Source of the DNA: an uncultured virus (IMG/VR IMGVR_UViG_3300031565_000002)
Taxonomy: Duplodnaviria; Heunggongvirae; Uroviricota; Caudoviricetes
Virus record (IMG/VR): IMGVR_UViG_3300031565_000002
Length of the DNA stretch: 64,000 bases
Reading direction: 5' to 3' (one strand)
In this document: positions 1-64,000 of the stretch, piece by piece
Position numbering within the stretch: the stretch's first letter is position 1
How the letters are laid out: each line of letters opens with the position of its first letter
Translations under genes and position numbers: made by a program
Notes under the pieces: model-generated
Database searches by the model: none
What the model was told of the DNA's origin: nothing
Seen by the model: only the letters and a program-made list of their open reading frames with translations

Positions 1-63
1 GAACACATTTTAATAACTCTACCTTATAATTGTTTAATTTCTTACTCCCGACAAAAATTACTA

Positions 64-146
64 AGACGGTGACAGGGATCGAACCTGCGCCCTTTTACGG
101 GATTACGGATTTGCAGTCCGTTGCCTTACCACTTGGCTACACCGTC
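64..146 (-). tRNA. tRNA-Cys(GCA) with atypical long variable arm
   Basis: Cloverleaf GACGGTG/CACCGTC, loop CTGCAAA, U73, extra CCC-GTAAAA-GGG arm. Confidence 0.85.
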
Positions 147-193
147 ATATGTTCAACTTTATTCACTGTTCATGAATCGTGAACAGGATGAAT

Positions 194-280
194 TGGTACC
201 CAGAAGGAGACTTGAACTCCTATGACCTTACGGTCACATGGCCCTTAACCATGCGTGTCTACCAATTCCACCACCTGGGC
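194..280 (-). tRNA. tRNA-Leu(AAG)
   Basis: Leu-type body, stem CATGG/CCATG closing loop TTAAGGG, CCA encoded. Confidence 0.85.
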
Positions 281-478
281 ATTATTATTCTTTCCTTGAT
301 CCATCATATGAAGCAAATGTTGAATAAGGGTCATCTGAAAAACCCCTTAATCTCCTTCTCAATCTCTTTAACTTTATCATCTTACCTACCTCTACAAGAT
401 CATAAGGATTAACATCAGCATAACTCTTTGCCTTATCCCTTTTCATATAACCTCCTTAAACATCTATAACATAATTTA

Positions 479-556
479 TGGTACCAGTGGGGGGACTCGA
501 ACCCCCGACCTCACGGTTATGAGCCGTGCGCTCTTGACCATCTGGGCTACACTGGT
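479..556 (-). tRNA. tRNA-Met(CAT) (Ile2 not excluded)
   Basis: Cloverleaf, loop CTCATAA, CCA. Confidence 0.85.
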
Positions 557-601
557 ATATTTTAATTACTAGTTCAAGTATCATATAACTTTGAGAATAC
601 T

Positions 602-1168
602 ATGAAAAAATATAAATTAAAATGTATTCATTGTAAAAAAATATTTATTGTACATAAACTAAGAGATTATCATAAAAGAAAGTTCTGTGGAAACTCATGT
701 TCAGCATCTTATAACAATCCTCGGAAACATCGAAAAGCAAAAAAAAGACCATGTTCAGTATGTGGGACTATGTTTATACCACCCAAAAATTATCTCCAAA
801 GAATGCGCTGCGATAAATGCTTCAAAGAAAATAAATTTACAAGAACATCAATAAAACCAAGATATAAAAATTATATAGCTCCTGATATATCAGAAATGAC
901 AAAGGGCAAATTGTTTAAATCAAGAAAATCTTGGCAATCAGCAAGAAGTGCAATAACTATACATGCCATCGTAACATATCATACGAGCAATCAACCTAAA
1001 AAATGTATTATATGCAACTATTCCAAACACATTCATATATGCCACAAAAAACCAGTTTCAAAATTCTCGAATAAAGTATTAATAAAAACCATTAATTCAA
1101 CAAAAAACTTAATTGCATTATACCCTAATCATCATTGGGAGTTTGACCAAAAACTTCTCCAATTATAA
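602..1168 (+). CDS. Zn-finger/HNH homing endonuclease-like protein
   Basis: CxxC pairs and C-terminal CIIC..HICHKKP..NSTKNLIALYPNHH motif; lies between tRNAs. Confidence 0.75.
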   Translation: MKKYKLKCIHCKKIFIVHKLRDYHKRKFCGNSCSASYNNPRKHRKAKKRPCSVCGTMFIPPKNYLQRMRCDKCFKENKFTRTSIKPRYKNYIAPDISEMTKGKLFKSRKSWQSARSAITIHAIVTYHTSNQPKKCIICNYSKHIHICHKKPVSKFSNKVLIKTINSTKNLIALYPNHHWEFDQKLLQL

Positions 1169-1169
1169 A

Positions 1170-1253
1170 TAGCCGGTAGCAGACTCGAACTGCTACGGGA
1201 TTTCTCCCACTGATTCCTGAAACCAGCGTGTCTACCAATTCCACCAACCGGCC
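1170..1253 (-). tRNA. tRNA-Leu(CAG)
   Basis: Leu-type cloverleaf, loop TTCAGGA. Confidence 0.9.
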
Positions 1254-1261
1254 TTAAAAGG

Positions 1262-1390
1262 AGAAGGTCGCTCACAGTAATAACCAGCCGCTTCTGGGTG
1301 GACTTGCTCACCCTTTTACTCTCTGCTGTACCTAAACAAGTCCCCGGCACCAGAGTTCATGAGCTACATTGCAACTGACAGTCACCTTCT
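1262..1390 (-). ncRNA. putative structured ncRNA
   Basis: GC-rich island closed by AGAAGGT/ACCTTCT; internal GGACTTGTT/AGCAAGTCC complementarity. Confidence 0.45.
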
Positions 1391-1406
1391 TCTATAATTT
1401 AATTAA

Positions 1407-1517
1407 AGGTTACCATAAGTGCGCCGATTTCCTTGCGGTCGTCCGTGGTGATTGTCCCTACAATAAGGACTGAAGGGTCTTAGCCACATCGCACATCTCC
1501 ACGGTAGTAGGTAACCT
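1407..1517 (-). ncRNA. putative pseudoknotted ncRNA
   Basis: Closing stem AGGTTACC/GGTAACCT; crossing pairs CCGTGG/CCACGG and GTGCG/CGCAC. Confidence 0.45.
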
Positions 1518-1989
1518 AACCATCTTTTCTTGACTTAAAACTTTTGATCATACTTATAGTAGATTTTACCACACCATAATCATTTGCTATTTCTATTTGC
1601 TTTCTTGAATCTCTCCTGATATCATTAATCTGATCTGTAGTCAATTTACACAAACCACTTCTCTCACCAATTGTACGATGTGCTCTCCCCTTTTTCTTCA
1701 TATCATTCATGTTATCTTGGTGAGTACCCAGAAATAAATGGTCAGGATTAACACATGGGGGATTATCGCAGGTATGACAAACCAGAATCTTATCAGGAAT
1801 AACACCTATCATTTTTTCATATATAAAACGATGAGCTAAAACAAATTTACCATTTCTACCGCCAATTTTAACCCTACCATAACCATCGACATTTCTACTC
1901 CCTTGATACTCAAAACATTCTCCATTAACTTTAATATTAGAGATTATTTTAACAAAAAAATCATATTCTGTAGAAATATATTTACTCAT
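1516..1989 (-). CDS. HNH homing endonuclease
   Basis: AHR..Y, VCHTCDNPPCVNPDHLFLGTHQDNMND motif. Confidence 0.9.
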   Translation of the reverse strand: MSKYISTEYDFFVKIISNIKVNGECFEYQGSRNVDGYGRVKIGGRNGKFVLAHRFIYEKMIGVIPDKILVCHTCDNPPCVNPDHLFLGTHQDNMNDMKKKGRAHRTIGERSGLCKLTTDQINDIRRDSRKQIEIANDYGVVKSTISMIKSFKSRKDG

Positions 1990-2005
1990 AACTTAAACCT
2001 AAATA

Positions 2006-2083
2006 TGGGGGGCCAGACGGGGATCGAACCCGCAACCCCTGGAACCACAATCCAGTGCTCTAACCAATTGAGCTACCGACCCC
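2006..2083 (-). tRNA. tRNA-His(GTG)
   Basis: Cloverleaf, loop TTGTGGT, G-1/C73, CCA. Confidence 0.92.
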
Positions 2084-2370
2084 ATAACTTTCACCCGTCC
2101 ATAAAAGGCTTACATATTTTCCACGCAGCACTCATTTCTCTTCCTGCCATATCTAATGACGTTGATACAGAAAAAAGTTTCTCAGCCAATTTCATTCTTC
2201 CCCTCTTAACATCTGCCGATGCCTGACTTTTAATATCATCACATAACTCATAAATTAAATTGGCTACCTGATCATATGTCATATTTCCAATTTCTCCGGC
2301 AAGATCATGCATGTTCCCTTTAAAGCCTTCTACTTCTCTTGGGTGCTTACTCATTTCTTCTCCGATAATT

Positions 2371-2447
2371 TGGCGGGACGAAGGGGATTCGAACCCCTGA
2401 TTACCAGGTTGACAACCTGGAGACTTAACCGACTAATCGACCGCCCC
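2371..2447 (-). tRNA. tRNA-Asp(GTC)
   Basis: Cloverleaf, loop TTGTCAA, G73, CCA. Confidence 0.9.
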
Positions 2448-2456
2448 GAATGATTT

Positions 2457-2542
2457 TGGTGGGCCGAGGAGGACTTGAACCTCCATACCCCGAAGAGACT
2501 GGATTTACAGTCCAGCGCGATTACCAATTCTGCCACCGACCC
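2457..2542 (-). tRNA. tRNA-Tyr(GTA)
   Basis: Long variable arm, loop CTGTAAA, A73, CCA. Confidence 0.92.
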
Positions 2543-2715
2543 AATAATTTTTAAAAGAGACTCCATCAAGAGTTTCGCTTGAAATGTAGCCCGTGGACAT
2601 AGCCACGGTACGCAGCCGCACGTGAACCTACATCGGACTATATTGATCTGCAGACCTCAAGTCACCAGAGCCATGATAAGTACTATTAAAATATACGTAT
2701 CATCGACACGTATAG

Positions 2716-2738
2716 AAAAACGGGGCCGAAGCCCCGTG
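2716..2738 (-). terminator. intrinsic terminator
   Basis: ACGGGGC-TTCG-GCCCCGT followed by T run. Confidence 0.7.
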
Positions 2739-2827
2739 TTATTTCGATTTCAAACATGTGCTTGTTCATTCTTCTTCAAACCATCAATGTCAAAGAGCGT
2801 TTGCATAAAACATCTCATAATTTATAT

Positions 2828-3020
2828 AAAAAGTAGGCATCCGTTTTGAAAATGCAATGTTTTACCAATTTGACCATCTCCCCATAATTAGAGATACTAT
2901 TATATATCCCTAATGGAGGGGAGACGAGGAATCGAACCTCGAATGGGCTTGCGCCCACTTCATTTACGGTGAAGTGTCTTTACCATGTATGCATCAAAGG
3001 TCGAAGACGCTCTACTTTTT
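2828..3020 (-). ncRNA. scaffold repeat copy 1 carrying circularly permuted tRNA(GTA)
   Basis: tRNA 3' part 2984-2914 ending CCA precedes 30-nt hairpin linker and 5' part 2883-2860; flanked by conserved complementary arms. Confidence 0.8.
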
Positions 3021-3049
3021 ATTTCAAAGATCAAAATTTTATATAAAAA

Positions 3050-3191
3050 AGGTGGTCATCCATTTTGAAAATGCAAGTTTTTTGTATACTAATTGGGAAT
3101 TGAACCCAAGACAGATCGATTCATAGTCGATTGCTCTACCAACTGAGCTATAAGCATTATGTATGCATTAAAGGTCGAAGACGCTCCACCT
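3050..3191 (-). ncRNA. scaffold repeat copy 2 carrying non-permuted tRNA-like (ATG anticodon, no CCA)
   Basis: Same arms; insert 3157-3085 has D, anticodon and T arms and a weak acceptor stem. Confidence 0.75.
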
Positions 3192-3219
3192 CATTTATGT
3201 CAAAGAACAAAATTTATAA

Positions 3220-3398
3220 AAAAAGCAGGCATCCGTTTTGAAAATGCAATTTTTTTATTAAGCTTTTCCCCCATAATCAAGGGTACTATTAAGTACCATT
3301 GATGGTGGGGGAACAGGGAATTGAACCCCGAATCTTTTGGTTATGATCCAAATGCTTGACCTATGTATGCATTAAAGGTCGAAGACGCTCTGCTTTTT
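3220..3398 (-). ncRNA. scaffold repeat copy 3 carrying circularly permuted tRNA(CAT)
   Basis: 3' part 3361-3303 ending CCA, linker 3302-3273, 5' part GGGGGAAAAGCTTAAT 3272-3257. Confidence 0.8.
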
Positions 3399-3411
3399 AT
3401 TTCAAAGATCA

Positions 3412-3497
3412 TGGCGGAAGAGCGGGGGCTCGAACCCCGAAGTCCTTTCGGACGGTAGTTTTCAAGACTACTGGATTACCAATTATCCTACCCTTCC
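3412..3497 (-). tRNA. tRNA-Ser(TGA)
   Basis: Long variable arm, loop CTTGAAA, G73, CCA. Confidence 0.92.
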
Positions 3498-3731
3498 TTA
3501 TATTTTAACACCTCCATTTGTCGCAGTTCTTGCAATCCCTATTGCAAGGTTTTCTTTTGACAATGGCTTTGCCTTTATTCTTCTTTTTTTTCTTCCCCAT
3601 TCTATATTCTCAACTTTCACAGGTTGTCCACCATTACGTTTTCTAAATCCCTGTTTTCTTATTCTTTCCTGTTCATCTAAATGCCATTGTCTTTTACTAT
3701 TCATCTCATACATCGTTAATACTCCAATTTA

Positions 3732-3817
3732 TGGCGGAGAGTGGGAGGCTCGAACTCCCAAGTCCTTTCGGACGGCAGTTTAGCAAACTGCTGGGTTACC
3801 AATTATCCTAACTCTCC
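3732..3817 (-). tRNA. tRNA-Ser(GCT)
   Basis: Long variable arm, loop TTGCTAA, G73, CCA. Confidence 0.92.
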
Positions 3818-3825
3818 GATTAATT

Positions 3826-3901
3826 TGGTGCCACCTTCCAGAGTTGAACTGGAGACACCTGGATTTTCAGTCCAGTGCTCTACCGACTGAGCTAAAGTGG
3901 C
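3826..3901 (-). tRNA. tRNA-Phe(GAA)
   Basis: Cloverleaf, loop CTGAAAA, CCA. Confidence 0.92.
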
Positions 3902-4028
3902 ATAAATTTAATAAGGTATCTACACGTCCAGTCTAGCTGGCTTCCTGCTCCCTACGCACCCATACAATCAACTTGCATGTATGGCCACCCTCGATACCTT
4001 TAATCATTTTTTATTCCTTTGTTAACAT

Positions 4029-4062
4029 AAAAAAAGCCCTACTTCTTTCGAGGCAGGGCTTT
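4029..4062 (-). terminator. attenuator terminator 1
   Basis: AAAGCCCTGCCTC-GAAA-GAAGTAGGGCTTTTTTT; 5' arm also complementary to GGGCAGGG in the leader. Confidence 0.85.
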
Positions 4063-4092
4063 CAGGTCTTATTTATGTGTAGTATTCTCTAC

Positions 4093-4218
4093 TTATCCAC
4101 TTTGACCTTTCACCCTGCCCATCACGAGACTAAAATCTGAGCGCAATGATGTCCATAACATATCCGAATAATGGATATGCGTCAGACTACATATTGCTAG
4201 GGTTTTGAAAGGATTCAT
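4093..4218 (-). CDS. leader peptide 1 MNPFKTLAICSLTHIHYSDMLWTSLRSDFSLVMGRVKGQSG
   Basis: Hand translation; GGAG upstream; overlaps antiterminator; not in ORF track. Confidence 0.7.
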   Translation of the reverse strand: MNPFKTLAICSLTHIHYSDMLWTSLRSDFSLVMGRVKGQSG

Positions 4219-4264
4219 TTGAATTTAATACTCCGGCTAAAATTATTTTTATTAAAAGAGCTTG

Positions 4265-4384
4265 ATTCTATACGTTTTATCAATGCAAGATGAGGTGCTA
4301 GTTTGCACCCCGATATACTGAATCATTTTGCTGTGACACAAATTGTTTTATATATGTATGCATCAAAGGTCGAGTACAGAATTT
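4265..4384 (-). ncRNA. scaffold repeat copy 4 with non-tRNA hairpin payload
   Basis: TCGACCTTTGATGCATACATA ... TTGCATTGATAAAACG arms, outer stem ATTCT/AGAAT. Confidence 0.6.
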
Positions 4385-4443
4385 CGCCCTTGTATATTTA
4401 CACTTTATTATTCTCCAAAAAAATATCGGAGAAATTTAAAAAA

Positions 4444-4621
4444 AGGAAAAACTATCCGTTTTATAAGAGCAAGTTTTTGCTGAACTATGCCCCCGTATTG
4501 AGAGTACCTTACCGAATGATACCCCTAATGGCGGGGGCATGAGGATTCTCACCTCAGACTTCTTGTACCGAAAACAAGTGTTCTGTATGTATGCCCCAAA
4601 GGTCGAGGACAGCTTTTTCCT
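4444..4621 (-). ncRNA. scaffold repeat copy 5 carrying circularly permuted tRNA(TCG)
   Basis: 3' part 4585-4529 ending GCCA, hairpin linker, 5' part GGGGGCATAGTTCAGC 4494-4479. Confidence 0.75.
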
Positions 4622-4661
4622 ATATTTTCAATGAGCACAATAGATTTCTCTATCTGATACT

Positions 4662-4690
4662 AATATAACCCTAAATTTAAAAAATGTCAA
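4662..4690 (-). promoter_or_regulatory. sigma70-type promoter
   Basis: TTGACA-17 nt-TATATT. Confidence 0.8.
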
Positions 4691-4708
4691 CTCTTTTTTA
4701 TAAAATCT

Positions 4709-5011
4709 TTAATTTTTTTTAGATAATTCATCGGAACCGCTCTTCGCGTGATCCATTATATATGCCCCGATCCTACACTCATCTTCACTAAATTCAATCT
4801 GTGTATGGTGAAAACACGGTGTCGTATCATACCAATCTTTATCGTGAATAGCACAAGAATACTCCCCAGGCTTATCTCCAACTAAATGCTTACACTTATT
4901 ACCATCACCGGCATGAAACTTTAAATTACCCTCAACGAACCCTATATCAGGATCGTCAACAATCATTACGCTTAATGACTTACAACAGTATCCACACCGG
5001 AGACAAATCAT
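4709..5011 (-). CDS. YkgJ-like cysteine-cluster protein
   Basis: CLRCGYCC plus downstream C..L, CAIH, C motifs. Confidence 0.65.
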   Translation of the reverse strand: MICLRCGYCCKSLSVMIVDDPDIGFVEGNLKFHAGDGNKCKHLVGDKPGEYSCAIHDKDWYDTTPCFHHTQIEFSEDECRIGAYIMDHAKSGSDELSKKN

Positions 5012-5976
5012 TCTTATTATTCCCTTTCAAGTTCAATTACAGCATGACCATGATCAGCCATTACCCCAACGCAACGATAATTACTTTGGCTAACCTGCAA
5101 TCCGGAATCATCTGTAATTTCAAGCTGCTTAACATCTGCCTGCTCTTCCCAATTGTAAAACTTTTTAAGCTCATCGTGATCTACCCCAAAAATCACAAGA
5201 TGCTCTGTAATACCATTAGAATCAATAACATTTGACGCATGAGCACATTTAAATCTAATAACTTCCATATCTCACTCCATATCCATCATACAACCGGTAT
5301 GAACGGGTACATCTTTAGGTTTACAAGGTTTCCCAGCAGGGGTTTCACATTCCGTTACAATCGTCTGATCAGGTTTAGGGCTTGCCATTCCACATAACCA
5401 ACATTTAGGATTTTTAACACTTTTCTTTGGTTTTCTCCTTAGCCCAATAGCATCCAGCACTTCATCTGATACTATACAATTATGATATCGTTCATCCACC
5501 AAAATGCCAGGGCAACCACACTTACAAGTCCCATAGCTATTAAACAAAACAACTTCTTCACCGCAACCAGAGCACTTACCAATAGTCAATGGTATTACCA
5601 TAAGTTTTTTCTTAGACATAGTACCGTCCCGTTTCACAATCAACTTCAATATTTTTATCATATAAAGACGGATCAATCATCCATTGAAATAAATGGTCTT
5701 TTTCCCCTGTCTCTATTATCTCTCCTGATTCCATAACAGTAATTTCTTTAAGGCAAGTGAAAATCATTGGGCCACCAGACCAAGGGGTATCCTGTACCAC
5801 TTCCTGTAAACGGAACTCCTTATTAGGAAATTCAGGAATAGGCATGTGATATATACTACCTTTAATAATTTCATCAAACATACCTTGGCACATATCATAC
5901 TCTTCAACTTTGGTAGCATTTTCAACAAACTTTAAAGCATACAAATTTAACCCGATATATTGCGTCTCCCTAGACA

Positions 5977-6633
5977 CTAATGCTTATCCTCTGATTTAAC
6001 ATCTCGTTCTTTATGTATAATTTTTACAAATTCAAGCTGATTCAACAACATAACTTTAATATTTTCGTAAATAGATTCCTGTTCTGGAAAAAGTCTTTTC
6101 GCCTTTTTAATCATAGGTAAAATATGATTTTCAGTCTCAATTATATAAGCCAACTGATTATCAGCAGCAAACACATTTACCATAGTCTGAAAATTATTTA
6201 TTCTATCAACACCCTTACATACAGATACTATTGGATTTTTATACATAAACCTGAAATATTCAGTATTAGACACTTTTCTTCCATCAACATTCTTACTTAA
6301 ACTCATAGCAGCATCAGCCATTATATCCCCAAAAAGAGAAGTTAACTCATTACATGATACATCATAATCTTCTGGGGTATCATGTAAAAATATTGTCCCA
6401 TACGTTTCCTCTTTATGAATTAGCAATGGCTCAAAAACTCTAGCATAATGAGCCATAGATAATTGGTGATAAAATTCAGGGGTAAACCCATCTTTCCTTT
6501 TCCCCTTATGAATATTCGATGCATATTCCATAGCTTTAACAGCAGTAAGATATCCCCTGCCAACCAACCAATACCTTAATGATATTTTTGCTTTCTTAAA
6601 AATCTCTAACTTTGCCAACTCTTTTGCGTCCAT
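5977..6633 (-). CDS. HD-domain (p)ppGpp hydrolase-like (SpoT/Mesh1 family)
   Basis: A..YA..H.G.RKDG.P..H, LHDTPED, K..DRI.N motifs. Confidence 0.8.
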   Translation of the reverse strand: MDAKELAKLEIFKKAKISLRYWLVGRGYLTAVKAMEYASNIHKGKRKDGFTPEFYHQLSMAHYARVFEPLLIHKEETYGTIFLHDTPEDYDVSCNELTSLFGDIMADAAMSLSKNVDGRKVSNTEYFRFMYKNPIVSVCKGVDRINNFQTMVNVFAADNQLAYIIETENHILPMIKKAKRLFPEQESIYENIKVMLLNQLEFVKIIHKERDVKSEDKH

Positions 6634-6634
6634 A

Positions 6635-7096
6635 TTAATCTTTTCTCTTTCCCATCATATGCTCAATACCACCATGAGGGTAATACGTAAAAACATTCTT
6701 AAAAGCTTCTCGAACTAATTTCATATTGTCTGCTCCCCAGGGGGGAATATAACTACATATTGCAAAAGTCTCATCCAAATCAAACTCACCTATATGAACT
6801 GATATAAAACTCTCTATAGTCTTTTGATATACAAGACAATTATTAGCCCTAAATTTCTTACAATCAGATACATCAACTGCAATAAACACCTTATGATCCG
6901 TAAAATAAAAAGATTGTGCATTATACGCACAACCAAAATCTACCACCGTGAAATGCTTCGGGATTATCATCGACAAATATTTATAAATATCAGTAAACCC
7001 CAAAAATTGATAATCTATATCACATTCATCCTGATTAAAAACTTGATCCTGTTGACCAAAAGGTATTATTTCAAGCAACTCATGCTTTTCCATCAA
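6635..7096 (-). CDS. SAM-dependent methyltransferase-like protein
   Basis: VVDFGC and FIAVD motifs. Confidence 0.45.
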   Translation of the reverse strand: MMEKHELLEIIPFGQQDQVFNQDECDIDYQFLGFTDIYKYLSMIIPKHFTVVDFGCAYNAQSFYFTDHKVFIAVDVSDCKKFRANNCLVYQKTIESFISVHIGEFDLDETFAICSYIPPWGADNMKLVREAFKNVFTYYPHGGIEHMMGKRKD

Positions 7097-7524
7097 TCCC
7101 TATCTTTCAAAACAAACTCATAATATTTATGCCCATTATCACTCTTAATCCCATCAACTTCAAACCCCATATTTATATAGAAATCGTATGTTCCAAACTC
7201 AAAAAATGATCCTACATGTAGAACCATCTCCTTTCTTTTTCTCCAAAAATCTTTTGCAAATTCAATCAATTCAGTCCCTATTCCCTGATTCCTAAAGGGC
7301 TCATCTACAACTACTGTCTGGATTTGTACGACTTCACCATACCAAGTTATACACATTACACCCTTAATAATATCATCATATTTTGCTACATAACACTGCT
7401 CTAACTTTATCTGTCCCTTAACCCATTTTTCTGTCGCCCAATAAAAATCATCGAAGTCTAATTTTAACTGCTTTTGTATAGAATAAATTTTATCAAGTTC
7501 ATCTTTATTTGCTAATACTATCAT
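7093..7524 (-). CDS. GNAT acetyltransferase
   Basis: VVVDEPFRNQGIGTELI motif A; FY..MGF. Confidence 0.88.
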   Translation of the reverse strand: MIVLANKDELDKIYSIQKQLKLDFDDFYWATEKWVKGQIKLEQCYVAKYDDIIKGVMCITWYGEVVQIQTVVVDEPFRNQGIGTELIEFAKDFWRKRKEMVLHVGSFFEFGTYDFYINMGFEVDGIKSDNGHKYYEFVLKDRD

Positions 7525-8305
7525 ATTGAATCTAGTCGCCGTCTTATGCTGCTACCACTATTTACTTCTTTATTGTCTATCTCCACTTTCTGCTGATTCT
7601 CCATCAAAAATGGATTGAGATTTTCAGGATCAGTCGGCAACTCAATTACCCCATCACCCCAAGGCCATTTACGAACCCATCCAGGGCCTGTATGAAGCAG
7701 CTCTGCAAACATAGTTAAGAGGATCACGATTCCAATAATCGCAAAAACATAAAAAACCCAAATCATATCGAATCCAGTCTGCGTTTAGCATCTGATTTAG
7801 CGTCAGTCAAAGGTTTCTTTTTCTTCTTATTAAATTGGGGGACTTTCAACGTAGGTTTTCTCTGACGACCACCGACACTTCTCTGATCGCCCCTATTCAA
7901 AAATGAGATAAGGACAAATATCATAAAGATAATACTTATGACAATTAATATATCCATCAAATTGACTCCAATCTCCTCATAATTTCTTCTCTGTAAGTTC
8001 CCTTTTCTCTCATAGCATCAATATCTTCCTTACTCGCCCCTTTTATCCACTCTCCCAATTTATTGTCATCTTCAAAAACAGTATCGAAAAAGTGTCTACT
8101 GTTATTATCATAAAATTCGCCACATTCAACCGAACAAACATTAACATTATCACATATCTCCATAGACTCGATATGATTCATTTCCTTTCCACAAACAATA
8201 CATTTATTTTTCATAAAAAACTCACCATAAGCCGGACTAACAAAAACAGTATGAGCACCATTTTCAACAGCATCCATCGCTTCAACAAGATTAGAAACAA
8301 CTAAA

Positions 8306-9157
8306 TTAGTTGTCGGCATCTAACTCTAACGCAGCAGAAAAAACTTTTCCAAAATCTTTATCAAATTGATAATCATCCTTGTCAAGTTCCAATTGAGTTA
8401 TAATAGTATCCATCGTCAAATCACAAAGTTTATCCTTCCAATCAGCAATGAAATAAAATCTCTCTGATTCAGCTATAACACCGAATAAAATAGGGTCTTT
8501 CTTTTCTTCTACAGTCTTCATAACTGATGTGTCATCGGGGTCGGTATGCACAACAACATAACCATCAAAAAGCCCCTTACCTTTTGCCTTATCCATTTTA
8601 GCAATCACTCTTTTAGGAATAAACCTCCCATAATTTTTTATCTTTGTAATTTTTATTATCCTGTCCTTGCACCCATGAACAAATGTCCGCAACGTATCCC
8701 CTTCAATGAATCTATTAAACCCACATGCAGCCATAGTTGCTTCCCTCATAACCCTTAAACACTTTTTCTCAACTTCTTCAACAAGGGCTATCTGTTCCCG
8801 GGGAATACTCTCCAAAATCTTTGACATCTTCTCAAGCTTCCGATACAATCTGTCTGTCTCAAGGACAGTAAACTTCTTTTTAAGAAATCTGAAAATAACA
8901 ATAGGCCCCAACTTTAATCTGTTGGATGGCGATTGCGCCCCTTCCTTACTACCTCTCTTCTTTTTCTGCTTCCTTACTACAAATCCCCTTGAGTTCCCTT
9001 CATAAGGATTCTCTCCAACTTCACCATCACCATAAGCATAAACCATACCACCGGTAGAAGCATTAATAGTAAGTCGATTACTCATTGTTGAACTTGTTGA
9101 ATCAAGGTCTATATAACTTGTTGCTACACCTATACCACTGCTTGCCATATTCATCAC
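8306..9157 (-). CDS. hypothetical protein
   Basis: 283-aa ORF, GGAGG RBS. Confidence 0.7.
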   Translation of the reverse strand: MMNMASSGIGVATSYIDLDSTSSTMSNRLTINASTGGMVYAYGDGEVGENPYEGNSRGFVVRKQKKKRGSKEGAQSPSNRLKLGPIVIFRFLKKKFTVLETDRLYRKLEKMSKILESIPREQIALVEEVEKKCLRVMREATMAACGFNRFIEGDTLRTFVHGCKDRIIKITKIKNYGRFIPKRVIAKMDKAKGKGLFDGYVVVHTDPDDTSVMKTVEEKKDPILFGVIAESERFYFIADWKDKLCDLTMDTIITQLELDKDDYQFDKDFGKVFSAALELDADN

Positions 9158-9169
9158 TACCTCCCGTGT

Positions 9170-9784
9170 CTATAGTAACTGGTTAAACAGGTTTTCATCC
9201 CCTTGACAAAAAACCTTCAATTGTCGTATCCATGCCTCATTCTTTATCTTAAACATTAACGGAGGATAACCATTTTTTAGCGGTGCTCCCTTACATACCA
9301 CTCCTTCAAATGTCATCCCCTGTAATTTTCCTCTCTTAACATTATCTTCTAAAATCTTATTGACATTTCCCCGATAAAGAAACTTCGCAATATTAAGATC
9401 ACCATATAATCTCAAAAAATTCCTCGGAAGTAAAATCCCCTTTTTATGAGGATTAACATCAATTAATGATAAAAAATGTTCTTCATCTGTATGTTGTCCG
9501 GCAAATGAATTTGGTCCCCAAAATTCAAAGAACCCAATTGCCTTCACGTATCTTTCTTTTCTAAATATATCAGACATCTGTTTTTCAAAATTGGATTTTA
9601 TCAACTCTATTGCTTCCGGAAGGAAGTCTTGGTCTGTACCTATGAGGCGTTTCTTGCTACCAAATTTATGAAATTTTTTCTTTGGAGTCCATTCCGCTCT
9701 AATATTAGACCCATCTAATTTATCAAAGACGTAAACAGGTCTGCCATAATAAATTTCTCTACCAATGGTGGGGTATTGTTTCAT
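9170..9784 (-). CDS. ATP-dependent RNA ligase-like protein
   Basis: KLDGSN motif I, FFEFWG, EGVVCK, FKIK nucleotidyltransferase motifs. Confidence 0.75.
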   Translation of the reverse strand: MKQYPTIGREIYYGRPVYVFDKLDGSNIRAEWTPKKKFHKFGSKKRLIGTDQDFLPEAIELIKSNFEKQMSDIFRKERYVKAIGFFEFWGPNSFAGQHTDEEHFLSLIDVNPHKKGILLPRNFLRLYGDLNIAKFLYRGNVNKILEDNVKRGKLQGMTFEGVVCKGAPLKNGYPPLMFKIKNEAWIRQLKVFCQGDENLFNQLL

Positions 9785-10414
9785 AACGATACTACGAAAT
9801 TAAAGTGCAAAATACTTCATTATTGCTAAACAAATAAAAAGAGCAATCCATCCGATCCACAACTGTAAACTACTAACAGGTCTATTCCATACACCAGGGC
9901 TATCCTTAAACCAACTACTCCAAAATTTCACTTTCTTCTTCATTCCTGCTCTCCTTACCATATTAATATAACAAGAATGAAAATGGAGCGAACAGGTTAT
10001 CACACAAGACCTCATTCTCTTGTACGGTGGAACCCGCTATAGATAATTACTGCTCACTCTCTTCTTTATTCTCATTGCTATATTAATATAACAAGAATGA
10101 GTACAAAAGTAAACTAATTGAATAAAAATTATCTAATACCTAAAAATTCAGCCATTCCTTTTATGAAATTTTTATCCTTACCAGTGTATATCATAACCCC
10201 TGCAAAATCCCTATCGTCCTGATATACCCCGTTACCTTCCATATCAACCTTTAGGAACTTTTTTCTAACTATAAAAACGGGATTATTCTTACATTTTACG
10301 TGGTAATGATCGAACTCTTCTTCATCCACATCGGCAAGTTCATGGAAAACCCATATTTTCTTCAGCCCATTTACACTTGCTTTCTTGTTTATTTTATGCT
10401 TCATAATAATATAA

Positions 10415-10488
10415 TGGGCGATACTGGAATTGAACCAGTGACCTCTTGCATGTCAAGCAAGCACTCTAACCATCTGAGCTAATCACCC
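10415..10488 (-). tRNA. tRNA-Val(GAC)
   Basis: Cloverleaf, loop TTGACAT. Confidence 0.92.
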
Positions 10489-10492
10489 TTTA

Positions 10493-10738
10493 TTAAAAAT
10501 TATCCATTATTTTCTCGATCTCATCTTGCTGATCCCAAACGAAATTAAGATCATCGAGATTCATCCCCTTTGCTTTCCCCATTTTTTCCTCTTCACCTTC
10601 CTTCTGATAATACTCTCTCTTTTCCAACTGAGGAGAACGTTTATTCCAGCTTACTATCTGCAGACGTAATTTATTCCCCCTCATTTCTGTTTCATTTAAT
10701 ACTTTAAGCACATCACATGTTATCTCTTTCTTTGGCAT
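10493..10738 (-). CDS. PC4/YdbC-like ssDNA-binding protein
   Basis: L.IVSWN.R.PQLEKR..Y ... GKAKG pattern. Confidence 0.6.
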   Translation of the reverse strand: MPKKEITCDVLKVLNETEMRGNKLRLQIVSWNKRSPQLEKREYYQKEGEEEKMGKAKGMNLDDLNFVWDQQDEIEKIMDNF

Positions 10739-11726
10739 AAAAAACCTCGCTTGTTAGAGAAAACAGTTCAGCCATACTGTCAGTCGAAACATCTTCCATC
10801 CCTATCTTTTTCATCTCCACATAAATTTTACCGGCAATATCAAACACAAAATAACGATTATTGCCACCATCGTCATCTTTGATATGGATAGAATACTTTT
10901 CAAAATCAGATTCAAGTTTCTTCTCAAACTCATCTTCTGTAATCTGGCCAGTATCCTTTAACTGTAATAATTCTAAAAAATTATTTTTTTTTAAGAGGTT
11001 CGATATAACGGTAAGATAACACTTTTCTTTTTGTCTAGGTAAAAATGTATTTTTCATCATTCTTTTTTTAAATTATCCCATTCCTGTCGGATATTTTCAA
11101 GCCTATCCAATATCCCCTGATCAGACCCACACATAATACCGCTAATCTTATCCATAAGGCTAACTGCTGTTTTTGCAGCAATTAATTTATTTCTACCGGC
11201 AAACGATGTAGATTCCTTTGACATTTCATGTAGTCTATTTATTATCCTATCAACTTTCTCATAACTATCATCACTGCCATATATAATACCAATTATATAT
11301 TTCATGCAAACGTCTGACAATAAATCAGCAATAAATCTTGCATTTTCATCGTCAAACTTTTCAACACTATGTTTGCCAGTGATATAATCAGGAGAAAGTT
11401 TCTCGACAGCCTCCTGAACAAGACATAAAAAATCTTCCGAAAAATCTTCATCGACTTCAGCATTTATTAATATTTTCATTTCAATACACCTTTAGAAAAA
11501 TTCTAATCTATTATTAAAGTGTTCAACCTTTAAATGCTTGACCATTTCCCTTTCGTCTGGTGATAAACCCATAATAACCCTACCAGGCAAGTGCCTTTCC
11601 TGAATAGGATCACCATTACGTAGAGCAATCTCCACATTTTTGCCATGAGGACAACCAACCATATGCCCCAGAAACCACCCTTTACACGCTAACTGTGCTG
11701 CAAATCCATGTAAATCTCGTCTCATA

Positions 11727-12761
11727 CTAACAGCTACTCCTACCTCCACCACAGGAACTACCTCCACTAAATTGCTCCGCAGTCCCTCTCCTTGGTCTCC
11801 TTATTTCTGCTTCTATTCTGTCACTCTCCATTCTTGCTATCTGTGCGCGAGTTAATTCTTCCGACAATGGAGAAGTCTGTTGATCAACTCTTTGTTCATC
11901 TGGATGGGGTTTCTTTCGTGGCTTCTCTTTCCCCATCATACGTATTGATAATATAACATCATCTTCATCATTATGAAGTTCAACGGTCTGTTCAGCCTCC
12001 CAATCAGAAGTAAGAATACCGTTCGGATGCATTATCAACTCATAAATACCATTTAAGCCCTTAGACGGTTCAAGTGAAGATGATTTCCAATTAACCGTCA
12101 CACCATTAATTATCTGGGTTTTAGACCTACATACATCGCACTCAGTAAAATATATAGCATTATACTTAATAAACATTTTTTCGAGAGCACTTGGCGCTTT
12201 TGTCGATCTAACACTATGCCTTTTTCTGAAACTAACCCCACTAGCTCCAACCTCCTTGACATAATCAATATACCTCAAAACATCTGCCTTACTTGAAATA
12301 TTATCCGTTAAAACGGCGTGTAATGTAACATCTATACCAACCTGATTCATCTCATCGCAAATATTCTTCAAATCTCTTGTTGTTGGAATGCCCCTTGCAT
12401 TAAAAATAGAACTATTAACATCATCTTCCCAATGATGACGACTAATATTTACATGATCAACCAGCCCTTTAACCATATCCGGCTCAAGGGCTACGCCATT
12501 GGTCGTAAAAACAACCTTCTCAAATCTCTTCCTTAATATTTTTAATACACTTTTTATTCCGGCACATAAGGTGGGTTCACCACCAGTAACACTAACTTGA
12601 TAAAACTGATCGGGGAGTAAATCTGCAACTTCTTTTAATCTTTTATTAAACTTAGTTATTGATAATGAATCACCTTCTACCCAAAAACAAAAATCACAAT
12701 GAGCATTACAACCACCAGGAACAACTACGGAAAGATTCGGATCTTGTACAACGATATCCAT
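11727..12761 (-). CDS. radical SAM protein
   Basis: CNAHCDFC, TGGEP, TTNG; start moved to ATG downstream of the tRNA. Confidence 0.88.
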   Translation of the reverse strand: MDIVVQDPNLSVVVPGGCNAHCDFCFWVEGDSLSITKFNKRLKEVADLLPDQFYQVSVTGGEPTLCAGIKSVLKILRKRFEKVVFTTNGVALEPDMVKGLVDHVNISRHHWEDDVNSSIFNARGIPTTRDLKNICDEMNQVGIDVTLHAVLTDNISSKADVLRYIDYVKEVGASGVSFRKRHSVRSTKAPSALEKMFIKYNAIYFTECDVCRSKTQIINGVTVNWKSSSLEPSKGLNGIYELIMHPNGILTSDWEAEQTVELHNDEDDVILSIRMMGKEKPRKKPHPDEQRVDQQTSPLSEELTRAQIARMESDRIEAEIRRPRRGTAEQFSGGSSCGGGRSSC

Positions 12762-12781
12762 GAGATCCCTTTCGATAAAAA

Positions 12782-12858
<77 letters not shown>

Positions 12859-12906
12859 TTACTTTTTCCTACAATATAACAAAAATTGTTACATCAGTCA
12901 AAATAA

Positions 12907-12982
12907 TGGTACACCATCAGGGAATCGAACCCCGGACCCACTGATTAAGAGTCAGTTGCTCTACCAACTGAGCTAATGGTGC
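12907..12982 (-). tRNA. tRNA-Lys(CTT)
   Basis: Cloverleaf, loop CTCTTAA, CCA. Confidence 0.92.
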
Positions 12983-13169
12983 ATTTATTCATCTATCCCA
13001 TTAACAGCATTTCTTGCAACCCTTTTATTCTGCTTTCTCTCTTTCTTATGGGTAAGATATTTAGTATATTTTCCAAGACGTTCTCCCTGAGAATGCAACC
13101 TACTCTTCCAATACTCCTTACCCATCTTCCCTGCTTGTTCTGCATTTTCTCCGTGCATAATACCTCAAT

Positions 13170-14018
13170 TTAATCAAGGAATAGTACATTTTTTGCTGCT
13201 CTTGATTTATCTTCAGTATTCAAAGAAACTCTATGCCATACTTCACCAAGATTAATGGTCTTGTGGTCTACATGTGTAATTTTACCTTTAGTCATAACAT
13301 TAGCATCTGCTCGCATGGTAGTCCAGTTCCAATCTCTAGCTCTTGGATTTTTATTTAATATCTTTTTGTATTCACCATCACTCACGCCATTACTGTGCTG
13401 TGGGCAAACCCACACTGAAGTCCCTCCTGTACGAATTAAAAATTCAGCAGTATGAGGATTTCCACCACCTCTTTGCATAGGTTCTTTTTTATGAATTACA
13501 GCATGTATTGGGAGAATAAAATTAGGCATTGGAGTAAAAAAGAATTCTCCCTGACGATGCATTTTTCCGCCCTTTACTCTTTTGTGTCTTTTATGAAGAT
13601 TCTTTGTCTTTACTCTTCCACTCTCAGCCTGTAAAATATCAACCGGTTTTAATGCCTGTTTAGCTCCAATAACAGTACTGACCCCTGCTACTTCAGGAAT
13701 AGCACAACTAAAAAAATGTCTTTCATCAAATCCACAAAGAAATTTCTTTTTATCCCCACCATCTTCTTTAGCCATAAGGAGAATATGACGATCTTTCTTC
13801 TGAACGTCTAAAACCTGCAAATCTATTATATCGCTATTCGATACAATATCAAAGAACTCTCCTTCTTTATCTCTCCGAATATCAATAGATATATCTCCAT
13901 CAACTGGACGATCAGCAAGTTTTATTCTCGCTCCTATACAACTAAATTTCTTTTCAATTGTTGCTACTTTCATAATAATTCCCTCTTTTAAATATGAGGT
14001 GTACGGTAACCCGCACAC
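13170..14018 (-). CDS. hypothetical protein
   Basis: Long ORF; probable start at MKVATIE after GAGGG. Confidence 0.7.
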   Translation of the reverse strand: MCGLPYTSYLKEGIIMKVATIEKKFSCIGARIKLADRPVDGDISIDIRRDKEGEFFDIVSNSDIIDLQVLDVQKKDRHILLMAKEDGGDKKKFLCGFDERHFFSCAIPEVAGVSTVIGAKQALKPVDILQAESGRVKTKNLHKRHKRVKGGKMHRQGEFFFTPMPNFILPIHAVIHKKEPMQRGGGNPHTAEFLIRTGGTSVWVCPQHSNGVSDGEYKKILNKNPRARDWNWTTMRADANVMTKGKITHVDHKTINLGEVWHRVSLNTEDKSRAAKNVLFLD

Positions 14019-14064
14019 CTCATTCCCTTTACATTATACGCATCTATCAAAAATGCGACAATTT

Positions 14065-14277
14065 TTAAAGCGTTACAACGTCCTCTGCCTGCAATCCTTT
14101 CTGGCCTTGCGTAACAGTAAATTCTACTTGCTGCCCTTCCTCAAGAGTAGCATAACCATCCGAACGAATAGCCTTGTAATGGACAAAAACATCATTTCCT
14201 TGTTCCCGCTCAATAAAACCATATCCTTTGGTCGCATTGAACCATTTGACGGAACCTGTCTCACGATCACCAGACAT
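14065..14277 (-). CDS. csp: cold-shock protein
   Basis: [24 protein letters not shown] motifs. Confidence 0.95.
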
Positions 14278-15422
14278 ATACAGATCCTTCCTTTAGATTA
14301 AAAAAACATTACTTACAACGGGAATAAACAAAATTCCCACTTTCTACTTCCTTTTCATTTCCCTATAAAGTTTTACCCAATATGGATCATCAAAATATCT
14401 TTCATGAGGATACGTTGTCGAATTACTGTGAGGAATATCACCAAACCAACCTTTTCCATCCTTATTAAAACTCCATACATCTGAAATCTCCCTCATGACG
14501 GGAAATATTTCTTCATGAGGATATTTCTTAACTAAATTCTTTATTCTATGACGAAGGGCTCTATTGGCAAGCCTCTTGTCATCCTTCTCACTACGTCCAC
14601 CATGACCAATAATAGTGGTTTTCCTGTAAGATTTACCCATTTGACAATCTCCTGTTAGATTATCACATTGGGCACCTCCCTTCAATAATTAATATATTGG
14701 TCATATTCATTTCCTATCAAGCACATGGGGACTTCGCTTTCACCCCTTCTATATCACTTACATAAATAAAATTATCTTCACCCCATTTTTTTATTAATTT
14801 CTTCGTCGCAATCTGTCTCTCAAATCTTCCGTGCCATTGTCCACCTTTACTCGACTTCGAACCATCGTTGAATTCTGAGGGCATACACTGTGAACAGAGA
14901 GCCTTTTTATCACGATCCTTATCCTTATAAAAACCCTGCCCCCTTGTCCAATAATGACCACAAGCAGTATTCTCTACAACTTTACATTCATCACATACAA
15001 ATAAGGGCATTTACTTCCTTTCATCCCAATAACTTTTAGGCACATCATTTAAATTAATCTTATCAACCGACAAATCATTCATATTAACTCTCTCAATAAT
15101 CACACCATCGAGCCAGGGAGCAATTAATTTATACTGCTTCTGCTTGTCATTCTTAAAAATAACCTTGCAATACTCAGTTTTTGTAACTCCATATTTCTGA
15201 TCCCACGTTACTTGATAAACGAGAATTGAGTCCTCGATAAGAATACTTTTGTACTCTTCCCATTCGCCCTTCTCTATTTGTATTGTATCTGCTATCTTAA
15301 TATTAGAAAGATTAATTCCTCGATTAGCATTCCATGTAACCAAAATAATTATAGCCAATATACAGGTAATAACAATAAGTGTTATCGTGGTGCTTTTCTT
15401 CATCGTATCCCCTTTCAAAAAA

Positions 15423-15498
15423 TGGCTGGGATGGCAGGGGTCAAACCTGCGACCTCCGCATCCAGAGTGCGGCGTTCTGTCAACTGAACTACATCCCA
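15423..15498 (-). tRNA. tRNA-Gln(CTG)
   Basis: U1-A72, loop CTCTGGA, G73, CCA. Confidence 0.88.
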
Positions 15499-15775
15499 GT
15501 AATTATCTTCCGCTTTTCATGGATATAACAATACTGCCTGCTACAATATTATAAAGATAATCGAAAGAAAAGTCAATTTCTCTATTAATCTTTTTTAATT
15601 TATTTATAGCCAAAGAAATATCGTATTCTCCTAAAATTAAAGGCACTTTTCTTTTTTCTACACCATTAACCACCACAGCCTGATAGCCCCAATCACTAAT
15701 TTTAGTAAATAAAACTTTCTTATTTCCGAAAACATCTGTCCTTACTACCATAATTAAGCCCGGAATAAATATTTA

Positions 15776-15852
15776 TGGTCGGGATGGGCGGATTTGAACC
15801 GCCGGCCCCTTCGCCCCGAACGAAGTGCGCTACCAGACTGTGCTACATCCCG
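15776..15852 (-). tRNA. tRNA-Pro(CGG)
   Basis: Loop TTCGGGG, CCA. Confidence 0.92.
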
Positions 15853-16677
15853 TTAAATACTATATATCTCATTCCAACAGTTTAAAGCTAACCTTGATGC
15901 TGTCTCAACTATAGGTTTCATATCGCATGCATAAAGACCAGCGCAAGAAAAAGATCCTATTTCAAGAAGATAATATTCATTATCTGCACCTTGACATACA
16001 TCTATAACATATATCGGATCAGGGGAATATTTATTAGCCACAATTTTAGCCAATTCAAACGCCTTATTATGCCATCCCCCCGTACATTCAGACTTTCCAT
16101 TCTCCCGATACATACTACCGGCAACAACTTCACCTTCAGCAACAACAAATCTCCACTCAGCTTTTATATTTTTAGGAGAAGATATTACTATAAGACTATC
16201 CTTATCTGCAAACTCTTCTACCCATTCCCAGTCTTTATCAAAATGCTCAACAGTAAAAATTTTACCATCAAACGTTTTAAATCCAGAGCTAGGTCTAATA
16301 AAAATACAGCCATCTTTCCCTAACCGTTCATACCATCTCTCTTTTGTTCTCTTAAATTCAGAAGCTGGCAGCATTATATAATCATCATTAAAAAGGTATT
16401 CTCCTAAATGCGCATAATAAGTACTACACTCATACTTCTGTAAATAAAGCCAAGGCCCAGGTATCCAGCCTTTCTTACTACGTATTAACTCTCCTGCTAA
16501 TTGCAACGATGCCTGAACTATCACGCAATCATTATCGGAATACTTATCTCTATTCCCAGACTCTATCGGATAATAAGTAATAGGTTCACACTCATACCCC
16601 TGTCGCTTAATTTCTTTAATTAAACGGCCATAATTATTACCCTCGTCAAAATCTTCTACAAGCCATTTAGGTTTCAT
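15853..16677 (-). CDS. ATP-grasp protein (R2K/DUF4343-like)
   Basis: FIRP..K.F.G, EWRFVV, YVIDV, LLEI..FSCAGLY. Confidence 0.75.
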
Positions 16678-17111
16678 ATCATTTCCGGCTCAAATATTCC
16701 GTTTTCATCTTCACCTTGATAAATTATTTCCCATTCTCCTGTGCCAATATTAACCATCTTATCCTTCAACTTTTTGGCAAGTTCTCTCCCCCATTTATTA
16801 TACTTCTCTGCCTTACCTTCCTTGAGAGTAGAGTAGTCTTTCTTAAAAGAATCATCATAATACTTTATCCATTCATGAAATTCAGCAGCCAATTCTTTCC
16901 CATCAAAGATATAATCATAATCGACCATTACTCCAGTATGTCCATCCCATATTCCACTACTAGAAAAATCAGCCATTACTTTTAACTTATTATCTTTATA
17001 TCCTTTTACCTCTGCATGATAACATTTAGTCTTATCTTTATTATTATTAGCAGAACAAAGAATCCCTATACAACTACTATTGTAAAGGCAACAATGTATC
17101 ATTTTATATTC

Positions 17112-17891
17112 CTACTTTCTATGGAGGGGGAGAGATGGGATTCGAACCCGCAATATACTCCAATATCCCCTACCTGGAGTCAATATACCAAAATAATTAC
17201 AACGCTTTTTAATAGCAGAACCAGAAACATTATATAATTCTGCTATCTTAACAACTGGTATCTCCCAAACCATTTTTGCTAATTCATCTCTATTAATATT
17301 AAATTTCATCTTTGATAATGGCAAATTACCACTTCCGCCAATACATGAAAGACATAAACCAGTTTTACCTTCACCATATAATACACAACCACAAGAAGTA
17401 CAATTATAAACCCTTATCTTAGATCTACCGCAAAATGTTTTTGTCTGACTATTACAATTAGGGCATAAAAGTCTTAAATTTTCTAATCTATTATCAGTAT
17501 TATCTCCATTTACATGATCGAGGACTAATACAAGTAGAAAATTATTCCATAAAGGTTTCATACTACATAAATAACAAATATTATTTAATAATCCACCCCT
17601 TATTAATCGCTTCTTCAAACGACCTCTATTCTGATATGTAGAATTCTTTACAAGAATATCTTTTAAAGGAATAGTTCGCGTTAAATGTAAATTTTTTCTT
17701 TGATTAATTATCCCATTCTTTATATGAGTATCATCTATACCTAACTCAACAATTCTTTTTTTTAAAGTTTTACAATTACCACCATGATTTTTCAAATCAA
17801 AAAAAGCAAGTATTTCACCATAACTATTAAACCCTTTAACTAATTCAATAAATTTATTTGATTCTAAACTCCATATAATACTCTTATTCAT
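17112..17891 (-). CDS. HNH homing endonuclease
   Basis: LDHVNGDNTDNRLENLRLLCPNCNSQT. Confidence 0.9.
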   Translation of the reverse strand: MNKSIIWSLESNKFIELVKGFNSYGEILAFFDLKNHGGNCKTLKKRIVELGIDDTHIKNGIINQRKNLHLTRTIPLKDILVKNSTYQNRGRLKKRLIRGGLLNNICYLCSMKPLWNNFLLVLVLDHVNGDNTDNRLENLRLLCPNCNSQTKTFCGRSKIRVYNCTSCGCVLYGEGKTGLCLSCIGGSGNLPLSKMKFNINRDELAKMVWEIPVVKIAELYNVSGSAIKKRCNYFGILTPGRGYWSILRVRIPSLPLHRK

Positions 17892-17910
17892 ATAAAATTC
17901 CTATTAAAAA

Positions 17911-17984
17911 CAAGGGAAGAAGGATTCGAACCTTCAACCTTGAGACCCAAAATCTCATGCTCTATCCATTTGAGCTATTCCCCT
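17911..17984 (-). tRNA. tRNA-Gln(TTG)
   Basis: Stem TGAGA/TCTCA, loop TTTTGGG, G73. Confidence 0.85.
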
Positions 17985-19125
17985 ATAAAACATAATTATG
18001 GTCTTCAGGAGAAGGCCTTGGAATATAATTGATATGTCTAAATGCGTCATAATGACTAGCCATAACTAACGACCCATGACCTTTCAAATTAAGAGCCACA
18101 ATCACGACATGTCTATGTGGCTCTTGTTTAATTATTTCATAAAACTCTTCAACAGCCCCACATGGAACTACACTTCCAGTAAAATCAGCATCTTTTATAT
18201 AAGTATGCGAATGAATCATAAAATTAATATTATAATAATAACGATACAACAATAACTGTATCGGAGTATCAACTGACGGTTTATTATCTCCTGTATATTT
18301 CACATTATATCCAAACGAAGTATCTCCTTTAAGGTCTACCGGAACAAACCCGTCAATTCCTATTTCTCTCTTGTCTATATTTCTCCTTGAAACAAAGATT
18401 TGTTTTTCCCCTCGAAACGATGGGAATCCATTCTCACAACGAAAAGAAACATTACCTAATAACCTTGTAGTATCTTTCGCATGTATACAGTCATGAAAAA
18501 CTTCTGCATACTTTCTAGTCAAATCAAAGAACTCCGGTGAAATAACCGGCTTAACTACTTCTGCTTTATACTGACAACTTCTAATCCTAGTGAATCTTCT
18601 CAATTCATTAACCCGACACATCAAGGCTGTTGCAATATTATCTATATTTGTAGATACACAAAAACAATTTCCTAATGGATCATTAACAGATGCCCTTATT
18701 CTACGTAAATCATTATTAGAATTGGCAAACTCCACAAACAAATTACTTTTAGTTTTAAGTGCACGGGAAACCAACTGCATAAATCCATACCTTGAATCAA
18801 GATTATTCTTTGATGTAACAAGGATACGAGTCGGAACTTCAGCCTTTAATCTATTTACCAATTTTTCTTTATCATTAGAAACATCCGGAAACCAAAATAT
18901 TACATCTGCCAATCTGCCAACTAAAGATTCCAATTCACTAAATGTCCCACCATTAAATAAAATTCCTTCGTGATTAATCGAATACATTACTTCAAAAAGT
19001 TTTCTAGCATAACCTGATGGTTTAGGGTCATCTCCCCATTTTCCGGCAACTACAGTATAACGAAACATTCTACCTCCTGGTTTAAGATACTTACTATAAT
19101 ATAACAAATATCTTAAAAAAGTCAT
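17983..19125 (-). CDS. class II aldolase/adducin-domain protein
   Basis: PSVDTP, HSH, NLKGHG; real start probably MFRY. Confidence 0.65.
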   Translation of the reverse strand: MTFLRYLLYYSKYLKPGGRMFRYTVVAGKWGDDPKPSGYARKLFEVMYSINHEGILFNGGTFSELESLVGRLADVIFWFPDVSNDKEKLVNRLKAEVPTRILVTSKNNLDSRYGFMQLVSRALKTKSNLFVEFANSNNDLRRIRASVNDPLGNCFCVSTNIDNIATALMCRVNELRRFTRIRSCQYKAEVVKPVISPEFFDLTRKYAEVFHDCIHAKDTTRLLGNVSFRCENGFPSFRGEKQIFVSRRNIDKREIGIDGFVPVDLKGDTSFGYNVKYTGDNKPSVDTPIQLLLYRYYYNINFMIHSHTYIKDADFTGSVVPCGAVEEFYEIIKQEPHRHVVIVALNLKGHGSLVMASHYDAFRHINYIPRPSPEDHNYVL

Positions 19126-19211
19126 GGGACCGGTTGGATTCGAACCAACGCGGGGCTTATTAACCCTTCGCCTTAAAAGGGCGATGCTCTCGGCCGCTGA
19201 GCGACGATCCC
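19125..19211 (-). tRNA. tRNA-Lys(TTT) with long variable arm
   Basis: Loop CTTTTAA; extra GGGTT-AATA-AGCCC arm. Confidence 0.8.
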
Positions 19212-19218
19212 TAAAAAT

Positions 19219-19295
19219 TGGTCGGGGTGGCCGGACTTGAACCGACGACCTCCTGGTCCCAAACCAGGCGTTCCACCATGCTGAACTACACCCCG
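19219..19295 (-). tRNA. tRNA-Pro(TGG)
   Basis: Loop TTTGGGA, CCA. Confidence 0.92.
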
Positions 19296-19303
19296 ATAAT
19301 TTA

Positions 19304-19381
19304 TGGTAGGCAAGGTAGGATTCGAACCTACGACCCCCTGCTTGTAAGGCAGGTGCTCTATACCAACTGAGCTACTCACCC
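19304..19381 (-). tRNA. tRNA-Val(TAC)
   Basis: Loop CTTACAA, CCA. Confidence 0.92.
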
Positions 19382-19390
19382 ATAATTTAG

Positions 19391-19463
19391 TACCCCCGGT
19401 CCGGTTTGAACGGACGACCCACGCCTTAAAAGGGCGTTGCTCTACCAACTGAGCTACGGAGGC
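19391..19463 (-). tRNA. tRNA-Lys(TTT)
   Basis: Loop CTTTTAA. Confidence 0.9.
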
Positions 19464-19469
19464 ATATAG

Positions 19470-19740
19470 AATCAGTGGGGGGATTCGAACCCATCACCAA
19501 TAATCTACTTCTCTGTCTTACTAACTTAATCTACTAAATATGAATCAACTATAAAGCCTGTCCAGACCTTCCTCTGGCTCACGTTTTTTTGAGCTTGCGC
19601 CCATGCCATGTTGCTTTACAATATAAAACATACCTTTTGAATAACTTTTCCAACAGTCTTTCGATTATCAACGATTTCTCCGCACCAGGAACCAAATGGC
19701 ATGTGCGCTGTCCTGTGCTCTACCGCTGAGCTACACTGAT
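19470..19740 (-). ncRNA. tRNA-like RNA with ~190-nt insertion
   Basis: Acceptor ATCAGTG/CACTGAT, D arm and TTCGAAT T loop flank a long insert. Confidence 0.65.
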
Positions 19741-19749
19741 TCTAATAAC

Positions 19750-20487
19750 TTATTGAAATTTAACTACGCTGTCAAAGAGCATTGTATAATTATCTATTTT
19801 TCTATCATCATGAAAATGTCCACAATAATATTCATCAAACTCAGCCTTCTCACAAACCCTTTGCAAAAATATTGCTGTTGGGTCATCTATCCTACCAGTC
19901 GGACTATCATAAACCTTATCATACTCACCAATAATATTAGACGGCAATGTATGAGCAACTATAATATCGACCTTATTTCCATGTTTCTTTAAATTCCTCC
20001 ACGCATTTCTTTTATCATTTTCATTCGGTAACTCTCCAGGCCACCAATCTTTTCCTTCTATTCTCTTAACCTCTTTAAATTTATTCCCCCTTAAAACTTT
20101 ACTTACCATATCGGTAGTCTTTGCCCCACCAAATACAAATATCTTTTTACCGTTTATTGTATAAACTTCACCCCGTTTAAGATGAAATATATTATCTCTA
20201 ACCCTTCCTACTTTACCCCCAAATTTCTCTCCAACAAATAACTTTGATAACATATCATGATTGTCATGATTACCATCTACAAAAAGTGTCGTCCAAGGTT
20301 TATCGGAAAGCCATTTAAGCCACCATATTTCGCTTTTATCGGGCGGATCGCTCCACAACAACCCAAAGTCACCTGCTATGATTACTACGTCATTTATAGT
20401 CAATTCTCGACCTTCTGGAAACCTTTTAACTCCCAGCTTATAAATATCAGAATAGCCGTGTGTATCTCCAGTTATATAGATCGACAA
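19750..20487 (-). CDS. calcineurin-like metallophosphoesterase
   Basis: GDTHG, AGDFG, GNHD, CGHFH. Confidence 0.9.
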   Translation of the reverse strand: MSIYITGDTHGYSDIYKLGVKRFPEGRELTINDVVIIAGDFGLLWSDPPDKSEIWWLKWLSDKPWTTLFVDGNHDNHDMLSKLFVGEKFGGKVGRVRDNIFHLKRGEVYTINGKKIFVFGGAKTTDMVSKVLRGNKFKEVKRIEGKDWWPGELPNENDKRNAWRNLKKHGNKVDIIVAHTLPSNIIGEYDKVYDSPTGRIDDPTAIFLQRVCEKAEFDEYYCGHFHDDRKIDNYTMLFDSVVKFQ

Positions 20488-20507
20488 GAATTCATCCTTT
20501 TCCCAAT

Positions 20508-20540
20508 AAAAAAAGCCTTCTCTTTTTCAAGAGGAGGCTT
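20508..20540 (-). terminator. attenuator terminator 2
   Basis: AAGCCTCCTCTT-GAAA-AAGAGAAGGCTTTTTTT. Confidence 0.85.
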
Positions 20541-20596
20541 CTTATCTTTTTGTACTTTTATCTATTTTAGGTCAGTTTTAAGATAAAGAATCCCCC

Positions 20597-20665
20597 TCAC
20601 AGTCCAGGTTTCTGTACTGGTTGCGGCTTTACGACAAGCACGGGTTTTCTAATTATAACTGACAT
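20597..20665 (-). CDS. leader peptide 2 MSVIIRKPVLVVKPQPVQKPGL
   Basis: GGAG RBS; stop codon overlaps antiterminator; not in ORF track. Confidence 0.8.
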   Translation of the reverse strand: MSVIIRKPVLVVKPQPVQKPGL

Positions 20666-20706
20666 CACTTCTCCATTTTAATAAATAACTATTCCTAATC
20701 TATCTT

Positions 20707-20735
20707 AATATAACACGAAATACTAAAAAAGTCAA
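20707..20735 (-). promoter_or_regulatory. sigma70-type promoter
   Basis: TTGACT-17 nt-TATATT. Confidence 0.8.
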
Positions 20736-22061
20736 CAACTTTATGAAATTATTTTTATCCGTTATTTAATTACTTTATTTTCATCTTTAAAAATATCGTA
20801 TATTTCTCTTGGTCTCACATAAATCTTCCTTAAAGACCCTTCCTTACCACATTTTTTACAATCACCATATACAGCAAAAGGGCTTTTATTGTATTCAGTA
20901 CGCTTTTTCAACTTATTTGCACAAGACATACACACACCATGATAATGCTTCTTTACCGTAGATCTTCTTCCTACATCAACACACTTCGTCCCTGCTGGCT
21001 TACCGCATATCTGACAAATATCATCCCAATTACCACTATCACTTTCATCGTGCTCTTTTAATTTATTAAGTTTTACGGCACATACTGAGCATATCATCTT
21101 ACGCATTATTATCTCTCACAGCATCTAATCTCTCTTTATTCTTATCTTTTTCGTTACATACATCACTATCTATATTTTCCTTCTTTATCTTTGGCTTTCT
21201 GGGACACCAACTAGGGACATTGCATTCTTTTTTGGTGTGATGCGGCCTACAACCACACGTTATGACCTTATCGTTTTTAGCCTTACATACTACCTTAACA
21301 TCATCATCACAAAACCAATCGTAAGGATCTGGATCAGACAAAACTTTATGCTCTGGACATTCAGTACAATTACTAACTTCAAAATTTATTATCATTTCAG
21401 CCCCTTTATCCTAAATCCCCTCACGGGCCTATCCTCATCCTTCCGATATAATCTCATAGCCTTCGCAACATCAACAAAATCTTTATCTAACATTTCAATT
21501 TCTTTTCTTAATTTCTCGATACTTTTATTGTACTGATCCATGTCAGCACTCCGCTGATTTTGAAAATTATTACGCTCATTATGAATAAACTCTTTAAATT
21601 TGCCTATCGCTTCATCTCTTTTAACTATTTCATCAAGGAATAAATCATCCGCTGCTTCTTTATCTTTCAAAACCCTAACTATTCTTTTGCTATGCTCACT
21701 AATCATAGTATTTGCTGCAGATAAATCTATCTGCAATCTTTCCTTATCTAACGATAATTCTCTACAATCATTCTTTAACTCATTAATTCGATCATCGAGT
21801 AATACTATAGTATGCCCTTTAGAAGTTACAAGAACATCTCTTTGGTCAACTTCAGAAACTAATATCGAAAGTTTACTCTCATATTCAGACTCCCTAAAAT
21901 GAAGCATACCATCAACATTAACTTCCCAAATAAATACTTTATTCAATTTAAATGAATAATATCTCTCATCATTACCTATGGTGGTTATTTTGCACCAATT
22001 TACAAAAAACCAATGATAAGCACCATCAGGAGAACTTTTAAAAAGAAACGGAAATACCTTC

Positions 22062-22499
22062 CTAAACCAACCCATGTTCATCCCTTATCCCCTGTCTAAC
22101 TAACATTAAAATTATTCCTAAATTATTGCGCCCATTTTCAAGCTTCCCGCACACACCCCAAAAATTATCTCCATGAAAATTAATCTCAACTATTTCTTCA
22201 TTGCCAGTATGAAGCAACTTTCTTCTTAATTCTGGGATCCTGAACTTCAACATCACAATATCGGTCATGATACCAACTTTTATATCGTCCCAATTAGGAC
22301 GAAGAACCAATTCGTGACCTTTTCTTTTTGCTGCACTTGCACCCTTTGCATAAGAAATAGCAATTCTATTTTCTACGGATGTCGTCTTGGATGCTTGAAA
22401 TGCATGTTCAACTGTAGGGTATTGAATACCTTCATATTCAATTATAGAAGGAGAAAAATTAGACAAGAAATAATATTCCCCACGAAAAGTGCCTATCAT
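22062..22499 (-). CDS. NADAR (YbiA-like) family protein
   Basis: FLSNF, YPTVEHAFQASK, LRPNWD, D.FWG, G.N.LG..LM. Confidence 0.92.
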   Translation of the reverse strand: MIGTFRGEYYFLSNFSPSIIEYEGIQYPTVEHAFQASKTTSVENRIAISYAKGASAAKRKGHELVLRPNWDDIKVGIMTDIVMLKFRIPELRRKLLHTGNEEIVEINFHGDNFWGVCGKLENGRNNLGIILMLVRQGIRDEHGLV

Positions 22500-23569
22500 T
22501 ATATCTTACTCAATTTCTCCATTACTTCCCTTTTAACATCTGCTACAATTCTTGATTTCTCAATTCTTTTCTCAAGGGGCTCTTTTGAAATCTGCTTGAC
22601 ATCAACTACGCCCTTCAACAACTTTATAGCACTGATAATCTGCTCTGAATCTTCACATGGTATATCCTTTTCCATTACCACCAAAAAACCGCTAATTTGA
22701 TCTGCCATCATTACTCCTTATTATTGCGTTCAATTTTTTTCTGTGCTCTGCGATCACCTTCTTTTTTTTTTCTTTTCTGTCGCTTACGTGCCCTATCTTT
22801 ATATCGTTTACTACCAGGAAGAAAACTTAATTCATCCTTTTGTTTTTTCTTCTTTTTTTTATCTTTAGAATCAGTCTGGGCTTCTGCTTCCTTAGTCGCA
22901 TCATCTAACATTTTTTTTAACATATTTTCTCCAAATATATTATTCTTTTTGGCTACGCCTAATTGTCATTTCGCCAAGCTCATACCCACATATAACAGGG
23001 CCTTTCCATACCCAATGACACCCGCTTTCATCATTTATCTGACCCCAGTTATCAGGATCACCATACGTAGCAAGTGCACGATCAATAGGAATTTCTCCAC
23101 CATCAACCGCTATCTTAATAAGATCGCCTGAAGTCAAAGGCTTAACCATGTTGTCCCCTATCTACTATAGTTCATTTGTCTCATATGTGTATCACATAAA
23201 ATCTTCTTTGCTTTACTTTCAGACTGTGACATACTCCCACTTTCACCACAAACTTCACATACAACTGCCGCTTCCTGCGAAAAAGCAAAGGCGATTCTGC
23301 TCATCATTATATCGAAAGCATCATCGCCTGTTTTTTTAAATTTAATAATCATAGAACCATATCTCTGCTTAATACTTTCAAGACGTGGTTTCTTTTTGCT
23401 ATCCAATAACTTTAATTTGGAACACATTAAATCTATTACCTTAAACCACCCACTATCGCACTCTATCTTCTCAGAATCTCGCTCCCAAAAGAAATCCTTA
23501 TATTTTTCATATAAGCCTACTTCGGTAATCATCTTTCTCTCCTTGCGTTATCCCATAAAAAAATTAAAG

Positions 23570-23641
23570 AGCGGGAAACGGGGCTCGAACCCGCAACAAC
23601 CACCTTGGGAAGGTGATACTCTACCATTGAGTTATCCCCGC
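23570..23641 (-). tRNA. tRNA-Gly(CCC)
   Basis: GCG acceptor, loop TTCCCAA, U73. Confidence 0.9.
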
Positions 23642-23684
23642 TTATTCTTTAAATTTATAACCAAAATAATCTATTTTAAAAAAG

Positions 23685-23759
23685 TACCCCCGGCAGGGCT
23701 CGAACCTGCGACCCCAACTTTAGGAGAGTTGTGCTCTGATCCTGCTGAGCTACGGGGGC
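23685..23759 (-). tRNA. tRNA-Arg(CCT)
   Basis: Loop CTCCTAA, A20. Confidence 0.9.
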
Positions 23760-23765
23760 TTAAAT

Positions 23766-23840
23766 CACCCGTGGAGGGACTCGAACCCCCGACCCCTGAT
23801 TTCGGAAACCAGTGCTCTAATCCTACTGAGCTACACGGGC
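23766..23840 (-). tRNA. tRNA-Arg(CCG)
   Basis: Loop TTCCGAA, A20. Confidence 0.9.
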
Positions 23841-25186
23841 ATTAATATTCATGTAATTTATAATCGGGAATATATTGATCTTTTCCCGTCTTCCTTTTTC
23901 CCTTATCTGCCGAATGAATCATATCTATTCTCTTCTTACCTCTTTTGGCAGATTTATTAATTCTATCTAAAGAATCACTCTCAACTTTACCCTTATCTTT
24001 ACTCATTCTATAGCATCCAACCTCTTGTCAACATTATTTCTATTTGCAAGTTTTTTAACTTCTTTATCAATGTCGTCAAAATTTACAGAGAACCTTACAG
24101 AAAAATATTCCATTATCCTATCTAATTTATCGACCCTATCTCTTAATAATTGATTCTCAGTCTGTAAACAAGATACAGTTATACCAGTAACATTAGTCTT
24201 AATCTCATCATTGAAAACAGCACCTTGATTACCTATTATATCGCCTTCAATATAAACATCCCCATTTACTCTCAAAGGGCCATTTATTCTACGTAATCTA
24301 TCGTCAATACCCCCACTAAACCCAGACTTAATATTGCTATTACTATTTGGATTCCAATAACTATTCTTTTCAAAATCTATCGGACCACCACGCTCATTAA
24401 CATTATTATAATTACAATCATCATCCAACGGACAATTTTGAGAAAGATTATGTCCCGTAAACCTACACAAATTACTCATACAACGCTACCTCTTAGAGTT
24501 ATTCCCTTTCGCATCCCCAGCATCTGACTGTTCAGCCATATGAAGTAAACGAGCAAAATCATCATCCGATAATGGGAATCCTAATTTTCCCCTTTCTTTC
24601 GCATACCCTCTAAGAACTTCCTCTGTACTACCACTCTCTCCTCTTATAAGACGAAGCAAAGAAACTTCCATTGCTGCAAGAGAAATAGCTAACTCCTTTA
24701 ATCTTTTCATCTTCATAATTATTTTGTCTGTATCCCATGCTCATTACATTCATCAAATTTAACTCTTGCAGCAACTTTCGAAGATCTCAATTTCTCTACA
24801 GATGCAATCTTTTTTTGGTCAAGCGTATCCTTTCCAAACATCATACCTTCCGGATCGTCACGATAATCCCATACTCCACCCATCGAATATTTCGCCTTCG
24901 GGTGTTCAAATGGATTCTTGTATTTTTTCGTATCTTCATCGGTTACATCATCTGGCCAATCAGCAATAACTTCTAACGCCAGACCTAACGGATGAAAAAA
25001 TAATCGGTTTGCTTCCTGCAAAAACCCCTTATTCCTAAACTCCTTAATATTCATTCTCTTAATTTTTTGTGCCATAACTACTCCCATTTATATTATAAGA
25101 TGTACACCTATAATATAACAATAAGATAGCGACTAGTAAAAAATAACGAAATTTATTTCATCATTTATGTACATTGCAAATAAAAA

Positions 25187-25260
25187 TGTCCCCATCAGGA
25201 TTCGAACCTGAAACACCTGGATTAGAAGTCCAGGATTCTATCCAATTGAATTATGGGGAC
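25187..25260 (-). tRNA. tRNA-Arg(TCT)
   Basis: Loop CTTCTAA. Confidence 0.88.
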
Positions 25261-25880
25261 GCATATCTTTTCGTCCTTGATGAATTTTTGTTTTTACTCT
25301 TATAGGTAGGTAATTGCATATCACAATTACCACAAACCACTCTGCAATTGCTGATTGCCCAGTTCGATGAATCTCCATCTATATGATCAAAGACCAATGG
25401 TACCGGTAACCATCTCCAAATTTTAATACCACAAATTTCGCATTGATGCCCCCTTAATTCTATAAGTAGTTTTTTGGCTCTACTACAATCAGAATTACCG
25501 TCTAAATTAGGAAATACACCAACATTAAGCACCAATTTTTTCCATTCACTCCGCCGATAATCATGTTGACATCTAATTTTACAAAACTTATTATTAAACG
25601 TTAAATTACCACAGAACAAGCATGAACGCCAGCGTTTTACATCTCTTATCCTATTTTTATTATTATAAGTAGATGAGCATGAAAGATCGCAAAATTTATT
25701 CATCCTTTTTTCATAAGGAAGAATAGCATTACAGTTAAGACATCTTTTCTTTAATTGGTGATATTTCTCTAATGCCTTTTTCTTTTGTCTTACTCGACAA
25801 TCATCCATAGCTTCTTTACTTTTTAAATAACCAATTCTACCGGCATCTACTCTACTAATTTTTCTCAATTTTACCGCCAT
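25251..25880 (-). CDS. HNH homing endonuclease
   Basis: DHIDGDSSNWAISNCRVVCGNCD; stop lies inside 5' end of tRNA-Arg. Confidence 0.85.
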   Translation of the reverse strand: MAVKLRKISRVDAGRIGYLKSKEAMDDCRVRQKKKALEKYHQLKKRCLNCNAILPYEKRMNKFCDLSCSSTYNNKNRIRDVKRWRSCLFCGNLTFNNKFCKIRCQHDYRRSEWKKLVLNVGVFPNLDGNSDCSRAKKLLIELRGHQCEICGIKIWRWLPVPLVFDHIDGDSSNWAISNCRVVCGNCDMQLPTYKSKNKNSSRTKRYASP

Positions 25881-26184
25881 ATCAAATATAATACTAACGA
25901 TAACCTATCTGATTCCTACACCATGACTGACAAAACTCTTCCGCTGTTAATTTTTGCAATTCTTCATCATTCCTTAATGAGATATGACCATCCGACAACC
26001 ACTTAATCGTATTAATATCAGACATACCTGTAACAGAATGATCATAAACAATAATTGCTAAACATTCATGCTTATCATCTTCAACCGGACAAACAAATGT
26101 ACCCATCTTCATTGCAATCCTCCATTGACTACAATATAACGATACAAATATGAAAGTAAAAAGGATAATACTAAAAAAGGTAAG

Positions 26185-26258
<74 letters not shown>

Positions 26259-26653
26259 GTAATATCATTTATCAAACTCTATCATGTAAGCTGTTTTAAT
26301 AGTTGTAATACCAGTTCCATCTGGATGAGGATCATGAACCATAGCCCCATTATAAAATACTACTGCATGCCCCCTATCAGAACCCCTCGGCGAACCACCA
26401 CTTACAACATAATATCCATCAACACCAATTTTATAATCAAGTATTTTTTTCTCTCCATACAATGATCCGGCATACATAAAACCATGAGGTCTAAGGACAC
26501 TACATAACGGATTAAACCATACGCCATTATTTAAATATTGAAAACCTTCAAATTCAGACAGGATGATTTCGGTAACAGATGAAATAGCAGCCCAAAAACA
26601 ATTCCCAATTATTCCTTTTGAAGGATTACTAATCACAGTCTGCATTACCGGCT

Positions 26654-27277
26654 TCATTCATCACCTAAATCTTTATATGCCTTATCAGCTATTCCCTGAT
26701 ACCATTTTCTCAGACGAGTAATACCCCACCTGACAAAATCTTTCAAAAAATTATTAAAAAGAGTCCATAAAAGCGAGAACGGCCAGTAAATAACCCATAC
26801 TGCTATACCACCCTTATGTTCCATAGCCACTGGCTTTTTAAGGTCATAAGGCACTTTCCATTCATCACGCCTATCTCTTTCAGGATTAGCATCAAATTCA
26901 TCTTTTGCCAATTTTACTTTATCTGCCCTACTATTAACATACATTATCCACTTAACAAAAGACCATATAAAGCCCATGCCAATATAACCTAACACCTTCA
27001 ATGCAACCGCAACTGGTTGCCAAATCATAAATCCAAATATGGCTAAATCACCAAAAATGAAGCCCCATACATCTAATCTCCCCATAAATTGAAGAAAGAA
27101 AAAGCATAATATAAGCGCAATTATACCAGCACCAAAACTCTCCTTCTCAACTATGAAGAAAACCCATATAATAAAAGCCAACATTGCTGCATACCAACCT
27201 GCAGCCCCAAAAACAAAAAAACCTAAAAACGCTACCCATGCCGCTCCCATATATATCCTCCTATTGCTAAAAAACAA
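26654..27277 (-). CDS. multi-pass membrane protein
   Basis: Several hydrophobic segments. Confidence 0.65.
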   Translation of the reverse strand: MFFSNRRIYMGAAWVAFLGFFVFGAAGWYAAMLAFIIWVFFIVEKESFGAGIIALILCFFFLQFMGRLDVWGFIFGDLAIFGFMIWQPVAVALKVLGYIGMGFIWSFVKWIMYVNSRADKVKLAKDEFDANPERDRRDEWKVPYDLKKPVAMEHKGGIAVWVIYWPFSLLWTLFNNFLKDFVRWGITRLRKWYQGIADKAYKDLGDE

Positions 27278-27328
27278 TACTATTATCTAGCAATAATATA
27301 TAAATCATCAGAAAAAAGTAAAATTAAA

Positions 27329-27400
27329 TAGCGCTACGGGGATTCGAACCCCGGCCGAATGACTGAGAATCACCCATCCTAACCCCTAGACGATAGCGCC
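27329..27400 (-). tRNA. tRNA-Glu(CTC)
   Basis: TCGTCTAG D arm, loop TTCTCAG. Confidence 0.9.
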
Positions 27401-28220
27401 ATAAATTTTAGAATTTTTTTCTTATCAACACTCTAACGATACCAACGAATAATCTGACTGTTAGGACAACAGGCCAGGCAATGACGAAGAGAAATTCTTG
27501 TACTTCGGAGAAATCGTAAAAATCGACTAATATTTCTTCACCCTTAACAATCGCTTTTAAAACCATACCAATAATAAGATACACTAAACTGACCGTCACC
27601 CATACCAATATGAGTTCAGCCATTATCCCCCTATTCTTTCTTTTTGCCCTCCATCGCTCTTAATGCTTTTACATAAGGGACATTATCAATATCTTCATCG
27701 GTAATTTCTTCAAGTTCATCCATAGAATCTATTTTCCCCCACCAACTCTCAGCACCATATACTACTTTATTAAGACTGGGTATTAATATCGCAGGATTAT
27801 GACCGGCAAAAGAAGTCTTTACCTTGTCCCCTTCTAATGATGCATTAATTCCAGTGGCTAATTCACCAATATAAACCCCAAGGTATGTTTTTCCATCATA
27901 CTCATTACCACAAGGTCTTATCTTAACTAATTGCCCTGGTTCACAATACCTACTATTAAGAACAGCCGTATCATCAGACTCTACACTTTTTACCCTTGAC
28001 CACCCTGCTATTTCATTTATCACCATCGCCAATATTTTCTCAATATTAAACCCTTTATCTTCGGTCCTGGCAAAACCAACCATAATAGCATCGTCAAAAA
28101 CTTCCTTCAATTCAGGAAGTTTTTCTATATCAAGATTATAGTCTTTCTTTAATCTCTCAAGAATCTGATCTACTGCCTTCTCGTCCCTTTCAATTTCTTC
28201 CTTAAACCCCATATTACTCC

Positions 28221-28952
28221 CTACTTCTTTAACTTCGCTAAAAGCCTTAATACTTCGAGATACAACCATACCATCGTAACTAATATTCCGAAAGCACAAT
28301 ACCATTCCATGTACTTCGGTGCACCCCTACTTATTGATCTCTCTATAGTGTCAAAATCAAGTATTAAATTTAAAGATGCAACAACCACGATACCTATACT
28401 GATACCAACACCAATCCATCCACCCTCATGAATATACGGAACATGTATATGAAAAATTGCTCTCATTAATATGTCGGCAATATATACAAGGCAAATTGCC
28501 CCAGTCGCTGCTATAACTCCTGCCCTAAAACCCTGAGTAGCACGTATAAGCCTCGCTTTATATGCTAATAACATTGTAATCAGTATACCAAACGTCAACA
28601 TTAATGCCTGTGATACAATACCAGGATATTTAGCATTAAAAACTGCTGATACACTCCCTAATACAACCCCTTCCAGAATAGCATAAACAGGAGATGTAAA
28701 CATTGAAATCTTTGGATTAAAAATAGTAACAATGGCAATCACAAAACCTACAAGCAAAGCGGGAATAACAAACCCTGGAAATCCATCTGTCGGAGTAATA
28801 CTCCACGCCCATCCAGCCACGACTACCAAAAGAATAGACAAAAACCCAGTCCTATTAATAGTCCCCTGCAACGTCATTTGTGTATAATTAGCTACATCGA
28901 GCCCTCTAAATCTTCTGTCTGAGAGTGCTGGATTAGATGTGCGCATTATCAC
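28221..28952 (-). CDS. Bax inhibitor-1/YccA family membrane protein
   Basis: MRTSNPAL start, YAILEG, LILDFD.IE, PKYMEWY.AFG..VT.VWLYLEVLRLL. Confidence 0.9.
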   Translation of the reverse strand: MIMRTSNPALSDRRFRGLDVANYTQMTLQGTINRTGFLSILLVVVAGWAWSITPTDGFPGFVIPALLVGFVIAIVTIFNPKISMFTSPVYAILEGVVLGSVSAVFNAKYPGIVSQALMLTFGILITMLLAYKARLIRATQGFRAGVIAATGAICLVYIADILMRAIFHIHVPYIHEGGWIGVGISIGIVVVASLNLILDFDTIERSISRGAPKYMEWYCAFGILVTMVWLYLEVLRLLAKLKK

Positions 28953-29005
28953 TCCTTTTAAATAGTTAATAAGAAACGGTGGTGGGAAATCCCACCACCT
29001 TATAT

Positions 29006-29080
29006 TGGTACGCCCGAGAGGACTTGAACCCCCGACGCGCAGATCTAGAATCTACCGTTCTGCCACTGAACTACAGGCGC
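29006..29080 (-). tRNA. amber suppressor tRNA (CTA anticodon)
   Basis: Stem GTAGA/TCTGC closing loop TTCTAGA; complete cloverleaf with CCA. Confidence 0.85.
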
Positions 29081-29083
29081 ATA

Positions 29084-29377
29084 TTATGCAAGCGGTAACT
29101 TCTTGAATACCTCCCCCGTATCTATACAGGCAATAGCAGTCAATTGGCTATGAAGATCAGGCTCATAGAACCCAACCCATTTTTTACCTTTATCGGTAAG
29201 TTTTTCTGACCATAGCAACAGAACTTTTTCATTAGGGACACCTAAATGAATTAATGTGGAATTATTCCACTCTCGATATGCATTTAAATCGCCCCTAAGA
29301 GAATATTCAGAAATCGCATGACCACCCTGTACGTTACGATAGGTTTCATCAAGATCTCTACGCACAAGCACGTACAT
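29084..29377 (-). CDS. peptidyl-tRNA hydrolase 2-like protein
   Basis: MYVLVRRDL..VQGGHA, F.EPDL..QLTAIA, KLPL motifs of the Pth2 fold; start uncertain. Confidence 0.7.
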   Translation of the reverse strand: MYVLVRRDLDETYRNVQGGHAISEYSLRGDLNAYREWNNSTLIHLGVPNEKVLLLWSEKLTDKGKKWVGFYEPDLHSQLTAIACIDTGEVFKKLPLA

Positions 29378-29669
29378 CTTCTTCTGTCTGCGAGTATTCA
29401 TCGATAATCTCCTGAATAAGGTCTTTATTAGGCTCATTCCCCTCTCTACATTTCGGTTCAATTTGCTCATAAGACCTTCCTCGCATCAGGCTATATGCAA
29501 TATGCTTATGCCTATATTCTCTCCTAAACTTTAAAAGAGCGTACTGCAGACTTCCTGCATACTCTCCTTTTTTCTGTGTATCTTTTGTCTCAATTTTTGT
29601 TTCTTTAATCTTTACCGCCATTTCCTTTAACTCTTCTTTGAGAGTCTTAAAATTTTTCTTCTTTTCCAT
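29358..29669 (-). CDS. hypothetical protein
   Basis: 103-aa ORF overlapping the Pth2-like gene; RBS within a hairpin. Confidence 0.7.
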   Translation of the reverse strand: MEKKKNFKTLKEELKEMAVKIKETKIETKDTQKKGEYAGSLQYALLKFRREYRHKHIAYSLMRGRSYEQIEPKCREGNEPNKDLIQEIIDEYSQTEEDVRACA

Positions 29670-29734
29670 GATTATATCCTTGTTTAAATTGTTGTTTTAG
29701 TTAATAAATAATCGACAATCAAGAATATAACCAC

Positions 29735-29788
29735 TTATGGCGGTTTGTATATCGTAACCTATGTAGGCGCTAAATTAATCTACAACAT
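29735..29788 (-). promoter_or_regulatory. amber-interrupted leader ORF ML*INLAPT*VTIYKPP(TAA)
   Basis: AAGGAG RBS, ATG TTG TAG ... TAG ... CCG CCA TAA, then RBS-occluding hairpin arm. Confidence 0.65.
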
Positions 29789-29857
29789 ACGATTCTCCTT
29801 ATTAATAGGGTTTTTAAAATTTTCACTTATCATTAAGTTAAATTGATTCATAGTTAT

Positions 29858-29886
29858 AATATAACAAACAAGACTAATTTCGTCAA
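29858..29886 (-). promoter_or_regulatory. sigma70-type promoter
   Basis: TTGACG-17 nt-TATATT. Confidence 0.75.
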
Positions 29887-29953
29887 TAAATTAATAACTT
29901 TTTTTATAAATACGAATTATTAACTTATTTATTTGCCATCTTTTAAAAAAGAT

Positions 29954-30028
29954 TGGAGCGGTAGATGGGACTTGAACCCACAACCATCACCTTGGAAGGG
30001 TGACGCTCTACCATTGAGCTACTACCGC
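29954..30028 (-). tRNA. tRNA-Gly(TCC)
   Basis: Loop CTTCCAA, U73, CCA. Confidence 0.92.
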
Positions 30029-30031
30029 ATT

Positions 30032-30688
30032 TTATTTAAATTGTACATTCTTTTTTATATCAAGTTTTATATTAAATTTATCAAAACCAGCAAATCTTAA
30101 CATCGCTACTTGATCAGCATCGTAATTGAGCACTCTAACAGTATCAAATATCCGAAATTTATCAGGAAATAATTTCTGCAATTTACTTGCAATTACATAA
30201 TAATCATCGTAATATTTATTAATAGCGTCTTCTTTAGGGAGATCATACTTTGGATACATAGGATCCCATTGACCATAATCATCGTAATCACCATTTTCCC
30301 AATGCTGCGATTTCCTAGATGTCCAGTGATTAAATTCTCCCCTTTCTGATTTTGTCGCCTTCATAAAACTCCTAACAACAAGGTCTTTATCTCTCTTTAG
30401 ACAGATAACCTTAAACTCAACATTACGCTTAATATCCCTATCTTCCAATTTCAAAATAGTCTCAATATTAGGCAGATGATAAAAAGATACATCGCCAACA
30501 ATAGCCCCAGGTCTGGCCAATAAATTACTGATTATCCTATACATAAATATAGGATTGGCTCTCCAACTTGTCCATGTCCGGCCATACTCATGAGAAACAT
30601 ATTTAACATCGGGCTGCTCATTCAACAATGCAGCAAGGCTTTGAGTTCCACAACGTCCGGTACCAATACCAAAAATAATTCTTTTCAA
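30032..30688 (-). CDS. sulfotransferase-like P-loop protein
   Basis: IFGIGTGRCGTQSL..LL and L.RD...VRS motifs. Confidence 0.6.
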   Translation of the reverse strand: MKRIIFGIGTGRCGTQSLAALLNEQPDVKYVSHEYGRTWTSWRANPIFMYRIISNLLARPGAIVGDVSFYHLPNIETILKLEDRDIKRNVEFKVICLKRDKDLVVRSFMKATKSERGEFNHWTSRKSQHWENGDYDDYGQWDPMYPKYDLPKEDAINKYYDDYYVIASKLQKLFPDKFRIFDTVRVLNYDADQVAMLRFAGFDKFNIKLDIKKNVQFK

Positions 30689-31045
30689 ATCTTACTCCCG
30701 TTACTTTAATTCTATCCAATGACCATATTTTTTACTGGTCATACTAAACACCCATTCCTGCCTTAACCTACATCTTAAACAAGTTCTATTCTTATTTTCA
30801 AAAACAATATAACCATAAGAATCCACAAAAGGACGACGTATCTCTTGGTGCCATTCATGTAAATTTAGTGAACAAAGAATACTTCTCCTTTTTCCATTAT
30901 TCATGTTCTCCTTATGTAACAATAAAGTTATAATGATAATGTAGATTTTCACTACTGGCTTCTAGCACGTTAGAGGAGTCACACCTCCGCTCGTTTAGGG
31001 AATCAGCACCCCGCTCTACCACCACTATAACTGCGCTATTTTAAA

Positions 31046-31119
31046 TGGGCTGTGAGGGACTTGAACCCCCGGCAACCTGATTATGAGTCAGACACTCTAA
31101 CCAACTGAGTTAACAGCCC
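31046..31119 (-). tRNA. tRNA(CAT), probably Ile2
   Basis: Loop CTCATAA, GGGC acceptor; sits in the block whose leader has ATA codons. Confidence 0.8.
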
Positions 31120-31125
31120 TAAATA

Positions 31126-31956
31126 TTAAATCAACTCCCTCGCTCCCTTGAGCATATCCCTTGTAACGCTTAAATCATTGCAATACCAAGCGTCCCACAT
31201 ATAATCTTGAATATACCTGTATGGGATATAACCATAACCATCAGCGCCCCAATTCTCTCCCCAACTATTCTTAACTTTTATAAGCCTTTTATTATCATCG
31301 TACCCACATGCACATAAAGCATGTCCGCCATAACAATATTCTGGATTCGCCGGTCTTGAAATAACGCCAGTTTTATCTACGAAAAAAATCTCTTCAAAAC
31401 AAGCAATCCCTATTACAGCCGGTGTTTTACGGAGTGCCAATAAAAGCTCATCAAGATTATTAATCCTAAAATAAGTACCAACCAAAGACCATCTAGCAAC
31501 AAGTTTTGCCCATCCACTAGGCTCACCCTTCACTTCATCAGAATAAGGCCAAGCCTTTTCGCATGGGACTCCGATACGATTCAAAACTTTCATTGCTGCC
31601 CTTATTGATGTCCCTTCTAAATCGGGCCACTCATCAATCTTTTTGCATGACCAATAAATCCAAGACTCTGATAAATCATAATACTTACCGTCTCTATGGT
31701 CAAATTTACCGGCTTCAACTTCTTCTTTATGTTCCTTTTGCTCCTGCCACTCCTTCATTGCAGCGACAGCAAACCCAACGCAACTTCCTAAACCTCCCTG
31801 ATTTTTAACGGGCGACATAAGATTGCTATGGTCAACAATAGTAGGGACATCTGAATTAAACCTACTTTTTAACTCATCAATACTGAAACTATTCAAAAAA
31901 GGAAAATCTCTCTTATCGTCAGGATCTTTCCTGAGATTTAATTTGAAATCCATCAT
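31126..31956 (-). CDS. papain-family (C1) cysteine peptidase
   Basis: NQGGLGSCVGF, GGHA, KNSWG..WG..GY. Confidence 0.92.
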   Translation of the reverse strand: MMDFKLNLRKDPDDKRDFPFLNSFSIDELKSRFNSDVPTIVDHSNLMSPVKNQGGLGSCVGFAVAAMKEWQEQKEHKEEVEAGKFDHRDGKYYDLSESWIYWSCKKIDEWPDLEGTSIRAAMKVLNRIGVPCEKAWPYSDEVKGEPSGWAKLVARWSLVGTYFRINNLDELLLALRKTPAVIGIACFEEIFFVDKTGVISRPANPEYCYGGHALCACGYDDNKRLIKVKNSWGENWGADGYGYIPYRYIQDYMWDAWYCNDLSVTRDMLKGARELI

Positions 31957-32000
31957 AGTAATCTCCCTATGTTAAATTTATCCCTTATTATAAATAGATT

Positions 32001-32269
32001 AATCGTTCTCGTAAGCGGGATTCTGTTTATACTCTTACATTTACCTAATGCCCACGACCCGTTCATTATAGCCCTGCTCACCGACTAGAACTGTTTATGG
32101 TTGCATCATCGGTAGTGTAAACGATAGACGGGTGGACTTTCATCCGGTTAGACATACCCACCACAGTCACCTGTTAGAACCAGCTTTTAAGGTATCTATC
32201 TCCTACCTTCAGCAGAGATGTCCCGACTTTCCTCCCCCGATTTAACGAAGGCGTAAGAGCGGAACGATT
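32001..32269 (-). ncRNA. rnpB: RNase P RNA (compact)
   Basis: GAGGAAAGTCGGGA and AACAGAATCCCGCTTA form P4 with bulged U; P1, P2 (CTCTTAC/GTAAGAG), P3 present. Confidence 0.88.
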
Positions 32270-32641
32270 AATCTGTATAAATATATTGTAATAACTTTTC
32301 TCTATCTAACTGTAAATCATAAATTTTAGCATTAATTACACGAATTTGATCCTCTATTTCTCTCTTCCTGCGCTGATAATATTCATTCTCACTTATATCT
32401 ACAGGTTTAATATCATCAAAATATTTAAAATACCCTCCACGCTTATCCATTAATCTAATATCAAGTCCACATCCACTTTCACTATTTTCTGGATAAAAAA
32501 TAAATGGTTGATCAAAAAACTGTATAAAAATATCACCTTTATCAAACAACCCTTCAACTGTCCTATGGGCTTTAATTGCCTTAACCTTTTTCATTATATC
32601 CCCTTACTCGTTACATCGATAATCTGTTTCATACTATTCAC

Positions 32642-33082
32642 CTAAACTAGTGAATATTTCGGTTTCATTTTATCAACAAAGAATCGGATACAAAATTCCC
32701 TTAACCCCAAATAATCTACAGGGGTTTGTATCTGTTCCATGACTAATTCACTTGGCTTTGGCTTTCCTTCACGGCATTTCTTTAAACTCCTATATGATGT
32801 TTTAGATAAATCAATTTCATACTTATCCCATATTAATTCATGTAATAAATTAGAGAATTCACTTTCATATCTCAAATGGCATTCGTGACATAAACAACAA
32901 TAATCCCACTCAAAATAATACCAATGAATTTCCCTTAATTCCTTTCTAACATCATCTCTTAATTTATTACTATAACAACTACCTATTACATGGTGCTTCG
33001 TTAATTCTTCGCAATCTTCTACTCCACAAACGCAACACCTATTCTTCCTTTTTATCTGATACCCTTTATTCTTAAACTCCAT
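32642..33082 (-). CDS. HNH-like protein
   Basis: CCVCG..LTKHHVI ... LCHECH. Confidence 0.55.
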   Translation of the reverse strand: MEFKNKGYQIKRKNRCCVCGVEDCEELTKHHVIGSCYSNKLRDDVRKELREIHWYYFEWDYCCLCHECHLRYESEFSNLLHELIWDKYEIDLSKTSYRSLKKCREGKPKPSELVMEQIQTPVDYLGLREFCIRFFVDKMKPKYSLV

Positions 33083-33273
33083 CTAATCTTTCTTCCCATA
33101 TCGTGCTTTTTTATATTTAGGAGTTGCTTTTTTAGGTTGAAGTTCATGAATACGTTCTTGCAATCTCTCAATACATGCATTAACAATCTTCTTACCTCTA
33201 CCGGCATTGTATGTCTGATGGGCTGCTTCCATTACCAAATCTGCACACTGTATGCCAAATTTCTCTCTGCGTG

Positions 33274-33594
33274 TTATTTTTTTAGAACTCTCCAATCAAC
33301 CTTATCCTTTTTATTATTGTTACACCTAAAACAGGCAACCACCAAATTATCAGGATCATATCTATCTCCACCTTTACCTAATGGTACAACATGATCCACT
33401 GTCGCAAGCTCATCTTTATTCTCTGTCTCTGCCTTTAAATTAGTTTTCCCACAATAAAAACATTCCAGAACATCAAACTGACCTAAATACTCTGACCTAA
33501 AATTCACCCATTCTTCAACTTCAAGCCGATGATATACACTGGTCAAAAGAACTAATGCTGCTAATGACTTTTTATATACGGCTCCTCGGTACAA
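33274..33594 (-). CDS. HNH endonuclease
   Basis: CFYCG, TVDHVVPLGKGG, NLVVACFRCNNNK. Confidence 0.88.
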   Translation of the reverse strand: MYRGAVYKKSLAALVLLTSVYHRLEVEEWVNFRSEYLGQFDVLECFYCGKTNLKAETENKDELATVDHVVPLGKGGDRYDPDNLVVACFRCNNNKKDKVDWRVLKK

Positions 33595-33609
33595 ACGTTA
33601 TGTTTCATC

Positions 33610-34194
33610 TCAATCTCCTTGCAATAATTCCTGACATTTTTTAAGGCATTCTTCAACTCTATCATCAAGACTCTCTGTTTTCAATGTAATTAAATGAATC
33701 GGAGGAAATAATCTAAAGATAAACTGAATCATTTGATCTGACTCATTTCTCCAATCGTCCTGAAAATGTTTATCCGGTCTAACTCCATCATCATCTGGTT
33801 TCCATAATGGAGGTAAATGAAATATAATGTCATACCTTTGAGGACAATTAATCTTATTCATCATTTTAAAAATATCATTAACATACATAGTATCTTTTAA
33901 ACTATTAACATCTCTAATTTCCATAGCATACAAAAACCCCATATGAATCGGACTATCTGTAATAGTAACATCTGTCTCTTTTGCTGGTACCACATTCTCC
34001 CATTCAAGTTGCTTTTGCATAATCTTATATTGATCAAAAACATTGTCAACAGGTCCGTGCTTCGCCAAAAACATTCTGGCATATTCTGCAACCAACTCAA
34101 CCTTACCTATCCTATCATAAGATCTAGCTGCAACACCTCTTGCCACACTCGATTTACCGGCACCTGGAACTCCAACGAAACCAATTCTCTTCAT
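33610..34194 (-). CDS. NadR-type ATPase/kinase (AAA_28-like)
   Basis: GVPGAGKS, EYAR, ITDSP, DDGVR. Confidence 0.78.
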   Translation of the reverse strand: MKRIGFVGVPGAGKSSVARGVAARSYDRIGKVELVAEYARMFLAKHGPVDNVFDQYKIMQKQLEWENVVPAKETDVTITDSPIHMGFLYAMEIRDVNSLKDTMYVNDIFKMMNKINCPQRYDIIFHLPPLWKPDDDGVRPDKHFQDDWRNESDQMIQFIFRLFPPIHLITLKTESLDDRVEECLKKCQELLQGD

Positions 34195-34213
34195 TAAATT
34201 ATCCCTAATTTTC

Positions 34214-34289
34214 TGGCTGACAGGAGAGGAATTGAACCTCCAACGACCTGATTAACAGTCAGGGGCTCTGCCAATTGAGCTACCTGCCA
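34214..34289 (-). tRNA. tRNA-Asn(GTT)
   Basis: Loop CTGTTAA, G73, CCA. Confidence 0.92.
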
Positions 34290-34546
34290 GTAATATTGTT
34301 GTAATCCTATTTATAGTTTCTTCTGAATCAAATACACACGCTCGATCTGACTGCGCAAAACATTCCAACAACCCAAAGGCTGTTGACTCTTCTCTGGTAT
34401 TAGGGAAAGGATATTCCCAATCACCAAATGTTATCTCTCCTTCATCGTAATCTTCAACATGTGAAAAAATTGTTCCAGAATCCCCATAATAAGTAACCCT
34501 TACCTTCATCTCTCATTCTTCCTAATAATATTTACATTTCAAGTTA

Positions 34547-34624
34547 TGGCTGGGGCGGTGGGACTTGAACCCACAACCTTCGGTTTAACAGACCGATGCT
34601 AACCGCCAATTGAGCTACACCCCA
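34547..34624 (-). tRNA. tRNA-Asn(GTT)
   Basis: Loop CTGTTAA, CCA; irregular D arm. Confidence 0.85.
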
Positions 34625-34779
34625 GTAAATTTATAATAGTACGGTGCCCGGATTCGAACCGGGAAAGACCATTGACCATTACCCGCACCGGTACTTTTCC
34701 TAGGTATTTTCTCAGTGCAAGCTCGTGGATTCGAACCACGCCACCATACCACAGGGAAACTATGCATGTTCCCCTAATT

Positions 34780-35067
34780 TTATAATTTTTCTTTTATTCT
34801 CCACCATTGTTTAATTGCATCAGAACTATCTAATTTCATAGCACCATTATTTATGGCAAGTTTCCTTTTCGCAGAAGTTAAATCAAAATGCCTTAACCCC
34901 TTTTCATTAATCTCATTTTTCGCTTTCAACCCTATTTTCTTTGCAAATTCTAACAACTCATCACGAGTATCGGCAAACAAATGACACATCATCTTTGCTT
35001 CACCTTTAGCCCCGACCTTTTTACTTAATAACGGATCAACATAAACCATATCACCACCTATGTTCAC
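34780..35067 (-). CDS. DUF4031-like protein
   Basis: VYVD, CHLFADTRDEL..FA..IGL, HFDLT..KR..A. Confidence 0.75.
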   Translation of the reverse strand: MNIGGDMVYVDPLLSKKVGAKGEAKMMCHLFADTRDELLEFAKKIGLKAKNEINEKGLRHFDLTSAKRKLAINNGAMKLDSSDAIKQWWRIKEKL

Positions 35068-36828
35068 CTATCTATAAAAAGAATCTTCTACTTTCGGCTT
35101 ATTGACTCTCCATTGCTTTACCTGGTATTCAGGATATCTTCTGGCTGCATTACCATTCCATGATGCGACCACTATCCTTTTTTCGGTATCTACTTCATTA
35201 ACTAATACAGAGTGCACAACCTTATGCCTAATGGTCGTATTTCCCATTCTCTGAGAAGTAACTGTCCATAAGGTCTGTCCAGGCTTAATACGATCAAAGA
35301 TTGCCATCATTTCCTCCCATTTCCTCTATCTCCCTTACAGCGTTATACAAAACTTCCCCTGCCTCATTCAATGCTTTCCTTGCCAAACATTCTGGACATT
35401 TCTGATATGGTGACGAATCATCACAATCACCTTCACAATTATCCATATCTGCATATTTATCTAAAAATTCAATTCTCTCTGCAAAATTCATACTTTACCA
35501 ATCATAATCAGTTAAATCAATATCTTCTCCACACGTACATTTAACTTTAGATATTTCACCTAACGATGTAGGCGTAAAAGAAAATGTGAGCCTGCCACCA
35601 ATAGCCCCCTGCTTCATAGGATCCCCAAAAGCACATCTTCCCTTATGCTCTTCATCCCATTCTTTAAACTTTTTCAATTGTTCTTTGTCAAGACTAAAAC
35701 TCATATTATTCTTCCTTCATTTTAACTTTTGCTTCTGTAACTATACGATAAACAGGAAATGATACTGTTTTAAATTTATCTTGAGAAAAATCTAAAACCC
35801 TAAATTTCTTATCATCACAAAATCTCAAATCTGCTATATATCCTGTACTATCCCTTGTAATCCTGATATCACTAAACGCTATTTCTTCCCTGTCTATATC
35901 TTGTTCCTTAAACAACCACACATTATTAAATGAATCTACGACCAGTCTACTTGCCCATGCAGTATCCCCGATATCAATATCACTAGCAATGCTAAATCTA
36001 TCAATATATTTTTCAGGCAACTTTTCATAACAGGCAATTAACTGATCTAGTACAATTATACTGTCAGCCGGTTCAACTTTAAGATTATTTTTAATTTCTA
36101 CTTGAGATTTATCACAAAAAGACCAACACATCGCGATAATAACCAAAACAGTCATCACCGACAAAAATCTCGTACTAAACATCGATACCTCCTACTCATC
36201 GGTTACTTCTTCTGTTTTTACCCCTTCTTTTTCATTCTCCATGTCATGTACAGCCATAAGACTCAACGTCAACAAAACAATCATACAAAGAATAATAATT
36301 ATTCTTGTCATCGGTGAATCAATATTAGGAATCATTTTTAACTCCTTAAAACGTTAATGCGCTTCGTTATAATAATTTATATACTCATCGATCCCAAAGG
36401 TCTGTTCACAGTTAGGGCAGTCCATATCAGAAGTATCTGCTTTAACTTTAAACTCATACTCACACCCAGGGCACTTTGCATCTTTAAGCCCAGCCTCACA
36501 ATCACAGCCCATTGTTACCTTACCAATAGGTTTAGGTTTCCTTACATCCATCCTTACCCCTCTTTCTACTATCTCTCGACAGTCCTTACGAAAGTCAAAA
36601 AACTTTTAATAAATTTCTTTTGAATCTTGCCTTTTTCATCATAAGCGTCTACGGGGCACATATCATCCAATTGTTCAAGTTCATGCGCCATAAATTCAAC
36701 ATACCACTCATTCCCCTGTCTATCTTTCACAATACTCATCAAATTTTCTAAAGGATCTCTACCACGAAAACAAGTAATCTTATGATTCCCCAATTTACAT
36801 GTCATACCCATCTCCAAATAAAGGTAAA

Positions 36829-36901
36829 TACCCCGTAGGAGAATCGAACTCCTGTTACATGGCTGAAAACCATGTGTCCTAAGCCACTGGACGAACGGGG
36901 C
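36829..36901 (-). tRNA. tRNA-Glu(TTC)
   Basis: Loop TTTTCAG. Confidence 0.9.
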
Positions 36902-36905
36902 AGAA

Positions 36906-36980
<75 letters not shown>

Positions 36981-37021
36981 ATTATATTAAATAACTTTAT
37001 TTTCATACAGATAAATCAAAA

Positions 37022-37093
37022 TAGCCCGTAGGAGAATTGAACTCCTGTCGCAAGAATGAAAATCTCGCATCCTAACCACTAGACGAACGAGCC
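37022..37093 (-). tRNA. tRNA-Glu(TTC)
   Basis: Loop TTTTCAT. Confidence 0.9.
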
Positions 37094-37099
37094 AAAAAT

Positions 37100-37176
37100 T
37101 GGCGGGAATGACGAGACTTGAACTCGCAACAACCGGCTTGACAGGCCGGTACTCTAACCAATTGAGCTACATCCCC
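37100..37176 (-). tRNA. tRNA-Asp(GTC)
   Basis: Loop CTGTCAA, CCA. Confidence 0.92.
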
Positions 37177-37381
37177 GAAAAGGTGGTTATATGGAAATCC
37201 CATACAACCACCGGTTTATATATAAAGGGATAATTTCCTTCTAATTATGTGCTTATTCAATCTTAACCAGAAATGTCAAAGAACGTTAATAATTTTGTAA
37301 AATTCATACTTCACCACCTTTTATAATGTTATACTATATATAATATAACAAAGTAGGTATATGAAGTAAAATTTTATCATT

Positions 37382-37410
37382 AAAAAAGCCCCATCTTTTG
37401 GATAGGGCTC
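37382..37410 (-). terminator. attenuator terminator 3
   Basis: AGCCCTATC-CAAAA-GATGGGGCTTTTTT; antiterminator GGGCTCA near 37430-37436. Confidence 0.82.
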
Positions 37411-37440
37411 ATTAATCGAATACAACATTTGAGCCCAATT

Positions 37441-37506
37441 TTAGGGTATACCTTCTCCCTCTCTATTATCATTCCGTTCAAACCTATTATTTATTAAGTG
37501 CTTCAT
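37441..37506 (-). CDS. leader peptide 3 MKHLINNRFERNDNREGEGIP
   Basis: AAGGAAG upstream; hand translation; not in ORF track. Confidence 0.78.
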   Translation of the reverse strand: MKHLINNRFERNDNREGEGIP

Positions 37507-37611
37507 ACTGTACTTCCTTTAATTTGGAGCCGGAGCCAGGAGTCTCACCTGAACGACTGTATGTGCCCATACAAGGCTTCGCATCTTGTACAGAACTCCG
37601 ACATAATTTAA

Positions 37612-37684
37612 TGGAGCGGAGGGGGCTTGAACCCCTGACCTCAACGCTGCCAGCGTCGCGCTCTCCCAACTGAGCTACCGTCCC
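37612..37684 (-). tRNA. tRNA-Ala(GGC)
   Basis: G3-U70, loop CTGGCAG. Confidence 0.9.
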
Positions 37685-37918
37685 TTAATTTCTAAAATGT
37701 TTTTCATCATACCTTGCTACTTCGTTCCATATCACCCATGATTCCTTGCCAATTTCCATAGCTGTTTCATTTACCATTCGCATAATTCTCTTCTTTTCTT
37801 CGTCGTCTCTGATGCCCCAATCTCGTAAAAGCAATTCGGTAATTCCCATTATACCAGTTAATTTGTTATTGATTCGGTGGAGACTGTCCATTACATTTCT
37901 AGCAGCATCTTCTTTCAT
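37685..37918 (-). CDS. stand-alone HisKA-like helical protein
   Basis: LHRINNKLTGIMGITELL resembles an H-box. Confidence 0.45.
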   Translation of the reverse strand: MKEDAARNVMDSLHRINNKLTGIMGITELLLRDWGIRDDEEKKRIMRMVNETAMEIGKESWVIWNEVARYDEKHFRN

Positions 37919-37995
37919 CTCTCACCTGCCTGCTAAATGTTTATGTTTGTACTTACAACAGGCACTTACATCTGGTTAATTATATTTATCCTTTC

Positions 37996-38071
37996 TGGTG
38001 GAGCGAGGGGGGATCGAACCCCCGACCTCAACGTTGCGAACGTTGCGCTCTCCCAACTGAGCTACCGTCCC
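37996..38071 (-). tRNA. tRNA-Ala(CGC)
   Basis: G3-U70, loop TTCGCAA, CCA. Confidence 0.92.
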
Positions 38072-38074
38072 ATA

Positions 38075-38150
38075 TGGTGGAGCGGAGGGGGCTTGAACCC
38101 CTGACCTGTTGGTTGCAAACCAACTGCTCTCCCAACTGAGCTACCGTCCC
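38075..38150 (-). tRNA. tRNA-Ala(TGC)
   Basis: G3-U70, loop TTTGCAA, CCA. Confidence 0.9.
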
Positions 38151-38472
38151 ATTATTCCGTCTTACAACTCTCAAAGAACCTTAATTCCCGCATTGTTAAT
38201 TCCCCCCTTCTTCGAGGATTCCCACAACACCTTACTGCTGAACATATCTTTGTAGTATTTCTAAGGTGTCTTGAGTTCTTCTCAATCAACTCTGCCGTTT
38301 CTTCCTTTGTATGTAAATCTGAACAATAAAAGAGAAATACACGCTTATAACTTTTACGTTTTCCAACTAGAAAACGCTCACGCCTATCATTTGGATGAGA
38401 CATAGTTTAACTCCTTTGCTTAAACTGTCCTACGCCATCATCCTTTCTCCTTCCTTGTTAAATTACAAAAAT

Positions 38473-39390
38473 CTATTTTAAATATTCGTATTCTACTTGA
38501 TTGGCTATTGCCTCTCCAAGGCTTCGATAATCATCAATATACTTAACCTTGTCCATCTTCTCTAACTTACTATTTATCAAACAATCAACCCTATTAAAAC
38601 TATAATTCTGTATCGCTTGCGACATATCATTTGCCAATCTCACCCTACTTGAAAGGGACATAACCCTTCCTAAACCGCCATCTATAGGGTCGGCATAAAA
38701 CAGTAAATCTGACGCATTTCCACCCTTCTTTGCCTTCTTAAAAGACATTCCCCGAAAACAATGTCCCGCTCCAAGCGACAATATATGAACCTTATTGGTT
38801 TTATCTACTGCCTTTTGAAGCCATCCTTGCCGAATTGTCTCAGTAACAGTTTCACCTAAAGGACAATTCTCATTACCGGTTCCACCATCAAGCCAAACCT
38901 GTTCAGATTCTTTGTCTACAATATGCCCGAAGTACAATGGTGCAGCGAAACTTCTGGCAATAGCATCTATTAATTTAATTTTACCATCTTTCTTTTCCCA
39001 CCCCTTAAAGAAGTGAGTTCTACCGTCAACCTTGCTAGCAGAAGTACACATAAACTTTGTAACGCAATCAGACATTAATACATCAGCGCCAACATGTTCA
39101 CTAAAAAATTCTATAAACGGTTCTCTGCTGTATTTAGGCTGCACCAATGGGATTCTCAATCTCCACTTGAACACGTCCGGAAGAACTTTTAACATAAGTT
39201 CTTCTAATCGAGTTGCATCTATCTTACCGGATGCAAGTGCTCCACAGATTATAGCACCGATGCTAGTCCCAACCATCAAGTCAAAGATCTCGTAAATTGG
39301 CTTCCCTAATAACTGTTCAATCTCCTTTAAAACTGTCATAGGGATAACTCCCTTTACGCCACCGCCATCTACTTCTAGTATCCTAATCAC
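38473..39390 (-). CDS. patatin-like phospholipase
   Basis: DGGGVKG, GTSIG, AAPLYF, DGG. Confidence 0.92.
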   Translation of the reverse strand: MIRILEVDGGGVKGVIPMTVLKEIEQLLGKPIYEIFDLMVGTSIGAIICGALASGKIDATRLEELMLKVLPDVFKWRLRIPLVQPKYSREPFIEFFSEHVGADVLMSDCVTKFMCTSASKVDGRTHFFKGWEKKDGKIKLIDAIARSFAAPLYFGHIVDKESEQVWLDGGTGNENCPLGETVTETIRQGWLQKAVDKTNKVHILSLGAGHCFRGMSFKKAKKGGNASDLLFYADPIDGGLGRVMSLSSRVRLANDMSQAIQNYSFNRVDCLINSKLEKMDKVKYIDDYRSLGEAIANQVEYEYLK

Positions 39391-39421
39391 CGATACCCCC
39401 TGATATAATGTTAAAAGGTAA

Positions 39422-39498
39422 TGGTTGGGGTGGGCAGAATTGAACTGCCGACGCCTCGGTTATCAGCCGAGTCCTCTAACCAACTGAGGTACACCCCA
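39422..39498 (-). tRNA. tRNA-Ile(GAT)
   Basis: Loop CTGATAA, CCA. Confidence 0.9.
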
Positions 39499-39591
39499 AT
39501 AACATTATTACACTTTATTTTATATCAAAGAACTATCGTGTTTTCATAATAGGGGTGGGGGGAGTTGAACCCGCCCACTGACACGGCTTAT

Positions 39592-40219
39592 CTTACCACC
39601 ATAGCTTTCGCTACCATTTCTGTTTGTGGTCTGGACTTTCCCTTGACCATATTTTCAAGAACTTAGGCCCCTCCCGTCAAGTCTCTACACCTTCCATTTT
39701 TCAGGATTGGCTCGGGATTGCCATCAGCATCACCTGTTAAAGTTTCCCCGAATTTGAGAGGTTCTACTTTCTACGTTTCCATAGAAGCACTCATATTTTA
39801 ACAACCCAATCAACAAGGAGGTTGTCTTTTGCCCATTTAACCTTACTCGACTGATTATTTAAAGGAAAATCTATACGAAGTACCATCGTTCCCTTTGGTG
39901 CTTCATTAATGTCTATAGTATAATATTCATCATTTTCATAACAATAAACGATAAAAACATCTATAAGACCATCGTAATATTTTTTATAACTTCCTTTCGT
40001 ATTAACCCTTGACGAGCATGTATTAAAGGCTACACAACCATTACCATCCAGCCTTCCTGTTTTACATTGAACTCTAAAAAACTTATGAGTTCCATCTACT
40101 AATAAATCATATGGCTGATTATCGCCAACAGGAACACTAACAACCTTACCAAGTTCCATTAGCCTAGTGATTATCTTCTGTTCGGTTAATTCTCCTTTTA
40201 CTTTTGGATTATTATTCAT
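39592..40219 (-). mobile_element. group I intron (IC3-like) with homing endonuclease ORF
   Basis: Core motifs AAATTCGGGGAAAC, AATCCCGAGCC, GTAGAGACTTGACGG, AAGGGAAAGTCC; U at 5' splice site, terminal G. Confidence 0.88.
39791..40219 (-). CDS. intron-encoded PD-(D/E)XK endonuclease (I-Ssp6803I-like)
   Basis: KGELTE, P.GDNQPYDL, RVQCKTG. Confidence 0.88.
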   Translation of the reverse strand: MNNNPKVKGELTEQKIITRLMELGKVVSVPVGDNQPYDLLVDGTHKFFRVQCKTGRLDGNGCVAFNTCSSRVNTKGSYKKYYDGLIDVFIVYCYENDEYYTIDINEAPKGTMVLRIDFPLNNQSSKVKWAKDNLLVDWVVKI

Positions 40220-40356
40220 AAGACCGCCGCTCTAACCTCACATGAGCTACACCCCCATAAATTGGAATATACAGCCACATATTCGACCATCGAATACACA
40301 ACTCACCAAACTTACTGAATGTAGCACAAATCTCATTTTCATCTCCATTTTGACAT

Positions 40357-40392
40357 AAAAAAAACTCTGTCGGGTTTTGCCTGACAGAGTTT
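40357..40392 (-). terminator. attenuator terminator 4
   Basis: AAACTCTGTCAGG-CAAAA-CCCGACAGAGTTTTTTTT; antiterminator GCCTGACAAGAG 40420-40409. Confidence 0.85.
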
Positions 40393-40424
40393 AAAATTCA
40401 TGTTTAGTCTCTTGTCAGGCCGCA

Positions 40425-40505
40425 CTATCCTCCGCCTTCTGCATTAATAGCAGCTTCATCTATAATATTAGTGCTTCTTATTATCCTGACAGTTGTTGCT
40501 AACAT
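40425..40505 (-). CDS. leader peptide 4 MLATTVRIIRSTNIIDEAAINAEGGG
   Basis: GAGGA RBS; hand translation; not in ORF track. Confidence 0.78.
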   Translation of the reverse strand: MLATTVRIIRSTNIIDEAAINAEGGG

Positions 40506-40611
40506 AAAAAGTTAATCCTCGTTTAAATCCTAGTTTAATACCTTACTTAACTATTTTACTATTATGGTTTAAAATATCGGTATTAAACCAAAAAAGTTTA
40601 TTGTTGTTCCT

Positions 40612-40640
40612 AATATACCCCTAAAACCCAAAAAAGTCAA
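40612..40640 (-). promoter_or_regulatory. sigma70-type promoter
   Basis: TTGACT-17 nt-TATATT. Confidence 0.78.
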
Positions 40641-40941
40641 CAACTTTTTAAAATTATTTTTACGGTTCATCAATAAGAGCTTTATCTTTATCGTTAATAC
40701 TATTTATAAATTTATCATTTTCAACATGATAAATTATAAATTTTACCTTACCATACCTTCTATTGGCCTCAGAAAGAGCAATCGCATGATCATCAAATAC
40801 CCCCTCTATTCTTGCCTTGCGTATCAGTAAGTACTTATTAAGATACTTCTCCAAAAATTCTTCTTCATGTTCCCGTATCCACTTTAGGTTCCTATTCGCA
40901 TCACGTGCCATAACTATCCTCCTTTTGATAAATGGAAGTTA

Positions 40942-41868
40942 TTAGCCCGTTCTCTTTATCTTAATTTCTCCTGATACCGTCTCATCCAAAAAATCCTGCA
41001 AATCATCCTGCAGATCTTCAATTTCTTTCCCTTTAGCCACAGCAATTCTTTGTGCATTTATATAAATGTTCTGTATTGTTTCCTTAACATCAAGCCTTGC
41101 ACTTCTATGAAAATCAAAAACATCTTTCCTAGAAACTACCCAATCACCAATATACATCGTATCAAGAAAATCAGACTCTAAACCCCTAATAACATTAAAT
41201 TTTAACTCTATATATCGCTGATAATCATTTGAATCGTAATCAGCAAGATGATTATTAGCAAAAGATGCCCTAACAACAGCAACCATGTCATGAAGCATCA
41301 ATTTTATAAGGGTCTGATAAAATTTATAATCTTCATATAAATATTCTTCTTCCCTCTTGATCTGTTTACCCTTTTCCTTCAATTTTTCCCTTAATTTTTC
41401 GAGATACAATTTTTGATATAGCGTCCTTATATTTATAAACTGTTCTTCAACATGCCCCATCTGTTCAGATAGGCAACCCTTATATCTTATTTCTGATATT
41501 TTAGAAATAACATAAGTTGTTTTAGTTACGACATGCTTAAAATCTACAACATGAGGGCAAAATGTATGTGGTGATTTTTCTGACAATAACACCGTTGGAG
41601 GGGGCTGTAATACATCATCTTTTACCCCTGATTTATCATCTTTCTTCTGATCAGATTTTTTGTCTTTAGAATCATCCGAACCACTAATATCAACTTCCGT
41701 ACCACCAGGTAATTTCAATTTTAAATTACCCTTAAACATTAATACAGCCAAAAATACTACAACAAGCCCAATAATAATAAACACAAAAACCCAGACGTTA
41801 TCTATATTCTTACTAAATGCATCAACAATAGGGATTGGTAGTTTTGTTGTAATGGTAGTACCGATCAT
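40942..41868 (-). CDS. membrane-anchored hypothetical protein
   Basis: 308-aa ORF with N-terminal TM segment. Confidence 0.65.
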   Translation of the reverse strand: MIGTTITTKLPIPIVDAFSKNIDNVWVFVFIIIGLVVVFLAVLMFKGNLKLKLPGGTEVDISGSDDSKDKKSDQKKDDKSGVKDDVLQPPPTVLLSEKSPHTFCPHVVDFKHVVTKTTYVISKISEIRYKGCLSEQMGHVEEQFINIRTLYQKLYLEKLREKLKEKGKQIKREEEYLYEDYKFYQTLIKLMLHDMVAVVRASFANNHLADYDSNDYQRYIELKFNVIRGLESDFLDTMYIGDWVVSRKDVFDFHRSARLDVKETIQNIYINAQRIAVAKGKEIEDLQDDLQDFLDETVSGEIKIKRTG

Positions 41869-41975
41869 CTAATCCACCAATCTAGAAATTAAATAAAGTA
41901 TAATATACTACTTTATTTTTTGTAAAAAAAATATCGATGAATTTGGGGATTTTGACCACAAATAAAGGGGTTTTA

Positions 41976-44543
41976 CTATCCGCAGGCACTATGACCGCAA
42001 TCTCTACACTGCTTGCAACCACTCAGAATAACAAAATTCTCACTCTTACACGTAGGACATTTCAAACCTTTCAAGACGGTGCCATCTGCTATTGTATTTG
42101 AAATATATTTTCTAACAGCAGTCAATAGACTCGAAACATTATCACCATCAATATCAGATAATGCAACATAAATTCTGGCTCTAGGGATATTATGCCTCAA
42201 GCATAAAGAAATTATTCTACCTAACTTATTGTGATATTCATCATTATTTGCCTTCTCCAACATTGCATCTATAACTTTGCTATTAACACCACAATTTGAG
42301 GCTAATTTCGAAAGTTCTCTTATTGCTTTATTAATTACAACAGCTTGGCCCTTGGGGTGGGAATTAGTATAAATCCACATACAAATAGGAAATTTCATAT
42401 CAGAATCATCTGGTAAATAACTAAAATTAATATAAAACTTCATCCCTTCTCGCTTAATAATTGATGTCGGACCATTTAGGAATGTTCCCGGCAATTTTAT
42501 ATCAGTCTTAATGATTTCCCTTGTCTTCTCTGCTTCTTCTATACTCGATATAACAGACTCCATAGAGCCTTGTCTATATGTAGTTAACCCATTTAGTCCT
42601 CTCTTCCATGCTTCCATATAAAGATTCTTAAAGCCTGTAAAAGAGTAATTCTTCGGAAGGTTAACTGTCTTACTCACCGATTGATTACAATAATACTGCA
42701 CAACCTCCTGTATTGCTAAATGATCATCGACATTTAATTTAGACATCGTAACTATATTATGGGCACTTGGGTCTGCATTTACATTGTCTAACACCCACTG
42801 CCACCCATAATCCCTAACTATTGTAACATTACAAAGACCTCTATTATGAGGCTCATAATGATATATAGTTCCGTTAAATTCACCCCTCCAATAAGAATAA
42901 TCTTTCTCTTTATATTCTTTTAAAATATCCTTAACATTATCCTTATTAAATCCTTCAGGCCAATAGGGTGTAATCCTAACCCTTTCATACTCAAGACTAA
43001 CAACCGGCTCAATACCATTAGATACACTATCGCATATCACACTACTATTGCCAAGTGGCGGGTTAGTTGTAGTTTTAGCATTTCTGACACCATACTTTCT
43101 CATCAGTGCCTTAGTATCATTTGATAACCGATCTGATTTAAAATATTCTGTATCTTCAAATTTATCCTTATCATACGCAGGATAAACACCCTTTTCTTTA
43201 GCCAATAAAGATGATGCTCTCCATGTTAAATTTTCTTTAAGTTGACATATTTTTTTAGTAAATTCAATAGCATCATGAGAATTATATTGAATACCCATCA
43301 TTATCAATGCAGAGCCAAGCCCATTGATCCCAACACCTATCTGCCTAAAATTTTTAACCGACCAATCATAAGATGGCAACGGATTTTTAGCAAGATCATT
43401 AACATTATCAAGCATTCTTACAAATATCTCTATATCGTTTGCGTATGCATCAAAATTAAAAGTCCTATCCATCAAAACATATTGAGTAACATTCAAAGAT
43501 CCTAACAAACAAACTGTCGTTAAATCAGCAAGTCCTGGGATTTCACCGCAAGGATTTGTCGCCATACACTTCCCTAAATAAGCAGCAGGATTATTACTGT
43601 GCATATTATCGACAAAAAGAATACCTGGCTCACCACGATTATAATTAGACTCCATTATAACATTATACAACTCCCTCGCCTTTATTCTTTTATGTACCTT
43701 ATCATTAAAAGTTAAATCGTAAAAATCATTATCCTCAACAGCCTGCATAAACTTATTATCAACAGCAACAGACATATTGAATTTCTGCAAATTACCAGAT
43801 TCCTGCTTAACCCTTACATACTCTTCAATATCAGGATGCCATACATTTAATACACCCATCATAGCACCCTTACGAGCTTGTGCCTTAATAGCATCCTTCA
43901 ACTCATCCAGTTCATCAATTTCATCTTCACTTAAATAATTTTTTATCTTATCCTTATATCCATCAGTATCACCCTGAACGATACACTCAGAAACAGAATC
44001 CCATATACTCATATAAGCAGGTACACCTGGATGCTTTATTCCTATACCCTTAATTATTGATCCTCTTGGTCGTATAAAACTAAAATTAATCCCATATCCA
44101 CCTTCAGATGCTAATGTCCGTGCCTGCTCTAAAATGGTAAGAAAAATATTATGAAGATTGTCAGGGGTATCCGGTGTCTTAATTTTTACTGGATATTCAA
44201 TATCAGAAACAGAACTCTTTCTCTTATAACTTATAGTTGCACTCTTTACAGGGCCATTTATATAACAATTAATCAGGGTTGCCCCATTATAGCTAGTCCC
44301 TGCATTTGCTGTTATTCTCCCGCCGGTAGTACATTTTAAACCTTCGGGCTCATCGGTTTCAATATTAAATTTAACCATCGTCCTAAGGAATTTATCTTCC
44401 CATTCCTCCGGCTTATCTTCTACTGACGCAAGTGCTTTTGCTACCCGTTGCCATGTATAGATCGGTTTTTCACCATTAAAACTATACTTATTTTTCCAAT
44501 TCTCCAAAGCTAGTTGCGTCTTAAACATTGAAACTCCTTCCAA
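41976..44543 (-). CDS. nrdJ: class II (AdoCbl-dependent) ribonucleotide reductase
   Basis: GGRI.ANAG, NC, TNPCGE, SNGIEP, VSKTVN, C-terminal CxxC motifs; no beta subunit adjacent. Confidence 0.88.
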   Translation of the reverse strand: MEGVSMFKTQLALENWKNKYSFNGEKPIYTWQRVAKALASVEDKPEEWEDKFLRTMVKFNIETDEPEGLKCTTGGRITANAGTSYNGATLINCYINGPVKSATISYKRKSSVSDIEYPVKIKTPDTPDNLHNIFLTILEQARTLASEGGYGINFSFIRPRGSIIKGIGIKHPGVPAYMSIWDSVSECIVQGDTDGYKDKIKNYLSEDEIDELDELKDAIKAQARKGAMMGVLNVWHPDIEEYVRVKQESGNLQKFNMSVAVDNKFMQAVEDNDFYDLTFNDKVHKRIKARELYNVIMESNYNRGEPGILFVDNMHSNNPAAYLGKCMATNPCGEIPGLADLTTVCLLGSLNVTQYVLMDRTFNFDAYANDIEIFVRMLDNVNDLAKNPLPSYDWSVKNFRQIGVGINGLGSALIMMGIQYNSHDAIEFTKKICQLKENLTWRASSLLAKEKGVYPAYDKDKFEDTEYFKSDRLSNDTKALMRKYGVRNAKTTTNPPLGNSSVICDSVSNGIEPVVSLEYERVRITPYWPEGFNKDNVKDILKEYKEKDYSYWRGEFNGTIYHYEPHNRGLCNVTIVRDYGWQWVLDNVNADPSAHNIVTMSKLNVDDHLAIQEVVQYYCNQSVSKTVNLPKNYSFTGFKNLYMEAWKRGLNGLTTYRQGSMESVISSIEEAEKTREIIKTDIKLPGTFLNGPTSIIKREGMKFYINFSYLPDDSDMKFPICMWIYTNSHPKGQAVVINKAIRELSKLASNCGVNSKVIDAMLEKANNDEYHNKLGRIISLCLRHNIPRARIYVALSDIDGDNVSSLLTAVRKYISNTIADGTVLKGLKCPTCKSENFVILSGCKQCRDCGHSACG

Positions 44544-44705
44544 TAAAAATCGGATGTTGATATTTCAGAATAAAATACTAATATCAGGACAATGTATTAG
44601 TATTTTACTTTTACATTAAGAAATATCTACAACGATAAAAAGATGCGAAAAATAAATCATCAAAACGAAGATTTTTAAAAAAGGAAGGACAGAAACAACG
44701 TGTAA

Positions 44706-45221
44706 TTAGGTTCCGGTGTGGCCGAAACCCCCTTCACCTCTATCGGTACTTGGTAACTCATCTACTTCTTTGACGCTTAACAATTCAACCCGTGCAACAA
44801 CTATTTGCGCTATTCTCTCATGCTTCTTGATCATATAACTCTCTTGGGAATCATTAATCAATATTACACCTAACATACCACGATAATTACAATCTATTGT
44901 TCCTGGTGAATTCTCTACTCTCAGCCCATTCTTTAAGGCTAAACCACTTCTACTTCTTACTTGTATCTCAAATCCTGGAATACCTACCGTAGCAATTAAA
45001 CCAGTATCTATTAAAAATCTCTCACCTTGCCCAATTCTCCAACCGGCACCATCAATAAACCTTCTATCAGGATTCTGCTTATCAGAATTCCTATCATAAA
45101 ACATTTTTATACCCTGAACAAAAACATCTAGTCCAGAGTCTGTCGGAAGTGCTCTCTCTGGAAGTTTAGCATCTGGTGCTGTCCGCTTAACTAATATTAC
45201 AGGATTATTCTTGTCTACCAT
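44706..45221 (-). CDS. dut: trimeric dUTPase
   Basis: SGLD, RSGLA, PGTID..YRG, RIAQ, RGEGGFGHTG. Confidence 0.95.
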   Translation of the reverse strand: MVDKNNPVILVKRTAPDAKLPERALPTDSGLDVFVQGIKMFYDRNSDKQNPDRRFIDGAGWRIGQGERFLIDTGLIATVGIPGFEIQVRSRSGLALKNGLRVENSPGTIDCNYRGMLGVILINDSQESYMIKKHERIAQIVVARVELLSVKEVDELPSTDRGEGGFGHTGT

Positions 45222-46373
45222 CTTTATCCGGTTTCGTTCTATGTTTCATCGTTTCTATTGTAGTTTTTAATACTTCCAATAACTCAACGACCTTTCTTCT
45301 AGATCCTGAAAAATTCTCACTACCAGAAAGACCCGAAAGCAATAACTCACCAATCTCAACATTTAATATTGCCAATGCTCTTGTTTCTTTTGCTATTACC
45401 AACAACTCATCTTTTATCATTTCACGTGCAATTTTTCTTACATCATCTTCTTTCATCAACAGCCTCCGAATATTCACAAGCACTTGATAATATGCAATTC
45501 TTACAATCCTTAACAAGTCCGACCTGACATAATTTAGCACCTATACTACTATATTTTGTAGTCAGCCTAATCCTATTTATATCACCGAACATTCTTTTAT
45601 AACAACAAATACCAAAAGGTCCCTGCCCCTGAAAATAAAAACATCTCTTGATTCTCGTATTACACTTAACACAATGGAGCGCAACATCGTGACCAGGCTG
45701 TTGATCAGAAGTTCCAATTGATTTTTTCATCGATCTTTATATAGATGGAGCAACAACTAAACTAAAAATACTAATTCTCAAATCGTTCTTATCAGACTCT
45801 TTGAGCAATGTTATAATAACCTTAACGTTTGCTGCTTTACTGATATCACTACTAACATTTACCATAAAGTTAGCCACGTCGGATTCTTTTTCTCCCTTAT
45901 TCATTGCCATAACATTTTTGCAAGCATTGTTCACCTGCGACATAATCTTACTATTTCTCATCAGATCTTCAACAAGACCCTGATCTTCTTTCCTCATATT
46001 TTCATAAGCAACAACATTAAGATCATTTTTCCCAGGTCTTTTATTAAAAAATAAATCAGCAAGTTTCTTCATGTCTTTCTCCTATTTTTTATCTTTCTTT
46101 AAGGTCTCCGATTTTGCCTTTACAGCCGACTTGTTTTCTTTTAGGATAGCTATATTAGCACATACTACATAAAGTTCTTTTTCTAATACTTCAATTTGTC
46201 TTCTGTGATCTGCAAGATTTTCTTCTAATTTACCTTTACTTGCTTCAGCTTCGGACACTAATTTCTCAATAGATTCAAATTCATCAGTCAATTTGCTGAC
46301 AATAAAATTATCAAGATTTATCTTATGCACCTTATCTATTTCCACTACTTACCTCCTCATGTAATTCGCAATT

Positions 46374-48551
46374 TCACGCACTATTCAATATTACTCCAAT
46401 ATCATCAATATTCTTTGTCCGATAATAATTAGGTAATGACCTCAGAATCACTCCTGCATACCCTTTCGTAAGCATTCTTCTATCCAGCACTACGACTGCA
46501 CCCCTATCAGTTTCTCTCCTTATAAGCCTTCCTGTGCCCTGCTTGAGCCGTAATGTTGCATCGGGGAGAGAATACGCTACAAAAGCGTTTAGCCCCCTAC
46601 GTTTAATAAAGTCCATTCTTGCAGCAATCAACGGATCGCTAGGATTGCTAAATGGCAATTTAGGAATAATAACGCAACTTAATTTATCACCAGGAACATC
46701 AATTCCTTGCCAAAAAGATTCAGCACCAAATAAAATAGAATTATCTTCATCCATAAAATCTGCTAACAATTTATCCCTCGAATAATTTATGCTTTGCTTA
46801 AATACAGGATATCCCCAGTCATTAAAAACATCTCCAACTAAATTATAAGTATCATCCATTAATTTATAAGACGTAAATAAAACAAATGCCCTACCCTCAG
46901 TTATTTTTACTATCCTTTTCAACTGATCAGCAACACGCACAGCAAAAGCATCACCATTATGAACGGTTGGCTCCATACTATCTTCAGGAACACATAGGAT
47001 TGCCTGCTCTAAATAATTAAAAGGAGTACCTACGACAAGCTGCTCAGCATTATTGGCAATAATTCCTAATCTACCACCTATAAAATCAAACTGACCATTA
47101 ACTGCAAGCGTAGCAGAAGTTAAAATACAAGTATCAACCCTACCAAATAAATTACCACTTAACTCCTTCGCTATATCCACTGGGGCTCCATGTATAGCAG
47201 CGTTAGTTTCACTCGCTTCAACCCAATATGCCCAATCAGAATTTTTTAAATTAACCACAGTATCTAAATCATTTATTAATGTAACTGTCCTATCCAAAAA
47301 TGTAACAAGGTCACGCCTTTCTGCGCCGTCAATATCAGTCTCTTCCCCAGATTGCTTACGTTTCCCTGCGCCAGATTCAATAGCATCAACAATTTTCTTC
47401 AAGCAAATTGAAACATCCCTTAAAGCATCTAACAATCCATATGCATCTATAAATCCTGATTTCTTTACCCTAGAAACTCTTTCATGCTTATATTTAAGTT
47501 TTAATTGATGGAAAAAATTAGTTGATTCTATTTGAAGTCCCTCTATTAACTTTGGTATCTTCCGAAGAAACATCTCATCTCCAACAACCTTTTTTAAAGC
47601 ATTATTCTTAGTGGTATTCATAGCGAGGGACCCAATAAAATGCTTCAACCTAAAACTGCTCATTCTGATCCCCATAAAATTAGCAGCAACATCTTCTATA
47701 TTATGTGCCTCATCAAATATAACAACATCAAATTTAGGAATAACAGCATTTTCTAATGTGAATTTTGTAGCCTTCCTAACTGCTAAATCAGAAAAAAACA
47801 AAGCGTGGTTCACAACTAAAATATTAGCCACCTTCTGTCTCTCTTTAGCCTTGAAATAATAACAATCACCATAAAATGTACACCTTTTCCTGTGGCAACC
47901 GTCACTTTCAGCACAAATCTCACCCCATAATTTACGATCAATCTCTTCTTCTATATCTTCTCTTACACCATTACAATCAGGCATATCACATAAATCATCA
48001 TCTTCTTCCATTACTGCTTTAAGTCTTTTCTCATTCCTATCTTCCTTTTCATCATCATCTTCTATTAAAGACTTTTTTGAACTAGCCAACTCAAAAAATT
48101 TCTTAAATTTAATTTTATCCCTACAATAAAATGCAACGACTCTACGCAACAACGCTATATCATCATAATCATTAGTATTCAAGTATTTTAATAATCTATG
48201 AAAACATATAAAATTACCAATCCCTATTATTTTCTCAGTCTTAAAGTCAAAAGGGATTATTCTCTCAAGAAAAGGAATGTCTTTAGTTAATATCTGACTC
48301 TGTAAATTTTTAGTTTTCGTAGATATGATAACTCTTTTATCATTATCAACGGCATATTTAATAGCAGGGACTAAATAAGCAAAAGTTTTGCCGGTACCTG
48401 TCCCGGCTTCTATTAATGCATGTTTTCTTTTATTGATTGCTATACTAACAGACTTTGCCATATCAATCTGTTGAATTCTTACCTGATAAGTAGAACTCTC
48501 CCTATTAAAAGCCCCTCCCTTCCCCAATATTTCATTTATGAACCTATACAT
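46374..48551 (-). CDS. dinG: DinG/YoaA family helicase
   Basis: EAGTGTGKT, Fe-S cysteines, DEAH, SATL, WQGIDVPG, QGTGRLIR. Confidence 0.92.
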   Translation of the reverse strand: MYRFINEILGKGGAFNRESSTYQVRIQQIDMAKSVSIAINKRKHALIEAGTGTGKTFAYLVPAIKYAVDNDKRVIISTKTKNLQSQILTKDIPFLERIIPFDFKTEKIIGIGNFICFHRLLKYLNTNDYDDIALLRRVVAFYCRDKIKFKKFFELASSKKSLIEDDDEKEDRNEKRLKAVMEEDDDLCDMPDCNGVREDIEEEIDRKLWGEICAESDGCHRKRCTFYGDCYYFKAKERQKVANILVVNHALFFSDLAVRKATKFTLENAVIPKFDVVIFDEAHNIEDVAANFMGIRMSSFRLKHFIGSLAMNTTKNNALKKVVGDEMFLRKIPKLIEGLQIESTNFFHQLKLKYKHERVSRVKKSGFIDAYGLLDALRDVSICLKKIVDAIESGAGKRKQSGEETDIDGAERRDLVTFLDRTVTLINDLDTVVNLKNSDWAYWVEASETNAAIHGAPVDIAKELSGNLFGRVDTCILTSATLAVNGQFDFIGGRLGIIANNAEQLVVGTPFNYLEQAILCVPEDSMEPTVHNGDAFAVRVADQLKRIVKITEGRAFVLFTSYKLMDDTYNLVGDVFNDWGYPVFKQSINYSRDKLLADFMDEDNSILFGAESFWQGIDVPGDKLSCVIIPKLPFSNPSDPLIAARMDFIKRRGLNAFVAYSLPDATLRLKQGTGRLIRRETDRGAVVVLDRRMLTKGYAGVILRSLPNYYRTKNIDDIGVILNSA

Positions 48552-49239
48552 TACAGCCCCTTAAAAATTATTCATCAGTCGAATTAGATTGTTTATCAAA
48601 CTCTTCGGCTTCTCTCTCAAATTCAGATACTTCTTCATCGGTAAACTCATCATCTTTTCCATCATCTTTTTCATCATCCACTAAATCATCAGATTCTTCA
48701 GGATATAACAGGGTAGACTGCTTTTCTATCTCATCATACATAGCCATAAGTTTATCGCATATCTCCTGTATCTCATTGAAAATTACGCTCTGCATATTAT
48801 CGAGTTCATTTTGAAATACCTCCAATGTTGGCAAAAAGCACTCATAAACAGATCCATCATCAACTGCTTTTTTATGGTCAACCGACTCAACCATCTTTAT
48901 AAAAACATCTTTTTGAACCTTTATTTTTTTCATCAAGGCTTCAAAATCTCTAGTTAACTCACTCCTTGCCATATATCTCCTCCTTATATAACGATAAGTT
49001 CTTTTTACAAAATTTTGCCATACAATATATTATAAAAAGATAATACGAATCGTAAAAAAATATCTCAAAAAAGATTTTTCGACATTAAATTATTGTCGTT
49101 CATTTAATTTTTTTAACTCTTCAAGAATCTGCTTATCTATCTCTATCTGTTGATCTAATTTCTCCATTACACCAACCATTGCATTAGCCATTATCACTAA
49201 TGCCTGCTTAATAGCCTCAAAATCCATAATTCCCCCTTA

Positions 49240-49908
49240 TTATTGGTACAATTCCATAATACTCTTCCTGGAACTAATATAATCAGCCATGTAGCATATA
49301 AAGATAGGACTTTGTGCATCGTGGAGATTTTCTGTGGCAGGAATAACACTCCAAAAACCGTAATGACCCTCAATCGCTTTCATAATATCATCGAAAAAAG
49401 GAAGCTTATACATATATACATCATCTAATTTTTTCAAAAACAACAACTCCCTAACATAATATGGATGCATTCTATCAGATGATATTTTACCCCCAGATTT
49501 TCTTTCTCTCCCCTCGTAACCGGCTTTCAAAATATCATGCAGTATACATGCTGATATTACCACATTATAATCTCGCTTACGATCTTCCCTAAGGTCTCTG
49601 GCTAAATGACCAAACCATCCCAATCCTCTCATCATCTGATCGGCAATAACAACAACTTTTTTGACATGCTTAACAAGACCACCGGGAGCACATTCTTCTG
49701 GAAGATGATACTTCCCTGATGTACTAGCTGGTACTTCCCAAAAATACTTAGGGGCATACTTAATCAATACTTCCTTTGTAAACTTTCTTATCTTTATATC
49801 ATCTAACATCTCAAGTTCATTATAGAAATTTGCCATAACCCTACCTTTTGCTTCTGTGGCATTTTCTATATCCTTAATTATATCGCCTCTATCTTCTTTT
49901 GGTTTCAT
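49240..49908 (-). CDS. HD-domain phosphohydrolase
   Basis: PAS..GKYH, GGLVKH, LHD, H.G, ADY. Confidence 0.8.
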   Translation of the reverse strand: MKPKEDRGDIIKDIENATEAKGRVMANFYNELEMLDDIKIRKFTKEVLIKYAPKYFWEVPASTSGKYHLPEECAPGGLVKHVKKVVVIADQMMRGLGWFGHLARDLREDRKRDYNVVISACILHDILKAGYEGRERKSGGKISSDRMHPYYVRELLFLKKLDDVYMYKLPFFDDIMKAIEGHYGFWSVIPATENLHDAQSPIFICYMADYISSRKSIMELYQ

Positions 49909-50535
49909 TTATAACCCCAAAATATCTATTGTTTTATCTAATTTTAAATGCAAATCCCCGATAGTACCATTATTATTTATAACAATATCAAACTTAAAAT
50001 CATTTAAATCATTTTCAGTAGAATGATCTGCCCCACATTCAATATCAGGACAATTCTCCCTGGTAACAGAAATAGAATAACATTCGATTTCAGGCACCCT
50101 CACAGTCCCCGCTATTGACCCATTACACCCATCCCTTATCCTCATATAATCAACAATATCATCTTTTAAAAAAATCTTATTAACATCATAAAAAGCCCTA
50201 TATATCTCAACTATCTCTTCCTCTAACCTACAATCAGACAGTACAAAATTCATTTGCCCATGTATTACTTCACTTACTATCTTGGAAATCATCAAATTCA
50301 ACCAATAAAATTGGTTAACCTTATCCCTAAACATATCCCCAATACCAAGTAATGCTCTTCTGCTATGTACATTCTTTTTATGATAAACTTCATCATGCGT
50401 AAAATGAAAATACTTCATCGCATAATCTTTTATTGCTTTAGCATACCACAATTTTTTAGCATTAAACTTTTTTACAAGGTAATCAGCTACAGTATCTTTA
50501 CCACTCTTTGCCTTCCCGTGTATCAAAAAAATCAC
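49909..50535 (-). CDS. deoxynucleoside monophosphate kinase-like
   Basis: GKAKSGKDT, A..IK, SDCR..E, HSTE, INNNG. Confidence 0.82.
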   Translation of the reverse strand: MIFLIHGKAKSGKDTVADYLVKKFNAKKLWYAKAIKDYAMKYFHFTHDEVYHKKNVHSRRALLGIGDMFRDKVNQFYWLNLMISKIVSEVIHGQMNFVLSDCRLEEEIVEIYRAFYDVNKIFLKDDIVDYMRIRDGCNGSIAGTVRVPEIECYSISVTRENCPDIECGADHSTENDLNDFKFDIVINNNGTIGDLHLKLDKTIDILGL

Positions 50536-51672
50536 TACTCATCCCCTTCCTCCTTTTTCCCACCATATGACTTCCGAATATCTTCAACACCACGATTTTG
50601 AACAGCCTTCCTAATATCTGCAGCAGACCCTTCAAACTCATTTATAATTGCCTGTTTTTCTTCAATGCTATCTTGAGCAGCATTAAGTGCTAATTTAAAG
50701 TCACCCAATTTTTCTAACGCCTTATCAAGGTCTATTCGAAGTACACGATTTTCCTTTTCAACCTGAATAATAGCACCATCTTCTTCTCCGGCAATATCTT
50801 TATACCCCTCCATAATCGCAGCAATTGATGCTGTAACATCGGTATAATGCTCAATATCCTTTTTTTGAATAACTACTTCTTGGGCAAGATTATCAATAAA
50901 CCCAACAACAATAACACAGGGGGTTGTAACCTTACTGCCGGACCACAATTTCTTTTCTGCCTCTCCGACCACCTTAAAAGGTTGACCGTTTGGACTTATT
51001 ATCCACATTCCTTTTTCAACTTTTTCCACAACGCTACTCCTGTTTTTCTTCTGATCCATCTTCATTTTTTTTCTTCTTTGACGGCTTAATAGTACCGGCA
51101 AATTTCTCTCCAGCGCCAAAAATAAAACCAGGCACTGACTTCATCCATTTCCCGACAAAAGGGACAAAACCAGAAAGTACACCAAGGCCAAAAATAATAG
51201 CAGCAACCTTTAATACATCAACTAATAACATTGTCCACATCAAAGAACTCATGACATTACCCTCCTACCTTTTTGATCGTTCACGTATATCTATAATATC
51301 CTGGCCATCTTCAATTTTCCCAAAACCTAAATCTTTCTTTTGTCCATTCATAGGACAATCACAAGGAATACAATAAGAAGTATTATCGGTACGTATACAA
51401 TATTTATACTCCTTTTTTGTTACATCGCCTCTCTCGCTATACCTTAGCCGACATTTTCTGCAAGCAGTAGGGAGTGACTGTTCAAACGGAGGGATTGGCT
51501 TAACTCTACTTATTCTTATATCAATCTGATTAACAATACTAGATATCAATTTATCGTCAGGATCAATGTCATGACCTAAATTTTTAGCAAATACTTGCAA
51601 ATAAGCAGATATATCATTTTTGCAAAATCCGTCCATATTCTAATATAACAAACAACAGGATCAAAGTAAACA

Positions 51673-51699
51673 AAAAGGGCGCATATTCTCATGCGCCCT
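51673..51699 (-). terminator. intrinsic terminator
   Basis: AGGGCGCAT/ATGCGCCCT stem followed by T run. Confidence 0.65.
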
Positions 51700-51724
51700 A
51701 TAATATTAAACTCTTCTGGATGTA

Positions 51725-52750
51725 TTATTTTCTGCGAATTTTCTTCACTGAATCTGTCTTTTTAACGGTCTTTTTGCCGGTAATCTTCATCTTTCTAACA
51801 GCCCTGTCCTTTCTGACCGATTTCTTAACCTTACTATCAACTTTAACATTATTCAGCCAAAATTCCCAATCAGTCGCTTTAGGATTTGAACTAAATTGAT
51901 AGTAACATCCATTGCGCACCATAGCAAAGCCCTTATTCCACCTTGGATGGGTGGTATCGGCAAACATTATGTAATGGGTACGCTCATAATCAGTCATACA
52001 TCCTAAATCGGCAGCAACATCTCTTCCTGAACTGTCGAAACAATAACCCTGATGATGACCATGTGCCCCAAGGACAGAACACCTATACTTTTCGGCTAAC
52101 TTCGTTGGAACTCTTGCTGTAATAATTGAAAAATTCCTGGGATGGGTTAACCTCCACGTTCCACCATTCTCAAGTTCCATAAATGGATGAGAACTTATGA
52201 AGAGTTTTTTGTTTACTTGATCAGAAATCAGCCTACCAAAATCTCCTGGCTCTAACTGGAAATTGAAAAGCTTACTTAATCGCTCATCATGATTCCCAAA
52301 ACACCAGTCAATCCTATCAAACCACTCAAAAAGTAAACTTAGAAAATCTTCTGCGGAATCTAAATCTTTCTTTAGTGAAGAGTTGCGATTTTTAGTGTCA
52401 AAACGACTAATCACATCGAAATCAATAAGGTCCCCTACAACGGCGAGTTTCTTGATATTGAATTTTTTTGCTATCAATATCATCTTAAAAGCTATGTCAC
52501 TATCAATTAGGGGCAAATGCCAATCCGAAGAAACTATATAATCGCCCTCTAACTTAAAATAATTCGTTAATTTCTCCGCTACTCCTTCGATAGCTTTTAA
52601 TTTCTCTAAAGTCTTACTTTCCCTATGTAACATAGTACAAATAGGACTGCAAAACTTTTTACCAACCCCTACGTAGTCATTTCCACAGTGATCACACTTT
52701 CTCTTGACTAAGGTAGGCATAAGACCTCCCTTCATCTGCGTATGTATCAC
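51725..52750 (-). CDS. metallophosphoesterase
   Basis: SDWH, GDLID, GNHD, AHGH. Confidence 0.85.
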   Translation of the reverse strand: MIHTQMKGGLMPTLVKRKCDHCGNDYVGVGKKFCSPICTMLHRESKTLEKLKAIEGVAEKLTNYFKLEGDYIVSSDWHLPLIDSDIAFKMILIAKKFNIKKLAVVGDLIDFDVISRFDTKNRNSSLKKDLDSAEDFLSLLFEWFDRIDWCFGNHDERLSKLFNFQLEPGDFGRLISDQVNKKLFISSHPFMELENGGTWRLTHPRNFSIITARVPTKLAEKYRCSVLGAHGHHQGYCFDSSGRDVAADLGCMTDYERTHYIMFADTTHPRWNKGFAMVRNGCYYQFSSNPKATDWEFWLNNVKVDSKVKKSVRKDRAVRKMKITGKKTVKKTDSVKKIRRK

Positions 52751-52825
52751 TACGTCGGTATAACTTCTTAGGCGCTTAATTACTTAATAGTTTACTTTAC
52801 TTTCAATGTAGTAAATATCGAAAAA

Positions 52826-53626
52826 TCATTCATTTTTATCATCTTTAAACGCAACTACGTGAAGTGGGTTGTTATTCATAAAAGCACTATCAACCTTTAA
52901 CGGTGGGATATGAGAGTCGGTTGAATCAAAAAATTGCTCAAAAACCCTTGACGTTACACCCATATAAATAAATTGGTTTCTATCAAACTCTTCCTTTACA
53001 GATGTGCGGTAACTTCCTATATAAGAATACATGTCTCCTTTTTTCTTTTCCGTCTTTGAGTAGCCAGGCCCGCCCAAATACCTTTTAACTCCATGCTCTA
53101 ATCCATTTTCATTTATCCCCTCAGACAAATAAGTAAAACCTATTACCATATTATGAATATCATTCCACAAAGTCTCATCAGAATCATATTTAATGCCAAT
53201 TTTTTTAGCAACACACCTTGCTGTATTTGGCATAAGTTGAGTTAATCCAGCAGCCCCGACTTTAGATCTTGCAGTAGGATTAAAATTAGACTCAATTCTA
53301 ACAATTGTTGGATATATCTCCCACGGAATGTTATATTTCATAGCAAAATCATCGTAAATCATAGAATAATATCTTGCTTCATATTTAGAAATACGATAAT
53401 TCACCAAAAGTGTCAACTGCATATTCTCTAATCTTAATTTCCTATCCAAAAATGGCTGCAACTGTTTCTCAAGAGTAGCAACCCCATTTTTTGCAATGTT
53501 TATTTGTCCATACATCGTATATATGCAGAAACATGCGACAGAACAAACGATAATCAATATTGCGATATAAATAATGTGAGCCTTTAAAAACGTTTTGCTC
53601 ACATTTTTATCTAAATCTTCAGTCAC
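52826..53626 (-). CDS. SLT-domain lytic transglycosylase, membrane anchored
   Basis: IESNFNPTARSKVGAAGLTQLMP.TA. Confidence 0.9.
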   Translation of the reverse strand: MTEDLDKNVSKTFLKAHIIYIAILIIVCSVACFCIYTMYGQINIAKNGVATLEKQLQPFLDRKLRLENMQLTLLVNYRISKYEARYYSMIYDDFAMKYNIPWEIYPTIVRIESNFNPTARSKVGAAGLTQLMPNTARCVAKKIGIKYDSDETLWNDIHNMVIGFTYLSEGINENGLEHGVKRYLGGPGYSKTEKKKGDMYSYIGSYRTSVKEEFDRNQFIYMGVTSRVFEQFFDSTDSHIPPLKVDSAFMNNNPLHVVAFKDDKNE

Positions 53627-53641
53627 CTTTATCCTCCTCGG

Positions 53642-54661
53642 TCAAATTAATATTTTACCATTCTCCAATATTTTAGAATCATCAACAACTATTGAATAAT
53701 TAGTATTATTATCCTTAACCAAATCCCAATGACGACTAGATTGAATCTTACTATCATAACCACCACCGAGAGCTATATGAAAAGTTCCATATTTTTTCTC
53801 ATCAAATAAAGGGTCTCCAACAGTAAACTTTATTTCATCATTAGTCCCCATTCCAAACTCACTTATTGAGCCTGCCCCCTTATCAATATTTAACTTCTTC
53901 GAAAGCCACTTTGTCATCTCTTTATTCTTAGCCTTAAACTTAACAACCTTCCCACCCTTAAAATACAAAGTTACATCCTGTAACAATCCCCAATCTAAAC
54001 TATCAAAATGAACCCACCCTTCTGCCGTACCTTCAACAGGAGCAACAAAAACTTCACCATCGGGGATATTGTATTTACCAAAACAAGAAATTGCCTTCTT
54101 ATTTTCTATGCTAAATTTTAAATCAACATCATCACCAAAAATATGAACCACCTTACCTCTTCTCAGCCTATTCTTTAAAGGTCTCTGTTTTAATTCCATA
54201 GACTGTGCATCTATCAGTATAGCATTAAACATCATTTCAGTCAATTCTTCATTGCTCTTTTTACAATACTCAACCTTTAATTTCCCTGGATATACGAGAG
54301 TCGCCCAATTTCTTCTATAACAAAAATTGCCGTTTATCATCCCTATCCCACTAACAATTTCAGGATGAAAATCAGTCGAATATTCATACTCCATCCCCCA
54401 ACTAAGCCCACCACCAAATATTCTCAATGCCTTTTTGACATCAAACTCTTTATCAACATAATAATTAACTGGAGAACTAAAGTTAGAACTATGAAGATAC
54501 ACCTCACTTGCCCCAGCAGATTCAGCAGCAAACTTAATTACATCGAGTATCTGCCCATCGGCATCGGTAAGCATAACAGAAAGGGTGCTTCCCCTATCTA
54601 TCTTTAATGTTTCTATAACTGTCTTTGCGACAAGATCTAATCTGTCAGTCATTTTAACCAC
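53642..54661 (-). CDS. M29 family aminopeptidase
   Basis: NIPDGEVF.AP, EFGMGTN, LFDEK..GTFHIALG, HWD. Confidence 0.88.
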   Translation of the reverse strand: MVKMTDRLDLVAKTVIETLKIDRGSTLSVMLTDADGQILDVIKFAAESAGASEVYLHSSNFSSPVNYYVDKEFDVKKALRIFGGGLSWGMEYEYSTDFHPEIVSGIGMINGNFCYRRNWATLVYPGKLKVEYCKKSNEELTEMMFNAILIDAQSMELKQRPLKNRLRRGKVVHIFGDDVDLKFSIENKKAISCFGKYNIPDGEVFVAPVEGTAEGWVHFDSLDWGLLQDVTLYFKGGKVVKFKAKNKEMTKWLSKKLNIDKGAGSISEFGMGTNDEIKFTVGDPLFDEKKYGTFHIALGGGYDSKIQSSRHWDLVKDNNTNYSIVVDDSKILENGKILI

Positions 54662-54701
54662 CCATTAAAACAGTCAGATACAAACGATACCTGTCTATAA
54701 T

Positions 54702-54728
54702 TAAAGTTTATAAAAACTATGACGATAT
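54702..54728 (+). promoter_or_regulatory. sigma28 (FliA)-type promoter
   Basis: TAAAGTTT-11 nt-GACGATAT versus consensus TAAAGTTT-N11-GCCGATAA. Confidence 0.7.
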
Positions 54729-54745
54729 CCTTAATAGGGGGTATT

Positions 54746-55006
54746 ATGAATTATTTAATCCAAAGAATATCGCAGAAAATACTCGAATTACAATATAACG
54801 TTAATATAACAAAACCAATAAAAAATATCAATAAATCAGATGATAAAAAAGATTTTACAGAAATTTCTGATAAAGGGAGAAAATTATTCGAAAAAGAGCG
54901 TAGATTATGCAGTTTAAAACAAAGTATCAAACAAAAAAATTATCAAATCACTGATAAAATTCTAGATAAAGTTGCTGAATCTATTGCTAAATTAATTATT
55001 AATTAA
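54746..55006 (+). CDS. flgM: FlgM-like anti-sigma28 factor
   Basis: DFTEIS and RL.SLKQSIKQKNYQI...KVAESI motifs; AGGGGG RBS. Confidence 0.65.
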   Translation: MNYLIQRISQKILELQYNVNITKPIKNINKSDDKKDFTEISDKGRKLFEKERRLCSLKQSIKQKNYQITDKILDKVAESIAKLIIN

Positions 55007-55755
55007 ATTACTGTAATCCTTCTCTGATAACCTTTAATATGCACACAAGTAATGCATCTCGCTCATTCTCCATAAGTGCCCCTATTATTTTATCATCCTT
55101 CATTATATGAATTTCAATGCCAGTAAAATCCATTACCCTCTTAAACACCCCTTTGTATAATACCAATCTATCTTGATTTTCAACTTTTTTTCGTTTCTTA
55201 ATAGTCCACCCATAAAATGACATAAACTCTCTGCATTCCTTAATATCAGCAACATCAATGTTATTGTCACGTAATATCTCATCCAATTCTTCGGAATTAT
55301 AAATCATCGGCACCATATCACTAATTCCTATACTTATCTACAAATCTTCGCCGAAAATGAGTTATAAAATGGAATGCACTATTAATAATAATTGCTATCA
55401 AAATAAAAAAAATAGTCCAATCCTTATCAAAGTGCTGAACAGCACCTATTATAGAACAGACTATCACTATAAACCCAATTACCATACTTATCATAATGCT
55501 ATTATCCCGTTAAATACGCCGCATCACAACTATCGCTATCTTCACCATCTATTCTGTAAACATTATACGTATTTTGCAAAATAATATTATTACTAATTAA
55601 CCCATTTGGGTTAATATGTGACCCATAAGAATTCCCATTACTAATAGTATTATTACAACTTATCAAACCGCCACTTGAATCACCGGTAGTATAAACATAT
55701 GGATATGGTGGATCAGATGTAATGCCATCATACCAATGTGGATAACTACCCGTAC

Positions 55756-55890
55756 CATTAGGAATAGGATTAACATCTATTTGATCTGTTGTCGGATAAG
55801 TGATAATCCCAGGATTAACATTAGGAATAGGATTAACATCTATTTGATCTGTTGTCGGATAAGTGATAATCCCAGGATTAACATTAGGAA
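55756..55890. repeat. 63-bp tandem duplication within ORF 55502..56095
   Basis: Encodes NVNPGIITYPTTDQIDVNPIP twice. Confidence 0.9.
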
Positions 55891-56663
55891 ATACATTGGG
55901 ATTAATTGCAGAACGAGAATTGATAATATTCTCAAAAAGATCTTCAAAATGTTTTTTTACGGCTCGCAACTCACTATCTTTTTCATCTAATAATTTACAT
56001 AACCGTTCAACTTCTCTTTGAAGTTCTAATATAAGATCATCATTACTTACAACACCAAGTTTTGCCAATTTTTTATGGGACAAATTATTTTGCATTATCT
56101 ATATCTTTTTCCTTAATAGAAACATCAACAGACTGGGTTTGCTCTTCCTTTAAATCTTCACGAGGTTTCATTAGATTCCTAGCAACATCTTCCCGCAAAC
56201 TATCAGTACCATTTCCTTCCAACTCTCTTTTTGCTTCTTCCTTTGATAATGTACCCACTACTTCACCAGGAATTTCATCACCCAATTCTTCACGGGCATC
56301 TCCGGTTTTTTTATCAGCATTATCTTTCATCAACTTAATCCTCTTCTCATTTTCTTTTCGCTGCTTTTCAATGAGGTCATTACCATATCTTGTAACTTCC
56401 TCTTGCGTAATGATTCCTTTATCTTGAAGAATCTTCCCGAGGACTTCATATGTAAACCTAAGGTCCTGCACTACTTTAGCAAGATCTTGAAATTTTTGTA
56501 ATAAAAATTGGGGCAGTGAAGACAATCTTTTGACAGCCTGCTCTAATCTCTCCACTCTTGTCATTCTTTTCTGTTGTCTAAATCCATCTTTATTGCGAGG
56601 TGGCATCTTATGTACTTGCGCTGTTTTTTTATTACTCACTATAACTCCCGATAAAAAACGTTA

Positions 56664-56888
56664 TTAATCTTTAGGAATACCAACTACCACTAAATTCTCA
56701 GCTTGTAATTTCCCGTCATTCCCCTTTGCTAAATCGTATTCTACTGATTCTCCCTCACGTAATGTTTTATATCCCTTCATAGCAATTGATGAAAAATGCA
56801 CGAAAATATCCTCGCTAATACCATCTTGCCGGATAAATCCGTATCCCTTTTTATTATTAAACCACTTTACTACGCCTTGCTCTGCCAT
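56664..56888 (-). CDS. csp: cold-shock protein
   Basis: [22 protein letters not shown]. Confidence 0.95.
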
Positions 56889-57763
56889 GCATTCCTCCTA
56901 TTTAACTCACATATAATATAAAACCAACAGAGAAAAAGTAAGACTTTTAAAAAATTATTCTATCTCTATATCATCTCCGCTACCAATAATAATACTGCTG
57001 TCAAGACCAACACTCTTGCCCCATTGTTCTGCTACTGCCATTTTAAACTTTGACAATTCATCTTTATTTACCATTCCATTATCTACTAATTGCTTATAAA
57101 CATTATTGATATGAACAACACTCACACCCTCTCTTATTGCAATTTCCCTTATCTTCTTACAAAGTAAAATCGCCTTTTCAGGTCTTCTCTCAGCCCCAAA
57201 AACATTAATCTGATTTATATATCCTTGTATATCCATACCTTACTACTTTATTTTTTTACCAAAATAATCGCATTTTTAACTAATTAGATATAGTCCTACC
57301 ACCAGCATCAACATCTGGAGGATTCTCAATAAAAGCTGGCCCAGCGTTAGATTTTATAACAACAGAAGATGCATTACAAAAAAAGCACTTAAAAGCACGC
57401 TTTTTATTGTTTATAACACCATTTATATTTCTCATCCATAGTCCACAAAACTTGGATTTATTCGGCATTTCTCTCATAAAATAACATTTCCGATGTTGAT
57501 CCCCATAACAAAAACCATCAATGACTATTTCTTTCATCTACTTTTCACCTTTCTGAAAAAGAACTTCCCTTGCAAGCTTACTCCCTATATAATAATCCAG
57601 TGGCTCATTACAACAAAGATTAAAAGGAGAGTTATTAATTAAGTCTTTCTGATAAACCAAATCATCCCACATTCTCTTAGCATCAACAAAAAGCATACTT
57701 TCTGTTCTCGAATGTACCATTCCACAATTAGAACACCTCAATAAAAGAATTATTTTAGGTCTA

Positions 57764-58153
57764 TTATCGGATGGCATCTAGTCTCTTCTCTATTATTTGT
57801 TTATTACTTTCATGCTTAATAACTACTTCTGCTTCTCTAAATGCCGTTACCTTTGTCGCAGACTGTACAACAGGAACTTTGCTTGTCACTGCAACTCTAC
57901 CAATACTAGAACCAACCCTAACTCTACCGCTCTCATCTATATCACCACATGAAATATTATTAACATTTACCCTATAATTATTACCATCATCAAACTCAAC
58001 AACCACCAACCCAGCGGTCATAACCTCAACAACTCCGTTATTCATAGATTCTAATGTCACTCCAACTGGAACATCATTTATCCCTGCCATCCTAACTGTT
58101 CCATCATCATTAGCAGCAACAATACTTCCAGCAACTAAATGCTCAATTGCCAT
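57764..58153 (-). CDS. capsid-cement/DUF2190-like protein
   Basis: AG..V...DG ... VGV..E ... VEV.TAG pattern. Confidence 0.4.
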   Translation of the reverse strand: MAIEHLVAGSIVAANDDGTVRMAGINDVPVGVTLESMNNGVVEVMTAGLVVVEFDDGNNYRVNVNNISCGDIDESGRVRVGSSIGRVAVTSKVPVVQSATKVTAFREAEVVIKHESNKQIIEKRLDAIR

Positions 58154-58743
58154 CTATTGCTCCCAATCTCTTCTCTATTAACTCGCTATTACTCTTCATT
58201 TTTATTCTCTCCTTCACTATATCCATAAATTCGCCAGGAGCAAAATTATTATTAATGCAATCAGCAAAAACCTTTATAGCATCAATAGAAATTTTCAAAT
58301 CACCACCAATAACTATTTCATCACCACTTACCTTAATCACATCATTACCATTAGACTGTATGGTGACAACACCATCTGACCCCAACATTATACATGAACC
58401 ACCACCCCTAATTTCACCAGCATTTATCGACTGTTCTCCATCTCTAATCTCACGATTACCAATCTGAAGATTAGATACGCTTGCATCACCATTATCAAGA
58501 TTAATAAGCACCCCACTACTAGGATCTCTTAACGCAATGTCAGCAATCTCATCAGCAGACAAAGCATTATCAATAAGATGACCCAAACTCAACTCTCCAA
58601 CAAACTCACTACTATCACTATTTCCTGCAAGCGAAATATTTACATCATTAGAAATACTTCCGCCTACGGATTGTGCAAGGATGCTGTTTTGCTTCTCAAA
58701 AATGGCACTCCTGCATTTGTTGCCTGCTGTAAAATTCGTTTCA

Positions 58744-59247
58744 TTATTCATCTTTTTTCGCCCGCTTTTCATCTTTAATAAAGCATACCCAATGAGTGTT
58801 TGCTCGTTTACCACTTATATGACCAAACAAAGGTTTGGCTGGTGTTAATTCAAGAATTTTGCGTAAGGGTATTTCCCACTCGTTCCATTTAAAAACCAGA
58901 GTACCGTTAGGCTTGAGAACACGAAAACACTCTGCAAAACCGCCCCGCAATAATTCACGCCAATCATAACCACGCAAAGAACCATAAGTTTTAGCCATAA
59001 CGCTTGACTGTCCAAAGTTAGCATGTGGCGGGTCAAATACAACTATATAAAATGTTTCGTCTGGAAATACCATCTTTGTAAAATCCCCGACAACATCAGG
59101 GTCAACAAGCAATGTTCTGTGTGGGTGCCCCTTATCTGGCTTAATTTCACATTTACCACTACGAACATCTTGAAACAAAACACGCTCATCTTGCTTGTTG
59201 TACCAAAAAGCCTTTGTACCGCAACATACATCTAATATTTTTTTCAT
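58744..59247 (-). CDS. SAM-dependent (probably DNA) methyltransferase
   Basis: ILDVCCG, VVFDPPH, ECFRVLKPNG. Confidence 0.85.
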   Translation of the reverse strand: MKKILDVCCGTKAFWYNKQDERVLFQDVRSGKCEIKPDKGHPHRTLLVDPDVVGDFTKMVFPDETFYIVVFDPPHANFGQSSVMAKTYGSLRGYDWRELLRGGFAECFRVLKPNGTLVFKWNEWEIPLRKILELTPAKPLFGHISGKRANTHWVCFIKDEKRAKKDE

Positions 59248-59645
59248 TTTTTATTCCTTTGCTTTTAAGGCGAAAAACTACAACCTGCTCTTAGAATTTT
59301 ATTGCAGGCAACTACCTGCTGGGCAACATGCTCCATTACCTGCTGAAATTCCATGCCATTCATATATTTCTTAACCTTTTCATAATGGAAACACTATTAC
59401 TAAACTTATTTCCACCAGTGGGTTTTATCTTACCTTTAATTTCATTATGAATAACTTTATACTCATCTTCCAAAAGATCAAATCTTACCTTATTGAAAGT
59501 GCCATCACGTGATTTGTAATATACCAAACGATCATCCCCTGGCTCTGCAAGTATTATCCCTATTTCTACCTGTCTCCCATGACCAAGAAATACCAATGTA
59601 TCCCCAATTTTAATTTCTCCCCACTTAATCATAATTCTTTAAAAC

Positions 59646-60056
59646 CTAAAATTTGACGTATTTAGCATACCCCAATTCTACTAATTGATCGTTCAAATTA
59701 ATTTCAGGCTCTTCAACATTGTCATCATCCTTAAAATAAAAAATCTCAACTATAAACCTGCCATACTTACCGGTTCTATCCTTCTTAGTCTGAATAGAAA
59801 TGGTTTTGCCAGACAATATATCTGCAACAAACTGCTTAGCTTCCAATCCCTTTTCTTTGTCCTCTGGGGTTGTCCCTTTTACAAGACGAGTCTCATATGC
59901 ATCGATGCGTGCCAATCTCAATCTTTGAGTTATCTTAACTCCAAAACCTAAATCAACATCAACGTCAATAGTGTCTCCATCGACAACCCTCTTTACTACA
60001 GCATTATAATCATACATATACCATCTGCTACTTTCTAAGTGCTCATTACTGAACAT
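59646..60056 (-). CDS. thermonuclease (SNase-like)
   Basis: VVDGDTID, RLARIDAYE, GKYGR, N..LV..GYA; real start probably MYDY. Confidence 0.9.
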   Translation of the reverse strand: MFSNEHLESSRWYMYDYNAVVKRVVDGDTIDVDVDLGFGVKITQRLRLARIDAYETRLVKGTTPEDKEKGLEAKQFVADILSGKTISIQTKKDRTGKYGRFIVEIFYFKDDDNVEEPEINLNDQLVELGYAKYVKF

Positions 60057-61246
60057 TCTGAAATTCCTACTTCTTCCAAGGCAGTTTCGTTTGTCCCAAT
60101 TGAGGACGGATAAACCAGAGCTTCCTTGTCCATAGGCGTTAATTCGGGATTAACCATCCCTATTTTATTAAGACCATAGTTCTTTAAATTTATTGAAGCA
60201 TTCAGGTCACGGTCTATAACCTGGCCACAATTTTCACAAATAAATTCCCTTTCGGAAAGTAATAGCTCTGCCTTTACATAACCACAACCCGAACAAGTCT
60301 TAGAAGAAGGAAACCACCTATCCGCAACGATTAGTGTATTCCCATAAAGAACTGATTTATATTCAAGTTGTCTACGAAATTCACCAAAACCTAAATCAGA
60401 AATACTTAAAGCTAATTTATGATTCTTCAGCATTCCTGAGACATTCAGGTCCTCAATCACTATAATCTGATAATTATTACAAAGATAAGTAGTAAGTTTA
60501 TCGAGGATGTCTTTCCTTAGACAGGCAATTTCATAATGAACTTTAGCTACTTTTCGATTAGCCTTATGCCTGTTAGAAGATCCCTTAATTTTTCTCGATG
60601 CCCATCTCTGTAATAATTTAAGCTTACCTAAACGCCTGCGTAAAGGATTGACAGACACTATCACTTTCCTGTCACTTAAAGTAGCCAGTGTTTTAATTCC
60701 AAGATCAACACCTACAACTGCTTGGTTATCACAAATAGTAGAATTAATCTCAGTTTGAACACTAATCACTATGAACCAATAATCTGCTTTTCTTCTGACT
60801 ACAGCAGACATTATTTTCCCGGCAAATCTTAAGGGTTCTGCCCCTTTGACCCATCCGAGTTTAGGTATCCTGAATTTATTTTCTTCTACTGAAAATTTAT
60901 CATTTGAGATGTAAAAAGAGTCTCTTCTACCCTTTTTCTTAAATACAGGATATTTATTTTGATATTTAAAGAATCTTCCAAAAGCTGCCTGAAGATTAGT
61001 AAAAGGTTGTTGGTTAGCGTCTTTATTTGTCTCAGACATCCAAGGAAATTTAATTTTCTTTTCTTTATTAAATTGTTTTTTAATTTCTAAGATATTAGGT
61101 TTTAAACCTTCTTCTTTTAACCTTTGATACTCAGAGAGGCCATAGTTATAAGCAACTCGGGCACAGCCACACGCTTTCCTGAAGAAGGTTTCGTGCCCTT
61201 TAGTAGGGTAGAGACGAATAGTATGCACTAAATTTAAAATGCTCAT
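60035..61246 (-). mobile_element. tnpB: TnpB RNA-guided nuclease, IS200/IS605-family element without tnpA
   Basis: IRLYP HTH, GVDLGIK, IEDL, SSKTCSGCG, DRDLNASIN. Confidence 0.92.
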
Positions 61247-61686
61247 TTATACCTTAATATTCCTAATTACTCACTATTTACAGAGCTATGTCAAGCTCCT
61301 TAAAATGGAAGATCATCAGTTTCATCATATTCAACAGGTTGCTGAAACATCTGCTGATTAGGAGGAGCCATTCCTCTATTAATCTGACGATGAACCCGAT
61401 CACCATCAAAATTATCCTGTTTATTTTCTCTTTTCTTACCCGGGAAATTAAAAGAATAACCATTCTTCTCAAGTTCCCTTATAGCTATCCCCAACGTTAT
61501 ACCTATACTTTTTATCTTTCTTTTAAGATAACGATTGTCCCTTTCAAGTTCAGCAACCATATCCTTCTCTATATCATCATTTACACCCATTTTAGCAAGT
61601 CTCCTTTGGGCATAAGAATAATCCTTATCCAATCGTTTATCATAAAATCTCTTACCATTCTTCTTATGTGGGTTGTCAGTCATAAC

Positions 61687-62520
61687 TTACTCCATCTCAA
61701 ATGTAAATTGTGCCAATTCATCTTTAGCACCTTCGCTTTCTTCTATCAATAACTGTTCAAATATCGGAGTAGTACCATCAACTCTGTGCTGCCCAACCTT
61801 ACAATATTGCTCGCTAATTTCAAACCCAACAAAATGACGATGCAATTTCTTAGCTGCAACAGCAGTTGTCCAAGACCCCATAAACGGGTCTAAAATTATA
61901 TCATCCTTATATGAAAACAGTTTTATGCAAAGCTCAGGTAAATCGGTATTAAAATTAGCCTTTGTCAATTCCTGTGTTTGAGTCTTTAACTTCCATACTC
62001 CACTACATCCCATTATAAAATCTTTCTTACTTATAGTTGATAACCCTTTCTCCTGCTTATTCCATTGCTCCTTATAGCCAAGCATTATAACTTCATAAGG
62101 AAGATAAACGTATGGAGCACTAGCGCTCTTCCACGACCCCCATGCCGTATACTTAATTCTATGGTTATCAGTCCAAAATGCTGTCCCTGCACTTTTTATC
62201 TTAACAGTATCGAACATACGATAAAATTCAGCAAAAGGACTTACTCTATTTTTATTATCTTCAATCCCCATATCTATTAAAACATTCAAACAAATCCTAC
62301 CATCAGGTTTCATAACACGGCGAAGTTCATGCAACCACTCGGTACACCATTTTACGTACTGATCCCAATCCTTATTGTCATCATAAGAATCATATTTAAT
62401 ACCACAATTATAGGGAGGACTTGTAATAATTAAATCAACACTATCATCAGGAATCTCTTTTAATCTTTCTATACAATCTCCCTGAACTACCTGATCTAAA
62501 AACTTTTCTTTCCAATCCAA
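61687..62520 (-). CDS. N4/N6 DNA methyltransferase (beta class)
   Basis: TSPPY before DPFMGS. Confidence 0.92.
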   Translation of the reverse strand: MDWKEKFLDQVVQGDCIERLKEIPDDSVDLIITSPPYNCGIKYDSYDDNKDWDQYVKWCTEWLHELRRVMKPDGRICLNVLIDMGIEDNKNRVSPFAEFYRMFDTVKIKSAGTAFWTDNHRIKYTAWGSWKSASAPYVYLPYEVIMLGYKEQWNKQEKGLSTISKKDFIMGCSGVWKLKTQTQELTKANFNTDLPELCIKLFSYKDDIILDPFMGSWTTAVAAKKLHRHFVGFEISEQYCKVGQHRVDGTTPIFEQLLIEESEGAKDELAQFTFEME

Positions 62521-62531
62521 TGTATGCCGCC

Positions 62532-64000
62532 TTACTCTAAATCAAAAAATGTCTTCTGTTCCATTGATTTCTCATTCTTCCTACTACGAATAACTACCAT
62601 ACTATAACCACCATCAGCATCTTCGTCCAATCCAGCATCTAAACGACATCTTGCTATCTCACAATACTCTTCTTCTTTATCAATACCTATAAAATTAAAT
62701 CCATCCTGTTTTGCTGCAATTAAAATGCTACCAGAACCAGCGAAAGGGTCAATTACAGTACCACCTTTTGGTGTAATTAAACTGACAAGATACCGACAAA
62801 GTTTAAGCGGCTTCACGGTAGGATGCGTATTACCCTTAACAGTATTATGGACTCTTTCGGGTTCTTCACATTTACATGCTGACGGCCTTGTTTGATTCTG
62901 CAAGATATACCCACCACATTTCCCACATTTATCAAACCTATTATGACCTATCATCTTCTCCGGTAAATCACCACACCCCTTATTCTTCTCAGACTTGCTT
63001 GCCTTAGCGCAATAAAAAAACCTTGAAGCACCACCTGAGTCACCATGAGTTATCTGAACATCTCCAGCACCACCCAATCCACCATGCTCTAAAAACATCC
63101 CTTCTTTTGTCCTCGTGCAATTAATCCCACTCCTTAAAAATCCAGACTGATCATTTAATATTTTAATAGGACAATCAGGATGACAATTCCAATCTTCTAC
63201 AATCTCATTCCCATCAGCATTAGCATGTCCCTTCCAAGGTTCATTATCTTTTATAGAAGATGCTTGTGTATAACTAATTACATCCTGATGCTCTTTTTGG
63301 TATTCATGACAATGAACACCCCCAGGCCCATTAGGATAACCCTTATGACCTTTAACCTCTTTAAATCCTATATGTTTACAGTCTTGATGGTGCTGTAAAA
63401 GAATATTTGTAGGCCATCTTCCTTCCGGACGAACTCCGGTAACCTCATTATTCTCATTCTTAAATCCACTTCCTTCATCCCATGTTGCTGTTTCCCTTTT
63501 CCCACGTTCAGTCTTTCGCAACATATCATCGACATTAGGATTAACTGGTATCCTACACTCGTCTATATTAATTCCACCGGTACCTAATGCTAAAATATTC
63601 TCAACAATATTCTTGCCTTCTAACGGTTTTCTTGCAAGACAAATAGGTTCATGGGCTGGCTTTAACTGAGTACCCCACCCATCCCAAATTTTTGCTTCTT
63701 CGCTTGCCGGTGCTGTCTCCTGAAATATATTACCGTGCTCATTATAATTATTTGGACGAAAACCCTGTTCTTTATTCACCTTATTAACATTTGCCATACC
63801 ACCTGATTTTGTTACCGTCTCGCTTATTACTTCTCTTTCCTTACCAAATTTCTTATCAATAGCCTTGCTTATATTCATAGACTTTGGGAAGCCAGAATTA
63901 CCAGTTATAAATATCTTGCCATTTCTCCTTGCTATAAAATTCCCGCTATCTGTATTTATACACCATACAATTCCACTATAATCAACTATTCTATCTTTAT
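62532..64000 (-). CDS. DNA methyltransferase, 5'-truncated, intein-containing
   Basis: SGFPKS, LKPAHEPI, HPTVKP, DPFAGSGS; frame open to window edge. Confidence 0.88.
   Translation of the reverse strand, partial: KDRIVDYSGIVWCINTDSGNFIARRNGKIFITGNSGFPKSMNISKAIDKKFGKEREVISETVTKSGGMANVNKVNKEQGFRPNNYNEHGNIFQETAPASEEAKIWDGWGTQLKPAHEPICLARKPLEGKNIVENILALGTGGINIDECRIPVNPNVDDMLRKTERGKRETATWDEGSGFKNENNEVTGVRPEGRWPTNILLQHHQDCKHIGFKEVKGHKGYPNGPGGVHCHEYQKEHQDVISYTQASSIKDNEPWKGHANADGNEIVEDWNCHPDCPIKILNDQSGFLRSGINCTRTKEGMFLEHGGLGGAGDVQITHGDSGGASRFFYCAKASKSEKNKGCGDLPEKMIGHNRFDKCGKCGGYILQNQTRPSACKCEEPERVHNTVKGNTHPTVKPLKLCRYLVSLITPKGGTVIDPFAGSGSILIAAKQDGFNFIGIDKEEEYCEIARCRLDAGLDEDADGGYSMVVIRSRKNEKSMEQKTFFDLE
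63897..64000 (-). mobile_element. intein C-terminal splicing region
   Basis: DYSGIVWCINTDSGNFIARRNGKIFITGN followed by Ser+1. Confidence 0.8.

Follow-up and report, generated by a model that had tools for sequence, protein, structure and literature searches.

What does a tRNA with the anticodon CUA read in a phage for which TAG is an ordinary stop codon? To our knowledge, suppressor tRNAs of standard-code phages have hitherto had no known target. The locus analysed here, which raises this question, lies on the minus strand of a 64-kb stretch of viral DNA (64,000 nucleotides, hereafter the window), within the tRNA block of a jumbo phage that uses the standard code; in a DNA similarity search against known phages, the matches were in tRNAs only. 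A sequence-only reading of positions 29006 to 29886 had described a promoter, a strong ribosome-binding site (RBS), a TAG-interrupted leader, two pairing arms and, after them, a hypothetical gene, a Pth2-like gene and a tRNA-CUA, and had proposed that these genes respond to suppression of UAG. The description was confirmed base for base. The unit, which runs from promoter, Shine-Dalgarno sequence (SD), leader and RBS-masking hairpin to gene A, gene B, tRNA-CUA and a terminator just outside the stretch described earlier, has the following features:

29858-29886 (-), promoter-like site, TTGACG-17 nt-TATATT with TG before the -10 (consensus match)
29795-29800 (-), leader Shine-Dalgarno sequence AAGGAG, 6 nt before the leader ATG (read from the sequence)
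29735-29788 (-), leader ORF, M-L-TAG-I-N-L-A-P-T-TAG-V-T-I-Y-K-P-P-TAA (read from the sequence)
29782-29780 and 29761-29759 (-), the two ambers of the leader; 29743-29738, its Pro-Pro; 29737-29735, its stop
29720-29732 (-), anti-SD arm GGTTATATTCTTG, with 2 nt between the leader stop and the arm (pairing)
29670-29682 (-), SD-containing arm CAAGGATATAATC of gene A, abutting the ATG at 29669 (pairing)
29358-29669 (-), gene A, 103 amino acids, its own stop being TAG (ORF)
29084-29377 (-), gene B, 97 amino acids, predicted Pth2-fold protein, overlapping the end of gene A by 20 nt
29006-29080 (-), tRNA with anticodon CUA, class I, encoded CCA end, 3 nt past gene B (ARAGORN)
28968-28999 (-), strong intrinsic terminator, 9-bp stem (7 G-C) and T-rich tail, closing the unit

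The leader reads ATG TTG TAG ATT AAT TTA GCG CCT ACA TAG GTT ACG ATA TAC AAA CCG CCA TAA, with the first of its two ambers at codon 3 and six codons between them. The promoter-like site agrees with the consensus at 10 of 12 positions and is the best match within 28800-30100, and the tRNA scores 54.7 bits against the Rfam tRNA model. Going by the consensus matches to promoter and terminator, tRNA-CUA probably lies on the same transcript as the leader.

The leader was compared among 64 distinct related loci, each offering 120 nt or more of sequence ahead of a homologue of gene A. Before counting, we dropped 15 duplicate loci, two loci with an 18-residue match only and without the YRHKHIAY motif of gene A (L008 and L009), three truncated loci without a start (L050, L075 and L083), and six with less than 120 nt upstream (L024, L044, L076, L079, L080 and L088). 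The 64 loci are relatives; their leaders nonetheless differ widely in sequence and length. As controls, we used 200 rounds of mononucleotide shuffles, as well as other real 200-nt windows from the same loci.

The results of this comparison are as follows. First, the broad form of the leader, namely, an in-frame TAG followed by Pro-Pro within 25 codons, is present upstream of gene A in 60 of the 64 loci, a count that does not represent independent events since the loci are relatives; the shuffles gave a mean of 1.26, and 94 of the 1,872 other 200-nt windows contained it. The four loci that miss it are variants: L006 ends in R-G-P-TGA and L039 in R-S-P-TAA, and in L023 and L046 the internal stop is TAA, which in L023 is also the codon at the end of the leader; the contig of L023 stops too early to include its tRNA. 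Second, the strict form, M-X(0-1)-TAG...PP-stop, is found in 41 of the 64 loci, against a shuffle mean of 0.00 and none of the 1,872 other windows. A scan of the 64-kb window and of about 540 kb from three relatives turned up this strict pattern twice, with one instance in the window and one in the relatives, each located at this module. Versions with TAA or TGA in place of the internal TAG were absent from the same sequences, and neither the window nor any of the three large relatives yielded a further copy of the leader. Third, leader length varies from 7 to 47 codons and the frame is nonetheless maintained: in the 60 nt before the Pro-Pro end, TAG occurs 106, 27 and 12 times in the three frames (that of Pro-Pro first), TAA 6, 33 and 50 times, and TGA 1, 28 and 19 times, so that TAG is enriched about fivefold in the Pro-Pro frame over the other frames, from which frame TAA and TGA are excluded.

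The position and identity of the internal stops are likewise conserved. An amber is found at codons 2-4 of the leader in 49 of the 64 loci, and 55 have an SD-like motif ahead of the leader ATG. The internal stop codon is TAG in 62 leaders, TAA in the other two and TGA in none, and in three leaders the second TAG is replaced by TGG. Of 122 internal stops, 112 are followed by a purine, a context in which ambers are more readily suppressed in E. coli. Two to four sense codons are all that separates the last amber from Pro-Pro in the shortest leaders. Given these short gaps, and a Pro-Pro kept in frame with the ATG over 7 to 47 codons, the downstream part of the leader appears to be readable only by read-through. 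The sequence-only reading had named conservation of the in-frame TAGs, of the Pro-Pro end and of the frame upstream of homologues as checks of its proposal, and on each of these the comparison came out in its favour.

The ends of the leaders resemble known arrest sequences. The C-terminal tetrapeptide is RGPP in 16 loci and RSPP or RDPP in three each, most of the others ending in K/R-P-P; about one quarter of the leaders carry an internal RGPP-type arrest motif, not Pro-Pro-stop. According to the available text of PMC12992588, RGPP causes the most robust arrest, resistant to EF-P and tolerant of varied N-terminal contexts, and RSPP and RDPP are partly permissive. A C-terminal Pro-Pro, in turn, is described as interfering with termination in all contexts tested, and the ribosome paused there as protecting the mRNA to +12 nt past the stop (PMC3834316, in the portion available). 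In both Pro codons the CC is fixed and the third position varies, with all four Pro codons in use: CCT, CCA, CCG and CCC account for 22, 21, 17 and 4 of the last codons and, respectively, for 29, 11, 9 and 13 of the penultimate ones. The leaders end in published arrest motifs, so the putative stalling motif appears to be chosen at the amino-acid level.

The second element of the proposal was a pairing that would mask the RBS of gene A. In the window, the two arms can form 13 pairs, two of them G-U, and the arm-to-arm duplex reaches -17.0 kcal/mol, compared with -6.9 kcal/mol for shuffles (z -5.6). The masking hairpin is present in the minimum-free-energy fold of the leader RNA; the 221-nt leader region of the window, taken as a whole, does not stand out from shuffles in its folding (z -1.25). 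Among the 64 loci, an arm at or just after the Pro-Pro codons pairs with the SD or ATG of gene A at z < -2 in 57, and in the remaining seven the arm duplex is not better than shuffles. In most of the loci the anti-SD arm starts between -5 and +6 nt from the Pro codons, and that of the window lies inside the footprint expected of a ribosome paused at the Pro-Pro-stop. Furthermore, arms from the same locus average -15.9 kcal/mol, compared with -9.3 kcal/mol for pairs swapped between loci, and the own pair is better by at least 3 kcal/mol in 54 of 59 comparisons with dissimilar swapped pairs. At the level of predicted pairing, the anti-SD arm thus covaries with the RBS of its own locus, and the masking postulated by the sequence-only reading is both conserved and covarying.

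The genes behind this hairpin were characterized by profile searches and structure prediction, with the following results. First, gene A belongs to a family of 690 clusters with no Pfam domain, recorded as 'hypothetical protein' save for one stray restriction-subunit label, in whose alignments the motif YRHKHIAY is invariant. Its model is a predicted helical hairpin (pLDDT 88.7). Searches against Pfam and PHROGs gave nothing significant, its profile had no match in the PDB, and its model had no Foldseek match at E <= 0.001; in a wide VIA-align search the best Z was 7.7, within the noise stated for helical hairpins. No tblastn match was obtained in cultured phages at E <= 0.01.

Second, gene B was detected beside gene A, by direct reading and HMM, in 42 of 55 loci; a close-relative scan of viral contigs for gene B returned nothing. 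Against Pfam PF01981 it scores 12.9 bits (E 0.13), below the gathering cut-off of 23. Its family profile matches 2zv3 in the PDB (E 8e-4), and its model (pLDDT 96.8, Foldseek probability 1.00) superimposes at TM 0.76-0.84 on 2zv3, 3erj, 1wn2, 1xty, 1rlk and 1q7s, which include archaeal Pth2 and human Bit1; its product is therefore predicted to adopt the Pth2 fold. The label 'Pth2-like' given by the sequence-only reading thus stands on family profile and predicted fold, not on Pfam alone, and the inclusion of this gene in the unit holds for the window but not for every locus. The catalytic residues of Pth2 are the Lys of a GK motif and the Asp of a DAG motif. The active-site positions of gene B are kept in part: the Q..HA motif is retained, the position of the catalytic Lys aligns with Tyr or Gln, and that of the Asp with an invariant Glu72 of E-P-D. 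A complex prediction for the products of genes A and B scored 0.00, which yields no verdict and is evidence neither way.

The Pth2-fold gene B family is spread through jumbo phages, Lak and 'huge' phages included, and in several of them the gene itself opens with an amber. Specifically, the Pth2-like gene begins SD-ATG-N(1-2)-TAG in frame in seven of nine phage records examined, including those of the cultured phages XacN1, RAS14, Xoo-sp13 and ME3, and shows no amber gate in the other two. In RAS14, homology to gene B extends upstream of the annotated start, where there is no alternative start codon; in XacN1, a candidate amber lies at codon 3, upstream of the annotated start of ORF364. An equivalent TAA gate was not seen in LR745208 and Lak-A2, both of which have a tRNA-UUA near gene B. 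A third arrangement is found in L027-L029 and LR756501, where an in-frame TAG falls in an indel-rich loop of gene B in which the residue is free to vary.

Taken together, we consider it probable that this unit works as a switch at the level of translation, whose output indicates whether UAG is currently decoded as sense. In the off state, a ribosome would start at the strong SD and ATG of the leader, the release factor would win at either amber, and the ribosome would leave far upstream; the hairpin between anti-SD arm and RBS would stay shut and gene A would not be translated. Since gene B overlaps the end of gene A, it is probably coupled to it and would be off too. In the on state, both ambers would be read by the suppressor tRNA(CUA), whose gene forms the 3' end of what is probably the same transcript, and the ribosome would arrive at K-P-P-stop or, in other lineages, at an RGPP, RSPP or RDPP motif, all of them sequences known to hold up termination or peptide-bond formation. 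The stalled ribosome would then cover the anti-SD arm, and thereby make the RBS of gene A accessible. With two serial ambers to pass, output should rise more than linearly with the efficiency of suppression. The switch would in effect weigh the suppressor against RF1, and a loss of RF1 activity would therefore turn it on as well. In other jumbo phages, a simpler form may exist in which the Pth2-like gene itself, beginning SD-ATG-N-TAG, is gated. With low confidence, we would guess that genes A and B tune suppression or clean up after it, the predicted fold of gene B pointing to hydrolysis of peptidyl- or aminoacyl-tRNA. The comparison thus supports what the sequence-only reading had proposed for these genes, all checks answerable by sequence being favourable, and the mechanism is what we infer from them.

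How often UAG is read through is set by the suppressor relative to RF1, so that the same leader would respond to either. The switch might instead read host RF1 activity and be activated by depletion or inhibition of RF1 in the infected cell, with tRNA-CUA serving some other purpose. The distribution of the tRNA bears on this point. Downstream sequence of 700 nt or more was available for 45 related loci; ARAGORN found no suppressor tRNA in ten of them, as an RF1 sensor would allow, but it did find one within the unit in 35. The conserved core of the module consists of the leader, gene A and the suppressor tRNA. L017, L019 and L028 have no suppressor tRNA by Rfam at gathering score either, and a CUA anticodon loop read by eye in L019 was confirmed by neither program. 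tmRNA genes adjoin the module in L005 and L019. The one informative exception to the use of TAG is L046, whose leader is interrupted by TAA and terminated by TAG, and which encodes a tRNA-UUA: by sequence, the internal stop matches the anticodon of the suppressor, and TAA is a codon for both RF1 and RF2, which argues against a sensor of RF1. Moreover, in the absence of a cognate tRNA the reading of two serial ambers would be very rare even at low RF1. We therefore regard this explanation as unlikely. The 45 distinct suppressor tRNAs are all of class I and have very different acceptor stems, and the residues aligned with the internal TAG of gene B vary (L, I, A, C, E or gap); with TGG replacing TAG in three leaders, this variation allows no amino acid to be assigned to the tRNA.

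A second alternative is that TAG is simply a sense codon of a recoded genome, as in code 15, and that the leader is an arrest peptide sensing EF-P, prolyl-tRNA or release-factor capacity at the final stop, with ambers that convey nothing. Phages that have recoded TAG and carry suppressor tRNAs are amply documented (Borges preprint, 10.1101/2021.08.26.457843, in the text available), the gene B of L027-L029 and LR756501 does contain an in-frame TAG, and 64 kb is part of a phage, the gene A protein of the window being on record on a 192.5-kb contig. Recoding outside the window was judged from three relatives of 223, 189 and 126 kb. These genomes and the window fit code 11, with ORF coverages of 0.86-0.92 and 0.78, respectively, and reading TAG as sense adds less coverage than reading TGA as sense. 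TAG ends 25 of 97 long ORFs in the window, and terminates 10-26% of long ORFs across window and relatives, with no excess of TAG-joined genes in either. By these measures, the window and the three relatives do not look like recoded, code 15-like genomes. Neither would a rare sense codon explain an amber confined in most loci to codons 2-4 and enriched about fivefold in one frame, nor the exchange of TAA and TAG in L046 along with the anticodon of its tRNA, and we hold this explanation to be quite improbable. The TAG stops of these phages are neither avoided nor backed up, nearby second stops being no commoner than for other genes, and hence strong general suppression would extend many phage proteins, a point that weighs against the proposed switch.

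The opening of the leader also recalls the minigenes of phage lambda. The lambda bar minigenes are two-codon ORFs behind a strong SD, toxic when Pth is limiting, and a strong SD followed by ATG-NNN-stop has precisely this anatomy. SD-ATG-NNN-TAG could then be a minigene that yields dipeptidyl-tRNA drop-off, tied to the Pth2-like hydrolase, with the Pro-Pro and the hairpin being separate elements. A Pth2-fold protein is often encoded in the unit, and two loci have tmRNA genes beside it; however, gene B is missing from 13 of the 55 loci, a minigene would not require that the internal stop be TAG or, twice, TAA and never TGA, and the Pro-Pro remains in frame with the ATG across a part of the leader readable only by read-through, all of which makes this account very improbable. 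Lastly, it is barely credible that what is conserved here is an RNA structure or a binding site for a protein, with an incidental reading frame, since, even though the hairpin is conserved and short ORFs are easily over-read, the Pro codons vary at the third position around a fixed CC, the stop codons are frame-specific, an SD precedes the ATG in most loci, the leader matches no Rfam family and its arrest motifs are published ones.

Returning to the switch that reports the reading of UAG as sense, it is tempting to speculate on what the suppressor tRNA is for. Tentatively, and as a possibility that we would not favour beyond that, the tRNA may be an orthogonal translational key and not a recoding device. 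The conserved locks that it fits would then be confined to amber-gated frames within its own module, those of the gene A leader and, in the Pth2-like gene, of the opening codons or a loop. We know of no host tRNA that reads UAG; on that premise, an opened lock would certify that the tRNA array of the phage has been transcribed, processed and charged, which would make the module a self-referential checkpoint. If so, a Pth2-type hydrolase and its helical partner would not be licensed to act on the translation apparatus before that point, and if translation of genes A and B protects the transcript that bears the tRNA, the module would be a positive-feedback commitment switch too.

The proposed switch shares parts with several known systems. 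SecM-secA, MifM-yidC2, ErmCL-ermC and ApdA/ApdP (RAPP/RGPP) likewise have an upstream ORF with its own SD and a C-terminal stalling motif, together with a hairpin that hides the SD of the next gene and is opened by the stalled ribosome, as would be the case here. In the known arrest peptides, however, every ribosome arrives and the signal (the pulling force of secretion, an antibiotic) sets the length of its stay, whereas here one to three in-frame stops are in the way, and thus the signal would decide whether the ribosome arrives at all. The regulated genes differ too, these adjoining a suppressor tRNA and those being secretion or resistance genes. PMC12992588 surveyed bacterial genomes, and the word 'phage' is absent from its main text.

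The trp, his and pheL attenuation leaders are, like the present one, rich in codons of the tRNA that they measure, and the position of the ribosome selects the RNA structure; they respond to a shortage of charged tRNA and act on transcription termination, whereas the leader described here would respond when a tRNA absent from the host is available, and would act on translation initiation. Similarly, in prfB, which encodes RF2, an early in-frame UGA gauges termination capacity and sets RF2 output, so that, as here, an early in-frame stop governs a translation-related gene. The early in-frame stop is common to both (codons 2-4 in most leaders, and seven of the nine records for the Pth2-like gene). 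The +1 frameshift by which prfB escapes is not found, the frame continuing in phase through the TAGs to Pro-Pro; prfB regulates the release factor itself, whereas here a dedicated tRNA would allow in-frame read-through and, in the leader form and unlike prfB, the output would be relayed through arrest and unmasking of an RBS.

Among phages, the recoded crAss-like, Lak, Jade and Agate phages also carry a suppressor tRNA that has been proposed to time expression (Borges preprint, in the text available). There, according to the same text, many late genes have in-frame stops, whereas here the code is standard and the only conserved amber frames found are in the module of the tRNA itself; in what is available of that preprint, which deals with 'code change modules', the word 'leader' occurs 0 times. 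The closest parallel in its parts is Xanthomonas phage XacN1, also a jumbo phage with a large tRNA set, standard code, a tRNA(CUA) and a gene with a Pth2-like domain. Its authors, in the available text of PMC5852040, read through 18 amber stops and found no target of the tRNA(CUA). The candidate amber of XacN1 lies upstream of the annotated start of ORF364, and a search downstream of stop codons would therefore not find it. Our full-text literature searches returned no earlier natural sensor of suppression.

If the switch operates as proposed, arrest-peptide control, known for force, drugs and metabolites, would gain a new input, namely, a stop codon currently read as sense. The module would provide a conserved and testable target for the suppressor tRNAs of standard-code phages, and a reason for them to exist. 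Two unnamed protein families, those of genes A and B, would gain an experimental handle, and the leaders, being compact natural reporters of amber suppression, may find use in genetic-code expansion. Should the more tentative reading of the tRNA as a key be true, this would be a naturally occurring gene circuit that runs on a private codon, and it would supply the target so far missing for 'orphan' suppressor tRNAs such as that of XacN1. Finally, bringing together a suppressor tRNA, a gauge of its activity and enzymes acting on tRNA esters, this module may represent a stage from which full stop-codon recoding evolves.

The sequence-only reading had placed a promoter, a TAG-interrupted leader, a masking hairpin, two genes and a tRNA with anticodon CUA in a single unit, and direct reading of the minus strand recovered every one of these elements, as follows.

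29886-29858 (-): promoter-like TTGACG-17-TATATT, the best match in the region (10/12), with an extended -10
6 nt 5' of the leader ATG (-): SD AAGGAG, from sequence reading
29788-29735 (-): leader, ATG TTG TAG ATT AAT TTA GCG CCT ACA TAG GTT ACG ATA TAC AAA CCG CCA TAA
29732-29720 (-): anti-SD arm GGTTATATTCTTG, two bases past the leader stop
29682-29670 (-): SD-containing arm CAAGGATATAATC, which holds the gene A SD and abuts the gene A ATG
29669-29358 (-): gene A, ORF of 103 aa
29377-29084 (-): gene B, ORF of 97 aa, overlapping gene A
29080-29006 (-): tRNA, anticodon CUA (ARAGORN; Rfam tRNA 54.7 bits)
28999-28978 (-): strong terminator closing the unit

Between them, GGTTATATTCTTG and CAAGGATATAATC can form 13 pairs, two of which are G-U, and the resulting masking hairpin is included in the minimum-energy fold of the leader RNA. 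The whole 221-nt leader region has unremarkable stability (z -1.25), and the arm-to-arm duplex is unusually stable (z -5.6). Overlapping the leader Pro-Pro-stop is a small hairpin that resembles a terminator, AACCGCCATAAGTGGTT with a T-rich run after it (29729-29745, minus strand), and through it control could conceivably also have a transcriptional component. Directly past the terminator of the unit lies a gene for a Bax-inhibitor-1-like membrane protein (PF12811, E 1.5e-71; 28221-28952, minus strand), and upstream of the unit one for a papain-family cysteine peptidase (PF00112, E 9e-15; 31126-31956, minus strand).

Relatives were gathered by gene A scans of viral and metagenome contigs, the YRHKHIAY motif being invariant in gene A. 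These scans gave 88 loci, window included (denoted here by L numbers); 2 spurious matches, 15 duplicates and 3 truncated loci were removed, and 70 distinct loci were kept, 64 of them with at least 120 nt of upstream sequence, the set used for leader counts. We defined a strict form of the leader (M, 0-1 residue, TAG, at most 42 codons without TAA or TGA, and Pro-Pro-stop) and a broad form (an in-frame TAG with Pro-Pro within 25 codons). The proposed conservation of in-frame TAGs and Pro-Pro upstream of homologues was borne out, with the strict form in 41/64 loci and the broad form in 60/64, counts that overstate independence since the loci are related. Mononucleotide shuffles (200 rounds) gave means of 0.00 and 1.26, respectively, and other 200-nt windows from the same loci 0/1,872 and 94/1,872. 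The four loci missed by the broad form are variants, namely, L006 (R-G-P-TGA), L039 (R-S-P-TAA), and L023 and L046, which have an internal TAA. Over ~600 kb (the window plus three large relatives), no strict match lay outside the module, and with TAA or TGA as the internal codon the pattern never occurred.

Across these loci it is the design of the leader, not its sequence, that is conserved. Short leaders span 7-47 codons; 49 leaders open with M-X-stop and 15 instead extend a longer upstream ORF ending in TAG; internal stops number two in 43 leaders, one in 18 and three in 3; and 55/64 leaders have an SD-like motif ahead of the ATG. At both Pro positions CC is fixed and all four third bases are used (last codon CCT 22, CCA 21, CCG 17, CCC 4; penultimate CCT 29, CCC 13, CCA 11, CCG 9). 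Over the 60 nt up to the end of the Pro codons, stop codons by frame, with the Pro frame first, amount to 106/27/12 for TAG, 6/33/50 for TAA and 1/28/19 for TGA, so that TAA and TGA are kept out of the Pro frame and TAG is over-represented in it. Neither a sequence motif nor a structure would yield such a pattern in leaders so unequal in length, which argues that the leader frame is translated. Many leaders have few sense codons between the last amber and Pro-Pro (e.g. x-I-R-P-P), and therefore the Pro-Pro site would be accessible only by way of the ambers. A purine follows the internal stop in 112 of 122 cases; in E. coli, amber suppression is favoured when a purine comes after UAG. In L054, L059 and L084, TGG (Trp) stands where close relatives (L055) have the second leader TAG; this single-base change cuts the number of gates by half.

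The last four leader residues are RGPP in 16 loci, RSPP in 3 and RDPP in 3, with K/R-P-P in most others. A stop follows the arrest end in 47 loci, L023, L034 and L040 included, and ends without a following stop are internal, mostly RGPP. According to PMC12992588, RGPP gives the most robust arrest among RAPP-like motifs, being EF-P resistant and working with varied N-terminal sequence, and RSPP and RDPP are partly permissive. In PMC3834316, C-terminal Pro-Pro disturbed termination in all contexts tested, and the mRNA footprint protected by the paused ribosome reached +12 nt beyond the stop. By analogy, the leader ends are probably arrest motifs, both end types being backed by published work. 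In 57/64 loci, the sequence between the Pro codons and +40 nt pairs far better than shuffles with the gene A SD/start (mean z -3.8). For the majority of loci, the start of the anti-SD arm falls -5 to +6 nt from where the Pro codons end, and in the RGPP class the anti-SD is often the Pro codons themselves (CCUCC). Stems vary among loci with complementarity kept, own arms averaging -15.9 kcal/mol versus -9.3 kcal/mol when swapped, and in 54/59 the own pair is stronger, by at least 3 kcal/mol, than dissimilar swapped pairs are on average. No Rfam family matched the leader.

The window comes from an uncultured jumbo phage, of which it is the tRNA block; it carries 40 tRNA genes, every one of them on the minus strand, and its G+C content is ~36%. 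The gene A protein of the window is itself recorded on a 192.5-kb contig, and no DNA similarity to known phages was found beyond tRNAs. It is well described by code 11, TAG ends 25 of its 97 long ORFs, and TAG-joined ORFs are not in excess. In three large relatives (223, 189 and 126 kb), code-11 ORFs of at least 100 codons cover 86-92%, and the coverage gained by reading TAG as sense is smaller than that gained with TGA. TAG-joined gene pairs with a startless downstream half are no commoner than TGA-joined pairs, and TAG ends 10-25% of long ORFs, with no excess of nearby second stops backing these up. Judging from their sequences, with 64 kb of the window phage read, this phage and the three large relatives are standard-code phages.

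Gene B is present in 42 of the 55 loci whose downstream sequence reaches at least 300 nt, usually overlapping the end of gene A and directly followed by the tRNA, and ARAGORN found a suppressor tRNA in 35 of the 45 whose downstream sequence reaches at least 700 nt. Since gene B is missing in 13/55 loci, the core is leader, gene A and suppressor tRNA. In 8 of these 13, the tRNA-CUA gene overlaps the end of the gene A frame; the frame enters it by 22-37 nt in L004, L047, L049, L052, L054, L055, L060 and L074, and thus tRNA 5' processing would cut the mRNA before the gene A stop, leaving a non-stop message. The predicted fold of gene A (pLDDT 88.7) combines a long helical hairpin with two short helices; its family comprises 690 clusters, without Pfam domain or informative name, and structure and sequence searches returned no informative relative. 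The Pth2-like label of gene B agrees with its predicted Pth2 fold (pLDDT 96.8, TM 0.76-0.84). Its Q..HA motif is kept. Of the two positions that we take to be catalytic in Pth2, one is matched by Tyr or Gln and the other by an invariant Glu. Other features were observed around the module. In L027, the tRNA-CUA place (782-856) is taken by a tRNA whose anticodon loop is odd and which ARAGORN reads as Val(aac) (Rfam tRNA 47.3 bits); L028 (~+320 after gene A) and L017 (~+280) have tRNA-like sequence uncalled by ARAGORN and Rfam. In L002, a tRNA of a type not assigned by ARAGORN, with a four-base anticodon (cttg), lies ~1 kb upstream of the module (2956-3029) and may be frameshift-suppressor-like, and a long ORF, TnpB/OrfB-like by eye, lies just past tRNA-CUA (+670 to +1783 after gene A).

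The internal stop may follow the suppressor anticodon. The leader of L046, ATG ACA TAA ATA TTT AAA CCA CCA TAG, has TAA internally and TAG as terminator, and the tRNA of this locus has anticodon UUA, not CUA. L023 also has an internal TAA, and its contig stops 209 nt past gene A; as the single informative case, L046 is suggestive, not statistical. Some 400 nt upstream of gene A, its gene order differs (tRNA-UUA, gene B, leader, gene A), and the gene B frame runs into the leader, so that the internal TAA doubles as the stop of that frame.

A simpler arrangement was seen in other phages, where the amber lies directly on gene B. A tblastn search with gene B matched 26 phage records, of which 9 were examined, the others being near-duplicates. 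In 7/9, the homologue has a good SD and opens with an in-frame amber; no such gate was found in LR745208 and Lak-A2. The openings are as follows.

XacN1 and RAS14: ATG AAG TAG ACC
Xoo-sp13: ATG AAG AAG TAG
ME3: ATG ACT TAG ATT
LR756504: ATG ACA TAG ATT
LR756500: ATG AAG TAG ATT
LR756501: ATG TCG TAG ATT

In RAS14, homology to XacN1 extends upstream of the annotated GTG start, with no alternative start codon. The annotated starts of ORF364, WAX21615, Xoosp13_327 and ME3_195 lie downstream of an in-frame SD-ATG-N(1-2)-TAG (L120 1440-1463, XacN1; L121 1440-1517, RAS14; L122 937-963, Xoo-sp13; L123 1468-1506, ME3), and therefore the true starts of these four Pth2-domain genes were probably missed in the deposited annotation. 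The Pth2-like domain of XacN1, RAS14 and Xoo-sp13 forms a fusion with an N-terminal part in which HD-like His/Asp motifs were recognised by eye. A tRNA with anticodon CTA is annotated ~450 nt upstream of the gene in ME3, and a tRNA-CUA lies ~800 nt downstream in LR756500. For XacN1, PMC5852040 reports two CUA tRNAs for which no target could be identified. An internal TAG also occurs in gene B of L027-L029 and LR756501, within an indel-rich loop, at a position that is a gap in 17/30 aligned sequences and variable in the others. The inserted residue should not matter there, which would fit a gate rather than a coding need.

From this comparative and computational evidence, on which the whole case rests, we infer that the best reading is read-through, arrest and RBS unmasking, as originally proposed. 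Without suppression, the ribosome would terminate at codon 3, well short of the hairpin, leaving gene A masked. With suppression, it would get to the arrest site and cover the anti-SD arm, freeing the gene A RBS; two ambers would sharpen the response. Arrest peptides, RBS-masking hairpins and leaders enriched in the codons of a measured tRNA are known, as is the in-frame stop as a gauge, from prfB. The module differs by their combination into what would be a sensor of stop-codon suppression with a phage suppressor tRNA. Full-text searches of the literature gave no description of a suppression sensor tied to a phage suppressor tRNA under the standard code; papers outside the collection searched could contain one.

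As for what the proposed sensor controls, genes A and B would fit a brake on suppression, hydrolysing the ester of the suppressor; a clean-up of read-through peptidyl-tRNA; or a licensed attack on host translation. tmRNA genes (ARAGORN; Rfam 126.8 bits) lie within ~1.5 kb of the module in two lineages, L005 (5521-5906) and L019 (890-1289, minus strand), a hint of ribosome rescue, with a second such function near the suppressor. If translation of genes A and B protects the tRNA-bearing transcript, the unit would be a positive feedback on itself.

Follow-up and report, generated by a model that had tools for sequence, protein, structure and literature searches.

The window, by which we mean the whole stretch of 64,000 nucleotides that was analyzed (IMG/VR record IMGVR_UViG_3300031565_000002, from an uncultured virus of the Caudoviricetes), looks like a segment of the very large genome of a soil phage. 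It is AT-rich, with a G+C content of 36%, and was detected in six soil metagenome DNA runs and in no run recorded as RNA. A diverged strain co-occurs in soil runs, with 21 differences in 152 bases (36500-36651) and with 10 differences and 6 gaps in 37215-37433. The protein genes in the window include those for a class II-like ribonucleotide reductase, a helicase, a DNA methylase, a TnpB-like protein and a PD-(D/E)XK homing endonuclease. The TnpB/IS605 OrfB-like gene (PF01385, PF07282, PF12323; 60035-61246, minus strand) lies inside the phage region.

ARAGORN found 40 tRNA genes in the window, every one on the minus strand and with small ORFs scattered between them, and 39 of the 40 were confirmed by Rfam; at the gathering score, Rfam gave only tRNA matches over the window. 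The array may extend past base 1 of the window. We refer to these genes as blocks A to D, each downstream of a unit of the same letter, and all the features of the units are on the minus strand. The tRNA genes of each amino acid are confined to one block except those for the Asp and CAT tRNAs, which are found in two blocks each. No gene for tRNA-Thr or tRNA-Trp was found in the window, though Thr and Trp codons occur in leaders A and D described below. A tRNA-His with an unusual A-starting anticodon, ATG, was called by both ARAGORN and Rfam at 3084-3157 (minus strand), beside a normal tRNA-His(GTG) at 2006-2082. ARAGORN in intron mode also reported a putative tRNA-Ala(AGC) with a 180-nt intron at 19469-19740 (minus strand), between a phosphatase gene and a tRNA-Lys gene.

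Block B (23569-37176) consists of 15 tRNA genes, with small ORFs interspersed, between the strong minus-strand terminators at 37387 and 20514, and no strong terminator lies in between. As called by ARAGORN, the order of the genes is Asp, Glu, Gly, Glu, Asn, Asn, CAT, Gly, Sup(CTA), Glu, four Arg and Gly, and the anticodons are GTC for Asp, TTC (twice) and CTC for Glu, GCC, TCC and CCC for Gly, GTT (twice) for Asn, TCT (twice), CCG and CCT for Arg, CAT, and the suppressor CTA. This agrees with the list in a preliminary description of the region, which had been made from the letters of the DNA and its ORFs. From leader B downstream to the Arg tRNA genes the distance is 11-14 kb, with about 25 ORFs in between, and the suppressor-type tRNA with the anticodon CTA is at 29006-29080 (minus strand).

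The preliminary description took the CAT tRNA to be likely Ile2. This is not supported as stated: the structure of the block B CAT tRNA has no initiator features, and the tRNA may be either Ile2 or elongator Met. The ATA codon is better served by a tRNA-Ile(UAU) gene of block A (40256-39550, minus strand), upstream of leader B. A 628-nt group I intron interrupts this gene after U34. The intron matched Rfam RF00028 with 36.5 bits (E 6e-7), which is below the gathering score, and the exons (40256-40220 and 39591-39550), when joined, were called as tRNA-Ile(TAT) by ARAGORN. An ORF of 142 aa in the intron (40219-39791, minus strand) is PD-(D/E)XK (PF11645) and homing-endonuclease-like, and the intron core is similar to stretches in Agrobacterium phage Atu_ph07 and in uncultured phages of 0.6-0.7 Mb.

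Leader ORF of unit B and its codon content

Upstream of block B, at 37441-37506, lies an ORF of 21 codons followed by TAA, MKHLINNRFERNDNREGEGIP, which we call leader B. Its codons are ATG AAG CAC TTA ATA AAT AAT AGG TTT GAA CGG AAT GAT AAT AGA GAG GGA GAA GGT ATA CCC TAA, and the use of AGG, CGG, AGA, GAA, GAG, GGA, GGT, AAT, GAT and ATA in the preliminary description is therefore exact at 37506-37441. A Shine-Dalgarno (SD) sequence, AAGGAAG (37513-37519), is placed 6 nt before the ATG. Its duplex with the anti-SD is worth -6.3 kcal/mol, compared with a median of -4.7 over 65 long ORFs and of -2.8 over random ATGs, and 11.5% of random ATGs have an SD as good.

The amino acids Asp, Glu, Gly, Asn and Arg, all of which have tRNA genes in block B, account for 13 of the 20 codons after the Met codon, whereas they make up 31.7% of the codons in the long ORFs of the window (binomial P = 2.2e-3). 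When leader B was compared with short ORFs, by which we mean the 454 ORFs of 15-45 codons that begin with ATG in any frame of the window, none of the others reached this fraction. Furthermore, when sets of five amino acids were chosen among those that have a tRNA gene in the window, only 13 of the 8568 sets fitted leader B equally well. The residues that do not belong to the block are at codons 2-4, 9 and 21, and codons 5-20 contain 13 block residues and two Ile out of 16. Most of the sensor codons are present just one to four times each.

The preliminary description went further and proposed that the leader matches individual isoacceptors. AGA, AGG and CGG occur once each in leader B and correspond to the Arg anticodons TCT, CCT and CCG, so the claim that the three Arg codons are the three Arg anticodons of the block stood. 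The probability of this triple under the Arg codon usage of the phage itself is 0.041. The Glu codons GAA, GAA and GAG likewise have the block anticodons TTC, TTC and CTC as counterparts, but of the Gly codons only GGA and GGT are used and GGG is absent although a tRNA-Gly(CCC) gene is in the block. Thus, with P = 0.041 and GGG/CCC not sampled, the codons of leader B are no more than suggestive of a match to individual isoacceptors of block B.

Terminator and antiterminator of unit B

An intrinsic terminator, terminator B, is present at 37382-37410, and the tRNA-Asp gene starts 206 nt beyond it. It has a 10-bp stem with 5 G-C pairs and the loop CAAAA, arranged as GAGCCCTATC-CAAAA-GATGGGGCTT (37410-37386) and followed by a T-run, and the hairpin has a stability of -14.8 kcal/mol. 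Four nucleotides past the stop codon of leader B is the sequence GGGCTCA (37430-37436), which we call region 2, and TGAGCCC (37405-37411), region 3, has bases in common with the 5' arm of this terminator. The pairing of these two sequences that had been pointed out earlier was borne out (37436-37430 with 37411-37405), and the resulting antiterminator hairpin GGGCUCA:UGAGCCC has a stability of -13.9 kcal/mol. The antiterminator and terminator B are mutually exclusive as the 6 nt GAGCCC are common to both. When the 100 nt upstream was shuffled 500 times with the dinucleotides preserved, 6 of the 500 shuffles paired with the 5' arm of the terminator as well as unit B does.

The folding of the RNA was examined in several states. 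In a transcript that ends ahead of the 3' arm of the terminator, the minimum-energy fold has GGGCUCA:UGAGCCC. In the naked full-length B RNA the best fold, at -29.6 kcal/mol, consists of the terminator and a long-range helix, formed by the SD/AUG region on one side and by the antiterminator loop with part of region 2 on the other, and when the antiterminator was forced the energy was -27.0 kcal/mol. The SD/AUG helix could act as a region 1. In an equilibrium stall model, which combines equilibrium folding with a 29-nt ribosome mask, the antiterminator was the best fold for unit B only with stalls on codons 5-8 and 11, and it was never the best fold for unit C. Compared with its shuffles, the complete B leader has a fold of only modestly greater stability (z = -1.6). 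Since thermodynamics alone is indecisive, the case for a switch rests on the co-transcriptional, that is, truncated, folds.

Promoters and the source of the transcript

A promoter at 37342-37370 had been noted earlier, and it holds up as a sequence match: the promoter-like site, TTTACT-17-TATATT with a TG, has 9 of the 12 consensus positions and lies downstream of terminator B. Its -35 TTTACT is one base off the TTGACT of the strong promoters at 40640 and 20735, its -10 is also that of the 40640 and 20735 promoters, and its -10 region GTTATATTA is also found in the strong promoters at 20735 and 4690. If active, this site would give block B transcription that is independent of an attenuator. 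In addition, strong leaderless promoters are placed directly before tRNA-Gln(CTG) (15576) and tRNA-Pro(GGG) (12901) inside block C. Because of the downstream promoter-like site and these leaderless tRNA promoters gating would not be exclusive, and attenuators can only modulate expression.

No strong promoter was found within 3 kb upstream of leader B, the nearest being the one at 40640, and between 40364 and 37387 there is no strong minus-strand terminator. RNA would reach leader B from upstream, most likely from the 40640 promoter, 3.1 kb away, by way of the Ile/Ala block. After tRNA-Ala(GGC) (37612-37684) comes a tRNA-like element (37525-37602) that adjoins the 5' UTR of leader B and was called by ARAGORN at a lowered threshold only. 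It has a 7-bp acceptor stem, a T arm with a non-canonical loop, an encoded CCA and an odd anticodon loop, and Rfam gave no match to it at E<=1. The end of this element at 37525 may yield a processed 5' end.

Two other features lie between the terminator and block B. Just past the promoter-like site is a 14-codon ORF, MNFTKLLTFFDISG (37307-37263, minus strand), with an SD of -8.5 kcal/mol that is the strongest of the region; despite this SD being stronger than that of leader B, its codons do not match block B. A perfect 13-bp hairpin followed by UUUUC (37212-37182, minus strand) ends 5 nt ahead of tRNA-Asp, and its motif TTGTATGGG is found again in the tRNA-like element (37566-37574) and before tRNA-Phe (3959-3967).

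The arrangement around terminator B could be read as an ordinary operon boundary, in which the terminator at 37410-37382 ends the Ile/Ala unit, the site at 37370-37342 starts the next one, and the ORF and the 7-nt complement are fortuitous. The position of the promoter-like site directly downstream of the terminator fits this, as do the lack of a strong promoter directly upstream of leader B and the preference of the equilibrium folds for the terminator in most states, and a good SD is a common feature of short ORFs, being present in 18 of the 63 in the intergenic regions. We consider it unlikely, and the reason is that three independent coincidences would be needed at one place, namely, the composition of the leader (P 2.2e-3), the pairing (6/500) and the SD (11.5%); it is also countered by the other units and by a control terminator, which are dealt with in the following sections.

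Alternatively, the stretch may give rise to a small protein, or to an RNA that is small or processed, with an independent role that has no connection with the tRNA genes that follow. Its boundaries, a possible processing site at the CCA element (37525) and the terminator, would suit such a product, and the full-length fold is fairly structured. Nevertheless, we regard this as very improbable since no Rfam match was found at E<=1, the peptide is low-complexity and hydrophilic and has no recognizable feature, and the partition of codons and tRNAs over the four units would be left unexplained.

Units A, C and D

The same combination of features was found in three other places in the window, and in units A, C and D a promoter is present upstream. 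Unit A (40364-40640) is made up of a promoter, a leader, regions 1 and 2, and a terminator. The promoter is TTGACT-17-TATATT (40640-40612) and the leader is MLATTVRIIRSTNIIDEAAINAEGGG (40505-40425). Region 2 (40419-40409) pairs with an arm of the terminator (40389-40365), and region 1 (CTGTCAGG, 40492-40485), which is within the leader ORF, pairs with region 2. Downstream of the unit are the genes for tRNA-Ile(UAU), tRNA-Ile(GAU) and three tRNA-Ala. Leader A ends in TAG, and readthrough of this TAG would add six codons across region 2 up to a TAA at 40406-40404 (40427-40404). In the window as a whole, reading TAG as sense lengthens the minus-strand ORFs of at least 100 aa modestly, from 15,738 to 17,785 aa.

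Unit C (20514-20735) has a promoter (20735-20707), the leader MSVIIRKPVLVVKPQPVQKPGL (20665-20597), region 2 (20598-20592) and a terminator (20538-20515). Ten tRNA genes follow, and their amino acids are limited to Lys, Val, Pro and Gln. Leader C has four Pro codons, of which no two are alike (P 0.046), and its five Val codons span all four Val codons (P 0.06). The gene after terminator C starts 27 nt further on without an intervening promoter, which means that terminator C must be passable if this gene and the tRNAs are expressed from 20735. In units A and C alike, nothing but the leader and the terminator comes after the strong promoter.

Unit D (4035-4690) has a promoter (4690-4662), then two tRNA-like elements, a 41-codon leader (4218-4093), region 2 (4119-4112) and a terminator (4059-4036). 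The tRNAs downstream of it are Phe, Ser, Ser, His, Tyr, Asp, His, Leu, Met, Leu and Cys. A fifth candidate with a terminator near 2720 was rejected because the ORFs upstream of it lack an SD and the codon match was poor (7/20).

This end of the window contains further tRNA-like sequences. The motif GACCTTTGRKGCATACAT occurs five times within 2985-4604 (minus strand), where 0.01 would be expected, and each copy heads a tRNA-like sequence, one of which (4532-4598) scored 27.6 bits on the tRNA model, just below the cut-off of 29. At 2990-2860 (minus strand), a T arm, the 3' strand of an acceptor and CCA come ahead of the matching 5' strand of the acceptor, that is, in permuted order, and the permuted-tmRNA model gave weak matches of 23.4 bits (3264-3330) and 17.1 bits (2877-2941).

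Joint analysis of the four units

The numbers of codons in each leader that match its own block were 9/25 for A (P 2.4e-3), 14/21 for C (P 1.25e-5) and 21/40 for D (P 0.023). Leader C came at the top of the 454 short ORFs for its own block, and the match of unit D is weak because 92 of the 454 short ORFs equal it. Every one of the four leaders shows its highest enrichment for its own block. Taken together, 55 of 106 codons matched their own block, compared with 26.7 +/- 5.2 under the null. In 200,000 permutations of the amino-acid labels among the blocks 55 was never reached, the maximum being 52 (P < 5e-6), and the true assignment of leaders to blocks was the best of the 24.

The pairing with the terminator arm was examined in the same manner as in unit B, and it was equalled by 2 of 500 shuffles in unit A, 10 of 500 in unit C and 3 of 500 in unit D. 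At a control terminator after an ordinary gene (51676), 489 of the 500 shuffles paired equally well. An enumeration of intergenic ORFs that was made independently of the attenuator hypothesis gave 63 ATG ORFs of 12-60 codons, and in 18 of them the SD reaches -5.5 or better. The four leaders, and no others among these 18, have their ends 54-83 nt ahead of the T-run of a strong terminator. These results bear on the operon boundary explanation. It would require the combination of features seen in unit B to be repeated by chance in three other units, each with a different amino-acid set that fits its block, and at the control terminator there is no such pairing.

The joint results also bear on a different explanation, that the switch is real but senses general translation capacity or transcription-translation coupling, with the match to the blocks being a by-product of duplication history or composition. 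In keeping with this, most codons are present in just one or a few copies, so that specificity would be weak, and the naked RNA folds as the terminator together with a helix in which the SD and AUG are hidden, so loss of initiation alone would alter the outcome. Against it, the four leaders have four nearly disjoint sets of amino acids and each is most enriched for its own block, and the assignment was the best of 24 with a permutation P < 5e-6. A partition of the amino acids is not required for a general sensor. We think it quite unlikely that a general sensor accounts for the four units.

Proposed attenuator mechanism

Unit B has a short ORF with a ribosome-binding site, codons enriched for the amino acids of block B (13/20 for D/E/G/N/R), a terminator between the leader and the genes that would be regulated, and an antiterminator that is exclusive with the terminator and can be masked by a ribosome at the stop codon. 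Based on these findings we lean toward the view that leader B is a multivalent ribosome-mediated transcription attenuator that gates readthrough into tRNA block B. For the four units taken together we hold the attenuator reading with higher confidence than for unit B alone. The attenuator of the preliminary description is retained in its SD, its ORF, the antiterminator next to the stop codon, the terminator and the match to the amino acids of the block, but the isoacceptor match is only suggestive and the identification of the CAT tRNA as Ile2 is not supported.

In the attenuator that we propose, the leader would be translated by a ribosome that is coupled to RNA polymerase. When decoding is fast, the ribosome would arrive at the UAA and mask GGGCUCA, which starts 4 nt further on. 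The free UGAGCCC would then form the terminator with GAUGGGGCUU and transcription would stop at 37382-37387. When Asn, Arg, Glu, Gly, Asp or Ile(AUA) codons delay the ribosome, GGGCUCA would capture the nascent UGAGCCC, the terminator would be blocked, and RNA polymerase would continue into the tRNA genes in the order Asp-Glu-Gly-Glu, then Asn and then Arg. The net effect would be that the supply of tRNAs feeds back negatively on the transcription of their genes. By the same logic, blocks A (Ile/Ala), B, C (Lys/Val/Pro/Gln) and D (Phe/Ser/His/Leu and others) would each be metered by the speed at which their own codons are decoded.

A broader idea, which we offer tentatively and hold to be possible rather than probable, is that the four codon-partitioned attenuators, each of which would sample the synonymous codons for its own block, form a cascade that acts as an autonomous, isoacceptor-resolved tRNA homeostat with each block transcribed on demand. 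Such a homeostat would sense the depletion of host tRNAs or their cleavage by an anticodon nuclease and answer with the missing tRNAs.

Relatives of the locus

Searches for related loci were made with the neighboring proteins and with the DNA. Neither the patatin-like neighbor protein nor the 245-aa phosphatase that adjoins unit C had a relative in the viral contigs. The best ribonucleotide reductases in the viral contigs had 61% and 58% identity and were not syntenic, with no tRNAs nearby. In the metagenome contigs 13 loci were found for this protein, the best at 61% and none with tRNAs; the genome contigs gave only cellular ribonucleotide reductases at about 30%, and the best match in GenBank phages was 32%. 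The DNA from 36000 to 40500 matched GenBank phages only in tRNA and intron pieces. Two promoter patterns were found at 51 and 12 loci in the viral contigs, and a comparable unit was present in 0 of the 12 that were inspected. The tRNA arrays of two distant relatives have plain promoters and no leader/terminator unit.

Comparison with known attenuators

Leader-peptide attenuation is the textbook mechanism for operons of amino acid biosynthesis and for one synthetase operon. The multivalent leader peptides of enterobacteria are those of thr, with Thr and Ile, and of ilvGMEDA and ilvBN, with Ile, Leu and Val. Like unit B, these have a short leader, translated in their case and predicted to be so here, with several kinds of regulatory codons, a stop codon that adjoins the antiterminator strand, and mutually exclusive hairpins of similar stability, and a stalled ribosome causes readthrough, as is predicted here. 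They differ in that the thr and ilv leaders control biosynthetic enzymes whereas the phage units precede tRNA genes and small phage ORFs. Unit B also samples five or six amino acids, mostly with 1-4 codons each and with varied synonyms instead of runs, and it is inside a long phage transcript as one of a series of four. The 1:2, 2:3 and 3:4 logic of trpL, hisL, pheL and leuL is shared by the phage units, and unit A, which has a region 1, has four regions like trpL. These leaders, however, use tandem runs of one codon, and the sensor codons of the phage leaders are mixed and dispersed. No match to the Rfam families of amino acid operon leaders (Trp, His, Thr, Leu and others) was obtained in 37300-40700 at E<=1.

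The pheM leader of pheST is an attenuator that controls an aminoacyl-tRNA synthetase. It is like the phage units in that leader-peptide attenuation acts on a gene for translation and charged tRNA provides the feedback, which for the phage is a prediction. The target of pheM is the mRNA of a synthetase for one amino acid, whereas the targets of the phage units would be the tRNA genes themselves. T-boxes also make a choice between terminator and antiterminator that depends on the status of a tRNA, as predicted here, and control genes of aminoacylation. A T-box, however, binds the uncharged tRNA directly and without translation, whereas unit B has a leader ORF and the T-box model had no match in the window at the Rfam gathering score or in 37300-40700 at E<=1.

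In the portions of the literature reached by a full-text search we found no paper in which tRNA genes, whether of phages or of cells, are controlled by leader-peptide attenuation. A possible Phe-rich leader at the tRNA-Phe genes of E. coli found no support at pheV in K-12, where the upstream region has a promoter only and no leader. The mechanism that we propose is a known one; the target, tRNA genes, and the multi-block layout would be new with respect to the literature searched.

Significance

With four units and nearly disjoint sets of amino acids in one genome, this phage is a clean experimental case. If the attenuator reading is true, the leaders would be compact natural sensors of codon-specific translation speed, and the finding would bear on how transcription is organized in long operons of mixed tRNA genes and mRNA. 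It would also bear on how a phage copes with a host tRNA pool that is mismatched or under attack and on why large phages carry nearly complete sets of tRNAs. The tRNA genes of the phage would then not be constitutive spare parts but a regulated supply that reads the decoding speed of the ribosome.

Follow-up and report, generated by a model that had tools for sequence, protein, structure and literature searches.

Why does a short reading frame, with a promoter in front of it and a terminator behind it, lie just ahead of a series of tRNA genes in a phage genome? The question is raised by a 64,000-nucleotide stretch of an uncultured Caudoviricetes virus, a huge soil phage (IMG/VR record IMGVR_UViG_3300031565_000002); we refer to this stretch as the window. 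On its minus strand, the segment 40640-40357 contains a 26-codon ORF behind a sigma-70-like promoter, three alternative pairings that exclude one another, and a hairpin terminator followed by eight T residues. This layout has all the sequence features of a ribosome-mediated attenuator. It is likely, with a probability of about 0.75, that this unit gates a phage tRNA operon as a ribosome-mediated (leader-peptide) transcription attenuator. Conditional termination, and regulation by it, is what we infer here from the sequence.

Anatomy of the leader unit

A first-pass annotation had described a full 1:2/2:3/3:4 layout at this position. Every element that it named is present on the minus strand, base for base, and the unit consists of the following features.

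40612-40664, minus strand: promoter with an A/T-rich upstream tract, a -35 element TTGACT (40640-40635), a 17-nt spacer, and a -10 element TATATT (40617-40612)
40528-40593, minus strand: 5'-UTR hairpin of 66 nt, minimum free energy (MFE) -15.7 kcal/mol, z = -2.2
40516-40520, minus strand: Shine-Dalgarno-like GAGGA, 10 nt ahead of the leader ATG
40505-40425, minus strand: leader ORF MLATTVRIIRSTNIIDEAAINAEGGG, ATG start, 26 codons and TAG
40469-40492, minus strand: segment 1, composed of CTGTCAGG at 40492-40485 (codons 5-7) and the inner strand GCACTA at 40474-40469
40409-40427, minus strand: segment 2, composed of TAGTGC (stop codon included) and GGCCTGACAAGAG, whose partner is segment 1 or segment 3
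40357-40389, minus strand: intrinsic terminator, composed of segment 3 CTCTGTCAGGC (40389-40379), a loop, and segment 4 CCCGACAGAG, the hairpin covering 40389-40365, and T8 at 40364-40357

The promoter (40640-40612) scored 10/12 in a scan for a sigma-70-like consensus and is located ~100 nt upstream of the leader ORF start. In the window, the 18-mer AAAGTTGTTGACTTTTTT is found at 40647-40630 and at 20742-20725 and nowhere else, and both copies head leader units. When the 40.4-kb unit was aligned with the 20-kb unit, conservation was confined to the promoter region, and the 5'-UTR hairpin had no counterpart in the aligned 20-kb unit. An equally good fold of this hairpin was obtained in 6 of 200 shuffles, and the hairpin also appears in the full-leader fold. 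The anti-Shine-Dalgarno duplex of GAGGA has an energy of -5.9 kcal/mol compared to medians of -5.6 for 39 long ORFs and -3.3 for random positions, although its 10-nt spacing is long and about one-quarter of random positions attain a similar energy. The pairing sequence GCCTGACA (40420-40413) begins 4 nt past the leader stop codon. The terminator hairpin at 40389-40365 has a 10-bp stem with one mismatch (-11.5 kcal/mol), is followed by TTTTTTTT, and ends 100 nt ahead of the tRNA-Ile(TAT) gene.

A promoter and a strong terminator that bracket so short a unit could also belong to a small independent gene, which would specify a 26-residue peptide or an RNA of ~245 nt and end in a constitutive terminator. 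The codon matches and alternative pairings described below would then be coincidental, and the tRNAs would be transcribed from elsewhere. The 100-nt gap between the terminator and the first tRNA gene does contain a weak promoter-like stretch. However, there is no promoter with at least 9/12 matches between 40357 and 40256, and further evidence described below makes this explanation improbable.

tRNA genes behind the leader and codons within it

The tRNA genes that had been proposed downstream, Ile(TAT, GAT) and Ala(TGC, CGC, GGC), were all recovered, four of them directly by ARAGORN and Ile(TAT) only after removal of an intron. The genes past the leader are, in order, two tRNA-Ile genes, a patatin-like gene, and three tRNA-Ala genes; the tRNAs of this group are referred to as block I.

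39548-40256, minus strand: tRNA-Ile(TAT), split by a group I intron (exon 1 40256-40220, intron 40219-39592, exon 2 39591 to ~39548)
40219-39791, minus strand: ORF in the intron for a PD-(D/E)XK endonuclease (PF11645, E = 1.8e-33)
39422-39498, minus strand: tRNA-Ile(GAT) (ARAGORN, Rfam)
38150-38075, minus strand: tRNA-Ala(TGC) (ARAGORN, Rfam)
38071-37996, minus strand: tRNA-Ala(CGC) (ARAGORN, Rfam)
37684-37612, minus strand: tRNA-Ala(GGC) (ARAGORN, Rfam)

The intron matched the Rfam family Intron_gpI with 36.5 bits (E = 2.5e-7), a score under the gathering score, and in-silico splicing at U/...G/ led ARAGORN to call tRNA-Ile(tat). Relaxed ARAGORN settings gave mostly noise. The patatin-like gene found matches only in Wolbachia phage WO and one huge phage, with 27-35% identity.

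Do the codons of the leader correspond to these tRNAs? The five Ile and four Ala codons that had been reported were counted as ATA x3, ATT x2, GCA x2, and GCT x2. Block I tRNAs can read nine of the 25 leader codons, compared to a mean of 3.7 in simulations (P = 0.008). The leader contains codons for four of the five anticodon species of block I (P = 0.17) and lacks GCG, the codon of tRNA-Ala(CGC). The match to block I is modest and is tied by one antisense frame (9/24), as would be allowed if the unit were an independent gene. The Arg, Asn, Asp, Glu, and Gly codons had also been said to match the next tRNA block (block II). By itself, this match does not exceed chance (10/25, expected 8.5, P = 0.33). 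When the two blocks are combined, 19/25 codons are read by tRNAs of blocks I and II (P = 0.002), including 14/14 of codons 13-26. The six codons that these tRNAs leave unread are TTA, ACA, ACT x2, GTC, and AGC, and four of the six are located in or beside segment 1, where stalling should work best. As had been suspected for the Thr codons, the window contains no tRNA-Thr by ARAGORN or by Rfam at gathering score; tRNA-Trp is missing as well. In the long ORFs of the window, ATA makes up 43% of Ile codons, and AGA and AGG together make up 76% of Arg codons.

Alternative pairings and the proposed switch

Segment 1 lies within the leader ORF and is paired with segment 2 in the MFE fold. The mutually exclusive pairings, which had been proposed to involve TGTCAGG inside the leader, could be located, and their duplex energies are -16.2 (1:2), -18.8 (2:3), and -16.6 kcal/mol (3:4). 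When the upstream sequence was dinucleotide-shuffled, 3 of 500 shuffles matched the 2:3 complementarity. The fold of the whole 40.4-kb leader has z = -3.4.

How would a ribosome set such a switch? In folding models, which were equilibrium folds with a masked ribosome footprint, a ribosome placed at ATA codon 8 or 9 is predicted to leave segment 2 free, giving the antiterminator and no terminator. The terminator is predicted in all ribosome-free and stop-codon models. The predictions for stalling vary with position: codons 8-9 and 15 favour the antiterminator, and codons 14 and 20 still yield the terminator. When segment 4 was withheld from the fold, 2:3 was predicted to form even without a ribosome. 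The default state of the switch would thus depend on kinetics, because 2:3 can form in the ribosome-free RNA before segment 4 exists.

The model for the unit as an attenuator is as follows. RNA polymerase would start at the 40640-40612 promoter and transcribe the 26-codon ORF. A lead ribosome that reaches the TAG would cover segment 2, so that the 3:4 hairpin and its U8 tract form and transcription stops ~100 nt before tRNA-Ile(TAT). A ribosome stalled within the ORF would instead mask segment 1 and leave segment 2 free to form the 2:3 antiterminator. The best-placed stall site would be codons 7-10, where two successive ATA codons lie between AGG and AGA, and a further candidate is the run NIIDEAAINAEGGG. 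The antiterminated polymerase would continue into tRNA-Ile(TAT), tRNA-Ile(GAT), the patatin-like gene, and the three tRNA-Ala genes. The signal in this model is slow decoding of codons that are read by the downstream tRNAs, and the unit would therefore exert negative feedback on the phage tRNA supply. In other words, phage output of these Ile and Ala tRNAs probably rises when their codons are read slowly, because a codon-matched test ORF is wired to a switchable transcription stop.

A probable second attenuator in series

The antiterminated polymerase would then meet a 37.5-kb attenuator (attenuator 3) that gates block II, an Asp/Glu/Gly/Asn/Arg block.

37382-37506, minus strand: attenuator 3, composed of ORF 37506-37441 MKHLINNRFERNDNREGEGIP, an antiterminator strand GGGCTCA at ~37436-37430, and a terminator at 37408-37388 followed by a T-run

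Thirteen of 20 residues of this leader belong to the set {D,E,G,N,R,M} of the next block (P = 0.0044), and its Arg codons (AGG, CGG, and AGA) correspond exactly to the three Arg tRNA species encoded in that block. Its 2:3 duplex has an energy of -14.0 kcal/mol and was matched by 3 of 500 shuffles. The first-pass annotation had placed the two attenuators in series and had noted that the block II leader lacks a promoter of its own. Both points hold, as there is no consensus promoter between the tRNA-Ala gene ending at 37612 and the start of the 37.5-kb leader, and this leader is enriched for the next block. Nested control of block II by the 40.4-kb leader is plausible, although the block II share of that leader is not significant alone.

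Four leaders and four tRNA blocks

The window contains four leader units, all on the minus strand. The two remaining units are listed below.

20508-20742, minus strand: 20-kb unit, with -35 at 20735-20730, -10 at 20712-20707, ORF 20665-20597 MSVIIRKPVLVVKPQPVQKPGL, and terminator 20538-20515
4029-4218, minus strand: fourth, weaker unit, with ORF 4218-4093 (41 codons) and terminator 4059-4036

The 20-kb unit, the strongest of the four, is paralogous to the 40.4-kb unit and has the same promoter. The tRNAs behind it, up to 10415, are Lys, Val, Pro, and Gln only. Its leader has 14/21 residues in the set of its own block (P = 1e-5) and samples 9/9 anticodon species (P = 0.0008), including codons seldom used by the phage (CCC 9%, GTC 7%). 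The fourth unit precedes tRNAs for Phe, Ser, Ser, His, Tyr, Asp, His, Leu, Met, Leu, and Cys; its leader has 21/40 residues in the set (P = 0.023) and samples 11/11 species (P = 0.0014). This signal is not frame-specific, as one antisense frame reaches 22/39. The first leader of the second operon does not carry block IV codons (4/21).

Own-block residue enrichment across the four leaders (40.4, 37.5, 20, and 4 kb) is 9/25, 13/20, 14/21, and 21/40 (P = 0.0027, 0.0044, 1e-5, and 0.023), and no off-diagonal pair is significant when the four leaders are scored against the four blocks. Among 454 small ATG ORFs, the values of these leaders are attained by 4, 2, 1, and 37, respectively. The joint statistic was attained by none of 200,000 random quadruples of small ORFs, and the true assignment of leaders to blocks ranks first of 24 permutations. 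The actual ORF frame exceeds the other five frames in 3 of 5 leader-set pairs, the 40.4-kb leader being scored twice.

The terminators point in the same direction. Of 17 terminator-like hairpins on the minus strand, eight were inspected and seven were shuffle-tested; ten were left out as weak or located in tRNAs or ORFs (63686, 62135, 59845, 53603, 47901, 31437, 23328, 17942, 14093, and 12940). An upstream complement of the terminator 5' arm beyond that of shuffles was found for all four leader terminators (2-6 of 500 shuffles; 6/500 for the 20-kb unit and 2/500 for the fourth). At three control terminators there was no antiterminator beyond shuffles (54, 496, and 455 of 500). One of these, at 2736-2721, is preceded by a short ORF, but it was not counted as a unit because the antiterminator is absent (54/500).

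These findings argue against the unit being an independent gene. A second unit begins with the same promoter but has an ORF matched to another block (14/21), coincidence does not readily give the quadruple and permutation results, antiterminators occur at the leader terminators but not at the controls, and the design is replicated in the phage LR756501 described below.

A different possibility is that the unit is a real attenuator that responds to a general signal, such as amino-acid starvation or translation capacity after host shut-off, and that the block match reflects phage amino-acid usage. The charged-tRNA levels to which classical attenuators respond are set by amino acids as well as by tRNA, and seven in-set amino acids are combined in the 40.4-kb leader. 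However, the amino-acid sets of the four leaders hardly overlap, and each corresponds to the block behind its leader; the complete sampling by the 20-kb leader extends to seldom-used CCC and GTC; and the Arg codons of the 37.5-kb leader correspond exactly to the Arg tRNA species of its block. A general signal is thus unlikely.

If the four units are block-specific attenuators, a wider reading can be considered, to which we give even odds: huge phages may keep their own tRNA supply in balance by means of a modular homeostat that resolves individual codons. Each sorted block would be transcribed only upon stalling at a test peptide that samples its codons, often with every anticodon species of the block represented. 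In this phage, two identical promoters would each feed two attenuators in series, such that the first leader could open both blocks and the second only the distal block. The homeostat would sense depletion of host tRNAs, whether by shut-off, by anticodon nucleases, or by a misfit between AT-rich phage codons and the host pool, and precisely the missing tRNAs would be switched on.

Relation to known attenuation systems

T-boxes and protein-dependent attenuators likewise act through a choice between terminator and antiterminator, and in the phage unit a 66-nt hairpin lies ahead of the ORF. A ribosome-free switch, operated by uncharged tRNA (T-box-like) or by a protein that binds the leader RNA directly, is very improbable. 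A cmscan search of 39300-40700 with E up to 10 returned tRNA, the group I intron, and chance-level matches, but no T-box or known leader family. Furthermore, segment 2 directly adjoins the stop codon in the units at 40.4, 37.5, and 20.6 kb and falls within the last part of the ORF in the one at 4.2 kb; the composition signal is also specific to the ORF frame in the 3 of 5 pairs noted above. Like the phage unit as proposed, T-boxes choose between terminator and antiterminator according to the state of a particular tRNA, but they bind uncharged tRNA directly, need no ORF, and regulate synthetase or amino-acid genes.

The closest likeness of the ribosome-mediated attenuator proposed here is to enterobacterial leaders (thrL for Thr and Ile; ilvGMEDA for Leu, Val, and Ile; trpL, hisL, leuL, and pheL). 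They share with it a promoter-proximal short ORF rich in regulatory codons, the 1:2, 2:3, and 3:4 pairings, an intrinsic terminator ahead of the first gene, and a stop codon at which a finishing ribosome would cover segment 2. In thrL and ilvGMEDA, as is proposed for the phage, one leader senses more than one amino acid. The differences are that the phage targets are tRNA genes and a few phage proteins rather than biosynthetic enzymes, that as many as seven amino acids, and single anticodon species, are represented in the phage leader in place of runs of one or two amino acids, and that two attenuators follow one promoter in series. The phage leader also has no sequence similarity to Rfam leader families. 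In the E. coli pheST leader, a component of decoding is likewise attenuated via its own cognate codons with charged-tRNA feedback; its target is a synthetase and a single amino acid, whereas the targets here are the tRNAs themselves, in blocks. To our knowledge, the genes regulated by all described leader-peptide attenuators are those for synthetases or for the biosynthesis of amino acids. The proposed mechanism is attenuation of the trp/thr type; the tRNA-gene target and the block-matched leaders with multiple amino acids are new.

If the proposal is correct, this would be the first case known to us in which tRNA transcription is set by the decoding speed of cognate codons, providing a direct supply-and-demand feedback on the translation apparatus. 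It bears on the timing and control of tRNA gene expression in phages and on the reason for the large tRNA complements of large phages, and it would explain the sorting of tRNA genes into amino-acid blocks in these phages. The sequence signature can be used to annotate such operons, and the leaders would offer small, naturally occurring devices that sense how fast particular codons are translated. Literature searches gave no account of tRNA genes under leader-peptide attenuation. The words attenuat, leader, and terminator are absent from the main text of PMC7162821, and PMC2965389 does not mention tRNA gene, tRNA operon, or phage.

The leader design in other phages

An orthologue of the 40.4-kb leader was not found in IMG/VR, metagenome contigs, genome contigs, or GenBank phages; in the last of these, the intron core and tRNAs alone were matched. 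In IMG/VR, the 308-aa neighbour protein gave 7 pattern matches and no relatives, and the 18-mer promoter word occurred at 25 loci, none with a tRNA. The RNR of the phage had three relatives among 41 IMG/VR stretches (61%, 58%, and 33% identity), with tRNAs at none of the three loci. It had 13 relatives among 153 metagenome stretches (best 61%), with no tRNA at the 4 of 13 loci checked, and 30 among 104 genome-contig stretches (24-33% over long matches, and 42% for one short piece), all titled as bacterial genomes or MAGs. The best identity to a GenBank phage was 32%.

The window itself was found in six soil-metagenome DNA runs, where it is clonal, and in no listed RNA run; among the contig pieces listed for four of the runs, most long ones match the window exactly and one has 2 differences. 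Variant letters in the runs most likely derive from tRNA genes and introns of other organisms. The runs give no population variation in the leaders, because the variant letters sit in the tRNAs and the intron core.

The design is not present in all phages with many tRNAs. A 202-kb viral contig whose RNR is 58% identical (G001; 28-29 tRNAs) lacks it and has only three weak terminator-like hairpins on its tRNA strand (-7.1 to -8.2 kcal/mol). T5 also lacks it: by the criteria used, there are no terminators inside its tRNA cluster, and the only two found are at 39.7 kb. Small ORFs were reportedly linked to neighbouring tRNAs in old work on T5.

The 735-kb phage LR756501, which has the RNR that is 32% identical to that of the window phage, contains four promoter-ORF-terminator units ahead of four tRNA blocks sorted by amino acid. 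Judged by its sequence features, it is an independent replicate of the leader design. Like those of the window, its units have a shared promoter, a block-matched short ORF, a terminator, and an antiterminator that overlaps the end of the ORF, but they are not similar in sequence to the window units. The terminator and an ORF ending in ..LIG are common to 3 of the 4 units in LR756501, whereas the window units share the promoter only. The P values along its diagonal are 8e-4, 6e-4, 0.051, and 9e-6, and the true assignment again ranks first of 24. Its antiterminators were matched by 1, 3, 36, and 11 of 500 shuffles, compared to 172, 76, and 163 for controls. A similar design with a weaker signal was seen in a cultured phage, Agrobacterium phage Atu_ph07, which may carry the same kind of leader: a 42-codon ORF and a terminator precede a block of tRNAs for Ala, Arg, Phe, Pro, Ile, Tyr, Trp, Met, and Glu.

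Anatomy of the 40.4-kb leader

The 40.4-kb unit (leader 4) probably functions as a working leader-peptide attenuator of a tRNA operon, a reading given about three chances in four. Its parts lie at 40664-40357 on the minus strand.

Features of leader 4
40640-40612 (-): promoter TTGACT-17-TATATT, preceded by an A/T-rich tract
40593-40528 (-): 5' UTR hairpin, 66 nt (-15.7 kcal/mol, z = -2.2), missing from the paralogous 20-kb unit
ten bases 5' of the ATG (-): GAGGA
ATG 40505 to TAG 40427-40425 (-): leader ORF of 26 codons, MLATTVRIIRSTNIIDEAAINAEGGG
40389-40357 (-): terminator hairpin CTCTGTCAGG-CAAAA-CCCGACAGAG, followed by eight T

The word CTGTCAGG lies within the leader ORF (40492-40485) and recurs identically in the 5' arm of the terminator. 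Both copies are complementary to GCCTGACA (40420-40413), which begins four bases past the stop codon. The duplex energies are -16.2 kcal/mol for the anti-antiterminator (1:2), -18.8 for the antiterminator (2:3), and -16.6 for the terminator (3:4), and the leader fold beats its shuffles (z = -3.4). The first-pass annotation had described this layout from the sequence alone; when promoter, ORF, pairings, and terminator were re-read on the minus strand, it was right in all details. An in-frame TAA lies six codons beyond the TAG stop.

Genes downstream of the leader

The first gene behind leader 4 is a tRNA-Ile(TAT) (40256-39548, minus strand) that was missed by the ARAGORN and Rfam tRNA scans. 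A tRNA 5' half, GGGGGTGTAGCTC..., lies at 40256; its anticodon loop is interrupted after U34 by the insertion of a 628-nt group I intron. The intron scores 36.5 bits with Rfam Intron_gpI (E 2.5e-7), under the gathering score. Its ORF encodes a PD-(D/E)XK homing endonuclease (PF11645, E 1.8e-33) whose ATG is formed by the first bases of the intron. In-silico splicing at canonical U|...G| junctions yields tRNA-Ile(TAT). The next genes are tRNA-Ile(GAT), one for a patatin-like protein, two small ORFs, and three tRNA-Ala; the tRNA-Ile and tRNA-Ala genes make up block I.

Other leader units of the window
37506-37388 (-): 37.5-kb unit, second short ORF and terminator; before Asp, Glu, Gly, Glu, Asn, Asn, Met, Gly, amber suppressor, Glu, Arg x4, Gly (block II)
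20538-20515 (-): terminator of the 20.6-kb unit (ORF MSVIIRKPVLVVKPQPVQKPGL); ten tRNAs farther behind it, Lys, Val, Pro, and Gln only
4218-4036 (-): fourth (4.2-kb) unit, ORF and terminator; before Phe, Ser, Ser, His, Tyr, Asp, His, Leu, Met, Leu, Cys

The leader of block II had been noted as having no obvious promoter, and a consensus promoter scan of the 37.5-kb unit likewise found none. The window has exactly two copies of the 18-mer AAAGTTGTTGACTTTTTT, at 40647 and 20742. The regions around them are nearly identical, with divergence beginning past the -10 box. The second promoter copy heads the 20.6-kb unit, and the 4.2-kb ORF and terminator precede a further block. The window thus holds two operons, each arranged as promoter, attenuator, block, attenuator, block. 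In contigs of four soil runs (4/4), a 52-base joint that goes back 19804 connects the units (20706 / 40509); it most likely reflects the shared promoter repeat.

Codon match between leaders and tRNA blocks

A block was defined as the tRNAs lying between consecutive leader terminators.

Match of each leader to its own block (in-set residues, P against the proteome background; small ATG ORFs equalling the score among 454 on both strands; anticodon species of the block sampled; shuffles reaching the antiterminator duplex)
40.4 kb (leader 4): 9/25, P = 0.0027; 4; 4/5 (P = 0.17, not significant); 3 of 500
37.5 kb: 13/20, P = 0.0044; 2; 9/11 (P = 0.016); 3 of 500
20.6 kb: 14/21, P = 1e-5; 1; 9/9 (P = 0.0008); 6 of 500
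4.2 kb: 21/40, P = 0.023; 37; 11/11 (P = 0.0014); 2 of 500

None of the 12 off-diagonal leader-block combinations in the window was significant. The true assignment ranked first among the 24 permutations, and 0 of 200,000 random quadruples matched the joint statistic of the four leaders. Weighing against the match, leader 4 samples only 4/5 anticodon species of block I, and in a frame comparison an antisense frame equalled the block I score of leader 4 and one outscored the 4.2-kb leader.

At the level of codons, readability under wobble pairing was compared with that in 20,000 random ORFs generated from the phage codon usage. Block I tRNAs can read 9/25 codons of leader 4 (P = 0.008). The first-pass annotation had also matched this leader to the next block; the match holds for blocks I and II together (19/25, P = 0.002), but the share of block II by itself is at chance level (10/25, expected 8.5). 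Codons 13-26 are all readable by the two blocks (14/14). From this run it is plausible that leader 4 also controls the distal block, as had been suggested, but the same test saw no nesting in the second operon.

Antiterminator and folding tests

For each terminator, the best duplex that its 5' arm can form with the 93 nt upstream was compared with 500 dinucleotide shuffles. The duplexes of the four leader terminators were rarely reached (table), and those of strong control terminators at 2.7 kb, 6.9 kb, and a gene end at 51.7 kb were reached by 54, 455, and 496 shuffles. The antiterminator strand starts at the stop codon or at most 6 bases past it in the 40.4-, 37.5-, and 20.6-kb units, and lies within the final ORF codons in the 4.2-kb unit.

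The ribosome was modeled by folding with its footprint masked. With a ribosome at codon 8 or 9 (ATA ATA), leader 4 folds into the antiterminator; with no ribosome or with one at the stop codon, it folds into the terminator. Stalls at codons 14 and 20 gave equivocal models. Before segment 4 is transcribed, 2:3 pairs even without a ribosome. The 37.5-kb unit behaved like leader 4, and the 20.6-kb unit favoured the terminator in every equilibrium model. In classical attenuators the terminator also wins at equilibrium, and the choice is kinetic.

Proposed mechanism and known systems

The anatomy of the units, their statistical tie to the tRNA blocks, and their recurrence are direct observations. 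In the proposed mechanism, whether 2:3 or 3:4 pairs would depend on the leading ribosome. Polymerase would read through when the leader codons are decoded slowly and terminate when they are decoded fast. Transcription of the tRNAs would thereby respond to scarcity of the same tRNAs encoded downstream. The codon demand of the phage fits such sensing: ATA makes up 43% of its Ile codons and AGA plus AGG 76% of its Arg codons, and leader 4 has AGG ATA ATA AGA as codons 7-10. As far as sequence analysis reaches, the original interpretation is supported.

The element has every testable sequence-level property of a ribosome-mediated attenuator, and its mode of action would be that of the pheST leader and of the multivalent leaders thr and ilv. 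What sets it apart is the target, a composition matched to the tRNA block, and the wiring in series. It matched no curated leader or T-box model. No description of leader-peptide attenuation of tRNA genes was found in the openly accessible literature searched.

Similar arrangements in other phages

The intron core matched a 735-kb uncultured phage (LR756501). The 40 kb around the match hold 35 tRNAs in amino-acid-sorted blocks and 14 terminator-like hairpins, four of them just 5' of a tRNA block. All four come after a common promoter-like motif and a short ORF, and 3/4 units also have in common the terminator and an ORF ending ..LIG.

Leaders of LR756501 and the tRNA block behind each (units at 2918-3144, 15336-15465, 21988-22105, and 36279-36404 on the reverse complement of LR756501.1 170287-210492)
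MLQTSKHSKHFSSSSKWF...: Trp, His, His, Phe, Lys, Ser, Lys, one tRNA with unclear anticodon, Trp, Lys, Lys
MNNILHINLLNSLCLLGIKLIG: tRNA-Leu x5
MKNMVRKYNDYCINDKLKMLIG: Ile, Cys, Ile, Asp, Asn x3, Ile, Tyr, Asp, Asp
MNFRIINMIQEQMQQIQNLIGGTISY: Met, Gln x3, Met x3, Ile(tat)

Diagonal P values were 8e-4, 6e-4, 0.051, and 9e-6, the first unit being scored from an internal ATG at 3002 chosen post hoc, and the true assignment ranked 1/24. The antiterminators were reached by 1, 3, 36, and 11 of 500 shuffles, and those of three control terminators by 172, 76, and 163. These units share no sequence with those of the window and replicate the design independently.

The main tRNA block of Atu_ph07, a cultured Agrobacterium jumbo phage, is preceded by a candidate of the same design with weaker statistics.

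Candidate unit of Atu_ph07
1755-1934 (reverse complement of 331000-341000): 42-codon ORF MTNPMQPTTEIIAIERNVFVRAEAAMFWYPISGSDSHTGDKR and terminator; before Ala, Arg, Phe, Pro, Ile, Tyr, Trp, Met, Glu

Its ORF has 23/41 residues in the set (P = 0.036; best 22-residue window, 19), and 17/500 shuffles reached its antiterminator. Atu_ph07 is a possible laboratory model. The arrangement was not found in T5 or in a 202-kb viral contig, and is therefore not universal.

The phage and further observations

The window is AT-rich (36% G+C) and is present in soil-metagenome DNA runs. All 40 tRNA genes are on the minus strand, among minus-strand ORFs that include ribonucleotide reductase, dUTPase, helicase, HNH and PD-(D/E)XK endonucleases, and a TnpB-like gene. 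The closest ribonucleotide reductases are in viral contigs (58-61% identity) and, among GenBank phages, in 642-735-kb uncultured phages (~32%). On this basis, the window is read as a piece of a large, hitherto undescribed phage. The TnpB/IS605 OrfB-like ORF (403 aa, 60035-61246, minus strand) has a Cas12f-like TNB domain and lies inside the phage region.

The amber-suppressor tRNA of block II (anticodon CTA) lies at 29006-29080 (minus strand). TAG ends 19/65 long ORFs, so the region is not obviously recoded. Read-through of TAG would join two ORF pairs in frame (9784-8306 and 17891-16674, minus strand).

Outside the called tRNAs there are six T-arm-like motifs (~34737, 34660, 19491, 17148, 3327, and 2938, minus strand), which may be tRNA fragments or tRNAs with an unusual interruption. 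With introns allowed, ARAGORN called one tRNA at 19469-19740; Infernal gave only a partial tRNA at 3314-3370 (25 bits). The repeated word CGACCTTT(G/A)ATGCATACAT occurs near the motifs at 3327 and 2938 and a third time near 4370 (repeats near 4370, 3380, and 3040). A further ARAGORN call, at 3084-3157 (minus strand), is a tRNA-His whose anticodon, ATG, is unusual; a normal tRNA-His(GTG) is at 2006-2082.
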